A DNA stretch of 64,000 nucleotides from Eledone cirrhosa (lineage: Eukaryota), in assembly GCA_964016885.1 (NCBI GenBank), contig OZ024741.1, forward strand, positions 214,830,001 to 214,894,000. Reading direction: 5' to 3'. Of the stretch, positions 1-64,000 are shown piece after piece (position 1 is the stretch's first letter; every line of letters begins with the position of its first letter). A program made the translations under genes and the position numbers. The notes under the pieces are model-generated. The model saw only the letters and a list, made by a program, of their open reading frames with translations. It was not told the origin of the DNA and did not search any database.

Positions 1-265
1 GTTCTTGAGCAAGACACTTTATTTCATGTTGCTCCAGTTCACTCAGCTGTAGAAACATATTGCAACGTCACAGGTGCCAAGCTGTATTTGCCATTGATTT
101 TCCCTTGGGCAACATCGGTGGCGTGGAGATGGGGAGACTGGTATGTATGGACGACTGCTGGTCTTTTGCAAACAACCTTGCTCAGACTTGTGCCTTAGAG
201 GGAAACTTTCTTTTCTAGGTGCAAATCCCATGGTCATTCCTGACCGAAGGGGGTCTTTACTCATT
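1..265 (+). mobile_element. tRNA-derived SINE, 3' part (CORE-like family; head lies outside the window)
   Basis: GTTCTTGAGCAAGACACTTTATTTCA..GTTGCTCCAG..CACTCAGCTG recurs at ~32610 (+), where it follows a tRNA-like head, and at ~62450 (-). The segment resembles the CORE-SINE domain. Confidence 0.65.
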
Positions 266-600
266 TTTTACTAGAACAGTTAACAGGGAAAGTTATAAAG
301 GGACGTGCATACAGACGGTAAAGGGAAGTAACTGGATACAGAAAGCTATTGTGACCATCATTCTAACGACGTAACAACCCTTATAACAACAATACCAGGC
401 GGCAATTTGGCAGAGTCGTTAAAATGTTGGAAAGAATACTTTGAGTTATTCGTTTTAACTTTCTGTTTACTGAGTTCAAATCCCGTCGAGATAAGCTTCT
501 CCGGTCTTAGATAACTCGGCTGGAAAACTGATAAAAAACATGCCGAGCGTCAGATCAAAGCAAGGAGACAGTGTTTCCATTGGTATTTCTATTACTGGTA

Positions 601-1061
601 CTAGCAGAAAAACCACCCTGTGAAGGGTGGTTTTCTGCAACATGTGTAGTGTGCATATTGATATGATACGCAAGTATATATGCATGTAGATATGATACAT
701 CAAATAAAATCGTAATTGACAATATACACAGAAATTGAACGAAGACTGCGCTACACTCTCTTATATAATCAGAAACGTAATCCATGATGCATTAAAAAAA
801 GACGATATTATATATAAACTGTATTAGGAGAAAATTAGTGACGAAAATATATGAATGTTTATTTAAGCGATCGCTAACCGGAAGTGTCGACATTTGAACA
901 TTTTAAAGAAGTGAATCTTTAAATAAGTAATAAAATATATTTAATGAACAGCCACGAAATTTAGTAGATAAATTATGTAATATTCATTCATTATTTTACA
1001 AACGGGATAACAAATATATTCTGGATGCAGTACCGCACTCCTCACTTTATTATAGTTTAGA
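601..1061 (-). mobile_element. Non-autonomous Helitron (family A, 461 bp)
   Basis: Minus strand reads A^TCTAAACTATAATAAAG ... ACCACCC-TTCACA-GGGTGGT hairpin, TTTTCTGCTAG^T: 5' TC, 3' CTAG, subterminal hairpin, A/T target, no TSD. Second copy at 40903-43364. Confidence 0.8.
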
Positions 1062-1573
1062 TTATCTATCGGCCGCAATTCCAGACAGTAGAGTTACCGA
1101 TTGTACCGATAAATCATTTGAACTCAGAATGACACAAATTCGGATCAGACACCGCGACCCATCCGATCCAAATTCCTACGACGTATCGCTTGATAATCGA
1201 TTGAGAATGCGAAATGCATTGGAACTAATATATATTTCGAAAGTAACATCTCTGGTTCTTGTTTTTCTTTATCTTCTCCACTCAATCTACTTTTCTCACT
1301 CCTCACTCGATTAAGTCCTTAATATTTACAACCCCACATCAATAGCCATGGCTTCCAACACATTACCTCTTTATTATATCACAATATATTTCAAGGAAAC
1401 TCTCTGCTGTACCGAAACTACAAGGATTTTCAGAAGTTGTGAAAAGAGAAGCAACGGTTTTTGCCTTGTGCACCCTTCTTCTTTGTATATTTCTATTAGA
1501 CATATTCTGAGCTCCATGGATCCTTTTAGCACCTGTCAAAATATACACTACCCGAAATCTATCTTTCTTTCTT

Positions 1574-1633
<60 letters not shown>

Positions 1634-1699
1634 GTCTCTATCTCTCATTCTCTCTCTCTCCTTTCTCTCTCATTCTCTATCTCTCTCTATCTCTCTCCA

Positions 1700-1782
<83 letters not shown>

Positions 1783-2926
1783 ATCTCTCTCACTCCTGCT
1801 TTTTTCTATCTCTACCTATTCTCCTTTCATCCACGTCCTGTACCTTAGGCTGTTTACACACTAAATTTGTGTGATTCATCGAAAGGCACAATTTGTCTTA
1901 TGTCTCCCTATTTTGTTGTTGGAGTCCGTTGCAAACTGGAAGGAATAGTCTGAATATTAATAAACAGAAACTATAAAGATTTCGAGATGTTGACTGAACA
2001 GAAATTATTGTAGGTTATTTTCCGTTGCCTTTACCTTGTGCTACCCCTTGTTTGATCCAGACAGGTACTTATCTTGGTTTATGTTAACCGAGTGAGAGTA
2101 CAAGACTTCCCTTTGGACGCAGCACACAAGCTGATCCCGGAATCAAACCCACAATATTATGATCGTAAGTCCAATACCCTAACCAGTAAGTCATGCGCCT
2201 TCACACACACATATACGCATGCACACACATACACACACACACACACACACATATATATGAACATTTCGAGACCCAGACGGCTGAGCTCCTTTCCCACTGT
2301 ACTACGCCAAGTATCGAGTACTCTGTTGAGTAATGGTCTAACTGGTTTTTACCACTTCCATTCTGATATATATATATAGAGAGAGAGAGGGAGAATTCAC
2401 AAGAATCAAAGCTATGTTCAAAACATTTATTCACTTACAATTGTTTCATCCAAACCTAGGCTTGGTGTCTTCGGAGCATTTTTTAATTCTTGTACATATA
2501 ATTGACCTCCTATCCAACGCAAGAGACATACAGATACATATATATATTGATGTACAGTGGAGTGACATATATTATACTATACTATATTTGTATAGCAATT
2601 CAAATTTAAAATCAAAATTAAAATTAAAATACATGCGGCAGATAACACAGATATGCAAGAGGATATTTCGATAATCAGATCTAGTAGATAGTGTATGCAT
2701 TAGTCATACATGGAGCATGCAAGCGTGTCTCATTTATATACGAGTATTGTGTGGCAAGGTGTTACATGTAATGCAAGCACTTTAAGCGGGTAAGCAAGTA
2801 CTATGGTGGTTGTAGTGGGAGGGTATTTTTTGTATAGACCAAAAAAGTATGTGTGCAGAAAAAGAAAAAGAAAAAGAAAAAGAAAAAGAAAAAGAAAAAG
2901 AAAAAGAAAAAGAAAAAGAAAAAGAA

Positions 2927-3140
2927 AATATGTGGGGATACGCACGTGTGTGTGGTGTTTATACGTATTGTGGGTGTAGGTGGCGTGTGGGAAAAAAAAT
3001 TGTTGTGAGTGTATGTCCGTGGGTAAGTTCCTAAGGTAGTTCCGTAGAAGATGTGATGAGTGTCGGATATTTTCCTTGTGATGGAGTTGATTGGTGGGAG
3101 CGATGTCCAATGTGTGTAATCCGTGGTTGGGTTGGTCGGA
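2927..3140 (-). repeat. Diverged copy of the 3' UTR of the Neptune-type PLE (homologous to ~28082-28292)
   Basis: Reverse complement aligns by eye with 28082-28292 (GGAACTACCTTAG..ACTTACCCACG..CACGTGCGTA.CCCCACATA). Confidence 0.6.
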
Positions 3141-3172
3141 TATATATATATACATATATAGGAGAAAGTATG

Positions 3173-3272
3173 ACCCCGACGGCAGAGCTCAAGCCGTTTC
3201 GACGGCTATTTCTGGACTAAAGTAAGAGTTTTTTTTAGTCTGGTAAAAAAATAGCCGAACATATCAAGGGGT
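3173..3272 (-). ncRNA. Type I hammerhead-like motif (family Y, inverted pLTR copy)
   Basis: Near-exact reverse complement of 5332-5431; stem II CGGCTATTT/AAATAGCCG is intact. Confidence 0.6.
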
Positions 3273-3615
3273 ACTTCCTTATATGGGAAGATTGTAGTTG
3301 TCAAGAGGATTGGTCAAAATTTGTAGCAGACACAGAAAAGTCTATCATGGCAGTGGGTGCGGGCTGGGGTTGGCTGAACTTGCCTGTAGAACGATAGGGG
3401 AGTGGGTAGAGCCGGTCAAGCGTAGAAGGTGAAATCTACCCGGCAAATTCTAAGGAATGTGTATGAAATTAGGCCAGAGGAGGTTGGAGAAAAAAGGGGT
3501 TCAGTGCGGTCTGCCCGAGTCTAGAAGTAATTTGTTGACCCTCTAGATTTATGTCCTCGATAATTGAATGGTTAGCCTTTTTATAGGTGGAGTTTAGGCT
3601 GCTCCTGATCAGTGT

Positions 3616-4540
3616 GTGGTATCTGTTCGGGTTGACAACCTCCAAAATGACCTGTGCTACCCATACAGGAAACCAAACGACAACCTGCATTACATCCACC
3701 GCCGCTCTAACCATCCTAGAAACATCACCAATAATCTGGTTAAAAACAACTCCCTCCTCATATCTCGTTTGTCCGCTAATGAGCAGATATTCGAGGAAGA
3801 TGCGCCCCATTACAACCTGACCCTCAAGCGGAGTGGCTTCCGGGAGGAAATATCCTTTAATCCAGCTTCCCTTAGCGGAACCAGCAGGCGACGCCGCCGC
3901 TCACGCCACGTAACGTGGTTCAATCCTCCTCACAATGCCGAGGTGGCAACACCTATCGGGAAAATCCTCTTTAGGCTCCCCAAAAAAACACTTTCCACCA
4001 CAACACCGCTACCACGACATAATCAACAAAAACACTATCAAGCTATCCTACAGCACCAGACCTAAATTCGCACAAAACATCGTCTCCTCAAACAAACTAG
4101 AAACAATCTAGAAATTAGTGGAGAGCTGACCAGGAGGTGTAACTGCCCTGATAGATCTACGTGCCCCCTCAACAACAGATGCCGAGAACGTAACATGATC
4201 TACCAGTGCAATGTGATGACGGACACCTCCAACAAAGCTTATATAGGATTAACCGCTTGTGACTTTAAGACGCGGCTCTACCAACACCGACATACGTTCC
4301 AAAACCCGGTCCATATCTGGGACCTCCAAGATAATAATTAAAACTACCATCTTACTTGGAGCTTACTGTCCAGAGCTAACTCTTACATGGGAGGACGCCG
4401 TCCGAGTAACTTATGCTCAGAGGAAACAGTACAAATGCTGTTTACGAAGGATCAACTCCTAAACAAAAAAGACGAACTGGTAACTGCATGCAAACACAGA
4501 TTGCGGAAGACTTACCTCGCCCTCAAACAGCCTAACGATG
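3616..4540 (+). pseudogene. PLE (Naiad-type) RT C-terminus and GIY-YIG endonuclease, frameshifted
   Basis: Motifs across frames: YRKPNDNLHYIHRRSNHP, TWFNPPH, INKNTIKLSYST, CNCPDRSTCPLNNRC, MIYQC..AYIGLTACDFKTRLYQH, ELVTACKHR. Confidence 0.85.
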
Positions 4541-5331
4541 CGGGTGGGTAGACTAGGGCAGAAACACCTCCACTTGCCGAATAAGATAGGGAAAATCCCT
4601 ACTTATAAAGGTAGATGTACCTCTTTTCTCTTCCTCTATGTTTTCTTCTTCCCTTTGTCTCCCCCTATCACTTCTTTTCATCACCGAACTCCTTCCTCGT
4701 TCGTTTCACTGTTTTTTTTCCTTTTTCGCCTACCTAGGGGCAGCCCATCGGTCCTCTTTAGCCTCAGTACACCCACCCTAGTAACTTACAGATAGCATTC
4801 GCCGATTACGCTATACTAACTATTCATAGCAGCTGTGTTAGACCCCAGAGATGTGGTATTAATTTTTAATTCTAAATTTTCAATAATTCTCATCCAGCAA
4901 CTCATTATATAGCTTTGGCCGATATAGCAGCACCAACTAAATATAGCAGCTGTGTTAGACTCCTTAGTTTTATTTCACTTCTCACCTTCCAATCTTACAT
5001 TCTGATACATTTTTATTATATTCTTTTTTATTATATGTTTTCTTTGTCCCCTAATCGATTTTGTTTTACTATTTCTATAACGTCCCTCTTCCACTTTCTA
5101 AAGTAACCTTCTTTCGCCAACCTCCTCTGGCCTAATTTCATACACATTCCTTAGAATTTACCGTGTAGATTTCACCTTCTACGCTTGACCGGCTCTACCC
5201 ACTCCCCTATCGTTCTACAGGCAAGTTCAGCCATCCCCACCCCGCACCCACTGCCATGATAGACCTTTCTGTGTCTGCTACAAATTTTGACCAATCCTTT
5301 TGACAACTACAATCTTCCCATATAAGGAAGT

Positions 5332-5431
5332 ACCCCTTGATATGTTCGGCTATTTATTTACCAGATTAAAAAAAACTCTTACTTTAGTCCAGAAATAGAC
5401 GTCGAAACGGCTTGAGCTCTGCCGTCGGGGT
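5332..5431 (+). ncRNA. Type I hammerhead-like motif (family Y; variant core UUGAUAU, long stem II)
   Basis: ACCCC-TTGATAT-[long stem II]-GAA-ACGGC(TTGAGCTCT)GCCGT-C^GGGGT. Stem I is ACCCC/GGGGT with a GUC cleavage triplet. Confidence 0.6.
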
Positions 5432-5524
5432 CATACTTTCTCCTAATACCCAAGTATTGAGTACTCTGGTGCGTTATGGTGCATCTGGTTCCTTACCACA
5501 ACTCCTTCGTTATATACATATATA

Positions 5525-5755
5525 TTTTAAAATAACAGATTTAAGTTTAAGCAAAGAATCGCTGCTTTCAGCCTTAACGGGATCTTCTCATTCTCTTCAG
5601 AAGATCCTGTTAAGGGTGAAAGCAGCGATTCTTTGCTTAAACTTTAATCTGTTATTTTAATAAATATTTGCTCTACGGTTTTTTTTATATATACATTAAT
5701 TATCCTTGTCGAGCCCTCCTCGGATTTTAGTCTTCACATTGATTATTATTACTGT
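5525..5755. repeat. Family Z foldback element (arms ~5525-5588 and ~5599-5662) with a degenerate HHR-like motif
   Basis: AATAACAGAT..AAGCAAAGAATCGCTGCTTTCA..CTTAACGGGATCTTCT is followed by its reverse complement. Same family at 11452-11620 and 55903-56232. Confidence 0.75.
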
Positions 5756-5869
5756 ATATATATATCACAGAAAAAACAAGAATCAGTGTTGCGACGAAAG
5801 GAATTTATTGGACATATTACAATTGTTTCTAGGGCGGCCATATATATATAGTAATAATAATAAATGTGA

Positions 5870-5915
<46 letters not shown>

Positions 5916-5918
<3 letters not shown>

Positions 5919-6118
5919 CGAAGGAAGTGTGGTAAGGAACCAGATGGACCATAACGCATCAGAGTACTCAATACTTAGGGTAGTAGAGTGGATAATAAGA
6001 AAATGTCCAAGACTCCGACGGCAGAGCTCAAGCCGTTTCGGCGGCTATTTTTGGACTGTGTCCAGAAATAGCCGCCGAAACGGCTTGAGCTCTGCCGTCA
6101 GGGTCTTGAACATTTCCC
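5916..6118. repeat. Family Y 3'-end foldback centred at ~6058
   Basis: GACGGCAGAGCTCAAGCCGTTTCGGCGGCTATTT.TGGAC-tgt-GTCCA.AAATAGCCGCCGAAACGGCTTGAGCTCTGCCGTC, flanked by (TA)n. Confidence 0.8.
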
Positions 6119-7210
6119 TATATATATAATATATATAGGCTTAGCAGCTTGTTGATACGGATGTGCTTTCCCAACCGTCGAGATTTGAAATTTTAAATCG
6201 ACAGAAATCGGAGTTATGTATTGTTGTAATTTTTCAGAAAATGAGAAAAACCTATGAAAGAGATAAGTATCTGTACTTTGACGCGATTATTTTACGTATG
6301 TTAGCGTTTTAAATGGGTTTATTTTCACTGTGTGATATTCTCCTAAAAACAACACACAAACACGTGCTGTCTTTGTCTAACATACAGGATATAGAAAGCT
6401 AGTCAATTAACGTAATTTAATATAATTTAATTTAATTTTGTTTTATTTTGAGTAACATAATTTAATATAATTTTATTTTTATTTTTGACTCGGTAAGCAT
6501 GTATGTTTTTTTTTATTTTATATATATTGATATTACAATAACTACGGTTCACTATATACGGTTCCCCTTATTTATATTGGTAAACAAACCGATACCTACA
6601 TTTAAAATCAACTCATATAAATCTTCGTGATTCTATAGCTTTAACTTATTTCGGTTTCATTCATTTAATTTATTTTAAATTTATCTTATTTTATTTTATT
6701 TTAATTTATTCTGTCTCCTTTTATATTTCATGTTGATATCATTTGTTTTTTCACTTTGTTTTGGAGTTTTAATCGCGAAATATTCTTTGAATGATATTAA
6801 TTATTAATATTTATAGTTGTCTTTGGCCGCTCCACGTTGCTACTTTTCCTCTCTCTCTTTCTCTCTCCCTGCATTGCTATTTTTCATGCTGCCTCTGTCT
6901 CTCTCCTTCTTTCTTCCTCTCTCTCTATCTCTCTCTCTAGATCACACGAGCTCTCTCTCTCTATATATATATTGCACCTTGAATTTCTCACCGAACTTAT
7001 CTATCTCCCTCTATCTCTCTCGATCCTCTCTTCTGTCTCTCTCCCCTTTTTTTTTCTTTTTTCTTTTTCTCTCTCTCTAGATCGCACAAGCTCTCTCCTC
7101 TTCCCTCTAAATCGCTCCTTAAATTTCTCACTGGGCTTATATCTCTCTCTGTACCTCTCTAACCTCTCCCCTACCTTTCCCGCTATTTCTCTTTCTCCCC
7201 TCCACAGCGA

Positions 7211-10200
7211 AATGGACTGCATACAGGGAAAAGGTGAAATTAGAAGTCAGCGAAGCTGGTCAAAGATGGAACTAGCAGTTTTGATCAAGGGGTGGAGCCT
7301 GTCTGATGGGTCACCACCAAGCAAAAAGATTACGGAGACCCTGAAGAACCATGAAAAAGAAAAGAAATTGATAAGGCCTATGTCCTCATAGCGCCACATA
7401 TGGCGATGCTAAGCCGTGTCCTTAAGGAGGAGAAAAACGAAGAGAAAGGAGACGAAAAAGAAAAGGAAGAAAACACAAGCACGGACCTGAAAGAAAATGA
7501 GATACCCGCCGGCACAGTCAGGGAGGGCAGGCCGGGCAACCAACAAGTAAACGGTAAAGATGAGAAGCGAAATCACCTTCTGAAGGAGAACCAAACGCAG
7601 AGGGACCAATGGACAACTGTCCAAAGGAAGAACAGAAAGCACTGAGACACTGGGAGCAAGAAAACCCAGGTAATGTGCAAGTTCTTCAGGAACGGGACCT
7701 GCTGGCATGGAGAGACAGGGATGGGCTGAAGATTCGCTCACCCTAGGCCCCAAACGAACCATGCCCATCCTACTCGCGCAACATGCCCCAGCCAAAACCA
7801 AAACAAGTCGCTCCAGAAGTATGCTGATGTCGCGCGTGCCGCACCAACAAGGAGAAGGCATGCTCATGCCGACGAGATATAGATGGCAGCAGCAGAGCAG
7901 AAACATTTTTTAGTGATGGCAGAGAAAATTGTATGACAGCTGACCTGGCTGCATCATTTTCAGAGCCAGGGTCACTCACACCAGCACTCAAGACCACCAC
8001 AATTAAGGGACCCAGAGTGGACGCCGCTGACACCAGACCAGGTGTCATACCGACAGCCTTTGCTGGCACCCCAACAGTCACACCAGTGCTGCTGCTGAAT
8101 GTCAGAGGCCTGGTGAAACTCACTAACACGAGTAAAATGTTCTACCTGGGAGACTTAGCCATAAGCAATCAAGCATTATGCATGGCACTAACCGAAACGC
8201 ACCTGACAAGCAGTATAGCAGATGCAGAAATACATATACCAAAATATACTGTATTTCTTTCGGACAGGAAGGAGAGACCTCATGGTGGGGTTGCTCTGTA
8301 TATCCGTGAAGATGTCACACCAATTGTACTGTTGACACATTCAAACTCACTCTGTGACACACTAATAGTACATATGAAGCAACTAAAGACAGTAATATAT
8401 GTCACATATCGGCCGTCCGATGCCCCCAGTCATGAGGGTAAATTTGAGAATAGCCTCAGTAGGATAGAAGAGGTCCTTGACAAACTGGACCAGGGTCTCA
8501 ACATTCAACTGCTGGGAGTCTTCAACCTGCCAAAGGTCAAATGGCCTGAGGGCCACCTCCTCCCTGGAATGACGTCAATATAACAGAGACAGATGGAATC
8601 CCTGCTGGCCTTCACACACAGGCTGTTCATGGAACAAGCAGTACTCCTCCCAACAAGAGGTGAAAATGTCCTGGACTTCTGTTTTACAAACAACGAAGTG
8701 CTCATCCACAATGTAAAGGTGATACCAACAATTTTTTCGCATCATAACTTAGTAGAACTAATGATATGTGGTCCGAGAGAACCATCAGAGACACAACCAT
8801 CAAGAAGCACCGGGACGTTATCCAGCCTTAATTTCTACAAAGCTAACTGGAAAAAGATCAAGAGAGAAATCCGGAAACAAATATGGAGCGAAAACACCGC
8901 CACACAAGACACCAACACACAATTTCAACACTTCATCACAACGATACACACTATATGCAAGAAGTTTGTCCCGGAAAACAAGGCAAACAGACACAAAAAT
9001 CTTATTCCCAGAGATAGGAAAATCCTCATGAGACGTAGAACCAAGCTCTCAAACCAGTTGAATGCACAACAAGAAAACAAAAACAAGAAGGAATCCTATT
9101 TGAAACATGCACTACTTGACACCGAGATTGCACTCAAAATTTTCCAATGAGAATGAGAGGGCAAAGAAAGAAAGCAGGGCCATAGAAAATATTAAAACAG
9201 ACCCTAAGGCCTTCTTTAAATTTGCAAAAGAAACTGCCTCGGTACACTGCAAGATTGGGCCACTCTTCCATACAAACGGTTCATTAACTGAGAATCCCCA
9301 AGAGATATGTGAAATACTGAACGAACAGTACAAAAGTGTGTTCACATGTCCACTGAGGCACATGGTAAAAAACAAAGCCAGAGGAGTTCTTTGATGCAAC
9401 AACACTACATGGAGAAATGGCGACCATCAACCACATAGACATAAAGTAGGAGGATGTGGTATACGCCATAGATAAAATTAGAACAGACTCAGCTGCTGGA
9501 CATGGTGGATTCCCAGCAGTCCTCTTAAAAACATGTAAGCGGGCCTTTGCAACTCCACTGAAGACGCTCTTCCTACCCAGGGATCTGAAAGAAGGCACAA
9601 TATGCCCTATCCATAAAGGAGGTAGCAGAGCGGAGGCCAAAAACTATAGGCCAATCTCCCTGACGTCGCATATCAGTAAGGTCATGGAGCGAGTCGTCAG
9701 AAAGAAACTGATCACTTTCCTCGAGGAAAATGACCGCCTGACAGGCACGCAGCATGGCTTCCGCCCAGGAAGAAGCCGCCTTACACTACTGCTACATCAC
9801 TACGACTGGGTACTGAAACAACTGCTAGACAGCTCACATGTGGACCTGATATATCTTGACTTTGCGAAGGCCTTTGACAAGGTCGACCACGGAATAATAT
9901 ATCACAAACTACACGGACTCGGCATAACTGGAAAAGTAGGTGAGTGACTGCATGACTTCTTAAATGACAAAAGCCAGAAAGTCGCAGCTAACGGGGCCCT
10001 CTCGAAGAAAACCTCAATAACAAGTGGGGTGCCCCAAGGGACAGTCATGGGACCACTACTGTTTTTGGTGGCTCTCCCAGACATGCCCTCTGTAGTACAT
10101 ACGACATCTCTCACTAGCTATGCTGATGACACTAAGGTAGCGCAGGCAATCAAAAACCCGGCTGACCCTGCCCTTTTACAACAAGATCTGGATGCCATAT

Positions 10201-10250
10201 ACAAATGGGCGGAAGAAAACAACATGCAGTTTAATGCTGGCAAATTCCAA
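7211..10250 (+). mobile_element. Decayed CR1/L2-group LINE (ORF1 relic, APE endonuclease, RT); 3' end interrupted
   Basis: APE motifs LLNVRGL, ALTETHL, HGGVALYI, YRP, PTRGENVLD, SHHNLV. RT motifs NYRPISLTS, QHGFRPGRS, LDFAKAFDKVDH, GVPQGTVMGPLLF, YADDTK, WAEENNMQFN. Multiple stops and frameshifts; Cys/His-rich ORF1 remnant near 7670-7850. Confidence 0.9.
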
Positions 10251-10275
10251 GCGGATCCTCAGCTCGTAAATTTAT

Positions 10276-10311
10276 GAGCTGAGGATCCGCTAAGGTGAAA
10301 CAATTGTTCTC
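10276..10311 (+). ncRNA. Minimal type I hammerhead motif
   Basis: GAG-CTGAGGA-T CC(GCTAA)GG T-GAA-ACAATTGT-T^CTC with palindromic stem III. It overlaps the hairpin at 10251-10290. Confidence 0.65.
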
Positions 10312-10534
10312 GGTATGGTGAACTAACTGTTGTGTAACCTCTTCTATATCCGCTCTCTTGCTCTGGAACCCTGACTCCAGCCTGACTAGGAGTAGGAAGC
10401 TGTCATTCCCTGACGTTATCTCTAGAGATACGGGAATCAGCAGACAGGACCTGGGGGCAGCGATGGGGGACAGGGGATTCTGGGGCATGAGAGTGAGATC
10501 CATCATCTCGACAGTAGTCGACGAGTGATGATGA

Positions 10535-10578
<44 letters not shown>

Positions 10579-10610
10579 AGATCAAAAGATGGTTAAAGGA
10601 GTTCAATATA

Positions 10611-10677
10611 TTTTATTATGCGCATTTCAAAAACAAACATCATCAAACAATAATATTTGTGTTTTCATCAGATAAAA
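10611..10677 (-). ncRNA. Type I hammerhead ribozyme motif (family X)
   Basis: Mirror of 11236-11302. Confidence 0.75.
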
Positions 10678-11235
10678 CAGGAGAACATGATATGAAGGCT
10701 AAAAAAACACTTGTTGATAGTGCAGTTTTAAATCAACATATGAAAAGTGGTTTTAGATTGATGTGTGATATTGGGAAAAATATTTTATTTAGAGAGGGGG
10801 GGAGAGAAAAGGATGAAAAGGGAAGGAGATGAGAGGGAGAGATGGGTGATAGAGAGAAAGAGATAGTTTTTATAACAGAGAGGAGATATATTTTATATAG
10901 AGGGGTTGAAAACCGTTGGAAGATACTGTATAAATTAAAAATTTTGAAAATTAACGAAGGAATTTTCAAAATTTTTAATTTATACAGTATCTTCCAACGG
11001 TTTTCAACCCCTCTATATAAAATATATCTCCTCTCTGTTATAAAAACTATCTCTTTCTCTCTATCACCCATCTCTCCCTCTCATCTCCTTCCCTTTTCAT
11101 CCTTTTCTCTCCCCCCCTCTCTAAATAAAATATTTTTCCCAATATCACACATCAATCTAAAACCACTTTTCATATGTTGATTTAAAACTGCACTATCAAC
11201 AAGTGTTTTTTTAGCCTTCATATCATGTTCTCCTG

Positions 11236-11302
11236 TTTTATCTGATGAAAACACAAATATTATTGTTTGATGATGTTTGTTTTTGAAATGCGCATAATAA
11301 AA
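11236..11302 (+). ncRNA. Type I hammerhead ribozyme motif (family X)
   Basis: TTTTAT-CTGATGA-[..CAAATATTATT(GTTT)GATGATGTTTG..]-GAA-ATGCGCAT-A^ATAAAA with palindromic stem III. Confidence 0.75.
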
Positions 11303-11617
11303 TATATTGAACTCCTTTAACCATCTTTTGATCTTATATTATGCATACTCCAGTCCCACAAACTGTAGAGTGCTTCTTATCCGATATCTGCATTGCTTTA
11401 TTGTACTACAATAAAACTCACCTCCTACATATATATATATATATATATATATAGTAATAATAATAAATTAGAAGACTAAAATCCAAAGAGGGCTCGATAA
11501 GGATAAATATATATCAAATATATAAGAACCGTAGAGCAAATATTTATTAAGAACAGATGAAAGATCCCGTTAAGGGTGAAAGCAGCGATTCTTTGCTTAA
11601 ACTTTAATCTGTTTTTA

Positions 11618-11659
<42 letters not shown>

Positions 11660-11889
11660 TTATGTGTAGGTATGTATAAGTTATATACATCCCTCTTTTG
11701 TCTCTCACCCCTCTACTTCCGAGTCTGTGGGTCTTTCTCTTATACCCACACACCCCTCCCAAAGACAAATATATCAGCTGTATTGCAAACACTCTAGAAA
11801 GTTTATCATGTCTTATATTGTTGTTGTTGTCGTCGTGTCGGTTTATTTCTGCTGTTGTTGTCCTCGTTTCTTTGTTTCTTATTGTTGTT

Positions 11890-12992
11890 GTCATAGTCAT
11901 GATTGTTGTTGTTATTGTTGATGTCCCTCCCTCCCAGCCCTACCACCACCACCACCACCATCTCTAAGACACCTTATTGTTGTTGTTGTTGTTCTTATTG
12001 TTAATAACCCTCCCACCCAGCCCCACCACCACTCAATCATCACTAAAACACCTTATTGTTGTTGTTGTTGTTGTTGTTGAAGTCCCTCCCCCCAGCCCCA
12101 CCACCACACCACCATCTCTAAAACACTTTATTATTGTTGTTGTTGTTGTCGTTGATGTCCCTCCCCCAGCCCCACCACCACAACACCATCTCTAAAACAC
12201 TTTATTATTGTTGTTTTTGTTGTTGATGTCCCTCCCCCAGCCCCACCACCACACCACCATCTCTAAATCACCTTATTGTTGTTGTTGTTGTTGATGTCCC
12301 TCCCCCAGCCCCACCACCACGCCACCATCTCTAAAACCCTTTATTATTGTTGTTGTTGTTGTTGATGTCCCAGCCCCACCACCACACCACCATCTCTAAA
12401 TCACCTTATTGTTGTTGTTGTTGTTGTTGTTGATGTCCCTCCCCCAGCCCCACCACCACACCACCATCTCTAAATCACCTTATTGTTGTTGTTGTTGTTG
12501 TTGTTGTTGATGTCCCTCCCCAGCCCCACCACCACACCACCATCTCTAAACACCTTATTGTTGTTGTTGTTGTTATTGATGTCCCTCCCCCCAGCCCCAC
12601 CACCACACCACCATCTCTAAACACCTTATTGTTGTTGTTGTTGTTGTTGTTGATGTCCCTCCCCCCAGCCCCACCACCACACCACCATCTCTAAAGCACC
12701 TTATTGTTGTTGTTGTTGTTGTTGTTGTCACTCCCCCCAGCCCCACCACCACACCACCATCTCTAAAACACCTTATTGTTGTTGTTGTTGTTGTTGTTGA
12801 TGTCCCTCCCCCCAGCCCCACCACCACACCAACATCTCTAAAAAACTTTATTATTGTTGTTGTTGTTGTTGTTGTCCCTCCCCCCAGCCCCACCACCACA
12901 CCACCATCTCTAAAACACCTTATTGTTGTTGTTGTTGTTGTTGTTGTCCCTCCCCCCAGCCCCACCACCACACCACCATCTCTAAAACACCT
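11890..12992. repeat. Minisatellite, ~60-bp unit containing a variable (GTT)n tract, ~18 copies
   Basis: Unit CCTTATT(GTT)nGATGTCCCTCCCCCAGCCCCACCACCACACCACCATCTCTAAAACA. Confidence 0.95.
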
Positions 12993-13194
12993 TTAAAAAT
13001 TCCTTCCTTATCTCTTTCCCTCCTTCCACCACTCTACCGTCTCTCTTTCTTTCTTTTTTTCTTTCTGTCAATCTTTCTTTCTGTCATTCCTTCTTTCTTT
13101 CTTTCTTTCTTTCTGTCATTCTTTCTTTCGTTCGTTCTTTCGTTCATTCGTTCTTTCTTTCTTTTCTACACTTCATCAACATTCCATGTTTGCC

Positions 13195-13313
<119 letters not shown>

Positions 13314-13514
13314 CTCTCTCTCTTTCTCTATCTGTCGCTCTAAGGCTCTCTCTAATTTCTCGTGACACACACACATACATATATGCATGCATATAGACGC
13401 ACACATACATATATACATACATACACACTTACACACATACATACATGAATACATACATATAGACGCATGCATACATATATGATATATACAACCATACACA
13501 CAAACAGACACATA

Positions 13515-13570
13515 CCTTCCATGTATGTATGTGTACGTACATACATATATGTATACATACGTACAGTAGC

Positions 13571-13643
<73 letters not shown>

Positions 13644-13838
13644 CAGGTACACATATATATGTACGTATCAGTTTAGCGAACATTTATTATAACGTTCGCT
13701 TTGTCCGTTTGTAAACAAACGGACAGCCTGATTTATGCCGTACGGTGTTAAGGCAACCACGTCACCTTTTTGTTCAACACTAAGTAAGTGCCGTACTAAG
13801 AGTGAGAAATGAAATTTCGTTTCATTCTATTCCAATTT
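13515..13838. repeat. Diverged, internally inverted copy of family W
   Basis: 13675-13780 matches the reverse complement of 31010-31098. GCCGTACTAAGAGTG.GAAATGAAATTTCGTTTCAT then follows in forward orientation, as at 30790. Confidence 0.7.
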
Positions 13839-14008
13839 ATATATATATATATATATGTTTGTGTGTTTGTGTGTGTTTACATGTGTGTGTATACATATAT
13901 ATATATAACCTGTTAGTTCTTTCGTTTCTTTGGTATTGTGTGGTTGGATTTTGCCTACCGCAATGTTGAATTTGTCAAGCTATTTAAACGTATGTTATTA
14001 CTCTAAGG

Positions 14009-14345
14009 ACGGTGGATTGGACACCATGCTTTGAAGCATAGAGTTACGTCCCTTTATGATCTGAGTTCAAATCCCGCCGAAATTAACTTTGTCTTTCATC
14101 CTTACAGGGTCGATAAAATAAAGTACCAGTCACGCACTGGGGTCGATTTAATCGACTTCACCCTCCACCCAAGTATAGGTAGAGAGTCGGACACCATGCT
14201 TTGAAGCATAGAGTTACGTCCCTTTATGATCTGAGTTCAAATCCCGCCGAAATTAACTTTGCATTTCATCCTTACGGGGTCGATAAAATAAAGTACCAGT
14301 AATGTACTGGGTAATTGCTGGCCTTGTGCCTAAAATAGAAACAAT
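14009..14345 (+). mobile_element. Two tandem tRNA-derived SINEs with a Meta-like central domain
   Basis: GAGTTCAAATCCCGCCGA (B-box-like) followed by TTAACTTTG.CTTTCATCCTTACGGGGTCGATAAAATAAAGTACCAGT; more than 10 copies in the window. Confidence 0.75.
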
Positions 14346-14523
14346 TATTACTCTAAGGACCTACCCTAATTAAGAGCTTTGCTAACTCATTCCTATTGTA
14401 GGTCGACTTTGCTTGGCCACAGACAAAGCTTCGATTTTACTATATATATACATACATACGTACACACACACACACACATATATATATATATGTGTGTATG
14501 TGTGTGTATGCATGTATATATAT

Positions 14524-14897
14524 CTAGGGCGGGTAAAATTCCCGAGATCCATGGACGAGTTCTCTCCAGCGGTCTCTGTCCCTCATCATCGCCGCCATGT
14601 CCTGCGTCTCCAAGAAACCAGTGTCTGTCCTTAGGGCATCAACATATGTCAACCTCGGTATCCCTCTTCTAGTGTGTCCATGCAGGGGCTCCCACAGAAT
14701 CATTGAGTGAAGTGTCAGCTCTGGATGTCGGTCAGCATGTCCAGCTAACCTCAGTTTCCTCTGAGCCACTCTCGAGCTGACTTTTGGGAGGCTCCCATAC
14801 AGCTCTGAGTTCTTCAGCCTCAGTGTATACTGATTAATGTTCAGAGCCATCCCCAGCATTCTCGTGTAGCACCCATCCACCATCTGAGTGAGTTTCT
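14524..14897 (-). mobile_element. 5'-truncated copy of the RTE LINE at 48996-52283
   Basis: [13 protein letters not shown]...[14 protein letters not shown] is nearly identical to the C-terminus of ORF 48996-50969; flanked by (TA)n. Confidence 0.9.
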
Positions 14898-15153
14898 TGT
14901 ATATATATGCATATTCATACATATATGTATATGTATGAATATGCATATGTAAGTCTATTTGTCTCACCATTTCTGCCAAATGCAGTCACCACCTCCCCCT
15001 CTCTCTCCCGTCATCTCTCCACTCTCTCCTTCTCTCACTGTGTCTCCCCCTCTTTCTCTACATTTCTAACACCACTCCCCCATATATAGAAACATAATAT
15101 ATCTCTATATATTTAATGTATGTACAATATATATATATTATATATATGTATAT

Positions 15154-15344
15154 AATTGTTTCTACTTTTGGCACAAGGCCAGCAATTAACCCAGTGTATT
15201 TCTGTAACTTTATTTTATCGACCCCGTAAGGATGAAAGGCAAAGTTAACCTCGGCGCGATTTGAACTCAGACCATAAAGGGCCGTAACTCTTTACTGCAA
15301 AGCATGGCGTCCGACCCTCTACCGATACTGCCAATCCACCGCCC
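15154..15344 (-). mobile_element. Meta-like SINE
   Basis: Reverse complement of the family at 17537-17722 and 62881-63090. Confidence 0.75.
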
Positions 15345-15487
15345 TATATATATATATAATAAAATAAATATGGTTTTGTTAATATTATTGATATATATAT
15401 GTATATATATCATTATATATACATGTATATATATATATATATGTACGTATGTATATTTATATATGTACGTATGTATATATATATATA

Positions 15488-15536
<49 letters not shown>

Positions 15537-15545
<9 letters not shown>

Positions 15546-15959
15546 GAGATCAAAAGATGGTTAAAAGAGTTCCATGTATTTTATTATGGGCATTTCAAAA
15601 ACAAATATCATCATGCAATAATATTTGTGTTTTCATCAGATAAAATAGGAAGACATGATATGAAGGTTAAAAAACTCTTGTGGATAGTGCAGTTTTAAAT
15701 CAACATATCTTGATTTAAAACTGCACTATCCACAAGTGTTTTTTAACCTTCATATCATGTCTTCCTATTTTATCTGATGAAAACACAAATATTATTGCAT
15801 GATGATATTTGTTTTTGAAATGCGCATAATAAAATACATGGAACTCTTTTAACCATCTTTTGATCTTATATATTATGTATACTCCAGTCCTAGAAACTGT
15901 AGAGTGCTTCTTATCCGATATCTGCATTGCTTTATTGTACTACAACAAAACTCACCTCC

Positions 15960-16040
<81 letters not shown>

Positions 16041-16172
16041 GTGTGTGTGTGTGAGAGGTGAGTTTTATTGTAGCACAATAAAGCAATGCAAATATCGGAT
16101 AAGTAGCACTCTACAGTTTGTAGGACTGGAGTATAAATAATATAAGATCAAAAGATGGTTAAAAGAGTTCCA
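15537..16172. mobile_element. Family X foldback (15537-15703 / 15710-15876) plus tail, then an inverted tail copy across a microsatellite (16035-16172)
   Basis: Imperfect palindrome with loop CATATC. HHR motifs at 15579-15645 (-, stem III mutated) and 15768-15834 (+, intact). Confidence 0.9.
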
Positions 16173-16235
16173 TCGCGGTCGAATTTATCGTGACGATGGA
16201 CTCTTTACTATCTTAAATTGCAACTTAGTTAACCT

Positions 16236-16291
<56 letters not shown>

Positions 16292-16461
16292 TAATAAAAA
16301 CAATGAACAAAACAAAGAAACAGTTCCTTATATTAAAAATTTCATCATTTTACGATCGCTTCTAGGATATATATGTGTGTGTTGGTATGTATATCATATA
16401 GATCTATGTAAACATTTTATAAACTATCAGAGGGAATGTACATACCTACGCATATACGGTC

Positions 16462-16547
<86 letters not shown>

Positions 16548-16651
16548 TTATATATATAAAAACTTGAAAGAAGTAGGTGAAGTTATATGTATTTATACAT
16601 ATATATATACATATGTGTGTGTATCTGTGCGTATGTGAAAGAGAGAGAGAG

Positions 16652-16743
<92 letters not shown>

Positions 16744-17043
16744 TGTGTGTGTGTGTGAGTGTATATAAATGAATCACAGTTTAGGAATTTTAGCAATGTG
16801 CCATTTGTGGCACCAAAGAATCGCCGACTTGTGATGTTGTCACTTCTTGGAGGAGGCAAAATAATATGTGATAGCCACTAAGACATTTTAGCTGTTGTTC
16901 TTGTCGTTGTTGTTGCTGTTGCTGTTGTTGTCGTGGTGGTGGTGGAGGTGGTGGTTGAGGTGTTGGTGGTGGTTGTATTTTATATTGTTGTTGCGAATTT
17001 TGCTTTTGTTTTTATCATGTATTAACACATCATTATTATCGAT

Positions 17044-17081
<38 letters not shown>

Positions 17082-17536
17082 GATTATCATCATCATCATC
17101 ACTATCATCGTCATTAATATCAACATCCCCATCATGGTCAACATCAACATCACCGTCATTGTCGTCTTTATCCTCATTACCATCATTAATATTAGAGGTT
17201 AGCGTTGTTTTACATCCTTACGGGGTCGATAAAATATAGTACCAGTAATGTACTGGGATAATTTTATCGATTTTCCCCTCTCTCAAAATTACTGGTCTTG
17301 TGCCTATAGTAAAAAACATTGTTTTCTTGGCATCTCAGTCATTGGAAAATGTGTTCAAATGAACATCAAACCGCTACCTGCAGCTTCAGATATTCAGGAC
17401 GTTTCGGAGGGTTCTTGCTGTTCTCAGGAAGTATGCCTATTGGTGTGTTCCAAAAAGGGGGGCTGGACTTATATTCTTTAACTATCCTTGAACACTCTTC
17501 TAGATAGTACCTAGTACTCCGTTATTATTAGTTATA

Positions 17537-17722
17537 GGGCGGTGAATTGGCAGTACCGGTTAGGGTCGGACGCTATGCTTTCTAGCATAGTTACGTCCCT
17601 TTACGGTCTGAGTTCAAATCCCGTCGAGGTTAACTTTGACTTTCATCCTTATGGGGTCGATAAAATAAAGTACCAGTAATACACTGTTAATTGCTGGCCT
17701 TGTGCCAAATGTAGAAACAATT
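17537..17722 (+). mobile_element. Meta-like SINE, full length
   Basis: GGGCGGTGAATTGGCAG head, B-box-like GAGTTCAAATCC, central domain, tail GCTGGCCTTGTGCC..TAGAAACAATT. Partial copies at ~17195-17320 and ~17735-17885. Confidence 0.75.
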
Positions 17723-18236
17723 ATTATTCATATTGTTTGAGTTCAAATACCGTCGATGTTAGCTTAGTATTTTTTTATCTTTACAGGGTCACTAAAATAA
17801 AGTACCAGTAACGCACTGGGACCAATTTAATCGACATTCTCCTCCCAAAAAATTATTGGCCTTGTGCCTGAAACAGAAAGCATTATTAATATTCTTTTCT
17901 AAGCTATTATTTACAACAATCGACCATTATTTTCTGTACCTGAAATTCTTATATCTTTTATGAATCTCGTAATTAGTCAACGCTCAGATAATTCGGTAAT
18001 TTGTATAAAATGCTGTTTATATTCAGTAATTGTTCGAATTAGTTCTTTAATTCGGAGGGAAATTGTAAATTTCCTTAGCTAAATTTTAGAGCACTCAGTC
18101 GGAATTTCAATGATAACAAGTTTGATATTCCTCGCAGCAACCGCTGGGCATACTTCGACCTTCTACGACTGTGTGTGTGTATATATATATTATTCAAAAT
18201 ATTAATAAATGAAGACGTTCACATGATCAAAATATG

Positions 18237-18298
18237 TTTTATTATATATATTTCGGAGGTACTGTGCTGTTTTTTCAGTACGTCCTCGTCAGATAAAA
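18237..18298 (-). ncRNA. Type I hammerhead ribozyme motif
   Basis: Minus strand: TTTTAT-CTGACGA-GGAC GTACTG(..)CAGTAC CTCC-GAA-ATATATAT-A^ATAAAA. All helices pair. Confidence 0.8.
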
Positions 18299-18403
18299 TA
18301 CATGAATTGATGTATGACATACCTCAAATGTCTTGATGGTTAAATTCCAGTATTGGCAGTATCTAACACCCCAGTGAGAAAATTTGATCCGAAGTTATTA
18401 GAA

Positions 18404-18491
18404 GTGTCCGACGAACCTGCAGATCCAGAATCAGACATATCCACACAATGATCCTGTCTCGAGCTGTCTGCCGGCGAAACAATTGTAACAC
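18404..18491 (+). ncRNA. Hammerhead-like motif with U4C core (family T)
   Basis: GTGT-CCGACGA-ACCTGCAGA..TCTGCCGGC-GAA-ACAATTGT-A^ACAC. The homologue at 60559-60647 also has CCGANGA. Confidence 0.55.
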
Positions 18492-18614
18492 ACAATAAAT
18501 TGAGTTCAGATGCATCACTGATTGTTCGTTTCATATTATATCACACTCTGCTCTGTAAGAACATAGAGTGCTCAACCGGCATACAGCCTATGGAAGCTTC
18601 TTAGCTACCATCAG

Positions 18615-18693
<79 letters not shown>

Positions 18694-18695
<2 letters not shown>

Positions 18696-19212
18696 ATAAA
18701 AGTATGTGTTCCTACATGTAAATAATACACATAGGGATACAAGTATAGTCCGACCGTATGCCAGTGTAGTTCAATGGCGAGTTAATAAATTAACAAGCCA
18801 GAACATATAAAATCAAGGGAAAGCAAATAAAGAAAAAATGTTTAAATAAATTTCAAATAATTCACTGTACTCACTATATGTGCCTTTACCGCGGTTTCAG
18901 ATCCCAAACAAATAGATAATTCAAGCGGATATCCATTGAGAAAGAGATCATCGTCAGAAGGCTTTTAATTCTCGGAGAATATAAAATTCCCGAGTTCAAA
19001 TTACAAACTGGCGCCATGCAAAACTGCCTCAGAATGAGAGTAAATGAATGATGAAACAATTTTGTCTAGAACCGTGTGCAAAGAAAAGACATAAACCAAG
19101 GTGGACAAGTCAATCTCTTGCTACTAAACATAGCAGCCGTTCAAATGACCAAAGGTTTCTCTACCGTTCGGGAGAATAATAATAAAAGTATGTGTGCCTA
19201 CATGTAAATAAT

Positions 19213-19216
<4 letters not shown>
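18694..19216 (-). mobile_element. HHR-bearing non-coding unit (486 bp) with a ~37-bp terminal direct repeat
   Basis: TAATAAAAGTATGTGT.CCTACATGTAAATAATACAC occurs at 18694 and 19180; the unit is flanked by microsatellites. Confidence 0.7.
18882..18962 (-). ncRNA. Type I hammerhead ribozyme motif
   Basis: Minus strand: GCCTT-CTGACGA-T GATCTC..GGGATC T-GAA-ACCGCGGT-A^AAGGC. Confidence 0.8.
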
Positions 19217-19254
<38 letters not shown>

Positions 19255-19297
19255 GTATATATATGTGTGTGTGTGTATTATTGTTATATTATTATAT

Positions 19298-19365
<68 letters not shown>

Positions 19366-19367
<2 letters not shown>

Positions 19368-19556
19368 GGAGGTGAGTTTTATTGTAGCACAATAAAGCAA
19401 TGTTGATTTAAAAGTTCACTATTCACAGGTGTTTTTTAAGCTTCATATCATGTATCCATATTTAACTGATGAAAACGCAGATATCATCCCATGATGATAT
19501 TTGTTTTTGAAATTCGCATAATAAAATACTTGGTACTCTTTTAATCATCTTTTGAT

Positions 19557-19560
<4 letters not shown>
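19366..19560. repeat. Family X copy (inverted tail, then HHR-bearing segment; HHR ~19461-19526, +)
   Basis: GGAGGTGAGTTTTATTGTAG (- orientation) is joined to TTGATTTAAAA..CTGATGA..GAAATTCGCATAATAAAA (+). Confidence 0.8.
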
Positions 19561-19604
<44 letters not shown>

Positions 19605-19642
19605 CGGAACAAGTAAACATTAAATACTCTAACCACTATGCC

Positions 19643-19704
<62 letters not shown>

Positions 19705-19777
19705 ATATGTATGTGTATACGTAAATATACATAAATATATATATATTAACATATATATATATACATATATATACATA

Positions 19778-19871
<94 letters not shown>

Positions 19872-20180
19872 ATACATATATATATATACATATATATATT
19901 GGTAAATGGAATAGAAAATGCTGACAAATTGTTTACAGTGAAAAATAGTTTAATTAGGAATAAGTGAGAATTAGTAATTGTATTGATTAGTATTCAGTTT
20001 TGGTTTTAAGTTTTACCGGTTGCGCATTTCTAATGCTTTTCAAAAATAATTTTGAGATAGAGCGTCCGTGATGTTTGCTCTGATCTGTATACATATATAT
20101 ATATATATATACATATATGTATATATATATATACATATATATATACGTATATGTATATATATATATATATACACACACAT

Positions 20181-20378
<198 letters not shown>

Positions 20379-20447
20379 CGGGATAGAGTGTTCGAAGCAG
20401 TTGTTGGGATTAAAGATGAATTCGGATTAGCAAGCTTTAAGTATATA

Positions 20448-21405
<958 letters not shown>

Positions 21406-22496
21406 CGTGTGTGAGTGTAAACACAAATATCAAAGCAAATGACACACCATAATGAAGAAATATATTAGTCTAACGTTGAAATAATTGGAAAGGTGTCTTA
21501 ACATTTCGACCATTAGTCCCGTATCAGGAGATAGAATGAGAAATAAAACATAAAATAGAAAGATAAAGTGCTAGAAGAGGTAGGGACAGAAAACAGTTGT
21601 GCGTTTTCTTCAACCATTTTCGATATTCCTGAGTAAGTCGTGTTTGAAAATACAAAATATATTTAAAGCAAGAATATTAATGGTTTTCCTATACATTTAA
21701 GATCGGAGAATAAGTTCCTGGAATCAACGCCACATATACCACCAATATATACAATTTCTGAAAGTTGTTTACTTAATAAAGTTAATTTATAATTAATTAT
21801 AATTTATAATTAATAGTTTCTGATTTTAGCACAAGGCCAACCATTTTTGGGGAGAGGAAAGTCGATTAAATCGATACCAGTACGTGACTGCTACTTTATT
21901 TTATCGACCCCGTAAGGATGAAAAGGAAAGCTAACCTCGGCAGGATTTAAACTCAGCCCATAAAAGGCAGGATTTAAACTCAGCCCATATGCTGCAAAGC
22001 AAGTTCTCCGATGCTCTACCGATGCTCTACCGATGCAGTCAACACGATAATTAATGAAATACAATGAAATTATATGTGAATATATTTAATTTAGATATTT
22101 ATAAATGAGCGAGACTCAGTCACCCGACCGAAAATCCCGACCAAGCCCATGCTAGCGTGGAAGATAGACGTTAATCGACAATGACGATGATGATGATCAT
22201 ATGTATACTTAGCATCTGAGGAAAATAGGATGTGTCTATATTTCTTTTGTCTGTCCATGTTACATGTACTCAGAATTTAATGAACACTGTATGACTGTCT
22301 ATGTGTGTAGGTGTGTGTGTGCGTGCGTGTGTGGGGGAGGGGGCGCACGCGTGTTTTTATGTGTATTCAGATCCAGACATGTAAATGAATACAAACGAAC
22401 ATACACACACACACACAGATACACAAACACAGATACACACACAGAGATACACACACACACATATATATATATGTATACATATATATATATATATAT

Positions 22497-22647
22497 GTAG
22501 GAGGTGAGTTTTATTGTAGTACAATAAAGCAATGCAGATATCGGATAAGAAGCACTCTACAGTTTGTAGGACTGGAGTATACATAATATATAAGATGAAA
22601 TGCGCATAATAAAATACATGGAACTCTTTTAACCATCTCTTGATCTG

Positions 22648-22655
<8 letters not shown>
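22497..22655. repeat. Family X short inverted-join copy
   Basis: Inverted tail followed by GAAATGCGCATAATAAAA..TTAACCATCTC in forward orientation. Confidence 0.8.
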
Positions 22656-22695
<40 letters not shown>

Positions 22696-22952
22696 GGAAA
22701 AATTTGAAGAGGGACAAAATAGAAAGGCAGTACAACGAATGTTTATTATATATATATATATGTGTGTGTTATAAATATATGTATATATGTTATAAATATA
22801 TGTATATCTATATGTATGGGTGTGTGTAAGTGTATATAAAGATAGATATAACTTGAAATGTATAAATCGCACATATTCACACACAGACACACACACAAAT
22901 ATATATAAGTATATATATAATATAAATATATATATATATGTATACTTACATG

Positions 22953-22986
<34 letters not shown>

Positions 22987-23085
22987 TTTACATGTATATA
23001 TATATACATATATACATATATACATATATACACACATGTAAATCTATATATATATGTATGTATATAGTATATATATATATATATG

Positions 23086-23130
<45 letters not shown>

Positions 23131-23234
23131 GCATACACACACACACATATATACATATATATATATATATACGTATATATACATACATATATACATACTT
23201 GTAAACCTATATATACATGAATGTATAATATATA

Positions 23235-23387
<153 letters not shown>

Positions 23388-23926
23388 GTATACACATACA
23401 AATTATATATGTGTCAGCACACAAAATATAAATCTGTGTTATTGTGTGTAAATAACAAAGTGACATGAAACATTAAGAATATATGTCAACATTTCTCTTA
23501 CAATGCAATATTTCGAGCAGTAATTCCTTTGAATATGAAAAGTTAAATAGCTCCCTAATATTATGTAGTCATGCATGTCAAAATATGTGCATTGTATATA
23601 CATTTAATATACGAATTCTTGGCAAGATCAGCCGGCTCCAAATTCTCAAATTCTTTATTTTTATTTCCCTAACTCTCTTCGTCTCTCTCTCTCTCTCTCT
23701 CTCTCACTCTCTCTCTCTCTCTCTCTGTCTCCTCTGTGTATATATGTATATCATTTTGTATATATATATATATATATATCATTCTTTATATATATATATA
23801 TTTATATATATATACATATATATACATACAACCACACACACAATGAAAGATACATACACCCAAATGTACACAGTTAAACACACACAAACCTTCACACACA
23901 CACACACACATACACACACACACACA

Positions 23927-23958
<32 letters not shown>

Positions 23959-23967
23959 TGTATATAT

Positions 23968-24103
23968 ATATTTAATATAGAAATGGCTTCTACAGGACTA
24001 GAACTGTTTCATTCGGGAGAAACCATCAGAAACCCAGGCTTCCTGATGATTTCTCCCGAATGAAACAGTTCTACTCCTGTAGAAGCCATTTATATATTAA
24101 ATA
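23968..24103. repeat. Foldback made of two back-to-back hammerhead motifs
   Basis: AATGGCTTCTACAGGA.TAGAACTGTTTCATTCGGGAGAAA.CATCAG is followed by its reverse complement. Confidence 0.85.
24037..24087 (+). ncRNA. Type I hammerhead ribozyme motif
   Basis: GGCTTC-CTGATGA-T TTC(TCCC)GAA T-GAA-ACAG(TTCTACTC)CTGT-A^GAAGCC: 6-bp stem I and a non-palindromic stem III. Confidence 0.8.
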
Positions 24104-24217
24104 TTTATACTCTGCTATGTATTCTGTACCTTAGTTACTGCGGTTACGCCCGATTGAACCCGGGATAAACTTATGTATATATATATAAGCATACATACAT
24201 TCACACACACACACACA

Positions 24218-24276
<59 letters not shown>

Positions 24277-25281
24277 TTATATATATATATATATATAGGA
24301 AAACAGATGAAATCGAAAATGCAACTGGAGTCTTATTTTAAAAATATATATATATATTTATTTGGTCCCTTTACCGGTTTTGCAGTTCTTCTGCTTTTCA
24401 AAAGTAGAGTTGAGATGGAGGGTCTGTGGTTTTTCTCACATAAATAATATGTATATATATATATATATTATATATATATATACCATAACCCACCATAGTA
24501 CTCAATACTTGGGATAGATAGTATATATATATATATATATATAAGCATAATTTCCTCTCTAGCTTGTGTGTTCATGTGCTCATTTCTTTATATATGTGTA
24601 TATACACTTTTGTATGAGTGTTTGTCAATCTGAATTCATTCCCTCCTGACTCCGATTATATAACGACTTCTAGCCACTAATGTGGAAATAATACGTTAAA
24701 CCAGCCCAGTTTAATATATATTTAAACATTAAATTATGAAACTCCATATCTTAGATGTTGCTTCAGACCACCCAGAAAAAAAGATTTAACAACTGAATTG
24801 CCATATGTTTGGTAAATGGAGTAAATATCTTCCTCAAAATTTTAATTCACAAATTTTTTTTCTATATCCTAGGATTGTAGGACCCAGGCGAATTAGCAGA
24901 GTCGTTAAGACGTCGGATAGAATGAATTACGGTATTCGGCCCACCTCATGGCACGCTCTGTGTTCAAATCATTTCGAGGTCGATAAAAAAGGTACCAGTC
25001 CAGTACTGGGGTCGATTTTTCCTCTACAGACCTAGAGAGGGTTGGGCTCCACTAGGTTTAAAGGTGCCATAGACACACCGTATGACTGTGCCTCTACAAC
25101 CCTACAAGGCTTTATGGCATCTTTATCCGTTATATGTATATGTATAAGAAATGTTAGCCTGATAGTGGGGTTTAGAACCCTCTAAGACAAGAAAAAAGAT
25201 GACTATCAGACTAAAATTTATTTAGTCAAAAGTACGGCAAAAGTACTCTCTCGCTGTTAAAAAAAAATAAACTTACGTATC

Positions 25282-25405
<124 letters not shown>

Positions 25406-25740
25406 ATTGTATGTATGTGCGAACGCTTGCGAATAAACAGAACGATTCGTAGACGAAAAATGTAATCAATTCGTAAAATACTGTTAATATGATCAATCAA
25501 ACCAGTTATAAAGAACTAAAAAATATAAATCGAAAGAAGTGAAGCAACGATTTTGTGATATATAGGAATGTAAATATATTACCATATATGGTCATGAGCC
25601 TTGACGCGTAAAATGGTTGTTGAGAATAAAGGTCAGACTAAAATTAGGCAACAGGGAATATCATCATATATTGTTAAAGTGATTATTCACCATTGCCAGA
25701 TATTTCAGGAAATATTTCCCCTACTCTCTATCTATCTATC

Positions 25741-28700
25741 GGAAGTCAAGCGATTCGTTCGACGCACGAAGCTACAGCCACATTTTCATCAAACCCCACC
25801 GGCTCCGAACGCTCCAGACCCATTTCTCGCCCTGGGCCGACGACCATCGTCTTGGACGCCGGCACCAGGGCAATTTAGCACCCTGGACGCGTTCGTCGAC
25901 GCCTGCCGTAGCGCAGTAAATCGCTTCGACTTCTGCCACCGTTCCAAACGGCATAACATCTCACGGGGCGAACTCCTCGCTCTCCGCTCCTCCCTTACCC
26001 GAGATGACATCATCAACAAACCGGCGGACAAGGGAGGCGCCGTGGTGGTGTGGTGCGCTGACATCTACACGGCCGAGGCCCCTAGGCAGCTCCGTAACCC
26101 CCTATTCTACCGCCCTCTACCCTCCGACCCACACCAACAACAAGTTTCCTCCACCATCCAACACCTTGTCTCCTCCTCCCTCCTCTCTCCCACCGCTTCC
26201 CACTTCATCTTCCGCACACACCGCACCCCACTATCTACTTCCTCCCCATCTCCACAAACCCGACAACCCCGGCCACCCCATCGTCTCCGCTAGCAACTGC
26301 CCCAAGGAACTCATCTCCGCTTTTCTTGACTCCATCCTCGCCCCCTTGGCAGCACCCTCCATTCCCCCATCCCCTCCACCTCCACCCTCCTTCGCCGCAC
26401 CGAGCTGGTCCTCACCCTCAACTGCTTCTCCTTCTCGGGTGAGTTTTACCAACAGGTCATGGGGGTAGCACAAGAATGGGCCCAAACTATGCCAACCTTT
26501 TCGTTGGCCATGTTGAGGCCCAAATCTTTGCCCGGTATACCGGCCCCACGCCCGAACTGTACGGTCGTTACATCGACGACTGTATCGGATCCACGACCTT
26601 CACCCGAGAACAGCTCGACTCCTTTCTCTCCTTCTTCTGCTCCTTCCACCCCTCTCTCCACGTCACCACCTCTATCTCTACCACCCACGTCCACTTCTTA
26701 GACATCTCCGTCACCATCGACCCCTCCCGCCACTCCCTCGTCCCCTCCGCCTTCTTCAAACCCACTGACTCCCACTCCTACCTCGACTTCACCTCCCACC
26801 CTACTCCCAACTCCTCCGGATCCCCGCCTCTGCAGCGGAGATGCTGACTTTTGAGTGCCACGCCCTTTCACTAGTCAGCCATTTCATCCGGAGAGGTTTA
26901 ACCCCCCCCCTCGTTCACACCACCTTCACTCGCACCCGTGTTGTCCACCGTCCACCACCCTCACCCCACGCCACCGCACACCAACCCACCGTCTCGCCTT
27001 CCCCATCACCTACCACCCTCCACCCTTCCCCTCCACCGCACCATCCTCCAACACCAGTCCGACCCCTCCACCTCCCCCATATTCCTATCCACAGCCCTCC
27101 CCTCCTTCAAACGCACGCGCAATCTCCGCACCCTCCTCGTCTACAGCTCCCTACACGCCAACCCAAACATTTCTTCCTCCCCCCCCCGGTTCCCTTCCCT
27201 ATCCAGGCCTCGCTGCCACACCTGACCCCACATCACCAACACCACTACCTTCCAGGGTCCCAACGGCCACTCTCTCTCTGTCCGGCATGCCTTCCGCTGC
27301 ACCTCCTCCAACCTCGTCTATGGACTTCGCCGCACTCCGTGCACCGCAACCTACGTCGGACAGACTGGACGTCGCCCGGTGGACCGTTTCACTGAACACC
27401 TCCGCGATATTCGTCTCGGCGGGAGTTCCCCCATCGCCCGCCACTTTGCCCCCCCCCCCCCCACGGACATTCCGCCCACCACCTCACAGTTTGTGGCCTA
27501 CTCCAATGCTATGGAACACCCGCCACCCCCTCACAGTCGAAAAACACACTATCTTCACCCTACAGACCAACACACCCCCCGGCCTGAACTCCCCACTCCT
27601 ATTCCTTTAGCCTTCGACCGCCCAACTTTCCACCCCGCACATCACCCACATAACACCACTAACACACTCCTCCATTACACCGCTCCACCCCTTGGCCCAC
27701 CCCACAACTAATAATACTGACACTCATCCAAACACGCACACACACACACCAGTACACTACACTCCCTCCTTCGTCCCCAACACCTTTTCTCTCCCTCTCC
27801 CTCTCCCTCTCCCCACTCCACCTACACCCCTTCACACACACACATCCCACTAACACCTCTACTAATATACACCCCATCCCCCCACATCACCACCTTCCCC
27901 CTCCACCTTTCACACCTACCCATCCTCTCCCCTGTCCACCGCACCTCCGACACACAGACACACAGTCCTCACCACATACCGACCATTCCTCCACCTGTCA
28001 TCCCCCTCTACTGCTATCTCTTCACCCTGCCTTGACCCTCTGACCACTTCCCGTTGCGCGAGCACCCCACATCTTTCCACTTCCGACCACCACCACTAAT
28101 GGATTCCACACCACCGGTCATCGGTCCAGCTATCCACTCTATAACATGAGAAATATCCAACATCTTATCGCACACTCCCCGGAACTACCTTAGTGACTTA
28201 CCCACGAACAAACACTCACATTTGTTTTCGAACCACGCCACCTACATCCACACCACGTATAAACACAAACACACACGTGCGTAACCCCACATATACACAC
28301 TCAGCCTCCCTCCCCACCCTCTGACCCCTCTCTATCCATACGCACGCATTCACCGAATTACACGCCACCCCATGCACACACCTTTTCCTGAACATGGAAC
28401 CTCGTTCTTTCCCAACTCTCAGATTCACATACACACACACACACACACACACGTACACCTACACACATACACAAACACCACCTTCAGCCCTCCCTGCTCG
28501 GACCCCCCGCCTCCCTCTCCCAACTCTACCCACCACTTGTTTATTTTTATGTTTATTTTTATTTTTATTTGTACTTCTGCGATCGTTTTTCCTCCCTTTT
28601 CCCACCCCCCCTTTTTTCTAAATGTCTTTCCACCACTCCCCCACACACCCTCGGAACTATCTTCCTACCCACTTTTCTCCTGATGAAGGGCTTATGCCCG

Positions 28701-28790
28701 AAACGCCCCCCCCCCCCCACACGCACTCTCACAAGCGTGAACCTAATAAACTCATATTTGTACTGCCTCTCTGTTTTTGTTCCCGTCTAA
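25741..28790 (+). mobile_element. Decayed Neptune-type Penelope-like element (RT and GIY-YIG at 25741-27610; long 3' UTR ending in a degenerate HHR)
   Basis: Motifs KPADKGGAVVVW, LHKPDNPGHPIVS, MGPNYANLFVG, RYIDDC, HFLDISV, KPTDSHSYL, CTSSNLVY..TYVGQTGR, RFTEHLRDI, TLQTNTPPGLN. CTGATGAAGGGCTTATGCCCGAAACG at 28680, then AATAAA. Confidence 0.9.
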
Positions 28791-28985
28791 GATTTAACTA
28801 TAACTATATATATATATATATATTCTTTTACTCTTTTACCTGTTCCACCCATCCAGCTGAGGCCAGGCCATGCTGGGGCACCATATTCATATATATTTAT
28901 ATTTCCCTACATAAAATGTTTTCCCGTTTCTTCTACATCTTGCTTGATCCCGTCAATCTTTTTATTTCTTTTAGCCATCATTCCT

Positions 28986-29021
28986 TCTTTTGATGATGGA
29001 CTAACCTCCGAAACATTAAGA
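28986..29021 (+). ncRNA. Degenerate hammerhead motif (related copy at ~21500-21530, -)
   Basis: TCTT-TTGATGA-TGGA(CTAACC)TCC-GAAACATT-AAGA; two substitutions relative to the consensus. Confidence 0.4.
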
Positions 29022-29930
29022 CTCTTTTCCTACAAGCATTCAATTAATATTTTCTTCATTGGAATCTATCCTTCCCATATGTGTTTTCGTTTACTGTTTC
29101 GCACATATATATATTCATACATATTTACAGAATAAACATTTGTTTAACTTATGAAGCATTGAGTAAATTTGAAATATATTCGCTACAGACAGAGCGGTAC
29201 TCAACATCTATCAACCCTTTGTCGTATTGTTTAAACGCCCTCGTACGGTATGAAGGAGAGACACATTTGAATTACTGGCGTGTGTCTCTGACTACTTCTT
29301 TGCCTCACCATAGGTACTTCTATCCAACTTATTCAAGTTTAGCTTTGTCTTTCATCTTTACGGGGTCGATGAATTAAATCGGCAGTAACGAACTGGGCGC
29401 CGATTTAATCGACTTTACACTTCCCTTAAAATTGCTGGCTTTTTTCCAAATGTTGAAACAATTATCTATAGTTATCTTCATCGTGGCGATATTATTTTCA
29501 CATTTCCTAATGTTTCGTAAGTGAACCAAATCTTATTTGATCACAGTAACGAAACCATGTTGAAGCCTTCAACAGACACCGGTACCATTTATTTACTACC
29601 CAGAGATAATTTACCGTGATACAATGTATGATAAGGCTGGTCTTTTGAATTACAGATACAACTCATGGTTTGCCAGCGGGCAAGAACAACTTGAAATAAA
29701 ATTTCTTCCAGACGGGCATCAAAATCACCACCAAACACCGTAACCACACGGCCACTCGCATTCGTGCTATATGTTCTAAGCTATATTTGTATGTATGTAA
29801 GAACCAGTAATTCCCGGTGGAGTAGTAAATGCGCCGTGGTGTCATACAGCGTCTCTGAACATTTTTAACACCTGGCGGAGCTATTTTCTCTTCAGGTCTG
29901 GACACAGCCTATATCTTCCAGAGAAGAAGA

Positions 29931-30022
<92 letters not shown>

Positions 30023-30545
30023 TTACAGAGAAATGTGAAAGAGATATAGAGGAAGAATCGACCCTTGTATTGGACTGGTACTTTTTTTATCGACCTCGAA
30101 AACATGATATGTAAAATTGAGCATGGTGGTATTTGAACTCAGAGTTAAGACATCCGAAACGAACACCGCAAAGCATTCACTGCTGAGTTCTAAAGAATCT
30201 GCCAATTCGTTGCCTCCATGCTATACTTACATTCACAATAGTTCTATTCATATCCAAACACATGCAAACAGTTTAAATACCGTATGCACCAACTTGACAG
30301 TTTCATAAATATCTTGCAATGGTGTCAAAACAGATATTAAATACTAGTTAGCTTCACTTACATTTCGGTATTTACACAGATATTTGATAATACTTTTAAC
30401 GCCTTCTTTCTATCTGCTATTGACTACTATCATAATTCTTCATTTCATTATGACATATACGATATAGCCAATGTGATACTTGGCTTACAGTCGCCGCCTC
30501 ATCATATTAACATAGCATGTAAAACATAGACACAATATTCATATA

Positions 30546-30631
<86 letters not shown>

Positions 30632-30647
30632 TATATATATATATATC

Positions 30648-31264
30648 ACACCGATCATTATAATAAATGTTCGGTGAATCCATACGTACATATATATATG
30701 TGTGCATGTATGTATATATATATATACATACTACTGTACGTCTGTATACATATATGTATGTACGTGTACATACTTATATATAAGTAACAGCCGTACTAAG
30801 AGTGGGAAATGAAATTTCGTTTCATTTTTTCCGTTTATCGTTTTCGGTGCACCCGGCCGATTAACCCACTCGATATGCAAATTAGGCTGCTCAGCCGTTA
30901 ATATGCATAAGGAAAGTATATACTTTCAGACGTTCAATCATCTGGCAGGAAGGTATATGTTGCTGACGATAGCTAATAAGGTTGAAACTAGTACAGCGTT
31001 CCTTTGTCAGTGTTGAACAAACGAGCAACGATGGTTGCTAGACACTACGGCTTAATACGTGATGTTTGTTTACACCGAGCATTATAATAAATGTTCGGTG
31101 AATCCATACGTACATATATATATATATATATATGTGTGCATGTATGTATATATATATACATACTACTGTACGTCTGTATACATATATGTATGTACGTGTA
31201 CATACTTATATTTAAGTAACAGCCGTACTAAGAGTGGCAAATGTAATTTCGTTTCATTTTTTCC

Positions 31265-31266
<2 letters not shown>
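30648..31266 (+). mobile_element. Family W: 1.4-mer of a ~425-bp HHR-bearing non-coding unit
   Basis: Direct repeats at 30648-30834 and 31072-31266, with an HHR at 30958-30998 between them. Confidence 0.8.
30958..30998 (+). ncRNA. Minimal type I hammerhead motif (family W)
   Basis: TGTTG-CTGACGA-TAGC(TAATAAG)GTT-GAA-ACTAGT-A^CAGCG. Stem I extends via CTGGCA..AAGG / CCTT.TGTCAG. Confidence 0.7.
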
Positions 31267-31302
<36 letters not shown>

Positions 31303-31304
31303 TA

Positions 31305-32235
31305 TTGGAGCTCTGAAATAGCAATATATATATGGATGTATATATAATGTATTTTGCAATAGACTTTATGCTTAATTAAAAGCATTTTGAAGACCGTAAG
31401 CTATTGTTTTAAAGTAGTGACAAATTCACTCACTTTGATCTCAGCAAACAGGGGAGATAAGCCGACAAGACTTGTTTCGCTTTGGTTAAAGCTTATCAAG
31501 GCCAACTACCCCACCTGTCTACTGAGATCATTGATGTTATATTCTTATAGAAATCTAGTAAATAATTAGGAGCTGATTATGCAGGCAGAAATTAAAAATT
31601 AGAATTGGAGCTCTGAAATAGCAATATATATATGGATGTATATATAATGTATTTTGCAATACACTTTATGCTTAATTAAAAGCATTTTGAAGACCGTAAG
31701 CTATTGTTTTAAAGTAGTGACAAATTCACTCACTTTGATCTCAGCAAACAGGGGAGATAAGCCGACAAGACTTGTTTCGCTTTGGTTGAAGCTTATCAAG
31801 GCCAACTACCCCCACCTGTCTACTACTTGTCACTACTTTAAAACAATAGCTTACGGTCTTCAAAATGCTTTTAATTAAGCTTAAAGTGTATTGCAAAATA
31901 CATTATATATACATCCATATATATATTGCTATTTCAGAGCTGCAATTCTAATTTTTAATTTCTGCCTGACCAACAACCGCTCTGCATAATCAGCTCCTGA
32001 TTATTTACTAGATTTCTATAAGAATATAACATCAATGATCTCAGTAGACAGGTGGGGTAGTTGGCCTTGATAAGCTTCAACCAAAGCGAAACAAGTCTTG
32101 TCGGCTTATCTCCCCTGTTTGCTGAGATCAAAGTGAGTGAATTTGTCACTACTTTAAAACAATAGCTTACGGTCTTCAAAATGCTTTTAATTAAGTATAA
32201 AGTCTATTGCAAAATACATTATATATACATCCATA
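31305..32235. mobile_element. Family V: tandem 300-bp HHR-bearing units followed by an inverted tandem block (retrozyme-like)
   Basis: 31305-31524 repeats at +300. From ~31827 the unit runs inverted with a period of ~315. HHRs at 31460-31503(-), 31760-31803(-) and 32063-32106(+). Confidence 0.9.
32063..32106 (+). ncRNA. Type I hammerhead motif with U3-A8 core (family V)
   Basis: GGCC-TTGATAA-GCTT(CAACCA)AAGC-GAA-ACAAG(T)CTTGT-C^GGCT. Long stem I extension GATCTCAGTAGACAGG / CCTGTTTGCTGAGATC. Confidence 0.75.
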
Positions 32236-32272
32236 TATATATACATATATGTATTTATGTATATACATACAC

Positions 32273-32388
<116 letters not shown>

Positions 32389-32530
32389 GCGTATGTGCAT
32401 ATATATACATGAGTACACACGCATATACACACATGTGCATATATGTATATATATATACATACACACACACACATATATATATATACATGTGCGTATGCGC
32501 ATATATATGCATCCGTACACACACATAAGT

Positions 32531-32790
32531 GGAGGCACGTGGCCTAGTGGTAAGGGTGTTGGACTTACGATCATAATATCGTGGACTGGATTCCTGGGTT
32601 GCGTGTTGTGTTCTTGAGCAAAACACTTCATTTCACGTTGCTCCAGTATACTCAGCTGAAAATGAGTACCAGCAATAGCTGGAGATTTAACCCTGCGATT
32701 TAACCCTAGCGTCCTGTCCAGGAGGAGTGTTGTACTCTCATTCGCTTCACGCCATGAAACCGGGATAAGCACCGGCCAAATGACCCTTCT
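32531..32790 (+). mobile_element. tRNA-derived CORE-like SINE
   Basis: A-box TGGCCTAGTGG, degenerate B-box GGACTGGATTCC, then GTTCTTGAGCAAAACACTT. Confidence 0.75.
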
Positions 32791-33802
32791 GGCTTAAGAC
32801 AGACTTTTGACTCTTCTTTTTAGACACACACATATGTATATGCATACAAACACAGACACACGTATATTCATATACATACGTGTATGTATGCGTATATACG
32901 TATGTGTGTATATGTGTGTGTACTCATGCGTATATGTGGGTGTATGTGGCCATGCATATGTATGTAAATGTATATATATATATACCGTTTTACACACTTG
33001 TCTGAAATCTAGAAATATATCGTCCTGTAAATGTGATAAGAATCGCTTGAGTTTTCACTCTGTAACATCCTCTCTATATAACTCCCTTTCTGTCTCCCCC
33101 TCTTTCTCTCTCCCCCCTCTCTCTCTCTCTATAAAACTTCATGCAATAATTTTTTTTTTGTTCTATATGTATACATATGTATACATATGTATATATGTGT
33201 ATGTGTTTTCTGTGTTTGCAGCTCACTCTTCATCTCTGTATATATATATATATAAGTAAATAATCGAGAATCAGAATCTCGGCCCATGAAATAACGATAA
33301 ACAATCTTCGACATGTGTGGCAGAGGGCTCAATAGTTTGGATGAACCAGAGCTATAACTATCGTTAAAATACCAACACATAGAGACGATGCCTAGAATCA
33401 TTCGCACAGCCGAATAAAACGACCAGGAAAATTCGGGTCACTCAAATAATAAATTAATAAATTAATAAATTAAATGAATGTAAAAACTCACCCGGACCCG
33501 CTAGAAGGATGTTAAATTCTAGCTTTTGGGGTTTCTGCAGTTCCTTAATCAATTACTGTCAGCCCACATAAAAAAATATATCTGACTTCTAGTAAAGAGA
33601 TGAACGTGGAAAACTGCTTTCTCAGCGGATGTTTCGTTCAAAAATACAGGGAAACCTGTTACTGGACGCACGTGTAGTCCAGCAAGGGAGGGAACCTCTA
33701 TATTTGGCGAAAGAATTCAGTAAGTGTAAATTTTGTAAGAATACAAAAAATCACATATCGAATAAGAGTTCTCAACAGACGTGTTAAAATAAACAAGAGC
33801 TA

Positions 33803-33847
<45 letters not shown>

Positions 33848-33857
33848 TATATATTAT

Positions 33858-34211
33858 CTTCTCTCCCGTCTTTCGCCGAAAAGACTTAAGTGAAATAGTC
33901 GCTACTTTAAAACCAATAGCGTAAGGTCTTCTAAATGTTTTTAATTAAACATACGGTATATTGAAAATATACTATACATACATTCATGTATACATCGCTA
34001 TTTCAGAGCACCAATCCTAATACCTAATTTTTGCTGGACCGGCAATCGCTCTGTATAGTCAGCTCCTGATTATTACTAGAATTCTTTAAGAATCCAGCTT
34101 CTATAATTTTCGGCGGAAGAGGGAGTGCGTGGCTCTGATGATCGTCAAACAGCACGAAACAGACTGTTAGCTTCTCTCCCTTCTTTCGCTGAAAAGAAGT
34201 AAGTGAACTGG

Positions 34212-34216
<5 letters not shown>
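33858..34216 (+). mobile_element. Diverged family V monomer (313 bp) with a ~45-bp terminal repeat; HHR at 34131-34172
   Basis: CTTCTCTCCC.TCTTTCGC.GAAAAGA..TAAGTGAA at 33858 and 34171. Body aligns with 31827-32140. HHR reads GGCT-CTGATGA..GAA-ACAG(A)CTGT-T^AGCT. Confidence 0.8.
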
Positions 34217-34283
<67 letters not shown>

Positions 34284-34467
34284 AAACGAAAGGAACTGTG
34301 TGGTTACTGTAAACAAAGTTTAAGATGGTTGTATGGATGAAACAAAAGAAGAAAATAAATCCTTCATCAGCTGTAAAACCGAGATCAAGATGTTTCGGCG
34401 CTTAATACAGGACATCTAAAAGCGGTCAGGTAAACCGACCAAATAGTGTGGGGACACAGGACAATGG

Positions 34468-34725
<258 letters not shown>

Positions 34726-35785
34726 TAATCTATAAATGGTTTTCTACGTAACTGTTTGGCGCAAGGCCAGCAATTAATCCAGTACGTTACTGGTACTTTA
34801 TTTTATCGACCCCGTAAGGTTGAAAGGCAAAGTTAACCTCGGCGGGATTTGAACTCTGGCCGTAAAGGGACGTAACTCTATGTTGCAAAGCATGGCATCC
34901 GATCCTCTACCGATACTGCCAAACCATTCTATTATATACTTTTGATGGAATAGTATGTAATAACGAATACCCTTGCGTTGTGAAACCATGGATGTAATAA
35001 CACTCTTCGGAATTGGTATAATGACACTCGTTGGCCATTCTTTCACCATCGTGTTGCTTTGATATATCATGTTAAGCCTATGATATAGAGTTCAAGGAGA
35101 TATTGTGAGAATTGTGGTGATTCCCATATCTCCAAAGGGGTACAATCAACTTCTACAGCCGTCCCTCATCTTTATTCTCTTATTGTTTTACTCAACTTTC
35201 CCAGAGTAAAGAAACCTTCATTAAACAGTAACGATTGTTCCACCACTGAAGAGATGATACAGTCAGTGTCAGATATTACTAAAAAAAAATGGTCTGAGAC
35301 CATCTCTGCTCTGGTTTTGAAATCAAAGTCTTGATGGGTAGCAAAGATGATGATAGAATATATACACGCACACACGTATACTCACACTCACACACATATA
35401 CACACACTCACACACACGCACACACGCCGCCCCTCAACACACACACATTATACAATCAAGATACTTACCTGGGTATATAATCACATGAGTATTAGATAAT
35501 ATAGTAGTGACGTCTTATGGTTTTACGCTGACGTCACTAGACTCCGACAGTATCACCTTAGCAATAACCTAGCCATCTTGTAGTGATATATGGAAGCACA
35601 GATGGACAAGTATCTATATTGATCGCTCATAAATATATAAAAAAATAGATTTATAGCTTTTGAGATAATTGTCGTTTATGGGCGCCGAATTGTTAGAGTC
35701 ATCTACCACAGCCTCGAGGTGACCAATTGTGTGTGGGACTTGTTAGACGAGGAGTGCAGAAGCCCGACGAGTGTATGTAAATATA

Positions 35786-36120
35786 CAGTTGTCCCCCAGT
35801 ATTTGCTGGGTTTACGTTCCTAGACCACCCTCAAAGAGTGAGAAACCGCGAATATAGAACGTGGTCCATAAAAACTATAAACGTCAAAATATAACATAAA
35901 ATATGATTTTTAAAAAATGAGGGAGCGTCCAATGGGCCAACTAATACAGTTTACTGTTATTAATTATTTAGTGTTAAAAAGAGACAAATAAATCGCGGAA
36001 GATATTTACGATTCCGCGAATATGAGTTGGTTTCCATGAACAATTATCAATTATATTCTAAGGAAAATTCCCGGATAACCGGGCTCGCGATTGCCAGTGA
36101 TTGCTCGCGATTGCCACTCT
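35786..36120. mobile_element. Possible Tigger/pogo-like non-autonomous DNA transposon relic
   Basis: TA|CAGTTGTCCCCCAGTATTTGCTGGGTTTACGTTCCTAGACC resembles Tigger/MER2-type termini. The right TIR is not clear. Confidence 0.4.
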
Positions 36121-36226
36121 ATATGTTTACCGCTTCCAAGGATATTTTACACGAGTTTCTCAAATATTTATAGTGATCAGGTATTATAATTATGGTCATT
36201 TGTATCGACACGCATACAGATACACA

Positions 36227-36276
<50 letters not shown>

Positions 36277-36324
36277 CACACACACACACATACGCACATA
36301 TACACACACACATACACACATACA

Positions 36325-36384
<60 letters not shown>

Positions 36385-36628
36385 GAGAGATATATATATA
36401 TATATATATATGCATGAGTGTTGGGAGAGGGTGTGTAAACAAGGTTATGGTTGACTAAATAATATGAAAATCTAGTCACCACACTGCCGAAATCTATAAT
36501 AATAATTGATGTTAAATAATACTCTAATCACACCAGGAGTTCGAATAAAAGTACACTACGGCGCCGGTGGGGTATCAAACCACGTATATCTCTTGTATGC
36601 CGGGCAATGGCGTTTAACTATTACGCCC

Positions 36629-36704
<76 letters not shown>

Positions 36705-36723
36705 GGGCATAATGGTTAAACGG

Positions 36724-37206
36724 CGTTGCCCGGTATATATATATGTTGATTTAAAACTGCACTATCCACAAGTGTTTTTTAACCTTCATATCATGTCTTC
36801 CTATTTTATCTGATGAAAACACAAATGTTATTACATGATGATATTTGTTTTTGAAATGCGCATAATAAAATACATGGAACTCTTTTAACCATCTTTTGAT
36901 CTTATATATTATATATATATATAATGTAGAAGGTGAGTAATATTGTAGAACAATAAAACTATGCATATATCAGATAAGTAGCACTCAACAGTTGGTAGAA
37001 CTGGAGTTTATATAATAAAGAAGAAATCAAAAGATGGTTAAAAGAGTTCCATATATTTTATTATGCGCATTTCGAAAACAAAATCATCCTGGGACAAAAA
37101 CTGTGTATCTGATGAGACAACAATTTTTGTCCCAGGATGATTTTGTATTCGAAATGCCCATCATAAAATATATCGAACTCTTTTAACCATCTTTTAATTT
37201 CTTCTT

Positions 37207-37210
<4 letters not shown>
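36724..37210. repeat. Two family X copies: forward copy with an intact HHR (36804-36870) and a diverged foldback centred at ~37110
   Basis: Direct similarity to 15710-15876. AAAATCATCCTGGGACAAAAA pairs with TTTTTGTCCCAGGATGATTTT. Confidence 0.85.
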
Positions 37211-37246
<36 letters not shown>

Positions 37247-37300
37247 ATAGAGAAAACGATGAAGTTTCGTTTACATATGAAAAATATTTATTGCATATCG

Positions 37301-37394
37301 ACCTCTTACGCGTGTTTCGCAGAGAATTGGCTCTCAAGGTGACCCATATGAGTTATGGACCCAACTCCAGTAGCTATCTGCTCCTCAGACTGGT
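37301..37394 (-). ncRNA. Hammerhead-like motif with long stem II and imperfect stem I
   Basis: Minus strand: CTGAGGA-GCAGA..TCTGC-GAA-ACACGCGT-A. Confidence 0.5.
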
Positions 37395-37423
37395 GATTCG
37401 ACAAAATTTCACCGTACTACCTA

Positions 37424-37513
<90 letters not shown>

Positions 37514-37689
37514 ATATTTATATAGTTTAGCAGTACCAGTGAGAGACTTGATGACTGTCGTTAGGGAATAGTAACCAGAAATTGTTTTTTTATATTTTTA
37601 ACATTCTTGGTATTCTTCTATATATTTACTCCATATTGATTTATTATTGTTTCGACTTCCCCCCCCCCCCCCTAGTATACTTGCTTGGC

Positions 37690-38066
37690 CACCTGCCCTG
37701 CTGTAGTTGGCACTATCAACGCACAACTGGGTTTCCTCCACTCCCTCTCCCTCTTTCTTCTACTGGCAGGTTCAGCTACCCCTTCCTTCCACAAATTGCC
37801 ATGATAGAATTATGTGTCTCAACAACAAACTTTTGACCAATCCTTGTGACAATCACTTTTACCATATATGGAATTACCCCCTGAGAAGCTGGGCTATTCA
37901 TATACCAGGATAAAAATGTTCATTTAGTCCAGAATTAGCCGTCGAAACGGCTTGAGCTCAGCCGTCGGGGTCCTACACGCTCCTATTACCCACTCTACTA
38001 CCCTAAGTATTGAGTACTTTGGTGCGTTATTGTCCACCTAGTTCCTTACCACATTTCCTTCGTTAT
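37690..38066 (+). repeat. Solo diverged family Y (Naiad) pLTR; HHR-like motif at 37876-37971
   Basis: Aligns with 5170-5512. ACCCC-CTGAGAA..GAAACGGC(TTGAGCTCA)GCCGTC^GGGGT. Confidence 0.75.
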
Positions 38067-38104
38067 ATATATATATTCAATTCTGTTTTAAATTTCTCTG
38101 TGTA

Positions 38105-38151
<47 letters not shown>

Positions 38152-38204
38152 CAGGAAAGAAGGTTTACATGGTTTGCTATACAAAAAAGTTTTTAATCAC
38201 ATAG

Positions 38205-38310
<106 letters not shown>

Positions 38311-38761
38311 TGGATGTGTATCTGTGTCTGTTTCTGTGTATGTTCGTATGTATGGGGATGGGGTCTTGCATGCGAGTATATATGTGTATATATGTATTAT
38401 GTCTACATATAGATATTTGGAAATGATTGAGATTGTCAAAAGAGTACAGGAGCACACTGGAGCCTTAATGTATATTTGTAAATCCAGTTCTATATTTCTA
38501 TAATTCACTACTTCCTCTTCAAATCCCATTTGGGTTTGAATATATTATATGAATGCTTTTCATATGTAATTTCCAATTTTGGCGAATGGAATGGAATCAC
38601 ACCAGGCTTCTGTGTATTGCTATTGTTTTTATCCAGAGGGTTGGGCAATAGTCTTTTGACTTAGTGTGTCACTTTGAAAATCTATTGAAACGGAGATAAG
38701 GCGAAAATGAGAAATTTAAAACAGAATTGAATATATTTATATATATATATATGTGTGTTTG

Positions 38762-38850
<89 letters not shown>

Positions 38851-38986
38851 GTGTGTGTGTGTGTATATATATGTATATACATATATATGTGTGTGTCTAT
38901 ATAAGTATATATATATGTGTATATATATATATATAAATATATATATAAAGCAATAAACATGTATGTATATGTATGTATATACCTAT

Positions 38987-39038
<52 letters not shown>

Positions 39039-39060
39039 ATGTGTGTGTATATATACCTAT

Positions 39061-39106
<46 letters not shown>

Positions 39107-39108
39107 AT

Positions 39109-39151
<43 letters not shown>

Positions 39152-39267
39152 GCAATACCTATGGATACAAAATGTAAACATATGTCTCCAATACTTGGTG
39201 GGTGTATTCCTCCCAACCCCTCCCTCTCCCTCTCTTTCTCACTCTCCCCCTCTCACCCTTTCCCTCC

Positions 39268-39299
<32 letters not shown>

Positions 39300-39635
39300 T
39301 GATATTTCTCTCCTCTCTCACTCACTCCCACCTCTCTCCCCACCTCTCTCTCTATCAATCATCGCCGACAAATTCCCTACAATATAATCATCACCAACAT
39401 AATGCAACATTTTCGATATACAACACTACACTTCCCTTATTGTAAAAAGAGGAAAAAAAAAATAATAATATGAGAACGGATGAAGAAGATGGCCGGTGTC
39501 CCTTGCGAAAGGGAACGCTATATATATGATAACTCTTTAAAATAATCTTTTATGAAAATCGATTTTCTAATAGGAACGACCGACTTGGTATTCCCATATC
39601 AATCTATAATATACCGTTATTTCTGTATCAATAAT

Positions 39636-39746
<111 letters not shown>

Positions 39747-39809
39747 GGTGTGTGTGTGTGTGTGCGTATGTGTGTGCGCGTGCGTGTGTGTGTTACTGTA
39801 TTAATATAT

Positions 39810-39855
<46 letters not shown>

Positions 39856-40289
39856 TCGTATATATATAAAATCACATTCCAGTATTTGTGTCAATCAATG
39901 GTTGATTCTAGACTCTATCTTTACGTGATCCTGTCAATATTAAATGTATAATGAAAACCAAATCTGTTTTAACTCTCTCACGGCTGCCCCAGTGTACAAT
40001 TACATAAGCTTATATTATATTATATTGTATTAAGATATATTATATTATGTTATATTATAATATATTATATTATATTATATTATATTATATTATATTATAT
40101 TATATTATATTATATTATATTATATATTATGTTATATAATATAATACAATATATTATATATTATATTATATGAAAGGCGAGGTTAACTTTGCCTTTTATC
40201 CTTACGGGGTCGATAAAATAAAGTACCAGTAATACACTGGGATAATTGCTGGCCTTGTGCCAACAGTAGAAACAATTATACATCCGGCA

Positions 40290-40720
40290 CACCTTCCAGA
40301 GAGTACTCTGCGAATCTATCGTCTTCAATTGATCTGTCAAGTTCCTCAAGCGAGACCAACAGAGATCATACATGTTATCGAACCATCATGATCGATGTCT
40401 TACCTTTGGCTCTCCCCTTGTAACCAAATCAATTTCCTCTTGCTCGTAACTTGTGTCCAGCCAGTACATCCATAGACATTCTAAACACATGTCCGCATTA
40501 AAGGAGCTGTGATCTCGTCATTATATCCGTCTTCCTTCTGCTGACCAAGTGCTGAAGTTGGTGCATTCCAACATTAAATTCAGCCTCCTACCTTCCATCG
40601 TTCTTGATAACGGTACCGAGGTAGTTGAACTTCCTCACCTGCTTCAGTGGAAGCAAATCTACTCACATGCCGAATGCACTGCGTACTATTTCTCAAGAGG
40701 ACAATTGTCTTCGTCTACAA
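40290..40720 (-). pseudogene. Old RTE-type RT C-terminal relic
   Basis: Minus-strand translation contains KQVRKFNYLGTVIKNDGR; heavily decayed. Confidence 0.5.
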
Positions 40721-40902
40721 AGCACTGATTTTTTTTTCTTTCCTGCCATACAAAGTTCAGTACCATATGCATGTTAGTGATCAACCTCTGTCGAATTAAG
40801 TAACGCCATAACGTCTGAAAATATCAGTTGGCTTATACTATATCCACCGGTTTGTGTAACTGCTTCCAATCGGGATGCGCATGTCAATCATCTTTATGAA
40901 GA

Positions 40903-41904
40903 CTAGCAGAAAAACCACCCTTCGGATGGTTTTCTGCTAGTATGTGTAGTGTGCATATTGATATTATACGGAAGTATATATAAATGTAGATATGATACAT
41001 CAAATAAAATCGTAATTGACAATATACACAGAAATTGAACGAAGACTGCATTACACTCTCTTATGTAATGAGTAACGTAATCCATGATACATTAAAAAAA
41101 GACGATATCTAATATATATTTGTAAAATGGGTGGTGGTTGAAATTCAGATGTGCACGGTTAAATGGTAGAAGACGTGGTCGGACTGACATGGAAATTTAC
41201 ACACCTATGTAAAAAGACCAAGGAAGCAAATAAACGAGGTTTCAAATCCCTAACTTGAAAAATGTGGTCCTGGGGCCCCAAAACTATCGCGTTCGGTGAG
41301 TTATTTCCCCTTGTTCTAATACAATTGTCTTATGTTTCGTCACTATATATATATATATATATATATATAATATGAAAACGATTTAATAAAAAAAAAATCA
41401 ACTGTAATGTATGTATGCATGTATTTATGTGTTTATATGAGTGGAGATATGCAAGTAAATTTTACTTTGTGGACAGCTTATCCTTAGCATAATATTCATG
41501 CTCGAACAGCATATATTTGAAAGAAAGTTTTCAGGGAGTTGAATTACTGATTTTGGATCGGCAGCTTTAGCTTTGAAAAAATGAAATGTGCAGTGTAAAC
41601 ATTTGTTATCATTCCTCCGGGGATGAATCTTCTCTGCATTTTTCCATCTCTTTCTTTCTCTTTGGAAGAAATCACCCGTAGTAAGACCTAAAAAAAATGG
41701 TTAGATACACCATGACGCACCGTGCATCACGGTGGAGTTGAAAAGCAGACTCAGAACATGACGTTGTGTGGGGTGGCTCGCAGCCCAATGTTCCAGGGGG
41801 AGCAAAAGAAGAAGAAGAAGAAGAAGAAGAAGAAGAAGAAGAAGAAGAAGAAGAAGAAGAAGAAGAAGAAGAAGAAGAAGAAGAAGAAGAAGAAGAAGAA
41901 GAAG

Positions 41905-41935
<31 letters not shown>

Positions 41936-43364
41936 GAGCTGGAGTCCTATCAAATATGTAGGTTGTGTCTTAGATTGAAGGTTTAGTAGAAACAATTCAT
42001 GTATAGTTTTGTACTTTTCTTTTTGTCATTCATATAAACAAATCTACTATATAAATTGGAAGTGGTCGGACGTTGTATATGTAGGTGTAGTCGGATAAAC
42101 GTCGAAACGGCTCGGTGGAATACAGCGAAAATTTACACAGTTATGCAGAATGACCCGAGGAGTCGTTGGGTCGACTTTCAAGCTACAATCTTCTATGGTT
42201 ACGGAGAAAATCGATGAAACAGGAATTTCTCATTCAAATTGAACTGAGAGTAATCTGTGAACGCAGAAGTAATTATTTCGAGAAACGTTGCAACCGAACG
42301 AAAACAGGAAGACGATATTTTGGTTCGTGAAGACGTTCCCTGGCAATGAACGGGAAAAAAGCGAGGATAATACGTCGTTATGTGGAGCGTAAAGAACAAT
42401 TTCATGCAAAGACAAGACCAAGTTTATGGTATAAATGGAGTCGTTAGACTAATATTCTATTTAAAATAACAGAATGATGTAAATAAAATTGAAAACGAAA
42501 ATTACAGAGGTTATTAAAATAGCAAAAGTAAATAGTGAAGATTTAGGCCAGTATATACGTATGCCCCGACGGACATACACATACATACGCACACACAAAT
42601 ACATACACCCCCCACACACAAACACACACACACACGAACGCACGCGCGTATGTATAAACCTTATGCATTTCCACAATATTTTCACCAAACTTAAGACATA
42701 GTTTACTTATGTACTCCGGATAGTCATGGGCACTGTCATTTTTCCAGATATTGATTATAGGGCTCCCGGCACTTTAACCACTTTAACCACTTCCTTGGAG
42801 TCGACTGAAGCACTGCAGTGCAATGCAACAAAACGTCATAACTTCTGGAGTTCGCAACCGATTTAAACAAAACTTAACACATGGGCTACGTTTGTCCTCC
42901 AGATGAATGTGAACTCACAGAATTGGCACACATTTGGTAGGGGACCCCTGGGGGGCAGGAACCCCCTTTTCGAAAAAGCCGATGATTTTGTAAAAGTATA
43001 GTTTTCGAAGTAGCACTGACGTATTGACATAAATGGTATACATAATTGCTATTTAATATCCGAGCAATGCCGGATACCTCTCCTAGTTATATATAAACTG
43101 CATTAGGAGAAAATTAGTGACGCAAATATATGAATGTTTATTTAAGCGATCGCTAACCGGAAGTGTTGTCGTTTGAAGATGTTAAAGAAGTGAATCTTTA
43201 AATAAGCAATAAAATATATTTAATGAACAGCCACGAAATTTAGTAGATAAATTATGTAATATTCATTCATTATTTATTCAAAGTAATCCAACTTATTTTA
43301 CTAAATAGATTAAGAGAAATAAACCGTACACAGTCCCGCACTCCTTACTTTATTATAGTTTAGA
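40903..43364 (-). mobile_element. Helitron family A copy split by a nested insertion (pieces 40903-41107 and 43087-43364)
   Basis: The two pieces join to reproduce 601-1061 at GACGATA|TTATATATAAACTG. Confidence 0.85.
41108..43086 (+). mobile_element. Second non-autonomous Helitron (family B) nested in family A
   Basis: A^TCTAATATATAT ... ATCCGAGCAATGCCGGAT hairpin ACCTCTCCTAG^T. Comparison with the empty site at ~807 shows no TSD. Confidence 0.8.
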
Positions 43365-43555
43365 TTACGAACATAGGTGACAATACCTAACGTTGGCGGA
43401 ATATAACACCACATTAAAGTGATTTGACTAAGTACTACTTATACGAAAACATATACTAGGGCATTCGAATGGAGAGTTCAAGGAACAAAAAAGGTGTTTA
43501 TCGAACTTATACTCTTGCGGAATACCTTCCACAACATGTACGTATATATGTGTGA

Positions 43556-43617
<62 letters not shown>

Positions 43618-43621
43618 ATAT

Positions 43622-45380
43622 AATTCAAGAAAGAAGATTGACATGGTTCGCTATACAATAAGTGCTTTATTCACATTGCTGACAATTGTTTCTTTGATCT
43701 GGCAGATCTAGAGTTCGCTATACGCCTGATTATGCGCCAATCGATCTCCAATACTTTGTTTATAACCAGTCGGTTTCATCAGAGCGGGTGAAATGAAGAA
43801 AATACATAAGACATGGTTTTTATATAAGTGTGGTATTAAACCAGAACAATAATATCAATGAGAAAATAAAATAACTAGATAGCAGACAATTAAAATAATG
43901 ATTTCTTTATTTCTTTATTTCTTTCTTTCTTTCTTTTTTTTTTTTTCGTTTTATTAGACAATTAAAATAATAACATCAATATAAGTAAGATATAATGAAG
44001 AATCTAGCATGTTAAACAGACTGATATGATACAGATGTATGGAATTGACGTGTGAAAACTGCTATAGGGTACATTAGATATAGTGATGGGGTAGCGACTA
44101 GATAACAGTAACCACTAAGATGTACTTGGAGACAGAATTTATGAGGTATCCACTGTGCTGTAGGTATTCTAGCAATAAACCGGAGATTTACTTTTTATTT
44201 TTTTATTATTTGACAGATAAACATTTTCGTTTGATTAATTTAGTAGTGATGATAGTTTTTATGTGGTGTTAAATAGAGTTGTAGATTCGTTATTTAAGTG
44301 GCCTATACTAAACGTAAGGATTGTTAGTTCGACTCGTGGGGTTTAGTTTTCACAGCATCAATAACAAATCGTGTATAAATAAGATAGTGATAACAACAAT
44401 AATTGTTTCTACTTTAGGCACAAGGCCAGCAATTACCCAGTGCATTACTGGTACTTTATTTTATCGACCCCGTAAGGATGAAAGGCAAAGTCAACCTCGG
44501 CGGGATTTGAACTCAGATCGTAAAGGGACGTAACTATGCTGGAAAGCATGGCGTCCGACCCTCTACCGATACTGCCAATCCACCGCCCTATAACAACAAT
44601 AATGGAAGGTAGTAAAGTAGTAAAATGTGAATGGTAGATATATAGGACATGATGAATAATATTAGGGCTATATTGAGATGTTCATAATAATAATAAGAAT
44701 AATAAGAATAATAAGAATAATAAGAATAATAAGAGGAAAGTGAGATTTCAAGGGGTGTAGAAGTACTAAGATAAAATACTTAGAATTAGGTTCATCTGTT
44801 AGAGATCGTGAGTGCTAATGAGAGATATAAATCCTTGGTCCGATGTAGTGTGTAACAGTGAAGGTAGGATTGATTTATGGCTGATAAGAGAGTTGTAGAC
44901 ATATTCCAGTGGAATAGAATTAGGGGGCTATAAGGTATTTCTAGAAAATTATAGTTCCGTATTGGGCTGTGTGAGAAGGCGGATTTCATATGTTAGAAGC
45001 TAAGTGGTATTGGTTCGAATCACGGTGGTTTAAATCTCGCCAATTTTGTAGCAATCCTATGTCTGCAGAAAATTGAGCTTTCTATTTTCCTTAAGATATG
45101 CAGCAATTGAAGGTTGCAGGGCCCGCAGTAGCACATACCGCTGCTATATGTCTTTGCGGTCGCCAATTTCGACCAGCTAATATTATAATCAAAGTGTTTG
45201 TCCTTAAGTTGCCAGATTTTATTGGCGAGGCTTGTAGAATTTATCAGTGCACGGATCGATTCGCGCATAATCAGGCGTATAGCGAACTCTAGACCTTCCA
45301 GATCAAAGAAACAATTGTTAGCAATGTGAATAAAGCCCTTATTGTATAGAGAACCATGTCAATCTTCTTTCTTGAATTAT
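43622..45380 (-). mobile_element. 5'-truncated Naiad-type PLE (GIY-YIG C-terminus at 45020-45250) with an inverted pLTR fragment; SINE inserted at 44400-44590
   Basis: SLANKIWQLKDKHFDYNISW..CGPCN..IFCRHR. 43622-43745 is the reverse complement of 45255-45378. Confidence 0.8.
43678..43785 (-). ncRNA. Type I hammerhead motif with very long stem II
   Basis: Minus strand: GCT-CTGATGA-[~80 nt, CTGG..CCAG]-GAA-ACAATTGT-C^AGC. Confidence 0.6.
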
Positions 45381-45544
45381 TATTACTCCAAGTATAAACT
45401 ACATAGAAATCACCACGAACTCGCATCATCACTATGGAAAGGTCTTGTTGAGTCAAACTAAGCAACACGTTAATACTATCCACTACAAGAACTACTCCAA
45501 CTGGACTACATCTAAGTGGACTGCCATAACGATAACCTGTTATC

Positions 45545-45708
<164 letters not shown>

Positions 45709-45982
45709 GAAAAACGTAAAATAAGAAAATTATAAAAATTAACTTACTTACTAAAATTTCACTCCAACTAATTAGTTTCTGAAAGGGAATAAACATGGTT
45801 TCCAAATGGGAAGCACGGAGAAGCCGTTTCGTCATCAGAAAGTCTGTTCTCAGCTAAGATACCTGGCGATGCGTGGAAACAAGGAACTTATACAAAAATA
45901 ATTCAGTGGATGGAAAAAAGCAAGCGTGGACTAAATTCCAAGACATTGAAAAAATCGGTGCCTATATATATATATATATATA

Positions 45983-47230
45983 ATATAAGATAAAAGGATG
46001 GTTAAAAGTGTTCCATGTATTTTATTATGCGCATTTCAAAAACAAATATCATCATGAGATGACATTTGCGTTTTCGTCAGATAAAATAGGGAGACATGAT
46101 ATGAAGGTTAAAAAACACTTGTGAATAGTGCAGTTTTTAATCAACATATGAAAAGTAATTTAAGATTGATGTGTAATATTGGGACAAAAATGATGGGGGG
46201 GGGGGGGATGAAAAAGAGGAGGAGATGAGAGTAGAAAATTGTGAGGGAGGAGTATAATAAGAAAGGATGAGATAGGAGGAGAAATGGGTGATAGAAAGAG
46301 AGAGATAGCCTTTATAACTGAGAAAAATATTGTTTCACAGAGAGAGGTTAAAAAGCCGTGGGAAGATAATATATAATTTAAAAGAATTTGAAAATTGATG
46401 AAGAGAAAAATTAATGAAGAGAAAAAAATTAAGAATAATGTTGAATTAAGGTTTGTATATTGAAGGGTTTAATAATATGTGCGATGAAAAGAAATTGTTA
46501 ATATGTATCATTAAAAAAAATATATTAATGTTATTAAGGATATAATGTGAAAAGAAGTAGAAGAGTGGATGAATTATGAATTTAAAGGAATTAGTTAGTG
46601 TTTAAGTTTGTTTTTATGTAATGTAATATGTATGCGTAATATATGTAAATAGTATGTTTACAAATGAGCGCAGAAAGCAAAGAAGAAAATAGTGTTTAAG
46701 GAAGAGAAGACTCTAACAACAAAGTATATATGTTTATGAAGTATTTCCTAATGGTAATAATATAATATAATGTAATAAAGGAGATTAGTTAGGGTTTAAG
46801 TTTGTTTTTATGTATTGTGATATGTAATATGTAAAAGTTAGACGAGCATGAAAGGGAGAAAAATATATAATGAATTGCGGAGGAATAATCTAACGTCAAA
46901 AAATGTTTATGTTTACGAAGGATTTTTAAAGGTTATACTATAAAATATTTAAAAGGTAATAATAAGTTTTATGGCCAATGATATGAAGGAAGAAGGAAGA
47001 GTGGTTATATTGTGGTGAGTAATAATAAGAATTGAGAAGTATATAGGAAGAAAAAGTACAGATTAGAGGTTAGAAATTAAAAGAAAAGAGGAAGAAAGGG
47101 AATTGATAAATAGGAATGATATAGAATTTCGTTAGGTCGAGGGGCCAGTATGTTCAACCTGTTATGGTGCCGTTTTAGTAACTGACATTAATAATTATGT
47201 TAATATTTGTTCTATAGATTTGAGTTGTTC
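45983..47230 (-). mobile_element. Longest family X copy (HHR at 46020-46086 plus ~1.1 kb upstream)
   Basis: 45983-46400 aligns with 10572-10960; HHR core is CTGACGA. The sequence continues as a strand-biased, UTR-like tract. Confidence 0.75.
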
Positions 47231-47279
47231 TGCTCTATCCTTTAGATAACTTTATCAAATTATTACTACATTTTTTCCT

Positions 47280-47314
<35 letters not shown>

Positions 47315-47326
47315 GATAGATATACA

Positions 47327-47365
<39 letters not shown>

Positions 47366-47451
47366 CTTACATATATACATATAAAAATATATATACATAT
47401 ATATGTACATAAATGCATATAAATATATATATATATGTGTGTGTGGATGTC

Positions 47452-47541
<90 letters not shown>

Positions 47542-47567
47542 CTGTTATATATATATATATATATGTC

Positions 47568-47619
<52 letters not shown>

Positions 47620-47964
47620 ATAGAGTGAGATTGATGCATATATAGGTACATGCATACATACATACATGTATACATACATACATACATACATACATACATA
47701 CATACATACTTGGATGTCTGTGCTTGTGTGAAGGGATGTGTGAAAACCTCTACAAATGGTGTTATGATTGCAATATTTTATCACAACACCTAGTTGGTTT
47801 TTCTTATCATTGAGAAAATTTTAAGATCTCTTGCCAGACACAAACATATTTAACATTCTAGAATATTTTCCAGGCAAAATATTTTCACCGATGACGAATG
47901 ACACGAAGCGAATAATTAAATGCACACAGAAATTAATTGTAAATAATGTGTCTTAGAAGAAGTT

Positions 47965-48700
47965 TCTGTAGGAATAACTGTGTAGCAATATTCCTACACA
48001 ATTATTCCTATAGGAATAATTGTGTAGGAATAACTGTGTGTAGGAATAACTATGTTGGAATAACTGTGTAGGAATAAACGTGTAGCAATAATTGTGTAGG
48101 AATAACTGTGTTGGACTAACTGTATTGGAATAACTGTGTGTAGGAATAACTGCGTAGGAATAACCGTGTAGGAATAACTGTGTAGGAATAACTGTGTTGA
48201 AATAGCTGTGTAGGAATAATTTATTGGAATAACTCTGTTGGAATGTCCGTGTAGGAATAATTGTGTAGGAAGAACTGTGTTGGAATAACTCTGTGTAGGA
48301 ATAACTTTGTAGGGAATAACCATGTAGGTATAATTGTGTAGGAATAACCGTGTAGGAATAACTGTGTAGGAAGAACTATGTTGGAATAACTGTGTGTAAG
48401 AATAACTGTGTTTTAGAATAACTGTGTTGGAATAACTGTGTGTCGGAATAACTGTGTTGGAATAACTGTGTGTAGGAATAAGTGTGTAGGAATAAGTTTC
48501 TGTAGGAATAACTGTGTGTAGGAATAAGTGTGTGTAGGAATAACTGTGTGTCGGAATAAGTGTGTGCAGGAATAACTGTGTGTAGGAATAAATGTGTGCA
48601 GGAATAACTGTGTGCAGAATAAGTGTGTGTTGGACTAACTGTGTGTAGAAATAACAGAGTGTAGGGATAAATGTGTGTAGAAATATGTGTGTTGGGATAA
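47965..48700. repeat. Minisatellite, 14-16-bp unit (GT)GTAGGAATAACT
   Basis: Roughly 45-50 degenerate tandem copies. Confidence 0.95.
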
Positions 48701-48811
48701 GTTTGAGAAATTATTATATAAAATTTCTATGAATGAAATTACGGGTAAAAAATAATTTTGTATACACATACACACACGCACTTACAGTAACACACACCCA
48801 TACTCAGACAT

Positions 48812-48878
<67 letters not shown>

Positions 48879-48995
48879 ATTACATATATATATACATATA
48901 TATATATATATATGTCTATATATATATAAATATATATATATATACATATATATATATATGCATATACATATATATATATGTATATGTATATATAT

Positions 48996-50969
48996 CTAAG
49001 GCGGGTAAAATTCCCGAGATCCATGGACGAGTTCTCTCCAGCGGTCTCTGTCCCTCATTATCGCTGCCATATCCTGCATCTCCAACAGACCAGTGTCTGT
49101 CCTTAGGGCATCAACATATGTTAACCTTGGTCTTCCTCTTCTAGTGTGTCCATGTAGGGGCTCCCAAAGGAGCACTGAGTGCAATGTCAACTCTGGATGT
49201 CGGTGAGCATGTCCAGCCAACCTCAGTCTCCTCTGTGTCACATTTGAGCTGACTTTTGGGATGCTCCCATACAGCTCTGAGTTTTTCATCCTCAGTGTAT
49301 ACTGATTAATGTTCAGAGCCATCCTCAGCATTCTCGTGTAGCACCCATCCACCATCTGAGTGAGTCTCTTGGTCAGTGTCCAAGTCTCAGACCCATACAG
49401 CAGCACAGACTCCACTACAGCAATGAAGAGGCGGATTTTCAGGTCTCTACGAAGGTCCGACTTCCACACCGATCTCAAGCTGTGACACGCCGCCCAGGCC
49501 TTGCTCTTCCTCTCAACCACATCATCCTCCGTATTCCCAATCTTTGCTCCCAAATACAGGAAGTCCTCAACCAATTCCAGCGGCTTCCCGCCTACATTAG
49601 TGATCCCCTCTGGCTTCTCAACATTCTCTACCAGATATTTTGTTTTAGTCTCATTCATTCTCAGCCCCACACTCATCGACACAGTCTCAACCTCCCGCAT
49701 CAAATCCTCTGCCTCCTTCACTGTATTTGTCACCAAAACTATGTCGTCGGCAAATTCAGCATCCGATACCTTTTTCGCCCCAACTCTCCTGCTCTGAGCC
49801 GGTGCTACAGTAAAGCCAGTGTCCTGGTGTTTCTCCAGTGCAAGGCGCATACAATAGTCCACTACGATGATAAAAAGGTAGGGAGCCAATGTATCTCCCT
49901 GGAGCACTCCAGCCAGTATCTCAAAGAACTCTGTCATCCCATCAGGTGTAATGACTTGGGCTTTGGTGTTGGTGTAGAGCAGTGATATCAGGTCCACTAT
50001 CCTCTTGGGGATTCCATAAGCCTGTAAGATCTTCATCAGGCAGTAACGGTCCACAGAATCAAAGGCCTTCCTAAAGTCAATGAAAACCATGACCGCAGGA
50101 AGGCACTTTGCTCTAGCTCCCTCTAATATCCTCCTCAGCATCAGGATGTGACTGGTGGTTGATCTACCCTCTCTGAAGCCGTTCTGGTTGTCCCTGAGCT
50201 TCTTCTCCATCTCAGGCTGGATCCTGTTAAGAATCATCCTGTTGAGGGTCTTTGCCACAAGTGATGTCAGTGAGATCCCCCGGTAGTTATTGGTGTTAGA
50301 GAGATCTCCCTTCTTTGGCACTGGGACGATGTTACTGATCCTCCACTGATTCGGGGCAACTCCTTTCTCCAGTGCCCCGTTACAGAACCCCAAGATGATA
50401 TCATCAAAATCACACCTCCTCATCACCTCTGATGCCACTCCATCTTCTCCATGAGCCTTGCCCTCCTTGATCTTCTTCTTGGCTCTCTGAAGCTCCTCTC
50501 TGGTGAAGGGCTCTGTCTCAACATCCAGTTCCTCAAACAGCCGCCTGATCTCCCCAGTGCTCTGGGCTGTGGAGGGTGGCTCTCCTAGTAGGGTCCTAAA
50601 ATAGTCTAGCCATTTCTTCTTCCTATCCTCGGGCCCCGTTCCCTGGATCTGACTCGAACACCTTTTCTTCCTCCCTGTGATCTCGTTGATGATCATCCAG
50701 CTCTCCTTACATCCAGATCTGTCAACCGCTCTCTCCACACTTCTGATCTTCTCTATCAGTGCCTCCTCTCTGACCTCAGTGTAAGCGGTACAGAGCTCTT
50801 CCCTCATCACCTCCACAGTCTCCATCCTCTCCTCCGTAGGATCAGCATAGAATTGGTCCCTGGCAGCTTTCAGGTGTTCTCTAGCTGCACACACTTTTGG
50901 GTTTGCAAAGCTGACGTGCTTCCCTTTGTTCTTTTTCCTCGGCACCAGGGTTTCACTTGCTTTCGCCAC
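48996..50969 (-). CDS. RTE LINE reverse transcriptase (657 aa open frame)
   Basis: [69 protein letters not shown]. Confidence 0.93.
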
Positions 50970-51915
50970 TCCTCGTCACACTCTCCTCAGTCCATCCAAT
51001 ATCTCTCTCCTCTGACTCTCCACACAGAGCACTAAACCTGCTTCTCACTTCCACTGTGAACCTCTCCTGTAGCTTATCATCTTCCTTGAAAGCTCCCCAG
51101 TCATAGATTGTTCTCCGGGGCTGAGCCTTGCTCTTTCTTAAGCTCACGCGGACCTCACTCATAACAAGCCGGTGGTCACTACCCAGTGTACTGAAATAGC
51201 TGTATGGTTCCGTGTTCAGAACACTATTCCGCCACTTTTTCCTCACCAGAATGAAATCAATCTGGGACTTGGACAGGTGCATATCTGAGATGTAGGTCCA
51301 CATCTTCCCCAGATTCTTCCTAAACCTTAGGTTGGTCGCCATCAAGTTCGCCTCCAGGAGGGTGTCTCTCAGTAGTCTTCCATTTCGGTTGGTGTTGTTA
51401 TGGAAGTACCAGCAAGGATCTTCACTGCCCTCCTTACTCAGATGTGCATTGAAGTCCCCCAAAACAAGCAGGATATTGTGTTCCTGAGTGGTGTTGACAG
51501 CTCTACACACCTCCTTATGGAACTCCTCGGCATTCACATCACTGTCCCCCTCGGTTGGACTATAGGCTGAGATGACTGTCAGTCTTGGGTTTCCATTGAA
51601 GGTCACCCTCAACACTCGCGGGGAGATAGGCATTATTTCCCTCACCAACAGATTGGTTTTTGCACTGAACACAAAACCCACTCCTCCTACTGCAGCATTT
51701 GTTGTGTTCTTCACTGCCGATGTAGTGATGAGCTGGCTCTTCCTCCCGATCATCACACTCCTCACGGGCTCATCGTGTAGAATCCTGTGTTCTTGGATCG
51801 CAAGTATCTGTATACCACTCTCCTCGAACAGATGTCCCAACTCCTCTCTCTTCTCCAGCGTTCGAATAGTCCTCACATTCAAAGTGCCCATTTTAATGGC
51901 TCTTCTGCAGGACAA
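50953..51915 (-). CDS. RTE LINE apurinic-like endonuclease domain (5' half of a frameshifted ORF)
   Basis: GTLNVRT, LAIQEHR, GGVGF, ISAYSPT, LGDFNAH, NRNG, SQIDFILV, GSDHRLV. Confidence 0.9.
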   Translation of the reverse strand: MSCRRAIKMGTLNVRTIRTLEKREELGHLFEESGIQILAIQEHRILHDEPVRSVMIGRKSQLITTSAVKNTTNAAVGGVGFVFSAKTNLLVREIMPISPRVLRVTFNGNPRLTVISAYSPTEGDSDVNAEEFHKEVCRAVNTTQEHNILLVLGDFNAHLSKEGSEDPCWYFHNNTNRNGRLLRDTLLEANLMATNLRFRKNLGKMWTYISDMHLSKSQIDFILVRKKWRNSVLNTEPYSYFSTLGSDHRLVMSEVRVSLRKSKAQPRRTIYDWGAFKEDDKLQERFTVEVRSRFSALCGESEERDIGWTEESVTRSGESK

Positions 51916-52552
51916 AACTGCATTCTTTATATTTGTCCTGGGTATGACATTAAACTACATCCAGTGGCAAGGCTCCAGTTCGGGAGTTCAGGAGATGTGG
52001 GGAATGTGGAGTTACCCCTTAGTTGTCATGACTCCCAGGTCTGCCCTGGCCCGGGGTGGTAGTACCTGTTAGGGCTCCATTTATGGGTTAAATAACTACC
52101 TTATTCGAGTGGCGCCGGTAAGGTATTGTCAGCCATTGAAAAGAAATATGGAGAGTCGATCTAACAGCACTAGGGTTAGAGCCCCTAATTACACTGTCAA
52201 GGAGCAGCCTGGTCGTTATGACTCTGCTGGCTTAGAGCCACAGAGAGGGCCAGTGGATGATGGATCAGCTGTCTCTGAGACAAATATGTATATATATATA
52301 CATATATATATGTATATATATATATACACACACATATATATGTATATATATATGTATATATATACATGTACATATATATATATATATACATATATATATC
52401 AATTAGAAAAAGTGTGCATCAAATTACGCCGAGGCCGAGATTATGTGATACAAGATTACATACATTCTTTTCTGAAGAAAGTAATTGTATATGTATGTTT
52501 CTATATATCTATATATATCTATCTATCTCTCTCTCTATATATATATACACAT

Positions 52553-52585
<33 letters not shown>

Positions 52586-52602
52586 CATACATACATATAT
52601 AT

Positions 52603-52657
<55 letters not shown>

Positions 52658-52748
52658 TATAGATATATGTATATATACACACACATATATATATATACAC
52701 ATATATTTGTACATATATATATATGTATATACATACAAACACATATAT

Positions 52749-52835
<87 letters not shown>

Positions 52836-52924
52836 CATGTGTATATGTGTGAATAGTCTTGGATATAGATATATATTGATATGTTTATATTTGAGTGTGT
52901 GTATATATATATATATACATATAC

Positions 52925-52981
<57 letters not shown>

Positions 52982-53309
52982 TTTTCCATTCATACATACT
53001 ACATACATACATACATACATGCATACCTGCCTGCATACATACACACACGTATAGAACCTTATCATCATGCGACAATGCACAATATCCTAACACTACATAT
53101 TTCTTTTGTAAGATACGACCATCTGCAGACTTAATCATTCGTACTAAACTCACTATACTTACTTTAATAACATTCTTGACAAGTTCCTAAGATTTTGCAG
53201 ACATACACTTTAGTTCACACCAACAACATAATAGAATGAACCTCCGTCTGTCTAGACGATGAGTGTCATTTTATTCACAGAGCAGCTTGCTCTTGAAATT
53301 ATCTTATTC

Positions 53310-53675
53310 GCTACTTTTCCGAATTGAGAGATAACAGCTCTGATATTTATTGGCCTGTGGCTAGAATGTCACAGGAAAGAATCGCTGGGCAGATTTTACG
53401 GGCGAAACCAACTAGCAGGAGACCCAAGGATAGACACCGAGCACGATGGTTGGATAACATCCATGAGCTTGGCTTGTCTCACTTGAGGATCCTGTTGGAT
53501 CAGTTGGGGTAGGTTGCTTGTGACAGGACTCTACTCCCACAAGAAGAAGAAGAAGAAGAAGAAGAAGAAGAAGAAGAAGAAGAAGAAGAAGAAGAAGAAG
53601 AAGAAGAAGAAGAAGAAGAAAAAGAAGAAGAAGAAGAAGAAGAAGAAGAAGAAGAAGAAGAAGAAGAAGAAGAAG
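53310..53675 (+). mobile_element. Old RTE-type 3' end with a (GAA)n tail
   Basis: VARMSQERIAGQILRAKPTSRRPKDRHRARWLDNI resembles RTE C-termini (G.R..GRP..RW.D). Confidence 0.55.
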
Positions 53676-54499
53676 CAACTGAGCGTTCCATAGGCGTATG
53701 CAGCTTGAACATAATTCTAAGGGAGATTCAACGTGACACAGTTTGTAACAATGTTGACCCACTGAATTTCAGATACAGTCCAATCCGCTGGGCTTCCAAA
53801 CAGTTTCCGTCTACCTAATGTAATTCATATGACTTGGGTCAACTAGAAGCTATGCTAAATAACACATACCTGAAATGCCACGCAGTGGGATTGAACCCTG
53901 GTACTTATGAATGCGAAGCTAGTATTTTACCCATTCGATTATGTTGTGTTCATTCGTGTATAAACATTATTGTATCAGAGTGAGGATTCCACAAAAACGT
54001 GTCCCCTTAACAAAGATATCAGGCGATTCAGCATGTCACATCGTGTCATAAGACCGGCTCCTTTAAATTGCAGGTACGTATAATTTTTGCCATTTGAAGG
54101 AATATGAACGACGTGAAATAAAGTTACTTGCTCAAGGACACAATGCTACAACTCTAACTCACAACCTTATGCTCTTGTTACAAATTTTCTTCTTAGACAT
54201 ACAAGTACAACCAATTCGACAAGCTTACAAACAGTTTCCGTCTACATAATTTCATTCATAAGACCTCGGTCAAATACCGAAGCTATTTTCTTACCCATTC
54301 GGTCATGTTGCATTCGCACTCATAATGTATGTATGTATGGTCCCGTAATCCCTTTTGAGGAAGTCGTAGCGGCTCCGTATTCATATACGGCTTTTCTTGA
54401 GCATTTTTTAACACGATGGAGCCCATCTCTCTCCGGGTCTGAATACAGCAATTTTTTTCAGACAAGGATATAGAGTGATTATGCTGCGCATCAGCGTTT

Positions 54500-55040
54500 C
54501 CTTGAGGCTTGGCCTCCGTATCTGCGAGACACACCAATGACTCTGTGGATCCACCGTGGACGCTTTCGGCCTCCACCCGCTTTCCTGTCGGCCGCCTTCC
54601 ATGCCATGCTGTCCTCAACGAAGTCATAAATCATGGTTTGGACGCTGCATACTTCCCTTCCCACCTCGAGCCGGTGGGGATGGACCGAGGGCACGGCAAA
54701 AGACCAGATGGTATGACCATCTTCCCGGCATGCCACTTGCACTGAGACGTTCTCCAGCCGCAACCTGGTGCAATCCGCGACTAACCAGGTTCTGCTGCAC
54801 GTCGGGCTGAGGAGGCCAAACTCTTCAAATACCGGTCGCTATTCGACAGGTTTTCGGTCGTGCCCTTGGCGGTGGAGACTTCTGGTGTCCTCGGCCCTAG
54901 GGATACCCCCCTACTCACCACCATAGGCGCTGAGCTGGCCAGCCGCAGGTGTGAGCCTCGCTAGTTGGAATGGCTTTTCCAGCGCGTCTCCCATGGCGTC
55001 CTCCGGGGAAACGCCTTCTCCATTATGTCCGCCGGGGCTG
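54500..55040 (+). pseudogene. CRE-clade non-LTR retrotransposon restriction-like endonuclease relic
   Basis: DAFGLHPLSC, HAVLNEVI, LEPVGMDRGHGKRPDGMTIFP, EEAKLFKY, VPLAVETSGVLG, FQRVSHGVLRGNA. Confidence 0.8.
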
Positions 55041-55708
55041 TGGGAAGGCCATCAATATGATTGACTGACTTGACATAGACTAGAAACAACTCATTTGTTG
55101 TTGCTGTGGATTAGATTTACTTGCTCTACACATTATTGTCCTTAAATATTGAGTACGATGTTCAATGATGATCTGTGAGGAAATGGAAATGAGAAAGACA
55201 TATAGAGGAAGAATCAGCCCCATTACTAGACTGGTACCTTTTTAAAGACCCCGCATGAATGAAAGGTAAAGTTGACTTCGACGAAATTTGAACACAGGGA
55301 GCATAGAGCCGGAATGGATGCGGCAACATATTCAATCCGGCGTTTTAACAATTTGACAATTCGTCGCCTCACCCATACTACACATTCTTAAAATATATAT
55401 GATGCGCTGAAGCGTTTTTCAACTAGAAGTTTTAAGTTCGGGATTTATTGCTGATGGAGGAGGGCGTGGAGGTGGAAGAGAGCGGGTGGAGAGTAAAATA
55501 CTTTAAGATTCGTGTCACTCATGGATCATTAAATATAGGTTTTGTGCTCTGAAAGAAAGTTATTTTCTTTTCCGTAAAATAAATTAGTGACTAGTTTCGT
55601 TTGTGTATACATACACACACACACACACACACACGCATATATATATATATGTATACACATACGTACACACATACATTAATACATATATACATACACACAC
55701 AAACACAC

Positions 55709-55749
<41 letters not shown>

Positions 55750-55751
<2 letters not shown>

Positions 55752-55871
55752 ACGAAGGAAATGTGGTAAGGAACCAGATGGACCATAACGCACCAAAGTA
55801 TTCAATACTTAGGGTAGTTGAGTGGGTAATAGAAACAAGTATGACCCCGACGGCAGAGCTCTGCCGTCGGG

Positions 55872-55909
<38 letters not shown>

Positions 55910-56226
55910 TAACAGATTCAAGTTTAAGCAAAGAATCGCTGCTTTCACCCTTAACGGGATCTTCTAAAACTAAAACAGTCAATCTGTAAACGCAGAAGTA
56001 AATATCTCAAAAAAATGTTGCAACCGAAGGAAGACAAGAAGATGATACTTTGGTTCGTGGAAACGTTCCCTTGCAAAGAACGGGAAAAAAACTATGATAA
56101 TACGTCATTATTTGGTGCGGTAAAAACAATTACAATTAAATATTTGCTCTACGGTTCTTATATATCTTATATATATTTATCCTTATCGAGCCCTCTTTGG
56201 ATTTTAGTCTTCAAATTTATTATTAT

Positions 56227-56232
<6 letters not shown>
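55750..56232. repeat. Family Y inverted tail ending in a hairpin (55750-55875) and a family Z inverted-join copy (55903-56232)
   Basis: CCCGACGGCAGAGCTCTGCCGTCGGG hairpin. Family Z parts match 5525-5750 and 42240-42400. Confidence 0.75.
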
Positions 56233-56267
<35 letters not shown>

Positions 56268-56307
56268 CGAAACATAAGTCAATTGCATGAACTCATAATC
56301 CTTTATT

Positions 56308-56359
56308 TACTATATATATTTCGATGATAGCCATTGAATGGCTATGACCTCATCAGGCA
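56308..56359 (-). ncRNA. Type I hammerhead motif with weak stem I
   Basis: Minus strand: TGC-CTGATGA-GGTC ATAGCCATT(C)AATGGCTAT CATC-GAA-ATATATAT-A^GTA. Confidence 0.6.
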
Positions 56360-57436
56360 GTTAGTCAGTTCTTAGATATGCCAGCTCTGTCTTTATAGTG
56401 TTATTGGTATCAGAGCCTTGGGACATATGAGCTTGTTAGGAATAATTTTATGTTGTCAGCAGGAATAGTCTTAATTCTCATTGGTCAGTTTGTAGATGCT
56501 AGTAGGGTTGGTATTTGACCTCAAAGAGGCAGGTGGTGCTGTAAAGTTCAAACTGTCAGGCAAGATGACAATAGTTCCATATGACTGATTTTCACAAAAA
56601 GCATTCCTGGTCAGATATATATTCAATTAAGGTTAATAGTATGAAATAGATACTACAGGACATTCATAAAATGAGGAATTTATGTGGAAGTGGTGCTACT
56701 GAAAATAATGGTTAGAGTAGAAAATGTACAAATAAAAAGACTTATGTAGGTTGGCTTGCACTACACTCACACCCACCTCCACAGACACACACACACATCC
56801 ACACATACAAATTGAGGAATTAATGTGGGGTGGTAATACTTAAAATAATGGTTAGAGTCAAATACTTAGATAGGTTAGAAAATTTAGAAATAAAAGGCTT
56901 ATGTTGGTTGACTTACACTCACACCTACCCCCTCAGACACACACACATCTACACACACAAATCCATACAGGTGTGTATATATATGTACGCACAAGTATAT
57001 ATATATATATATATATAAAATACATATATATATATAAAACACATATATATATATATATATAAAATATATATATATATAAAATATACATACATATAAAATA
57101 CACACATATATAAAATATACATACATATATATATATATATAAAATACACATATACATATATATATATATAAAATATATATATATATATATAAAATACACA
57201 TATATACACATATAAAATATATACATATATACACATAATACATATATATATATATATATATATAAAATCAGGTTCAATAAAACGTGGTTTAGATGACACC
57301 TAACCAGTAGAGGATCCGGTGGACCATCCACCATAGGGACCACAAATATGGGTGGTTGTTGTTGTCCATTGGTCATTGGTACGGGGTGTAGAGGACCTAC
57401 AGGGGGGGGGGCGTTGTGGGAGGCCTTAATCGGGGT

Positions 57437-58262
57437 TTAACCATATAGCTTGAGGAAAGTTCCCGTCCTTAGGTGTCTGCAGGCACCGAATAAGTCGGTC
57501 CTTCTGTTTAATAGCTTGGTTCCGCCATGAAGTATCTCGAGTGTCTCACTAAGAAAGAGATTGCGAATACCAGACCCGCCTCTGTCTGGGGGAACCTTTC
57601 TAACCACGGACCAGACCAGAGAGTGCGGGGTCTTTTCAAGTTTGAGCTTCCAGATCAATTCAAAAAGGGCCGTATATTCCTCTTATCTATTCTGTTAAAG
57701 GAATTGCGATTGTTATACCACCGAGCTTTGAAGCTCGTCTCTGTGGTTCCAATGTAGTAGTTTGCTCCGAGTTAGGGGTTGTGACCTTGCACCTGTAGAC
57801 TACGTTTTTCGTCATGCATTCATTACTAAGGGGGCATAATGATGGGGCTCTGCAATTACATGACTTCTTAAGCCCCACCACATGTACCGCGTGGTTACCA
57901 TCACTCGGGGTTGGCTGGGTAGCCTCCGCAATCAGCACAGGATCGTTGGGTTCCGGTGTGCTAGTTGGGCCTGTCCGGGTTCCGGTGCGTCCCGCGTGCT
58001 GGTTCTGTTGGGTGACTCCTGGGTTTACGGTGGTATTAGAGGCAGTGAGCCTATTCCTATTTATGTCCACTATGTGCTTGGCTACGGAGCGTGTGGTTGA
58101 GTAGGAAAGTTTCACCGTGTGCCTGTTGAATATTTTATGGTACTTGTGGGCCCTAAGGAAAAATGTATCCAGTACGCTAAAGAATGTTCTAGCCAGGCTG
58201 GTACGTAGACCCACCGAGTACGGAGGGTTATACTATGTGACCCTCCTGGTCCTATTCTTGCG
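57437..58262 (-). pseudogene. Naiad-type PLE linker and GIY-YIG endonuclease, frameshifted
   Basis: YNPPYS, HKIFNRHTVKLSYST, CNCRAPSLCPLSNECMTKNVVYRCKV, IGTTETSFKARW, IWKLK, LLNRRTDLFGACRH. Confidence 0.88.
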
Positions 58263-58633
58263 GGGTTGTTAGCTTCAAAAAACATCTTCCTCTCTTGTCT
58301 TGCGATTGGCTGTTGTTTTTATACGTCATCATAAATTCTGGTCAATATTTGCTCCCATACTGGCCATCAGCTACTCTCCGTCCGACACAATTCAATGGAC
58401 TCATGCTGGGTTTGGTATTTCACAAGTCCGCTCACGCACACATATATACACACACATACACACACATATACACATACACATACACACATACGCGCACACA
58501 TACATATATACGCATCCACATATGTACACACCCATATACATATACACACACACGCACATACATACGCCTGTTCTTATAGAGGGGCACAAAGACAGACACG
58601 CTCCCAAACACACACACACACATACACACATAT

Positions 58634-58714
<81 letters not shown>

Positions 58715-59204
58715 TGTTTATGTACACGCACATAAGCATACTCACAAACAATCCCTACCCTATGTAGGTGCACGTACACACACATACACACACACCCGCA
58801 CACACACACACACACGCACTGGCTCATATACATTCCAACAAATACGCGCCCAATTACCTCCGTATGTACGTACATCCACAAAGAACATACACCCACGCAT
58901 GTATATATCTGTGTCCGTACTCAAATGTGATATACTCATAGTCATATACATCTGCACAAAAGGTCATACAGGGTCATCCATGGAAGGATGCATCCTGTTA
59001 TACATGCACAAATATAGACCATGTAACCATATACATACATCCATACACATGCATGCATACATACACACATATAAATAAATAAATAAGTAAATAGAAAAAG
59101 AAATAAATGTATATATATATATATATATACACACATATATATACACACATACATATACATATATACACATACACATATACACATACATACACATACATAT
59201 ATAT

Positions 59205-59237
<33 letters not shown>

Positions 59238-59429
59238 CACATCTATACACACCCACACATACACACCCACATGTAAATGTACATATAGACACATACATAC
59301 ATAAAAAAAACTACAATATACTAAAATATGTATCTAACGTCGTACCTTAAAAGATGTATCTTGTATTACACATGCACAGATATAAACATTATAATCATAT
59401 ACATACATCCATACACATTCACGTAACAT

Positions 59430-59490
<61 letters not shown>

Positions 59491-59511
59491 TATACACACA
59501 CACACACACAC

Positions 59512-59544
<33 letters not shown>

Positions 59545-59552
59545 CACGCACG

Positions 59553-59589
<37 letters not shown>

Positions 59590-59609
59590 CTACATGCACA
59601 CACACACCC

Positions 59610-59646
<37 letters not shown>

Positions 59647-59731
59647 CACACATATAAAAACAATAAAATAAATATACAATACATCCATACAGATTCACGT
59701 AACATATACATATATAGTTACACAAACATGC

Positions 59732-59794
<63 letters not shown>

Positions 59795-60690
59795 CACACA
59801 CATATATCTATCTACTTACACACATACACATACACATATACATACGCACACGCATACGCATATATACACATATAAAAACAATAAAATAAATATATAATAT
59901 ATTAAAATACATTAAAATATGCATATAACGTCAAATAGAGATATATAAAAAAGGGGGGGGGGGGGGCGAAAGGAGAAGGTACATGTATTCGTGTGATATA
60001 CCACACATGGGGAGTGTGCGATGCACACTTAAGTCTGTGAACGGAACAAACAATAAGTGTTCCAAAGTGAAACACGTGGAGAGTATGTATTCACGATTGA
60101 AGAGGTACACATGTATGGGGGCGTGTAGCCCGGTCATATTGGGCTGTCACTGTGGGTGAGGTGTGTTGTCCTATAGGTGTTGGGTACTTGACTGTGTGGG
60201 TGTGTGTGAGAGAGTGAGTGTGTGTGTATATGTATATGAGTGTGTATATGTACATAGGTGCGTGTACATATGTGGATGCGTATATATGTATGTGTGCGCG
60301 TGTGTGTGTATGTGTATGTGTATATGTGTGTGTATGTGTGTGTAAATATGTGTGTGTGAGCGGACTTTTGAAATACCAAACCCAGCATGAGTCCATTGAA
60401 ATGTGTCGGACGGAGAGTAGCTGATGGCCAGTATGGGAGCAAATATTGACCAGAATTTATGATGACGTATAAAAACAACAGCCAATCGCAAGACAAGCGA
60501 GGAAGATGTTTTTTGAAGCTAACACCCCAGTGAGAAAATTTGTTCCGAAAGTATTGCATGTTTCCGAAGAACCTGCAGATCTAGAATCAGACAGATCCAT
60601 ACAATGATCGCGTCTCGAGCTCTCTCCCGGCGAAACAATTGTAACACAATAAACTGAGTCCAGATGCATCACTGGTTTTTCGTTTTATAT
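58262..60690. repeat. Family T: ~280-bp inverted arms (58262-~58550 / ~60225-60528) around a microsatellite-rich core, ending in an HHR-like motif (60559-60647, +)
   Basis: Mirror ORFs 58295(+) and 60134-60559(-) are nearly identical. 60520-60690 matches 18364-18535. Confidence 0.85.
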
Positions 60691-61051
60691 TATATATATA
60701 TATATTTATAAAATATTAAAAAAATAATGAATAAAACAATGAAACAGTTCCTTATATTAAACAAAAAAAGTTCATTATTTAACGATCGTTTCTAGGACAT
60801 ATATGTGTTAGAATTGGCATGCATATTCAAAAGATCTATGTACAAAATTATACAAACTATCAAAGAGAATATACATACCATCACATATATATGCTGTCTT
60901 CACATATATATGCTGTCTTCTTTCCATGATATCCGGATTACATTGAGTTCTTCATACGGATTGGACACTACCGTAAACTTTTGGTAGATTTATCTACGTA
61001 TATATTTATATATATATGGAGGGGGCGTTTCTGTGTACTCTGTGTGTATAC

Positions 61052-61074
<23 letters not shown>

Positions 61075-61085
<11 letters not shown>

Positions 61086-61403
61086 CTGTATTGGCTCTCC
61101 GTCGGTTGCGATGACGAGCGCTCCAGTTGATTCGATCAACGGAACTACCTGCTCGTGAAATTAAAGTACAAGTAGTTGAACAACTTACAGGCATGTGTAC
61201 CCTTAACATAATTCTCAGGGAGATTCAGTGTGACACAGATTGTGACAAGACTGGCCTTGCGAGTTGCAGGTACAAATCATTTTTGAATGGACAGGAACAA
61301 TGATAGTAAAGTGTCTTGATCAAGGATACAACGCGCTACTGGGAATCGATACCACGACCTTATAATCGTCAGCCGAAAACACTAATCATTAAATCACACA
61401 CCT
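61075..61403 (-). mobile_element. CORE-like SINE
   Basis: AAAGTGTCTTG.TCAAGGA.ACAACGC..GGGAATCGA reads as a tRNA-like head plus core on the minus strand. Confidence 0.65.
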
Positions 61404-61647
61404 TCACACACGAATAAAACAGCGTATCCCTAGCGATCGACTGATAAGCTGGAACCGTCTGTGTTCGTTTATTTTGTAGTTTTCGCTCATATATGTTACA
61501 TTCATTTTGAATGATGTTTATTACGTGGAACTCTTTTTTCAAATATATATATATATACAATATATATACATATCTCTCTATATATATAAGGGCGGTGCCC
61601 CAGCATGGCCTCAGCCGGACGGTTGGATCAGGTAAAAGAATAAAAGA

Positions 61648-61711
<64 letters not shown>

Positions 61712-62434
61712 TCTTTATATATATATATATATATAGTAAATGAGTGAAGAATAACATGGATCGTCTGTACAATAGGGTTTATTGAAAGTATTAACAAATG
61801 TTTCATTAGTCTGGCGTGTCTAAAAACCGCTGCTTGTAGAATTCTACGTCACTCGTTTTTAATTACAGTTGAAACCCGACCAAATCTTCAGAATACTGAT
61901 TTGTGTATATGATACAGTGCGCTTCCAGCCAGTTTCCGTCAATCTAATTTCATTCGCGTCTTGTGTTGAACCAAAAGTATTGTAAATGACACCCCAAGAT
62001 CCTTCACATAGAAACAATAGATTGGCAGAATCATTCGAGCATCGGACGAAATCCTTTCCAGCATTTAATTACAACATTTTACATTCTGAGTTTAAATCAG
62101 TGAAGTCAACTTTCTCTTTCACCCTTCTGGTTAAAGTACCAGTCACATATTCAGATCGTTATAGCCGACATTCAGCCTCCCTACAAATTGTTAGCCTTAT
62201 GTCCAAATTAATTATCATTTTCTGTAGGCATTTTTTTGTTTTTTGCATCGATCGACGAGAACTCGGACCTTACCGAGAGCGGTGGAACTCATCAAATAAG
62301 ACCAAGGGAATGTTTACCATGTTGTTGTTGTTGTTACAGCTCACACCTATGCAGGTTTAGCTGGCCTCCTCCAAGGTATATCTCGTTGGAAGTCTCTTGG
62401 GTGATTTAATGATAGGGACCCCAGTCCTATCATC

Positions 62435-62575
62435 TCATTTCTACAGCTGAGTAAACTGGAGCAACGTGAAATAAAGTGTCTTGCTCAAGGAAACAACACA
62501 TCACCCGGTCCGATAATTGAACTCACAACCTTTCGATTGCAAGCCCAATGCTCTAAACACTAAGCCATGCGCCTT
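62435..62575 (-). mobile_element. CORE-like SINE, 5' part
   Basis: Reverse complement of the 32531-32660 type. Confidence 0.7.
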
Positions 62576-62880
62576 CACCATGGTATTTCCATTACTGATA
62601 CTATTTACCGGTTGCAATTCCTGGCAGGAAGAGCGACATAAAATAAACTGTCTTTGAATTGAACTCGGATACTCACGATTGCTAATCCAATTCCCTAACG
62701 ACTAAGCCCCTCTCTTGAGTTCAAATCCCAGTTAAGTCAACTTTCCTTTCGTGCTTGTTTATAAAGTACCAGCCATATACTGAATTCGATGTAATGACCC
62801 CCCCCCCCCCCCCACGCACGCACACACTTACAAATTGTTGGCGTTGTGTCTGAATTAACATATTATATATAGGAACATTA

Positions 62881-63090
62881 GGGCGGTGGATTGGCAGTAT
62901 TGGTAGAGGGTCGAACGCCATGCTTTGCAGCAAAGAGTTACACCGCTTTATGATCTGAGTTCAAATCCCGCCGAGGTTAACTTTGCCTTTCATCCTTACG
63001 GGGTCGATAAAATAAAGTACCAGTCACGTACTGGAGTCGATTTAATTGACTTTCCCCGCCCCAAAATTGCTCGCCTTGTGCCTATATAAC
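62881..63090 (+). mobile_element. Meta-like SINE, full length
   Basis: Same family as 17537-17722. Confidence 0.78.
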
Positions 63091-64000
63091 AAACCATTTT
63101 ATATAGGAACATTTATTCTTATATTTTTGGTTCTTTCAGTTTGGTTGCTAATTTATGTCATTTACATGCATGCAGGGTCCCATAAATTCAGAGGGGGTTT
63201 GGGGGGCACCGTATTGACATACAGCATTTCTACGGCTCTTTCAAACCTGTTGGAGCCCATCCCTCTTCAGGTCTAAATGCATAGATTCCTTCCAGAGAAG
63301 GATAGAGAGATTGAAAGAATGGAAGTGAGAAAGCGATATAGAGGAAGAATCGATCCCAGTACTAGACTGATACTTTTTTTTATCGTCCTCGAATAGATGG
63401 AAAGCAAAGTAGACCTCAGAGTGATTTGAACTCAAGAGAGCAGAGAACCGAAACAAATACTGCAAATCATTCTATCCGACGTTCTAACGCCGACTTAATT
63501 AAGCTAATTTAATGTAATATTATATTTGGCACGACGTAGGCGTTTTACTTTTAATATATCTATTTCCCATTTATCACATTACATATGAGGCTAATATGAT
63601 CAACATCCCGAAGTAAGTTCCATACACTGCCTGTTTATTACGACCTGACCTGTGTGTAAATATATTAAATAATATTGTATTACCTAACATACATTTCTAT
63701 ATGACAAAAGCTCCCTTTGATAGCTACAAACATTCTCTAGCTATAACAATAACATAAACTCGTCGTTGATGTATAGTAAACAGACTCACCTTTCTTCTAG
63801 TGGTGAGTTTATTTGAACATAAAGCCACATATGTGGGCTTTGGTATTTCCTTTAATACAAATATACAATGACCACAGCTGAACAAAATTACCTTTAACAT
63901 AGCTGTCATATTAAATACTCTATAGAAATGGATGTTATTGTTTTGGGGACTGCAGTAGTTGTTGGAGTTGTTGTTATTTGTGTTGTTGTTGTTGTTGTTG

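Follow-up and report, generated by a model that had tools for sequence, protein, structure and literature searches.

The window, meaning the whole 64-kb stretch that was analysed, is repeat-rich animal DNA with remnants of LINE RT. Its longest inverted repeat is a palindrome of two 382-bp arms separated by an 8-nt loop, AACGAAGG (Table 1). The arms, which looked identical by eye in the first-pass annotation, are exact reverse complements in the assembly at 382 of 382 bases, and the first mismatch between them is found at 10570/11343. The next-best perfect arm in the same window with a spacer of 30 nt or less is only 34 bp long, which excludes chance as the origin of the palindrome.

That annotation missed an 86-nt tail carried by the right arm only, as well as the (TA)n runs on either side. 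The left arm passes straight into (TA)n and the right arm runs on through the tail before (TA)n is reached. The order of the insertion is (TA)n, an inverted tailless copy, the loop, a direct copy, the tail and again (TA)n. The inversion ends exactly at the recurrent tailless end of the family, a 3' end that the left arm shares with six other copies in the window. The flanks are not mirrored, and the two flanks of the palindrome are different elements. A target-site duplication is unreadable in the left (TA)n run.

Table 1. Features of the palindromic insertion and of its relatives in the window (positions are those of the window; a dot marks features given no strand)
Feature	Position	Strand	Remark
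(TA)n run, left end of the insertion, likely target	10537..10570	.	run 10537-10573 overlaps the first arm bases
Inverted, 5'-truncated, tailless copy of the element 3' end (3' UTR and pseudo-LTR)	10571..10952	-	
Type I hammerhead motif, inverted arm	10609..10679	-	predicted cut after 10617, minus strand
Loop, element sequence extending the tailless arm past the fold	10953..10960	-	8 nt
Direct copy, identical to the inverted arm	10961..11342	+	
CATATG (self-complementary), recurring 5' limit and fold site in the family	11171..11176	+	
Type I hammerhead motif, direct arm	11234..11304	+	predicted cut after 11296
86-nt one-sided tail, AC-rich 3' stretch after a small hairpin	11343..11428	+	
(TA)n run, right end of the insertion	11429..11453	.	
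Sister insertion, inverted tailless and direct tailed arm	15537..15964	.	fold at CATATG (one base changed); 3/166 arm differences
Sister fragment, tail and about 35 nt, no clear partner arm	16026..16173	-	
Sister insertion, last ~63 nt of tail inverted, ATG joint to tailless body	19340..19563	.	two arms, no palindrome
Sister insertion, inverted tail and ~15 nt joined to 55-60-nt tailless body	22474..22656	.	
Sister fragment, tailless body from the CATATG site, no partner arm seen	36741..36907	+	
Sister insertion, diverged subfamily, inverted tailed and direct tailless arm	36924..37215	.	6/96 arm differences
Longest sibling, tailless, ~1.1 kb AT-rich non-coding, no ORF	45980..47130	-	5' limit uncertain

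Eight insertions of this family were found in the window, five of them two-armed (10.6, 15.5, 19.3, 22.5 and 37.0 kb) and three one-armed (16.1, 36.7 and 46 kb). All five two-armed insertions are arranged head-to-head, with one tailless and one tailed arm and a different junction in each. Three of the five are palindromic; the 19.3- and 22.5-kb insertions form no palindrome. The imperfect sister palindromes described earlier at 15.5 and 37 kb are indeed present in the assembly, and the 23-nt loop of the latter contains the sense hammerhead core of its tailless arm. The 3' ends of all aligned copies carry (TA)n, except for one tail followed by (CA)n and then (TA)n, and the 5' ends vary. The CATATG sequence in the direct arm is the probable start of a pseudo-LTR of about 170 bp, and four arms from three other insertions start at 11171-11174. 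Since the fold of the palindrome lies about 210 nt upstream of this probable start, its arms also contain 3' UTR.

No full-length copy of the family is present in the window, the longest being about 1.1 kb and non-coding. This copy had been regarded as the un-inverted parent of the palindrome. At 45983-46400 it does extend beyond the fold point (GAAAATTGATGAAG versus GAAAATTAACGAAG), but it is a diverged sibling and not the parent, since its identity is 66% in the 5' part (82% without gaps) and 82% in the last 172 columns. The loop of the palindrome matches this sibling at 5 of 7 bases. The far end of the 46-kb copy was also considered as an inverted tail and rejected, as its score is not above that of shuffled sequences (49 of 300 reach it).

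The hammerhead motifs were located by a core-and-stem scan of the window, which was positive in both arms of the palindrome and in four sibling arms. The same motif had been reported on both strands, and this is correct, but each motif is 2 nt wider on each side than was first given. The cores, one on each strand, are separated by about 570 bp. Each consists of a helix I of 8 bp, a CUGAUGA/GAAA core, a long helix II and a 2-bp helix III with palindromic UGCGCA, and AUA is found at the predicted cut. The conserved core C3-U4-G5-A6-N7-G8-A9, G12-A13-A14-A15.1 and U16.1-H17 is present in full, as are helices I and II. The G10.1-C11.1 pair closing helix II is absent; A..U is found there, and the inner end of helix II is weak. 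Two sense copies are predicted to cofold through the UGCGCA region of the short palindromic helix III, with an energy of -34.9 kcal/mol. The search of Rfam at gathering thresholds gave no match over the 64 kb, and with E up to 10 the section 10400-11600 gave 32 matches, all sub-threshold and none of them to a hammerhead. The miRNA matches were rejected as sub-threshold and as reflecting the hairpin alone. The hammerhead is present twice because it sits within the duplicated end piece of the element, and it appears to have no special role in the palindrome. Hammerhead-like motifs unrelated to the family were seen in a relaxed scan at 18237-18298(-), 30963(+), 34135(+) and 18957(-).

The RT/endonuclease gene of this family is not found as an ORF within the 64-kb window. 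Frames of 115 codons across the palindrome have no Pfam match and were taken as chance. In the tail, one frame is open in all five full tails. Ten of the 20 distinct changes in the tail are synonymous in this frame, compared with 23% expected; the p value of 0.007 for this frame becomes about 0.04 when six frames are allowed for. One antisense frame has p=0.022, probably as the mirror of the sense frame, and one diverged copy of the tail is without the ATG. This substitution pattern suggests that the tail probably contains the start of the ORF of the element. A profile of the tail peptide gave two matches only among 1.84 billion representatives, neither of them meaningful, and both were rejected as unrelated repetitive proteins. 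Comparison of a 44-aa version with longer proteins gave no candidate, a result of little weight, and the exact 29-nt family motif had no match in the metagenome contigs. On the opposite strand, the ends of the tails (11413-11421 and others) read AG followed by GTGAGT, which is kept in six of six copies including the diverged one. We take this to resemble a consensus splice donor; it may merely mirror conserved codons.

Sequencing runs with a word share of at least 0.2 were aligned to the section 10895-11600 at 88% likeness, and four of the 24 runs were aligned in this way. One of them (X6) is from another sample of the same organism and another (X4) is from another organism. The RAD-seq run X22 has about one read over the left-arm part, which is too little for a judgement. 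Among the matches listed for the four runs, where the three best-matching runs consist of short contigs only and the raw-read run is of reduced representation, no read or contig bridges the fold. One contig from X6 and one from X4 match the left arm and the entire loop to position 10960 and then continue un-inverted. The loop is therefore the tailless arm's own continuation, which agrees with the earlier proposal that the fold arose within the element. From X4 there is also a contig that forms a perfect palindrome centred on CATATG at 11171, that is, the fold of the 15.7-kb sister, and a contig in which (AT)n follows directly on 11342, which corresponds to the tailless end. In X1, X6 and X4 the depth of coverage increases near 11170, consistent with the pseudo-LTR of about 170 bp, although depth is not equal to copy number.

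The age of the insertion can be considered from the identity of its arms. The insertion had been called young, and this is plausible: no difference was found in 382 positions, while five other inverted pairs in the window differ by 1.1-6.4%. At the lowest of these rates, zero differences in 382 would have a probability of 0.012. However, the instability of palindromes, which was the argument originally given, provides no date, because five older inverted pairs persist in the window. Long perfect arms can also be rendered identical by gene conversion or by polishing of an assembly. In 166 columns compared, the two arms have 12 bases in common that are unlike those in all four siblings, and several of these are minority alleles in the aligned runs but do not seem confined to this locus. 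The palindrome copy is 8-9% diverged from its nearest siblings in the window. A recent insertion from a minor subfamily fits these observations best.

The features of the locus allow us to propose that the palindrome is a 5'-truncated insertion of an endonuclease-type Penelope-like element (PLE) or of a non-autonomous derivative, probably recent, in (TA)n. We give this reading a probability of roughly 0.86. The PLE traits present are the head-to-head inverted 5'-truncated copy, the one-sided tail, the type I hammerhead, the AT-rich or microsatellite target, the variable 5' truncation and the lack of poly(A). The locus is PLE-like in every feature that can be tested, and it falls short of membership only by the ORF. 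In favor of this assignment are the five of five two-armed insertions with a tailless and a tailed arm and scattered junctions, and the coding-type pattern in the tail. Against it stand the RT/GIY-YIG ORF, which was not found in the window, the 86-nt tail, which is longer than the published 30-40, and the absent G10.1-C11.1 pair.

The layout of the insertion is a pattern already published for PLEs. According to Craig et al. 2021 (PMC8557442), an inverted 5'-truncated copy lies adjacent to the 5' end of the PLE, a tail of 30-40 bp is often found on one side only, there is a bias for (TA)n, and such structures cause trouble in assembly. Arkhipova et al. 2013 (PMC3846280) found the inverted junctions to be rich in palindromes, which they attribute to self-priming on an antisense template. 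The features shared with the insertions in these two accounts are the head-to-head inverted 5'-truncated copy next to the direct copy, the palindrome both at the junction and at the pseudo-LTR 5' end, the one-sided tail and the AT-rich or (TA)n target. The main differences from them are that the tail here has 86 nt instead of the 30-40 of PMC8557442, that some 210 nt separate the fold from the probable start of the pseudo-LTR downstream of it, and that no ORF is linked. In Pen2a_Av (PMC3846280) the tail continues the start of the ORF, and the tail frame found here fits this. Inverted terminal repeats of variable size are given as the commonest Penelope structure in D. virilis by Schostak et al. 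2008 (PMC2377424).

The hammerheads can be compared in the same way. Cervera and De la Pena 2014 (PMC4209133) describe pairs of hammerheads located on opposite strands at distances of about 100-700 bp, as well as PLE hammerheads of shrimp, fly and rotifer with a small palindromic helix III. The motif found here shares with these metazoan examples the type I topology, the CUGAUGA/GAAA/UH core, the long helix II and the 2-bp palindromic helix III, and differs from them in the missing G10.1-C11.1 pair, the helix I of 8 bp and the 12-bp core of helix II. Purified PLE protein has been studied by Frangieh et al. 2024 (PMC11167929); it cleaves AT-rich DNA and extends both of its strands, with two start sites that flank the tail, and the hammerhead is dispensable for insertion in vitro. 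The Poseidon PLE of Anolis carolinensis, PAc, used in that work has in common with the present family the AT-rich target, the two 3' ends bracketing the tail, the AC-rich stretch with a small hairpin at the end of the tail and the hammerhead just upstream. In PAc, however, the ORF starts at stem II of the hammerhead; here that ATG is followed by a stop after 13 codons and the conserved frame is that of the tail. PAc has been characterized biochemically, while the present locus is known from its sequence. The non-LTR retrozymes (Li et al. 2026, bioRxiv 10.64898/2026.07.22.740005) are also short and non-coding, with a type I hammerhead and a relation to the PLE pseudo-LTR, but they are by definition head-to-tail tandem units, and none of the eight family insertions in the window is a direct head-to-tail tandem.

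The most serious alternative is a fold-back artefact, in which library preparation or assembly would have turned a copy with one arm into its mirrored form; we consider this improbable. The arms are 100% identical and share the 12 bases that differ from four of four siblings compared, no fold-bridging piece occurs among the matches listed for the four runs, and foldback reads are documented in long-read data (PMC12870357). However, a mirrored read should also mirror its flank. Here the mirror stops at a biological end, the tailless one, and the flanks are different elements, which makes such a read unlikely. The sister palindromes differ between their arms (3/166 and 6/96), and the fold of the 15.7-kb sister occurs in a contig from another organism. 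In addition, the summed depth without an alternative base at 11036, 11266 and 11308 in run X1 (about 2,200, 31,000 and 97,000) is far above the 7-45 of single long contigs. This depth, which is not a measure of copy number, hints at a minor subfamily.

It is less likely still that what moves is the palindrome as a whole, as a MITE-like or fold-back element that has long TIRs and carries the hammerheads by chance. The long inverted arms, and the CATATG-centred fold repeated in the 15.7-kb sister and the X4 contig, would be expected of such a unit. A MITE or fold-back DNA transposon has a fixed palindromic unit with symmetric termini and a target-site duplication, and here the ends are asymmetric and the junctions vary across the five two-armed insertions, two of which are not palindromic. 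One arm is always tailed, single-armed copies occur, and no second copy of the 382-bp fold is present in the window or among the matches listed. An older single insertion made palindromic by chromosomal break repair with fold-back synthesis, unrelated to retrotransposition, is similarly remote. It would explain why a copy 8-9% diverged from its siblings has identical arms, but repair has no reason to halt at the tail boundary, and the tailless and tailed pattern is found in all five two-armed insertions. The least probable explanation is that the locus is a functional hairpin-RNA gene (a precursor of siRNA or a substrate of ADAR) or a selected two-strand ribozyme switch. A read-through transcript is predicted to fold into one long hairpin of about -664 kcal/mol. 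The RNA runs contain at most 0.05 of the locus words, below the share used for alignment, and yield no evidence of expression. Against such a role, the locus lies among repeat remnants, the sub-threshold Rfam miRNA matches mentioned above give it no support, and the catalytic core is predicted to be paired in the hairpin, with a mean probability of being unpaired of 0.0004. Each strand has only one sense hammerhead, and a hammerhead of this type needs two sense copies according to PMC4209133. The fold predictions thus indicate that read-through RNA from either strand would bury the ribozyme, and no function is supported.

Under the preferred reading, an insertion of a PLE, the origin of the palindrome can be discussed further. 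Snap-back self-priming of cDNA had been suggested, and it is a reasonable mechanism already proposed for PLE palindromes in PMC3846280, but it does not suffice alone. As the loop is part of the tailless arm, copying this arm by fold-back could not yield the 86-nt tail of the other arm, and either a further priming event or some resolution step must be added. In the simplest complete account, the enzyme of the element would nick both strands of the TA run, and reverse transcription would start twice, at the internal (tailless) site and at the end of the tail. The internally started cDNA would halt about 390 nt in and fold back, or meet its twin at the same point. The folded cDNA could then be copied back to the tail boundary and joined to the short tail cDNA from the other nick. 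Without the fold-back, the products would be of the 19.3-kb and 22.5-kb type.

Given a PLE insertion, snap-back of the cDNA has about an even chance of being the step that made the fold. Annealing of two cDNAs that end at the same RNA 5' end is possible but clearly less favored, and self-priming on antisense RNA is rather unlikely. The primer for a snap-back is weak, as the 4-bp AATT stem is not a favored DNA fold and the X6 and X4 contigs have the second AATT 2 nt too far out for the junction. Fold prediction gave no strong pre-formed hairpin at the fold. A 4-bp snap-back would be available to 25 of the 360 possible cDNA ends in the arm.

The family insertions might even record the order of PLE integration, with two primers, one internal and one at the tail end, of which the internal cDNA reaches furthest and snaps back. 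We put this forward only tentatively. In all five two-armed insertions of the window the 5' reach of the tailless arm equals (one case) or exceeds that of the tailed arm, and the two palindromes whose loop can be assigned both have it in the tailless arm. If the internal cDNA runs furthest and snaps back, the loop would always lie in the tailless arm and no antisense RNA template would be needed. This asymmetry is not general, since a neighboring family (3159-5525) has a tailed arm that exceeds the tailless one in length.

A similar arrangement is known from LINE-1, in which twin priming, with two primers at two target nicks, leads to a 5' inversion with a joint of short microhomology. In L1 inversions the pieces derive from one RNA and mostly do not overlap. 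The sisters at 19.3 and 22.5 kb resemble such products; the palindrome, unlike LINE-1 insertions, contains its 382 bases in two copies and lacks poly(A). In a literature search that covered few subscription papers, the term twin priming was absent from the five PLE-focused papers listed.

As a single locus the palindrome matters little, being one clean example of PLE inverted copies. It adds a data point to the question of how PLEs make tandem or inverted structures with a one-sided tail, which is listed as unresolved in PMC8557442. If the loop were found in the tailless arm over many copies, the older idea of self-priming would be united with the two start sites measured in vitro. A very abundant family with the 86-nt tail would permit a test of the proposed order of integration from one genome. 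Insertions of the PLE type also continually supply these genomes with long perfect hairpins.

The palindrome sits in a nest of PLE-like remnants. On the left, 10250-10536 is an independent element that likewise has a hammerhead motif (core 10279, +) and whose 5' end is formed by a 16-bp fold-back (10250-10291). It begins where a LINE RT frame breaks off, and no other copy is found in the window. On the right, 11453-11620 belongs to another family, in which a short body is joined to an inverted piece and the hammerhead-like core is degenerate. In this family, position 11550 joins the opposite strand in 870 raw reads with 80 start points, which also counts in favor of the PLE assignment. A pyrimidine tract with CAG at its end usually precedes 11561 in the aligned runs and resembles a splice acceptor.

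The family at 3159-5525 consists of an inverted tailless arm of 339 bp, an ORF remnant (3598-4338), a direct arm and a tail of about 80 nt. The nearest Atlas clusters of the remnant include a GIY-YIG one (18% of members). This family has the layout of the palindrome family around an ORF remnant, which counts in favor of the PLE assignment. A small fold-back of the same family is located at 5918-6119, with a tailed inverted arm, a 34-bp perfect core, a tailless direct arm and (TA)n. A third fold-back family is found at 23979-24170; its perfect core measures 24 bp, its right arm begins with a hammerhead-like core, and a one-sided extension of about 70 nt precedes (TA)n.

Pfam gave no PLE domain, only one sub-threshold DUF match, for seven candidate PLE ORF remnants elsewhere in the window, so that the labels of PLE remnants rest on known motifs and one Atlas lead. 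The broken frames 25598-27708(+), 57690-58232(-) and 45023-45358(-) are presumably remnants of PLE RT or endonuclease by such motifs, and 20517-21464(-) we take, on the same basis, to be a remnant of a mariner-type transposase; Pfam named none of these four. Two further long inverted pairs are located at 31324-32242 (3/261 differences), with an additional partial copy between the arms, and at 58255-60536 (20/313). A nearly intact LINE is present at 48999-51954(-), with an endonuclease frame of 333 aa and an RT frame of 659 aa, and a 3' fragment of the same LINE family lies at 14443-14899.

Follow-up and report, generated by a model that had tools for sequence, protein, structure and literature searches.

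The locus at 31268..32388 of the window, by which we mean the whole 64,000-nucleotide stretch of Eledone cirrhosa DNA analyzed here, is best explained as a two-armed insertion of a non-autonomous retrozyme in a (TA)n tract, with a Penelope-like element (PLE) acting in trans as the likely source of the reverse transcriptase (RT) and endonuclease. We assign this reading a probability of roughly 0.8. Judged from its sequence, the inserted element is a young, non-coding 316-nt hammerhead repeat that belongs to the known class of animal non-LTR retrozymes. Animal retrozymes and their link to PLEs have already been published, and the class itself is ordinary; a literature search, largely outside subscription journals, returned no paper on the 316-nt family.

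Anatomy of the locus and its repeat family

The locus is a single insertion into (TA)n with head-to-head arms of 521 and 416 bp. Beyond a left (TA)n target microsatellite (31268..31301), arm 1 occupies 31304..31824 on the minus strand and runs from m257 to its long (tail) end at m160, in a unit numbering in which m1 is the first base 3' of the predicted cut. Arm 2 lies on the plus strand at 31827..32242, runs from m41 to its short end at m140 and contains an intact 316-nt unit (31827-32142), so that the end pair of the locus is m160 (arm 1) with m140 (arm 2). The two 5'-truncated arms meet at a joint with 2 extra bases (31825..31826), and a (TA)n/(TG)n microsatellite (32243..32388) forms the right flank. 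The original prediction had placed a strand flip near 31827, and the switch is indeed found at 31824/31827; the array that it described is not a long one, however, with only 1.65 units on the minus strand and 1.3 units on the plus strand.

All three type I hammerheads that had been proposed are present. Two lie on the minus strand with cores 300 nt apart, at 31460..31503 (core 31499..31464, U3:A8 with a palindromic helix III, predicted cut 31464^31463) and 31760..31803 (core 31799..31764, predicted cut 31764^31763), and the third lies on the plus strand at 32063..32106 (core 32067..32102, predicted cut 32102^32103). The plus-strand ribozyme is closed by a long hairpin (32037..32129, z −6.2), whose 16-bp stem (32037-32052 / 32114-32129) includes an A-run with recurrent A-to-G changes (32046-32050). 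A strict scan counted 3 hammerhead motifs in the window versus 0 in each of 100 shuffles; Rfam at gathering thresholds gave no hammerhead match in the window.

The 300-bp unit first read from this DNA is not that of the family, which has a unit of 316 nt; across the 3.0-Gb genome, this locus is the only place with the 300-nt junction. The spacing stems from a private 16-nt deletion with short microhomology in arm 1 (31582..31584, minus strand; a single genome match), which likely arose in that one arm during or after insertion. The stretch of about 14 extra nucleotides noted in the inverted unit does exist (31967-31982, plus strand), but it is 16 nt long and represents the family norm, absent from one unit of arm 1. 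Because the 300-nt junction is unique in the genome and the other arm retains these 16 bases, a 300-nt circle is not the family template, and the precise 300-nt circle once suggested as the source of this array reduces to the private deletion of one unit.

Beyond the locus, exact 35-nt cores number at least 358 in the genome (control, 0), and a first look gave 1047 candidates for the 316-nt family. Same-strand core spacing is mostly 316 nt or a multiple thereof among the first 100 of the 358 cores listed, and the 68 loci aligned to the 316-nt reference diverge from the majority by 1.18%. This genome-wide copy structure, one of the checks originally proposed, is thus one of dispersed and mostly 316-nt-spaced copies. 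Each unit carries one type I hammerhead and has a GC content of 34%; stops interrupt all six reading frames and leave no ORF, which bears out the earlier remark that no protein family is recognizable in the unit. The proposed retrozyme signature is supported as well, in the form of tandem type I hammerhead units without an ORF in hundreds of young dispersed copies. Related sequence is also present in three organisms (four runs).

The ribozyme core has U3...A8 in place of C3...G8, helix III is an 11-nt palindrome with a one-base center, and helix I is extended into the 16-bp stem; the original prediction mentions neither the core variant nor the palindrome. U3:A8 is found in 199/200 units of the 316-nt family and in 59/60 of one sibling, C3:G8 in 32/36 units of another sibling family, and a palindromic helix III specific to each of three families accompanies this core covariation. 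On this comparative sequence evidence, the ribozyme motif is conserved by covariation. The core mutation rate (0.0041 versus 0.0073) was set aside as evidence of constraint because the loci had been picked by their exact core. Folding predictions give −5.2 kcal/mol for the active monomer fold versus −9.1 kcal/mol for an alternative, and −10.1 kcal/mol for a helix III self-duplex versus +1.2 kcal/mol for the hairpin. Since the active monomer fold is disfavored and helix III prefers the self-duplex, cleavage is predicted to be poor in the monomer and expected to be dimeric or protein-assisted. The monomer as a circle has a stable predicted fold (z −6.7). In vitro, 8/9 Xenopus retrozyme dimers remained uncleaved, according to the available text of a bioRxiv preprint (10.64898/2026.07.22.740005).

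Several neighboring elements are related to this repeat or share its surroundings. A different tandem hammerhead element with a period of ~428 nt (30647-31270), whose motif we read by eye near 30959-30999, lies in the same microsatellite and directly adjoins the insertion; the two families also adjoin each other at three other loci (L002, L027, and L082). The segment at 33889-34217 (plus strand) is a copy of an older sibling, ~75% alike, with a ~315-nt period, a C3:G8 core and 3170 first-look candidates; this sibling family has the same two-ended architecture as the 316-nt family. Hammerheads of other families lie at 10571-11342, 15585-15828, 18243-18292, 36810-36864, 46026-46080, and 56311-56356, the last belonging to the 3' end of a PLE whose ORF fragment is at 57687-58232. 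The features at 25598-27711 (+), 3598-4065 (+), 48996-51954 (−), 7828-9947 (+), and 20514-21464 (−) are presumably fragmented PLE-like ORFs, an almost complete LINE with frames for endonuclease and RT, a remnant of another LINE, and a mariner-like transposase remnant.

Insertion ends and the PLE footprint

The 3' ends of the arms fall into two classes 26-33 nt apart: a short class near m140 (m140 itself in 48/113) and a long class spanning m160-177 (m166, m171, or m173 in 49/113). Nearly all of these ends run into TA (100/109). The 68 loci hold 44 head-to-head joints, of which 27 show an overlap, 5 are blunt, 9 have 1-7 extra bases, and 3 have more than 30. When the end pairs of 61 joints are classified, 56 combine a long with a short end, a single joint is short at both ends, no joint is long at both, and the remaining 4 include an end that belongs to neither class (P 4e-16), so that long and short ends are paired in 56/57 classifiable two-armed copies. 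In the joint count, the local duplicate L066 enters twice, and the duplicates L008 and L009 were removed; no arm of L082 exceeds the cut-off, and L199 was left uncounted with neither end in a class. At the short end lies an AT run of 10 nt with homology to the target, which blurs the exact short start point. Two older sibling families likewise have two end sites, ~27-30 nt apart, and the 18 joints of one sibling family comprise 13 long with short, 1 short with short, 1 long with long, and 3 others.

The 5' ends, by contrast with these fixed 3' ends, are scattered in a pattern of variable 5' truncation. They fall at the cut site in 3/139 cases versus 4.4 expected, with no pile-up, and 190/206 cut-site junctions are intact; both observations argue against a cleaved linear monomer as the main template. 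No significant stalling of 5' ends was seen at the stem (P 0.33 and 0.06). One copy contains a 27-nt duplication starting at m1 (L141:1736-1800), possibly a trace of a cleaved end with a template switch.

Truncation at the 5' end with an inverted adjacent copy, a one-sided tail, and an AT-rich or microsatellite target are all features of PLE-type insertion and are all found in this family. PLE insertions are described as partial tandems with an inverted 5'-truncated copy and a bias toward (TA)n, with a tail of 30-40 bp confined to one of the two ends (Craig et al. 2021, PMC8557442). In vitro work with a PLE protein showed cleavage and extension of both strands, with RT starts at two neighboring internal sites downstream of the hammerhead that mark the limits of the tail (Frangieh et al. 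2024, PMC11167929). The inversion is the usual architecture of PLE insertion and not a peculiarity of one array. Under our preferred reading, both target strands would be nicked and each would prime cDNA on the same repeat RNA, with synthesis beginning at two internal sites 26-33 nt apart, one per target strand. Each cDNA would pass one or more ribozyme sites and then stop at random, and the two cDNAs would be joined, mostly via short overlaps. The template would be continuous across the cut site, whether as a multimer that was never cleaved or as a circle closed by ligation. With its two exact start sites, this young 316-nt RNA, which encodes no protein, offers a test system for the formation of PLE tails and inversions.

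PLE ORFs are abundant in this genome, with 48,313 first-look candidates. None is attached in sense in the 67 loci with arms, so the case raised by the original prediction, in which the unit would always accompany a PLE ORF, does not apply to these loci. Among 20 outer 5' flanks, none runs in sense into a shared PLE body, and only other repeats are common at the junction. Homology to a partner pseudo-LTR was absent from 30 loci of one PLE family and from 12 longer loci, which contain solely nested or abutting copies; the sampled PLE family has its own ribozyme and 3' end, unrelated to the 316-nt family. Other PLE remnants near copies have no attached homologous repeat, and 30-nt "shared end" matches with PLE loci proved to be plain TA repeats. 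Because no partner homology was found, the argument for PLE mobilization is built on the footprint and not on homology. Pfam named none of six PLE-like fragments, with one weak match below the cut-off; we take these six to be PLE from their RT and GIY-YIG motifs together with the flank analysis.

Elsewhere, a third sibling family (U3:A8, a perfect 12-nt palindromic helix III, 2701 candidates, an 82% relative) is joined head to head with a 5'-truncated PLE ORF (L130:312-787). As a single case whose PLE has a different ribozyme, this joint was set aside as evidence of a partner; it reflects either two RNAs inserted as a chimera or an insertion accompanied by a deletion. Other two-armed palindromic elements (L151, L153, L155, and L152:5950-6340) lie directly in the 3' TA tail of PLE copies, an arrangement which indicates that TA tracts collect nested insertions.

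The PLE traits of the family, namely its ends, tail, inversion, and U3:A8 variant, could also be explained if it were the orphaned pseudo-LTR of an autonomous PLE, truncated debris that does not propagate itself. The available text of a recent preprint relates vertebrate retrozymes to PLE pseudo-LTRs (10.64898/2026.07.22.740005), which favors such an origin. We nonetheless consider it unlikely and, as an account of what the family is at present, largely refuted: exact 316-nt tandems cross at least two cut sites in 41/139 arms, 0/20 outer 5' flanks continue in sense into a shared PLE body, and the family has haplotype lineages of its own. Far less probable still is a local satellite or palindrome that formed by DNA slippage and fold-back and acquired a ribozyme-like motif by chance. 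Duplication and conversion at the DNA level do affect some copies, but the 358 exact cores are dispersed genome-wide, the ends are fixed and paired, and in three families helix III varies together with the core; genome dispersal and the end rule together refute the local reading. Mobilization of a non-autonomous retrozyme by a PLE in trans continues to be our preferred explanation.

Possible circular and multimeric templates

Whether the template was a circle or a linear multimer can be approached through the variants that the units share. If every insertion were a more-than-unit cDNA of one ligated 316-nt monomer circle, all units of an insertion should agree, and the m259/m261 haplotype is indeed uniform over units and arms in 38/42 insertions (maximum of 14 in 2000 permutations). 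In one insertion (L086), two consecutive units that have no other variant in common carry a haplotype unique in the genome, and another (L067) behaves likewise with a haplotype found in one other insertion. The absence of a 5'-end pile-up at the cut site and the stable predicted fold of the circular monomer (z −6.7) are also favorable, and circular retrozyme RNA has been reported in coral, mussel, and axolotl (PMC7229834). Against an exclusively circular template stand unit-specific variants that recur in register across arms in 8 insertions (L001, L006, L015, L061, L062, L076, L136, and L145). The present locus is among these eight: its two outer units have C (31362 and 32204), whereas G occupies the matching site of the two inner ones (31662 and 31888). 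Variants are shared at the same index in 12/168 comparisons versus 3/340 out of register and 194/69,807 between insertions. The predicted active monomer fold (−5.2 versus −9.1 kcal/mol for the alternative) also speaks against it, as does higher-order duplication at the DNA level in long arrays (L062, L065, and the 26-unit L193), on account of which array length was rejected as proof of a circle. The longest of these, a single-arm array of 26 units of the 316-nt family at L193:637-8880 (G000:C1, ~293.635-293.643 Mb), contains six-unit higher-order repeats, and every full unit carries a marker at the helix III center. The rolling-circle copying proposed in the original prediction is therefore favored by the uniform haplotypes but not by the in-register variants, which include those of this very locus; as the sole route, it is rather improbable.

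We judge the converse extreme to be no more probable, namely that uncleaved linear multimers are the sole templates, with a dispensable ribozyme and with uniformity arising from homogeneous sources and DNA-level duplication. It would account for the in-register variants and for the weak cleavage predicted, the 26-unit array could yield long transcripts, and unprocessed RNA is reported as the main substrate of the anole PLE, for which ribozyme mutants inserted normally (PMC11167929). However, the marker of the 26-unit array (m310 A) is found in few other insertions, which argues against that array as the main source, and several haplotypes extend over every unit of arrays that are short and young and have otherwise retained private variants (299 private). 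Arm-to-arm conversion could also produce in-register sharing; a sibling locus (L186) whose ends are both short and whose arms share three terminal variants looks to have been converted in this way. The in-register variants thus fit either a linear multimer or arm-to-arm conversion. Overall, a mixed cycle of circles and multimers fits best: we place about half of our confidence in the use of both kinds of template and about a quarter each in circles only and linear multimers only, and the present locus leans toward a multimer. This system allows a direct test of whether retrozyme circles serve as templates; this step was put forward in 2014 and again in 2020, and we found no demonstration of it in the papers cited here.

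The 16-bp stem provides a further marker. A-to-G changes at m260, m262, or m264 are common to all covering units in 7/8 cases, compared with 5/339 for other variants (Fisher 5.5e-11), in loci that were not picked for these variants. Outside the stem, A-to-G and T-to-C changes are equally frequent (0.34 and 0.35 per site). G at m262 occurs in 28 units on four haplotypes, and G at m264 in 5 more units on two haplotypes. A is taken as the ancestral stem state because a sibling family carries A at these sites. Counted by hand on a tree without recombination, there are about ten A-to-G origins at four neighboring sites against two other changes, a contrast that is overstated because the sample contains too little of a lineage marked by a change other than A-to-G (m310 A); the count used six-site haplotypes from 86 insertions, including 15 loci fetched for bearing these variants. 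The sibling that carries A here and has the same A-run, its loci chosen by likeness to an all-A query, has G in 2/59 units at one site and 0 at the other three; in the other sibling family, three stem sites vary between A and G opposite U.

In squid, repeats are reported to be edited in all tissues (PMC9068888). The stem changes may represent ADAR edits of the RNA made before it was copied, a proposal that we advance tentatively and put slightly below even odds. All of the stem changes merely create G-U pairs, so tolerance combined with template switching could mimic the pattern. If the changes are ADAR edits, they would amount to RNA editing being written into a germ-line genome; our literature search, mostly outside subscription journals, found no paper on edits fixed in retrozyme copies. 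A complete life cycle built on this proposal is more doubtful. In it, ADAR would deaminate adenosines of the 16-bp stem in the germ line, and a dimeric PLE enzyme would copy one RNA into both ends of a break from two fixed starts. A monomeric circle used as template would repeat the edit in every unit, and a linear multimer would mark one unit in both arms.

Relation to known retrozymes and PLEs

The non-LTR retrozymes described in metazoans (Cervera and de la Pena 2020, PMC7229834; Li, Clavereau and Pollet 2026, 10.64898/2026.07.22.740005) have the same organization into tandem units of 150-450 bp with one type I hammerhead each. They are likewise non-coding and low in GC, dispersed as monomers to multimers, and co-occur with PLEs; coral retrozymes also show a short indel between unit variants, as here. 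The sequence features that define a retrozyme are all present in the 316-nt family: the period, one hammerhead per unit, the lack of coding capacity, the dispersal, and a GC content below 50%. Expression, cleavage, and circles are known in published systems, whereas the 316-nt family is described here from its DNA sequence, and its U3:A8 core sets it apart from the published retrozymes as described in these sources. In the available text of PMC7229834, the words "inverted," "microsatellite," "octopus," and "cephalopod" are absent, and that of the 2026 preprint includes no mollusc and no description of two-armed ends.

The hammerheads of PLEs (Cervera and de la Pena 2014, PMC4209133) are also similar in structure. 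They share the U3-A8 core covariation, reported in Schistosoma, and likewise have a palindromic helix III that is thought to require a dimer; pairs of hammerheads on opposite strands are found 100-700 bp apart, as in the 316-nt family. The helix III described here is longer (11 nt), however, and helix I extends into the 16-bp stem. Unlike autonomous PLEs, the 316-nt family has no RT-GIY-YIG ORF, and neither the unit frames nor the 67 loci contain such an ORF between pseudo-LTRs. Whereas start sites were used irrespective of strand in vitro in the available account of the anole PLE, with a start non-homologous to the target (PMC11167929), the 316-nt family combines one short and one long end in 56/57 copies, and its short start has AT homology to the target. 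The insertions of endonuclease-bearing PLEs nevertheless show the same truncation, partial tandems, inversion, ~30-bp tail, and AT-rich or (TA)n targets as those of the 316-nt family.

Follow-up and report, generated by a model that had tools for sequence, protein, structure and literature searches.

A putative old copy of an abundant metazoan non-LTR retrozyme with Penelope-type ends, from a family copied mostly from RNA not cut at its ribozyme

Metazoan non-LTR retrozymes were described by Cervera and de la Pena 2020 (PMC7229834) and were linked to Penelope elements by Li, Clavereau and Pollet 2026 (10.64898/2026.07.22.740005). According to the available text of these two papers, they have a non-coding unit of 150-450 nt with one type I hammerhead, amount to thousands of copies, and occur as dispersed monomers and tandem arrays with Penelope-like elements alongside; the family analyzed here is alike in all these respects. 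For Penelope itself, the accessible part of Frangieh et al. 2024 (PMC11167929) reports that the anole protein uses two internal RT starts, which define a tail, nicks AT-rich DNA on both strands and does not need ribozyme cleavage. Craig et al. 2021 (10.1101/2021.04.23.441226), in the sections available, describe an inverted truncated partner copy and a 30-40-bp tail of Penelope-like elements. As for the ribozyme, covariation from C3-G8 to U3-A8 was noted for the Penelope-associated hammerhead of Cercyon elements in Schistosoma mansoni, in the accessible text of Cervera and de la Pena 2014 (PMC4209133), and axolotl HHR_Amex2 has U.U as the base pair of helix II next to the core (PMC7229834, available text).

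The window, that is, the whole 64-kb stretch of DNA analyzed, belongs to a microsatellite-rich genome of 3.0 Gb. Judged by its sequence, the element at 33858 to 34217 (+ strand) is old and mutated and belongs to an abundant family of metazoan non-LTR retrozymes with Penelope-type ends. Since both the element type and U3-A8 were already known, the copy itself is ordinary. In agreement with the 313-bp unit and ~45-bp terminal repeat of the preliminary description, it consists of a 313-nt unit (33858 to 34171) followed by a 47-nt terminal repeat (33858-33904 versus 34171-34217, 40/47 identical). The unit and its partial repeat belong to the A subfamily, which is marked by C3-G8 and by U.U at the base of stem II, and they match its majority sequence in 342/362 columns (94.5%). 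The predicted cut, GTT^A, lies at 34168/34169, and position 33858 corresponds to +3. The left edge had been put 2 nt past the cut, which fits +3; however, it can lie anywhere from -2 to +3, because TTA at 33854-33856 likewise matches the unit and the flank is (TA)n.

All parts of the copy are on the + strand. The 5' partial repeat (33858 to 33904, +3 to +49 past the predicted cut) has a rare variant, A at +39, in common with the 3' repeat. Next comes a second structured domain of three hairpins and an outer stem (33915 to 34002, +60 to +150), which shows compensatory changes between subfamilies and contains 3'-end site 1 of the family (+124 to +142). Site 2 (34017 to 34032, +163 to +178), taken from the family 3'-end table, is internal in this copy. 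The 5' arm of stem I (34107 to 34134) comprises a distal extension (34107-34120), a middle helix (34121-34125) and 3 proximal bp (34132-34134). It leads into the type I hammerhead (34135 to 34168), with the core CUGAUGA at 34135-34141, a damaged stem II at 34142-34155, GAAA, a short palindromic stem III and the GUU cleavage triplet. The 3' arm of stem I (34169-34195) and the 3' partial repeat with its atypical end occupy 34169 to 34217. (TA)n target sequence, assigned to neither strand, flanks the copy at 33806 to 33854 and 34216 to 34281. Further out, both flanks (33748-33795 and 34300-34400) contain other high-copy repeats, as seen from deep contig cover.

We defined a type I hammerhead by the core C/U-UGAN-G/A-A, GAAA, UH, three helices and an open helix I, and found all of these in the family, with helices 80-100% paired in 30 copies. 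The core reads CTGATGA at 34135, versus TTGATAA at 32067 (+), 31799 (-) and 31499 (-) in the 31-32 kb subfamily, which bears out the difference first noticed. The stem I extensions of the two had been regarded as different sequences with the same pairing. The pairing is indeed kept by compensatory substitutions, but the extensions are alignable homologues, not unrelated rewrites; a truly rewritten extension occurs in a distant family, F. The poor pairing of stem II was also real and has two causes, the subfamily-wide U.U at its base and three private mutations (34145, 34154 and 34155, relative to the subfamily majority). Helix II, intact in the family, retains 2/4 pairs here, and in the predicted fold stem II pairs in a register that swallows G12/A13. 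Because the three private changes hit stem II and the predicted fold pairs over G12/A13, the ribozyme of the 33858 copy is probably now dead. The U.U itself is common to the A subfamily, family F and axolotl HHR_Amex2 (available text of PMC7229834). Searching the 64-kb window with Rfam gave 0 hits at the gathering score. Below threshold, Hammerhead_HH9 appeared on the three 31-32 kb motifs and not on the 33858 copy, and an E-value scan of the window returned mostly microsatellite-driven miRNA noise.

The family is large. One 24-mer used as repeat marker has at least 7,006 exact matches in the genome, compared with 0 for a control. Its unit of ~315 nt is non-coding (longest stop-free run 46-87 aa, no RT plus GIY-YIG ORF), falls within the 150-450 nt of retrozymes, bears one hammerhead per unit, and is present in tandem and dispersed copies. 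Insertions were sampled with patterns near the 3' end of the unit. Sample 1 took all 100 listed places of the 7,006 24-mer matches, in the first 57 Mb of C1; samples 2 and 3 comprised 70 of 100 listed of 115 matches, and the insertions behind 100 listed of 295. This yielded 208 unique insertions with 293 arms. The 30 best matches to the query were left out of the end statistics, because they had been selected for covering the query, and one arm with an internal deletion (L069) and one non-F piece (L329) were dropped prior to counting. The 192 distinct ribozyme regions represent many subfamilies, and contigs from four runs of unspecified type show family variants only. Beside family copy L029, about 190 nt before the match in its left flank, we also saw an unrelated hammerhead-like motif.

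A young U3-A8 subfamily is represented in the window by a head-to-head insertion at 31304 to 32242, which has three hammerheads and outer ends at +161 and +141; it is 98-99% identical to its own subfamily majority and about 75% identical to the 33858 copy. Family F, found by chance in L223 (1040-1870, -) and then in further loci (L328-L415), is a distant, young relative (98-100%) with a unit of 310-312 nt (311-312 nt in L223), 78-79% identical in the alignable body. Its arms reach 5.5 kb, and its ribozyme has a fully rewritten stem I extension, a minimal 2-bp stem III and U.U at the stem II base.

The 3' ends were highly concentrated. Among 325 outer 3' ends, 146 fell at +124 to +142 and 133 at +163 to +178, together 279/325, and the ends of family F used the same two sites. 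Site 1 lies inside the three-hairpin domain, about 28 nt from site 2, compared with 30-40 nt for the Penelope tail (10.1101/2021.04.23.441226, available sections); the stretch between the sites may be the counterpart of the tail in the accessible account of PMC11167929. Because the unit is rich in TA around site 1, neither the exact position of this site nor the (TA)n count is sharply defined. (TA)3 adjoins 232/293 of the 3' ends. More than half of the insertions (117/208) have a head-to-head arrangement, in 81 cases with one arm ending at site 1 and the other at site 2. Within the domain (+60 to +150), the three hairpins enclosed by the outer stem are 96.9% paired and 4/26 pairs show double changes, which is moderate evidence, since three of the doubles mark a single split, that between the two principal lineages, and the fourth is contributed by F. 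Lying at the 3' ends, this domain offers a concrete candidate for the signal in cis through which retrozymes exploit Penelope enzymes.

The 33858 copy ends at about +48, in TA microhomology with its target, and so belongs to the rare ends below +110 (16/325 in the family). Either its start site was odd or its end was lost afterwards. Being at neither family 3' site, this end makes the copy a poor witness for the mechanism. Nor is the terminal repeat a fixed feature, because the length of the overlap is set by where the two ends fall.

The preliminary description proposed that the integrated RNA had a ribozyme-made 5' end, or was a circle read slightly more than once, and we tabulated 5' boundaries relative to the predicted cut. 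Of 292 arms, 208 reach +5; 8 of these stop at +1 to +5 and 200 cross the cut site. None of 36 later cut-site encounters stopped at +1 to +5, and neither did any of 89 ends of family F, against about 260 crossings. A ribozyme-made 5' end is therefore not supported as a rule, and as the main route of the family it is refuted by the read-through of 200/208 arms; the family was copied mostly from RNA not cut at the ribozyme. The start of the 33858 copy next to the cut is an exception.

The 5' ends are nevertheless not fully random: they spread over the whole unit without a general pile-up at the cut, but with a modest excess slightly inside it. Relative to the local background, the ratio was 1.9 at +1 to +5 (p about 0.07), 1.3 at +1 to +10 (not significant) and 2.9 at +11 to +18 (21 ends, p=1e-4). 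As the last window was chosen after viewing the data, a family-wise p applies, which is 0.05 when the whole unit is considered and 0.0015 when only windows that begin no more than 20 nt from the cut are. Three of the 21 ends depend on divergent references. Family F, tested afterwards, had 6/89 ends there versus 2.3 expected (p=0.027), in a sample partly from a search slightly favouring such ends. With a TA-anchored pattern, whose overlapping matches stay outside the statistics, ends also cluster by eye near +13 to +16. A null of constant hazard fits poorly, since the hazard increases with length and sampling is biased by the anchors. Over the whole unit, the strongest window is +79 to +86 (11 ends, family-wise p=0.015); it is inside the anchor zone, in the first hairpin of the second domain, and its excess may be sampling bias from the anchors. 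An early pile-up of starts at -3 to +4 was discarded as an artefact: many subfamilies had been compared with only two references, and it was largely gone with a 20-reference library.

For the 33858 copy alone, a linear RNA with a ribozyme-made 5' end, inserted from the cut onwards, is a tentative explanation with the odds somewhat against it. The copy starts at -2 to +3, and the 8 short arms at +1 to +5 compare with 4.0 expected (63 first-pass ends, p=0.04, and the weaker p given above on the local background). Taken together, ends at +1 to +18 number 32, twice the local background (p=0.001). In L049 (1468-1762), both arms start at +1 and meet in a perfect inverted junction, whose centre is the self-complementary tetranucleotide immediately past the cut; this palindrome may record two cDNAs that ran off the cut end. 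Yet besides the read-through counts, the excess peaks at +11 to +18 and not at +1, and in vitro the anole Penelope protein accepts unprocessed RNA as well as RNA whose ribozyme is dead (PMC11167929, accessible part). Stops at +1 to +5 were 6/123 in the U3-A8 B subfamilies with stronger stems versus 2/140 in the rest (p=0.15, not significant). With a local ratio near 2, the start of this copy would be about equally well put down to chance and to run-off from a cleaved RNA.

The +11 to +18 peak is compatible with two causes: either synthesis stalls at the folded core, or ends made at the cut are trimmed back. In the latter case, cDNAs that had run off a +1 end would be trimmed or joined by microhomology. 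The peak is just inside the cut, on a T-rich run able to anneal to (TA)n, and elsewhere in the unit ends become more frequent as AT content increases (hazard 3.1 to 6.3 per 1000). The effect of AT content, however, spans no more than about 2-fold, few ends lie exactly at +1, and in three different sequence types (A, U3-A8 B and F) the peak coincides with the proximal end of the distal helix of stem I. We consider trimming somewhat less probable than not.

Shared variants bear on the form of the RNA. In six subfamilies, non-majority bases common to the arms of one insertion occur at 0.008-0.015 per site, compared with 0.001-0.006 between insertions, so that sharing within an insertion is 2-10 times more frequent per site. 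Likewise, the two repeats of the 33858 copy share one base that is seen in 1/113 other matches. Together with the read-through, such shared private variants suggest that the template was either circular or an uncleaved multimer of homogeneous sequence. The idea of a circle read more than once thus fits both observations, but an uncleaved multimer transcribed from a tandem array in the genome, with the ribozyme acting at another step, accounts for them equally well, as the variants also fit transcription from one homogeneous array. Weak ribozymes are common among retrozymes, 1/9 Xenopus dimers being cleaved (10.64898/2026.07.22.740005, available text), and the A subfamily spread with U.U at the stem II base. 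On the other hand, multi-kb arms would need equally long source arrays, and selection for catalysis, as indicated by the strongly conserved core and the repeated switch between C3-G8 and U3-A8, lowers the likelihood of long uncleaved multimers. On balance, a multimeric template appears unlikely, and we prefer the circle.

Covariation in the ribozyme helices is real, as examined in 30 genomic copies spanning the subfamilies. In these, 89.5% of cells pair, and 17/31 pairs contain double changes (118 cells), versus 3-9 pairs (5-20 cells) in controls with slid partners; the cells are not independent events. RNAalifold recovered distal stem I, stem II and stem III and preferred another pairing over proximal stem I. 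Sixteen of the 30 copies have C-G as their 3-8 pair and 14 have U-A; over all 192 regions this pair is U-A in 91 and C-G in 83 (174/192), U-G in 5, C-A in 4 and other in 9. In a tree of 36 real copies from which the ribozyme helices had been left out, U3-A8 formed two groups parted by C3-G8 subfamilies. A single U3-A8 clade was rejected (p-AU 0.002), requiring at least two 3-8 switches, with the qualification that this grouping was suggested by an earlier tree and that recombination between subfamilies could also matter. The U3-A8 variant is not new, being already published. Cercyon has it in minimal hammerheads (PMC4209133, accessible text), whereas here it is found in hammerheads with helix III and arose at least twice independently in one family. 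The earlier suggestion that RNA structure was under selection is thus supported by the double changes and the repeated switch. A DNA-level satellite shaped by recombination or gene conversion, with covariation as phylogenetic noise, could draw on the existing tandem arrays and on the non-independence of the cells, but is very improbable given copies dispersed on many contigs, fixed 3' ends with variable 5' ends, the excess over slid controls, and the repeated switch.

The family coexists in the genome with autonomous Penelope-like elements: there are more than 10,000 GIY-YIG candidates and many RT plus GIY-YIG ORFs, some of them long. Among 40 loci inspected (20 GIY-YIG and 20 long-ORF) of the more than 10,000 candidates, none had a unit adjoining its RT-endonuclease ORF; only two unit pieces were near these loci, both separate insertions (L118 and L150). 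The 3' flanks of the RT-endonuclease loci examined had nothing in common with the unit. No coding flank was shared among 104 upstream flanks of the family, 3 of which had weak Penelope protein hits.

The window contains other elements. At 25739-28800 (+) there is a decayed, C-rich Penelope-like RT-endonuclease remnant, matched by tblastn to genome ORFs (E down to 4e-22, two fragments without Pfam hit); it has no sequence match to the retrozyme unit and includes a minimal hammerhead-like motif at about 28680. Another hammerhead-like motif of a different family (23985-24100, core 24043) follows its own reverse complement as a head-to-head insertion in (TA)n. Two more, of other families, are at 10279, with a palindromic stem III and an inverted copy of the core nearby, and at 30963, around which an approximately 180-nt direct duplication (30650-30830 and 31070-31250) lies just left of the 31.3-kb insertion. 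By translation and by eye, LINE-like endonuclease and reverse transcriptase ORF remnants were recognized at 7828-9944 (+) and 48999-51954 (-).

Since the 3' ends, head-to-head arms and (TA)n targets match features described for Penelope in the accessible parts of PMC11167929 and 10.1101/2021.04.23.441226, a Penelope-type RT is likely. Our main reading, to which we give a probability of about 0.8, is that such an RT wrote the non-LTR retrozyme copy into (TA)n from RNA left uncut at the ribozyme site that it passed, most likely a circle. Tandem copies would be transcribed, self-cleave and circularize, as measured for coral, mussel and axolotl retrozymes. A Penelope-type RT-endonuclease would then bind the three-hairpin domain and nick (TA)n on both strands, and cDNA would start at the two internal 3' sites. 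Synthesis may end almost anywhere, with a modest stop at +11 to +18, where the enzyme would leave the long stem I extension and meet the folded core. A more speculative version, possible but unlikely, holds that retrozyme RNA circles combine two separately selected modules, a hammerhead whose 3-8 pair switched at least twice and a three-hairpin domain that recruits the RT and fixes its two start sites, and that the RT travels round the RNA through the folded, uncut ribozyme, with stalls 11-18 nt before the scissile bond recorded in the genome.

Compared with EN+ Penelope-like elements (PMC11167929 and 10.1101/2021.04.23.441226, available text), the family is alike in its two RT start sites and tail, AT-rich targets, inverted 5'-truncated partner, partial tandem repeats and hammerhead within the repeat; unlike them, its unit has no ORF and lies beside none of the RT-endonuclease ORFs examined. 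Cleavage and circular RNA have been shown for the retrozymes of PMC7229834 and 10.64898/2026.07.22.740005, in their accessible portions, whereas the present family is known from its DNA. Conversely, 3' ends, head-to-head arms, read-through and the second domain were measured here, whereas the available text of those two papers tabulates no insertion ends. A literature search, conducted largely outside subscription papers and supplements, the latter of which may list relatives, found no paper on this family and no end tables for retrozymes. Which form of RNA the RT copies is proposed but not measured in the available text of the retrozyme papers, and the family-wide end table puts this step to the test. 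The three-hairpin candidate signal lends itself to testing in the published in vitro Penelope system.
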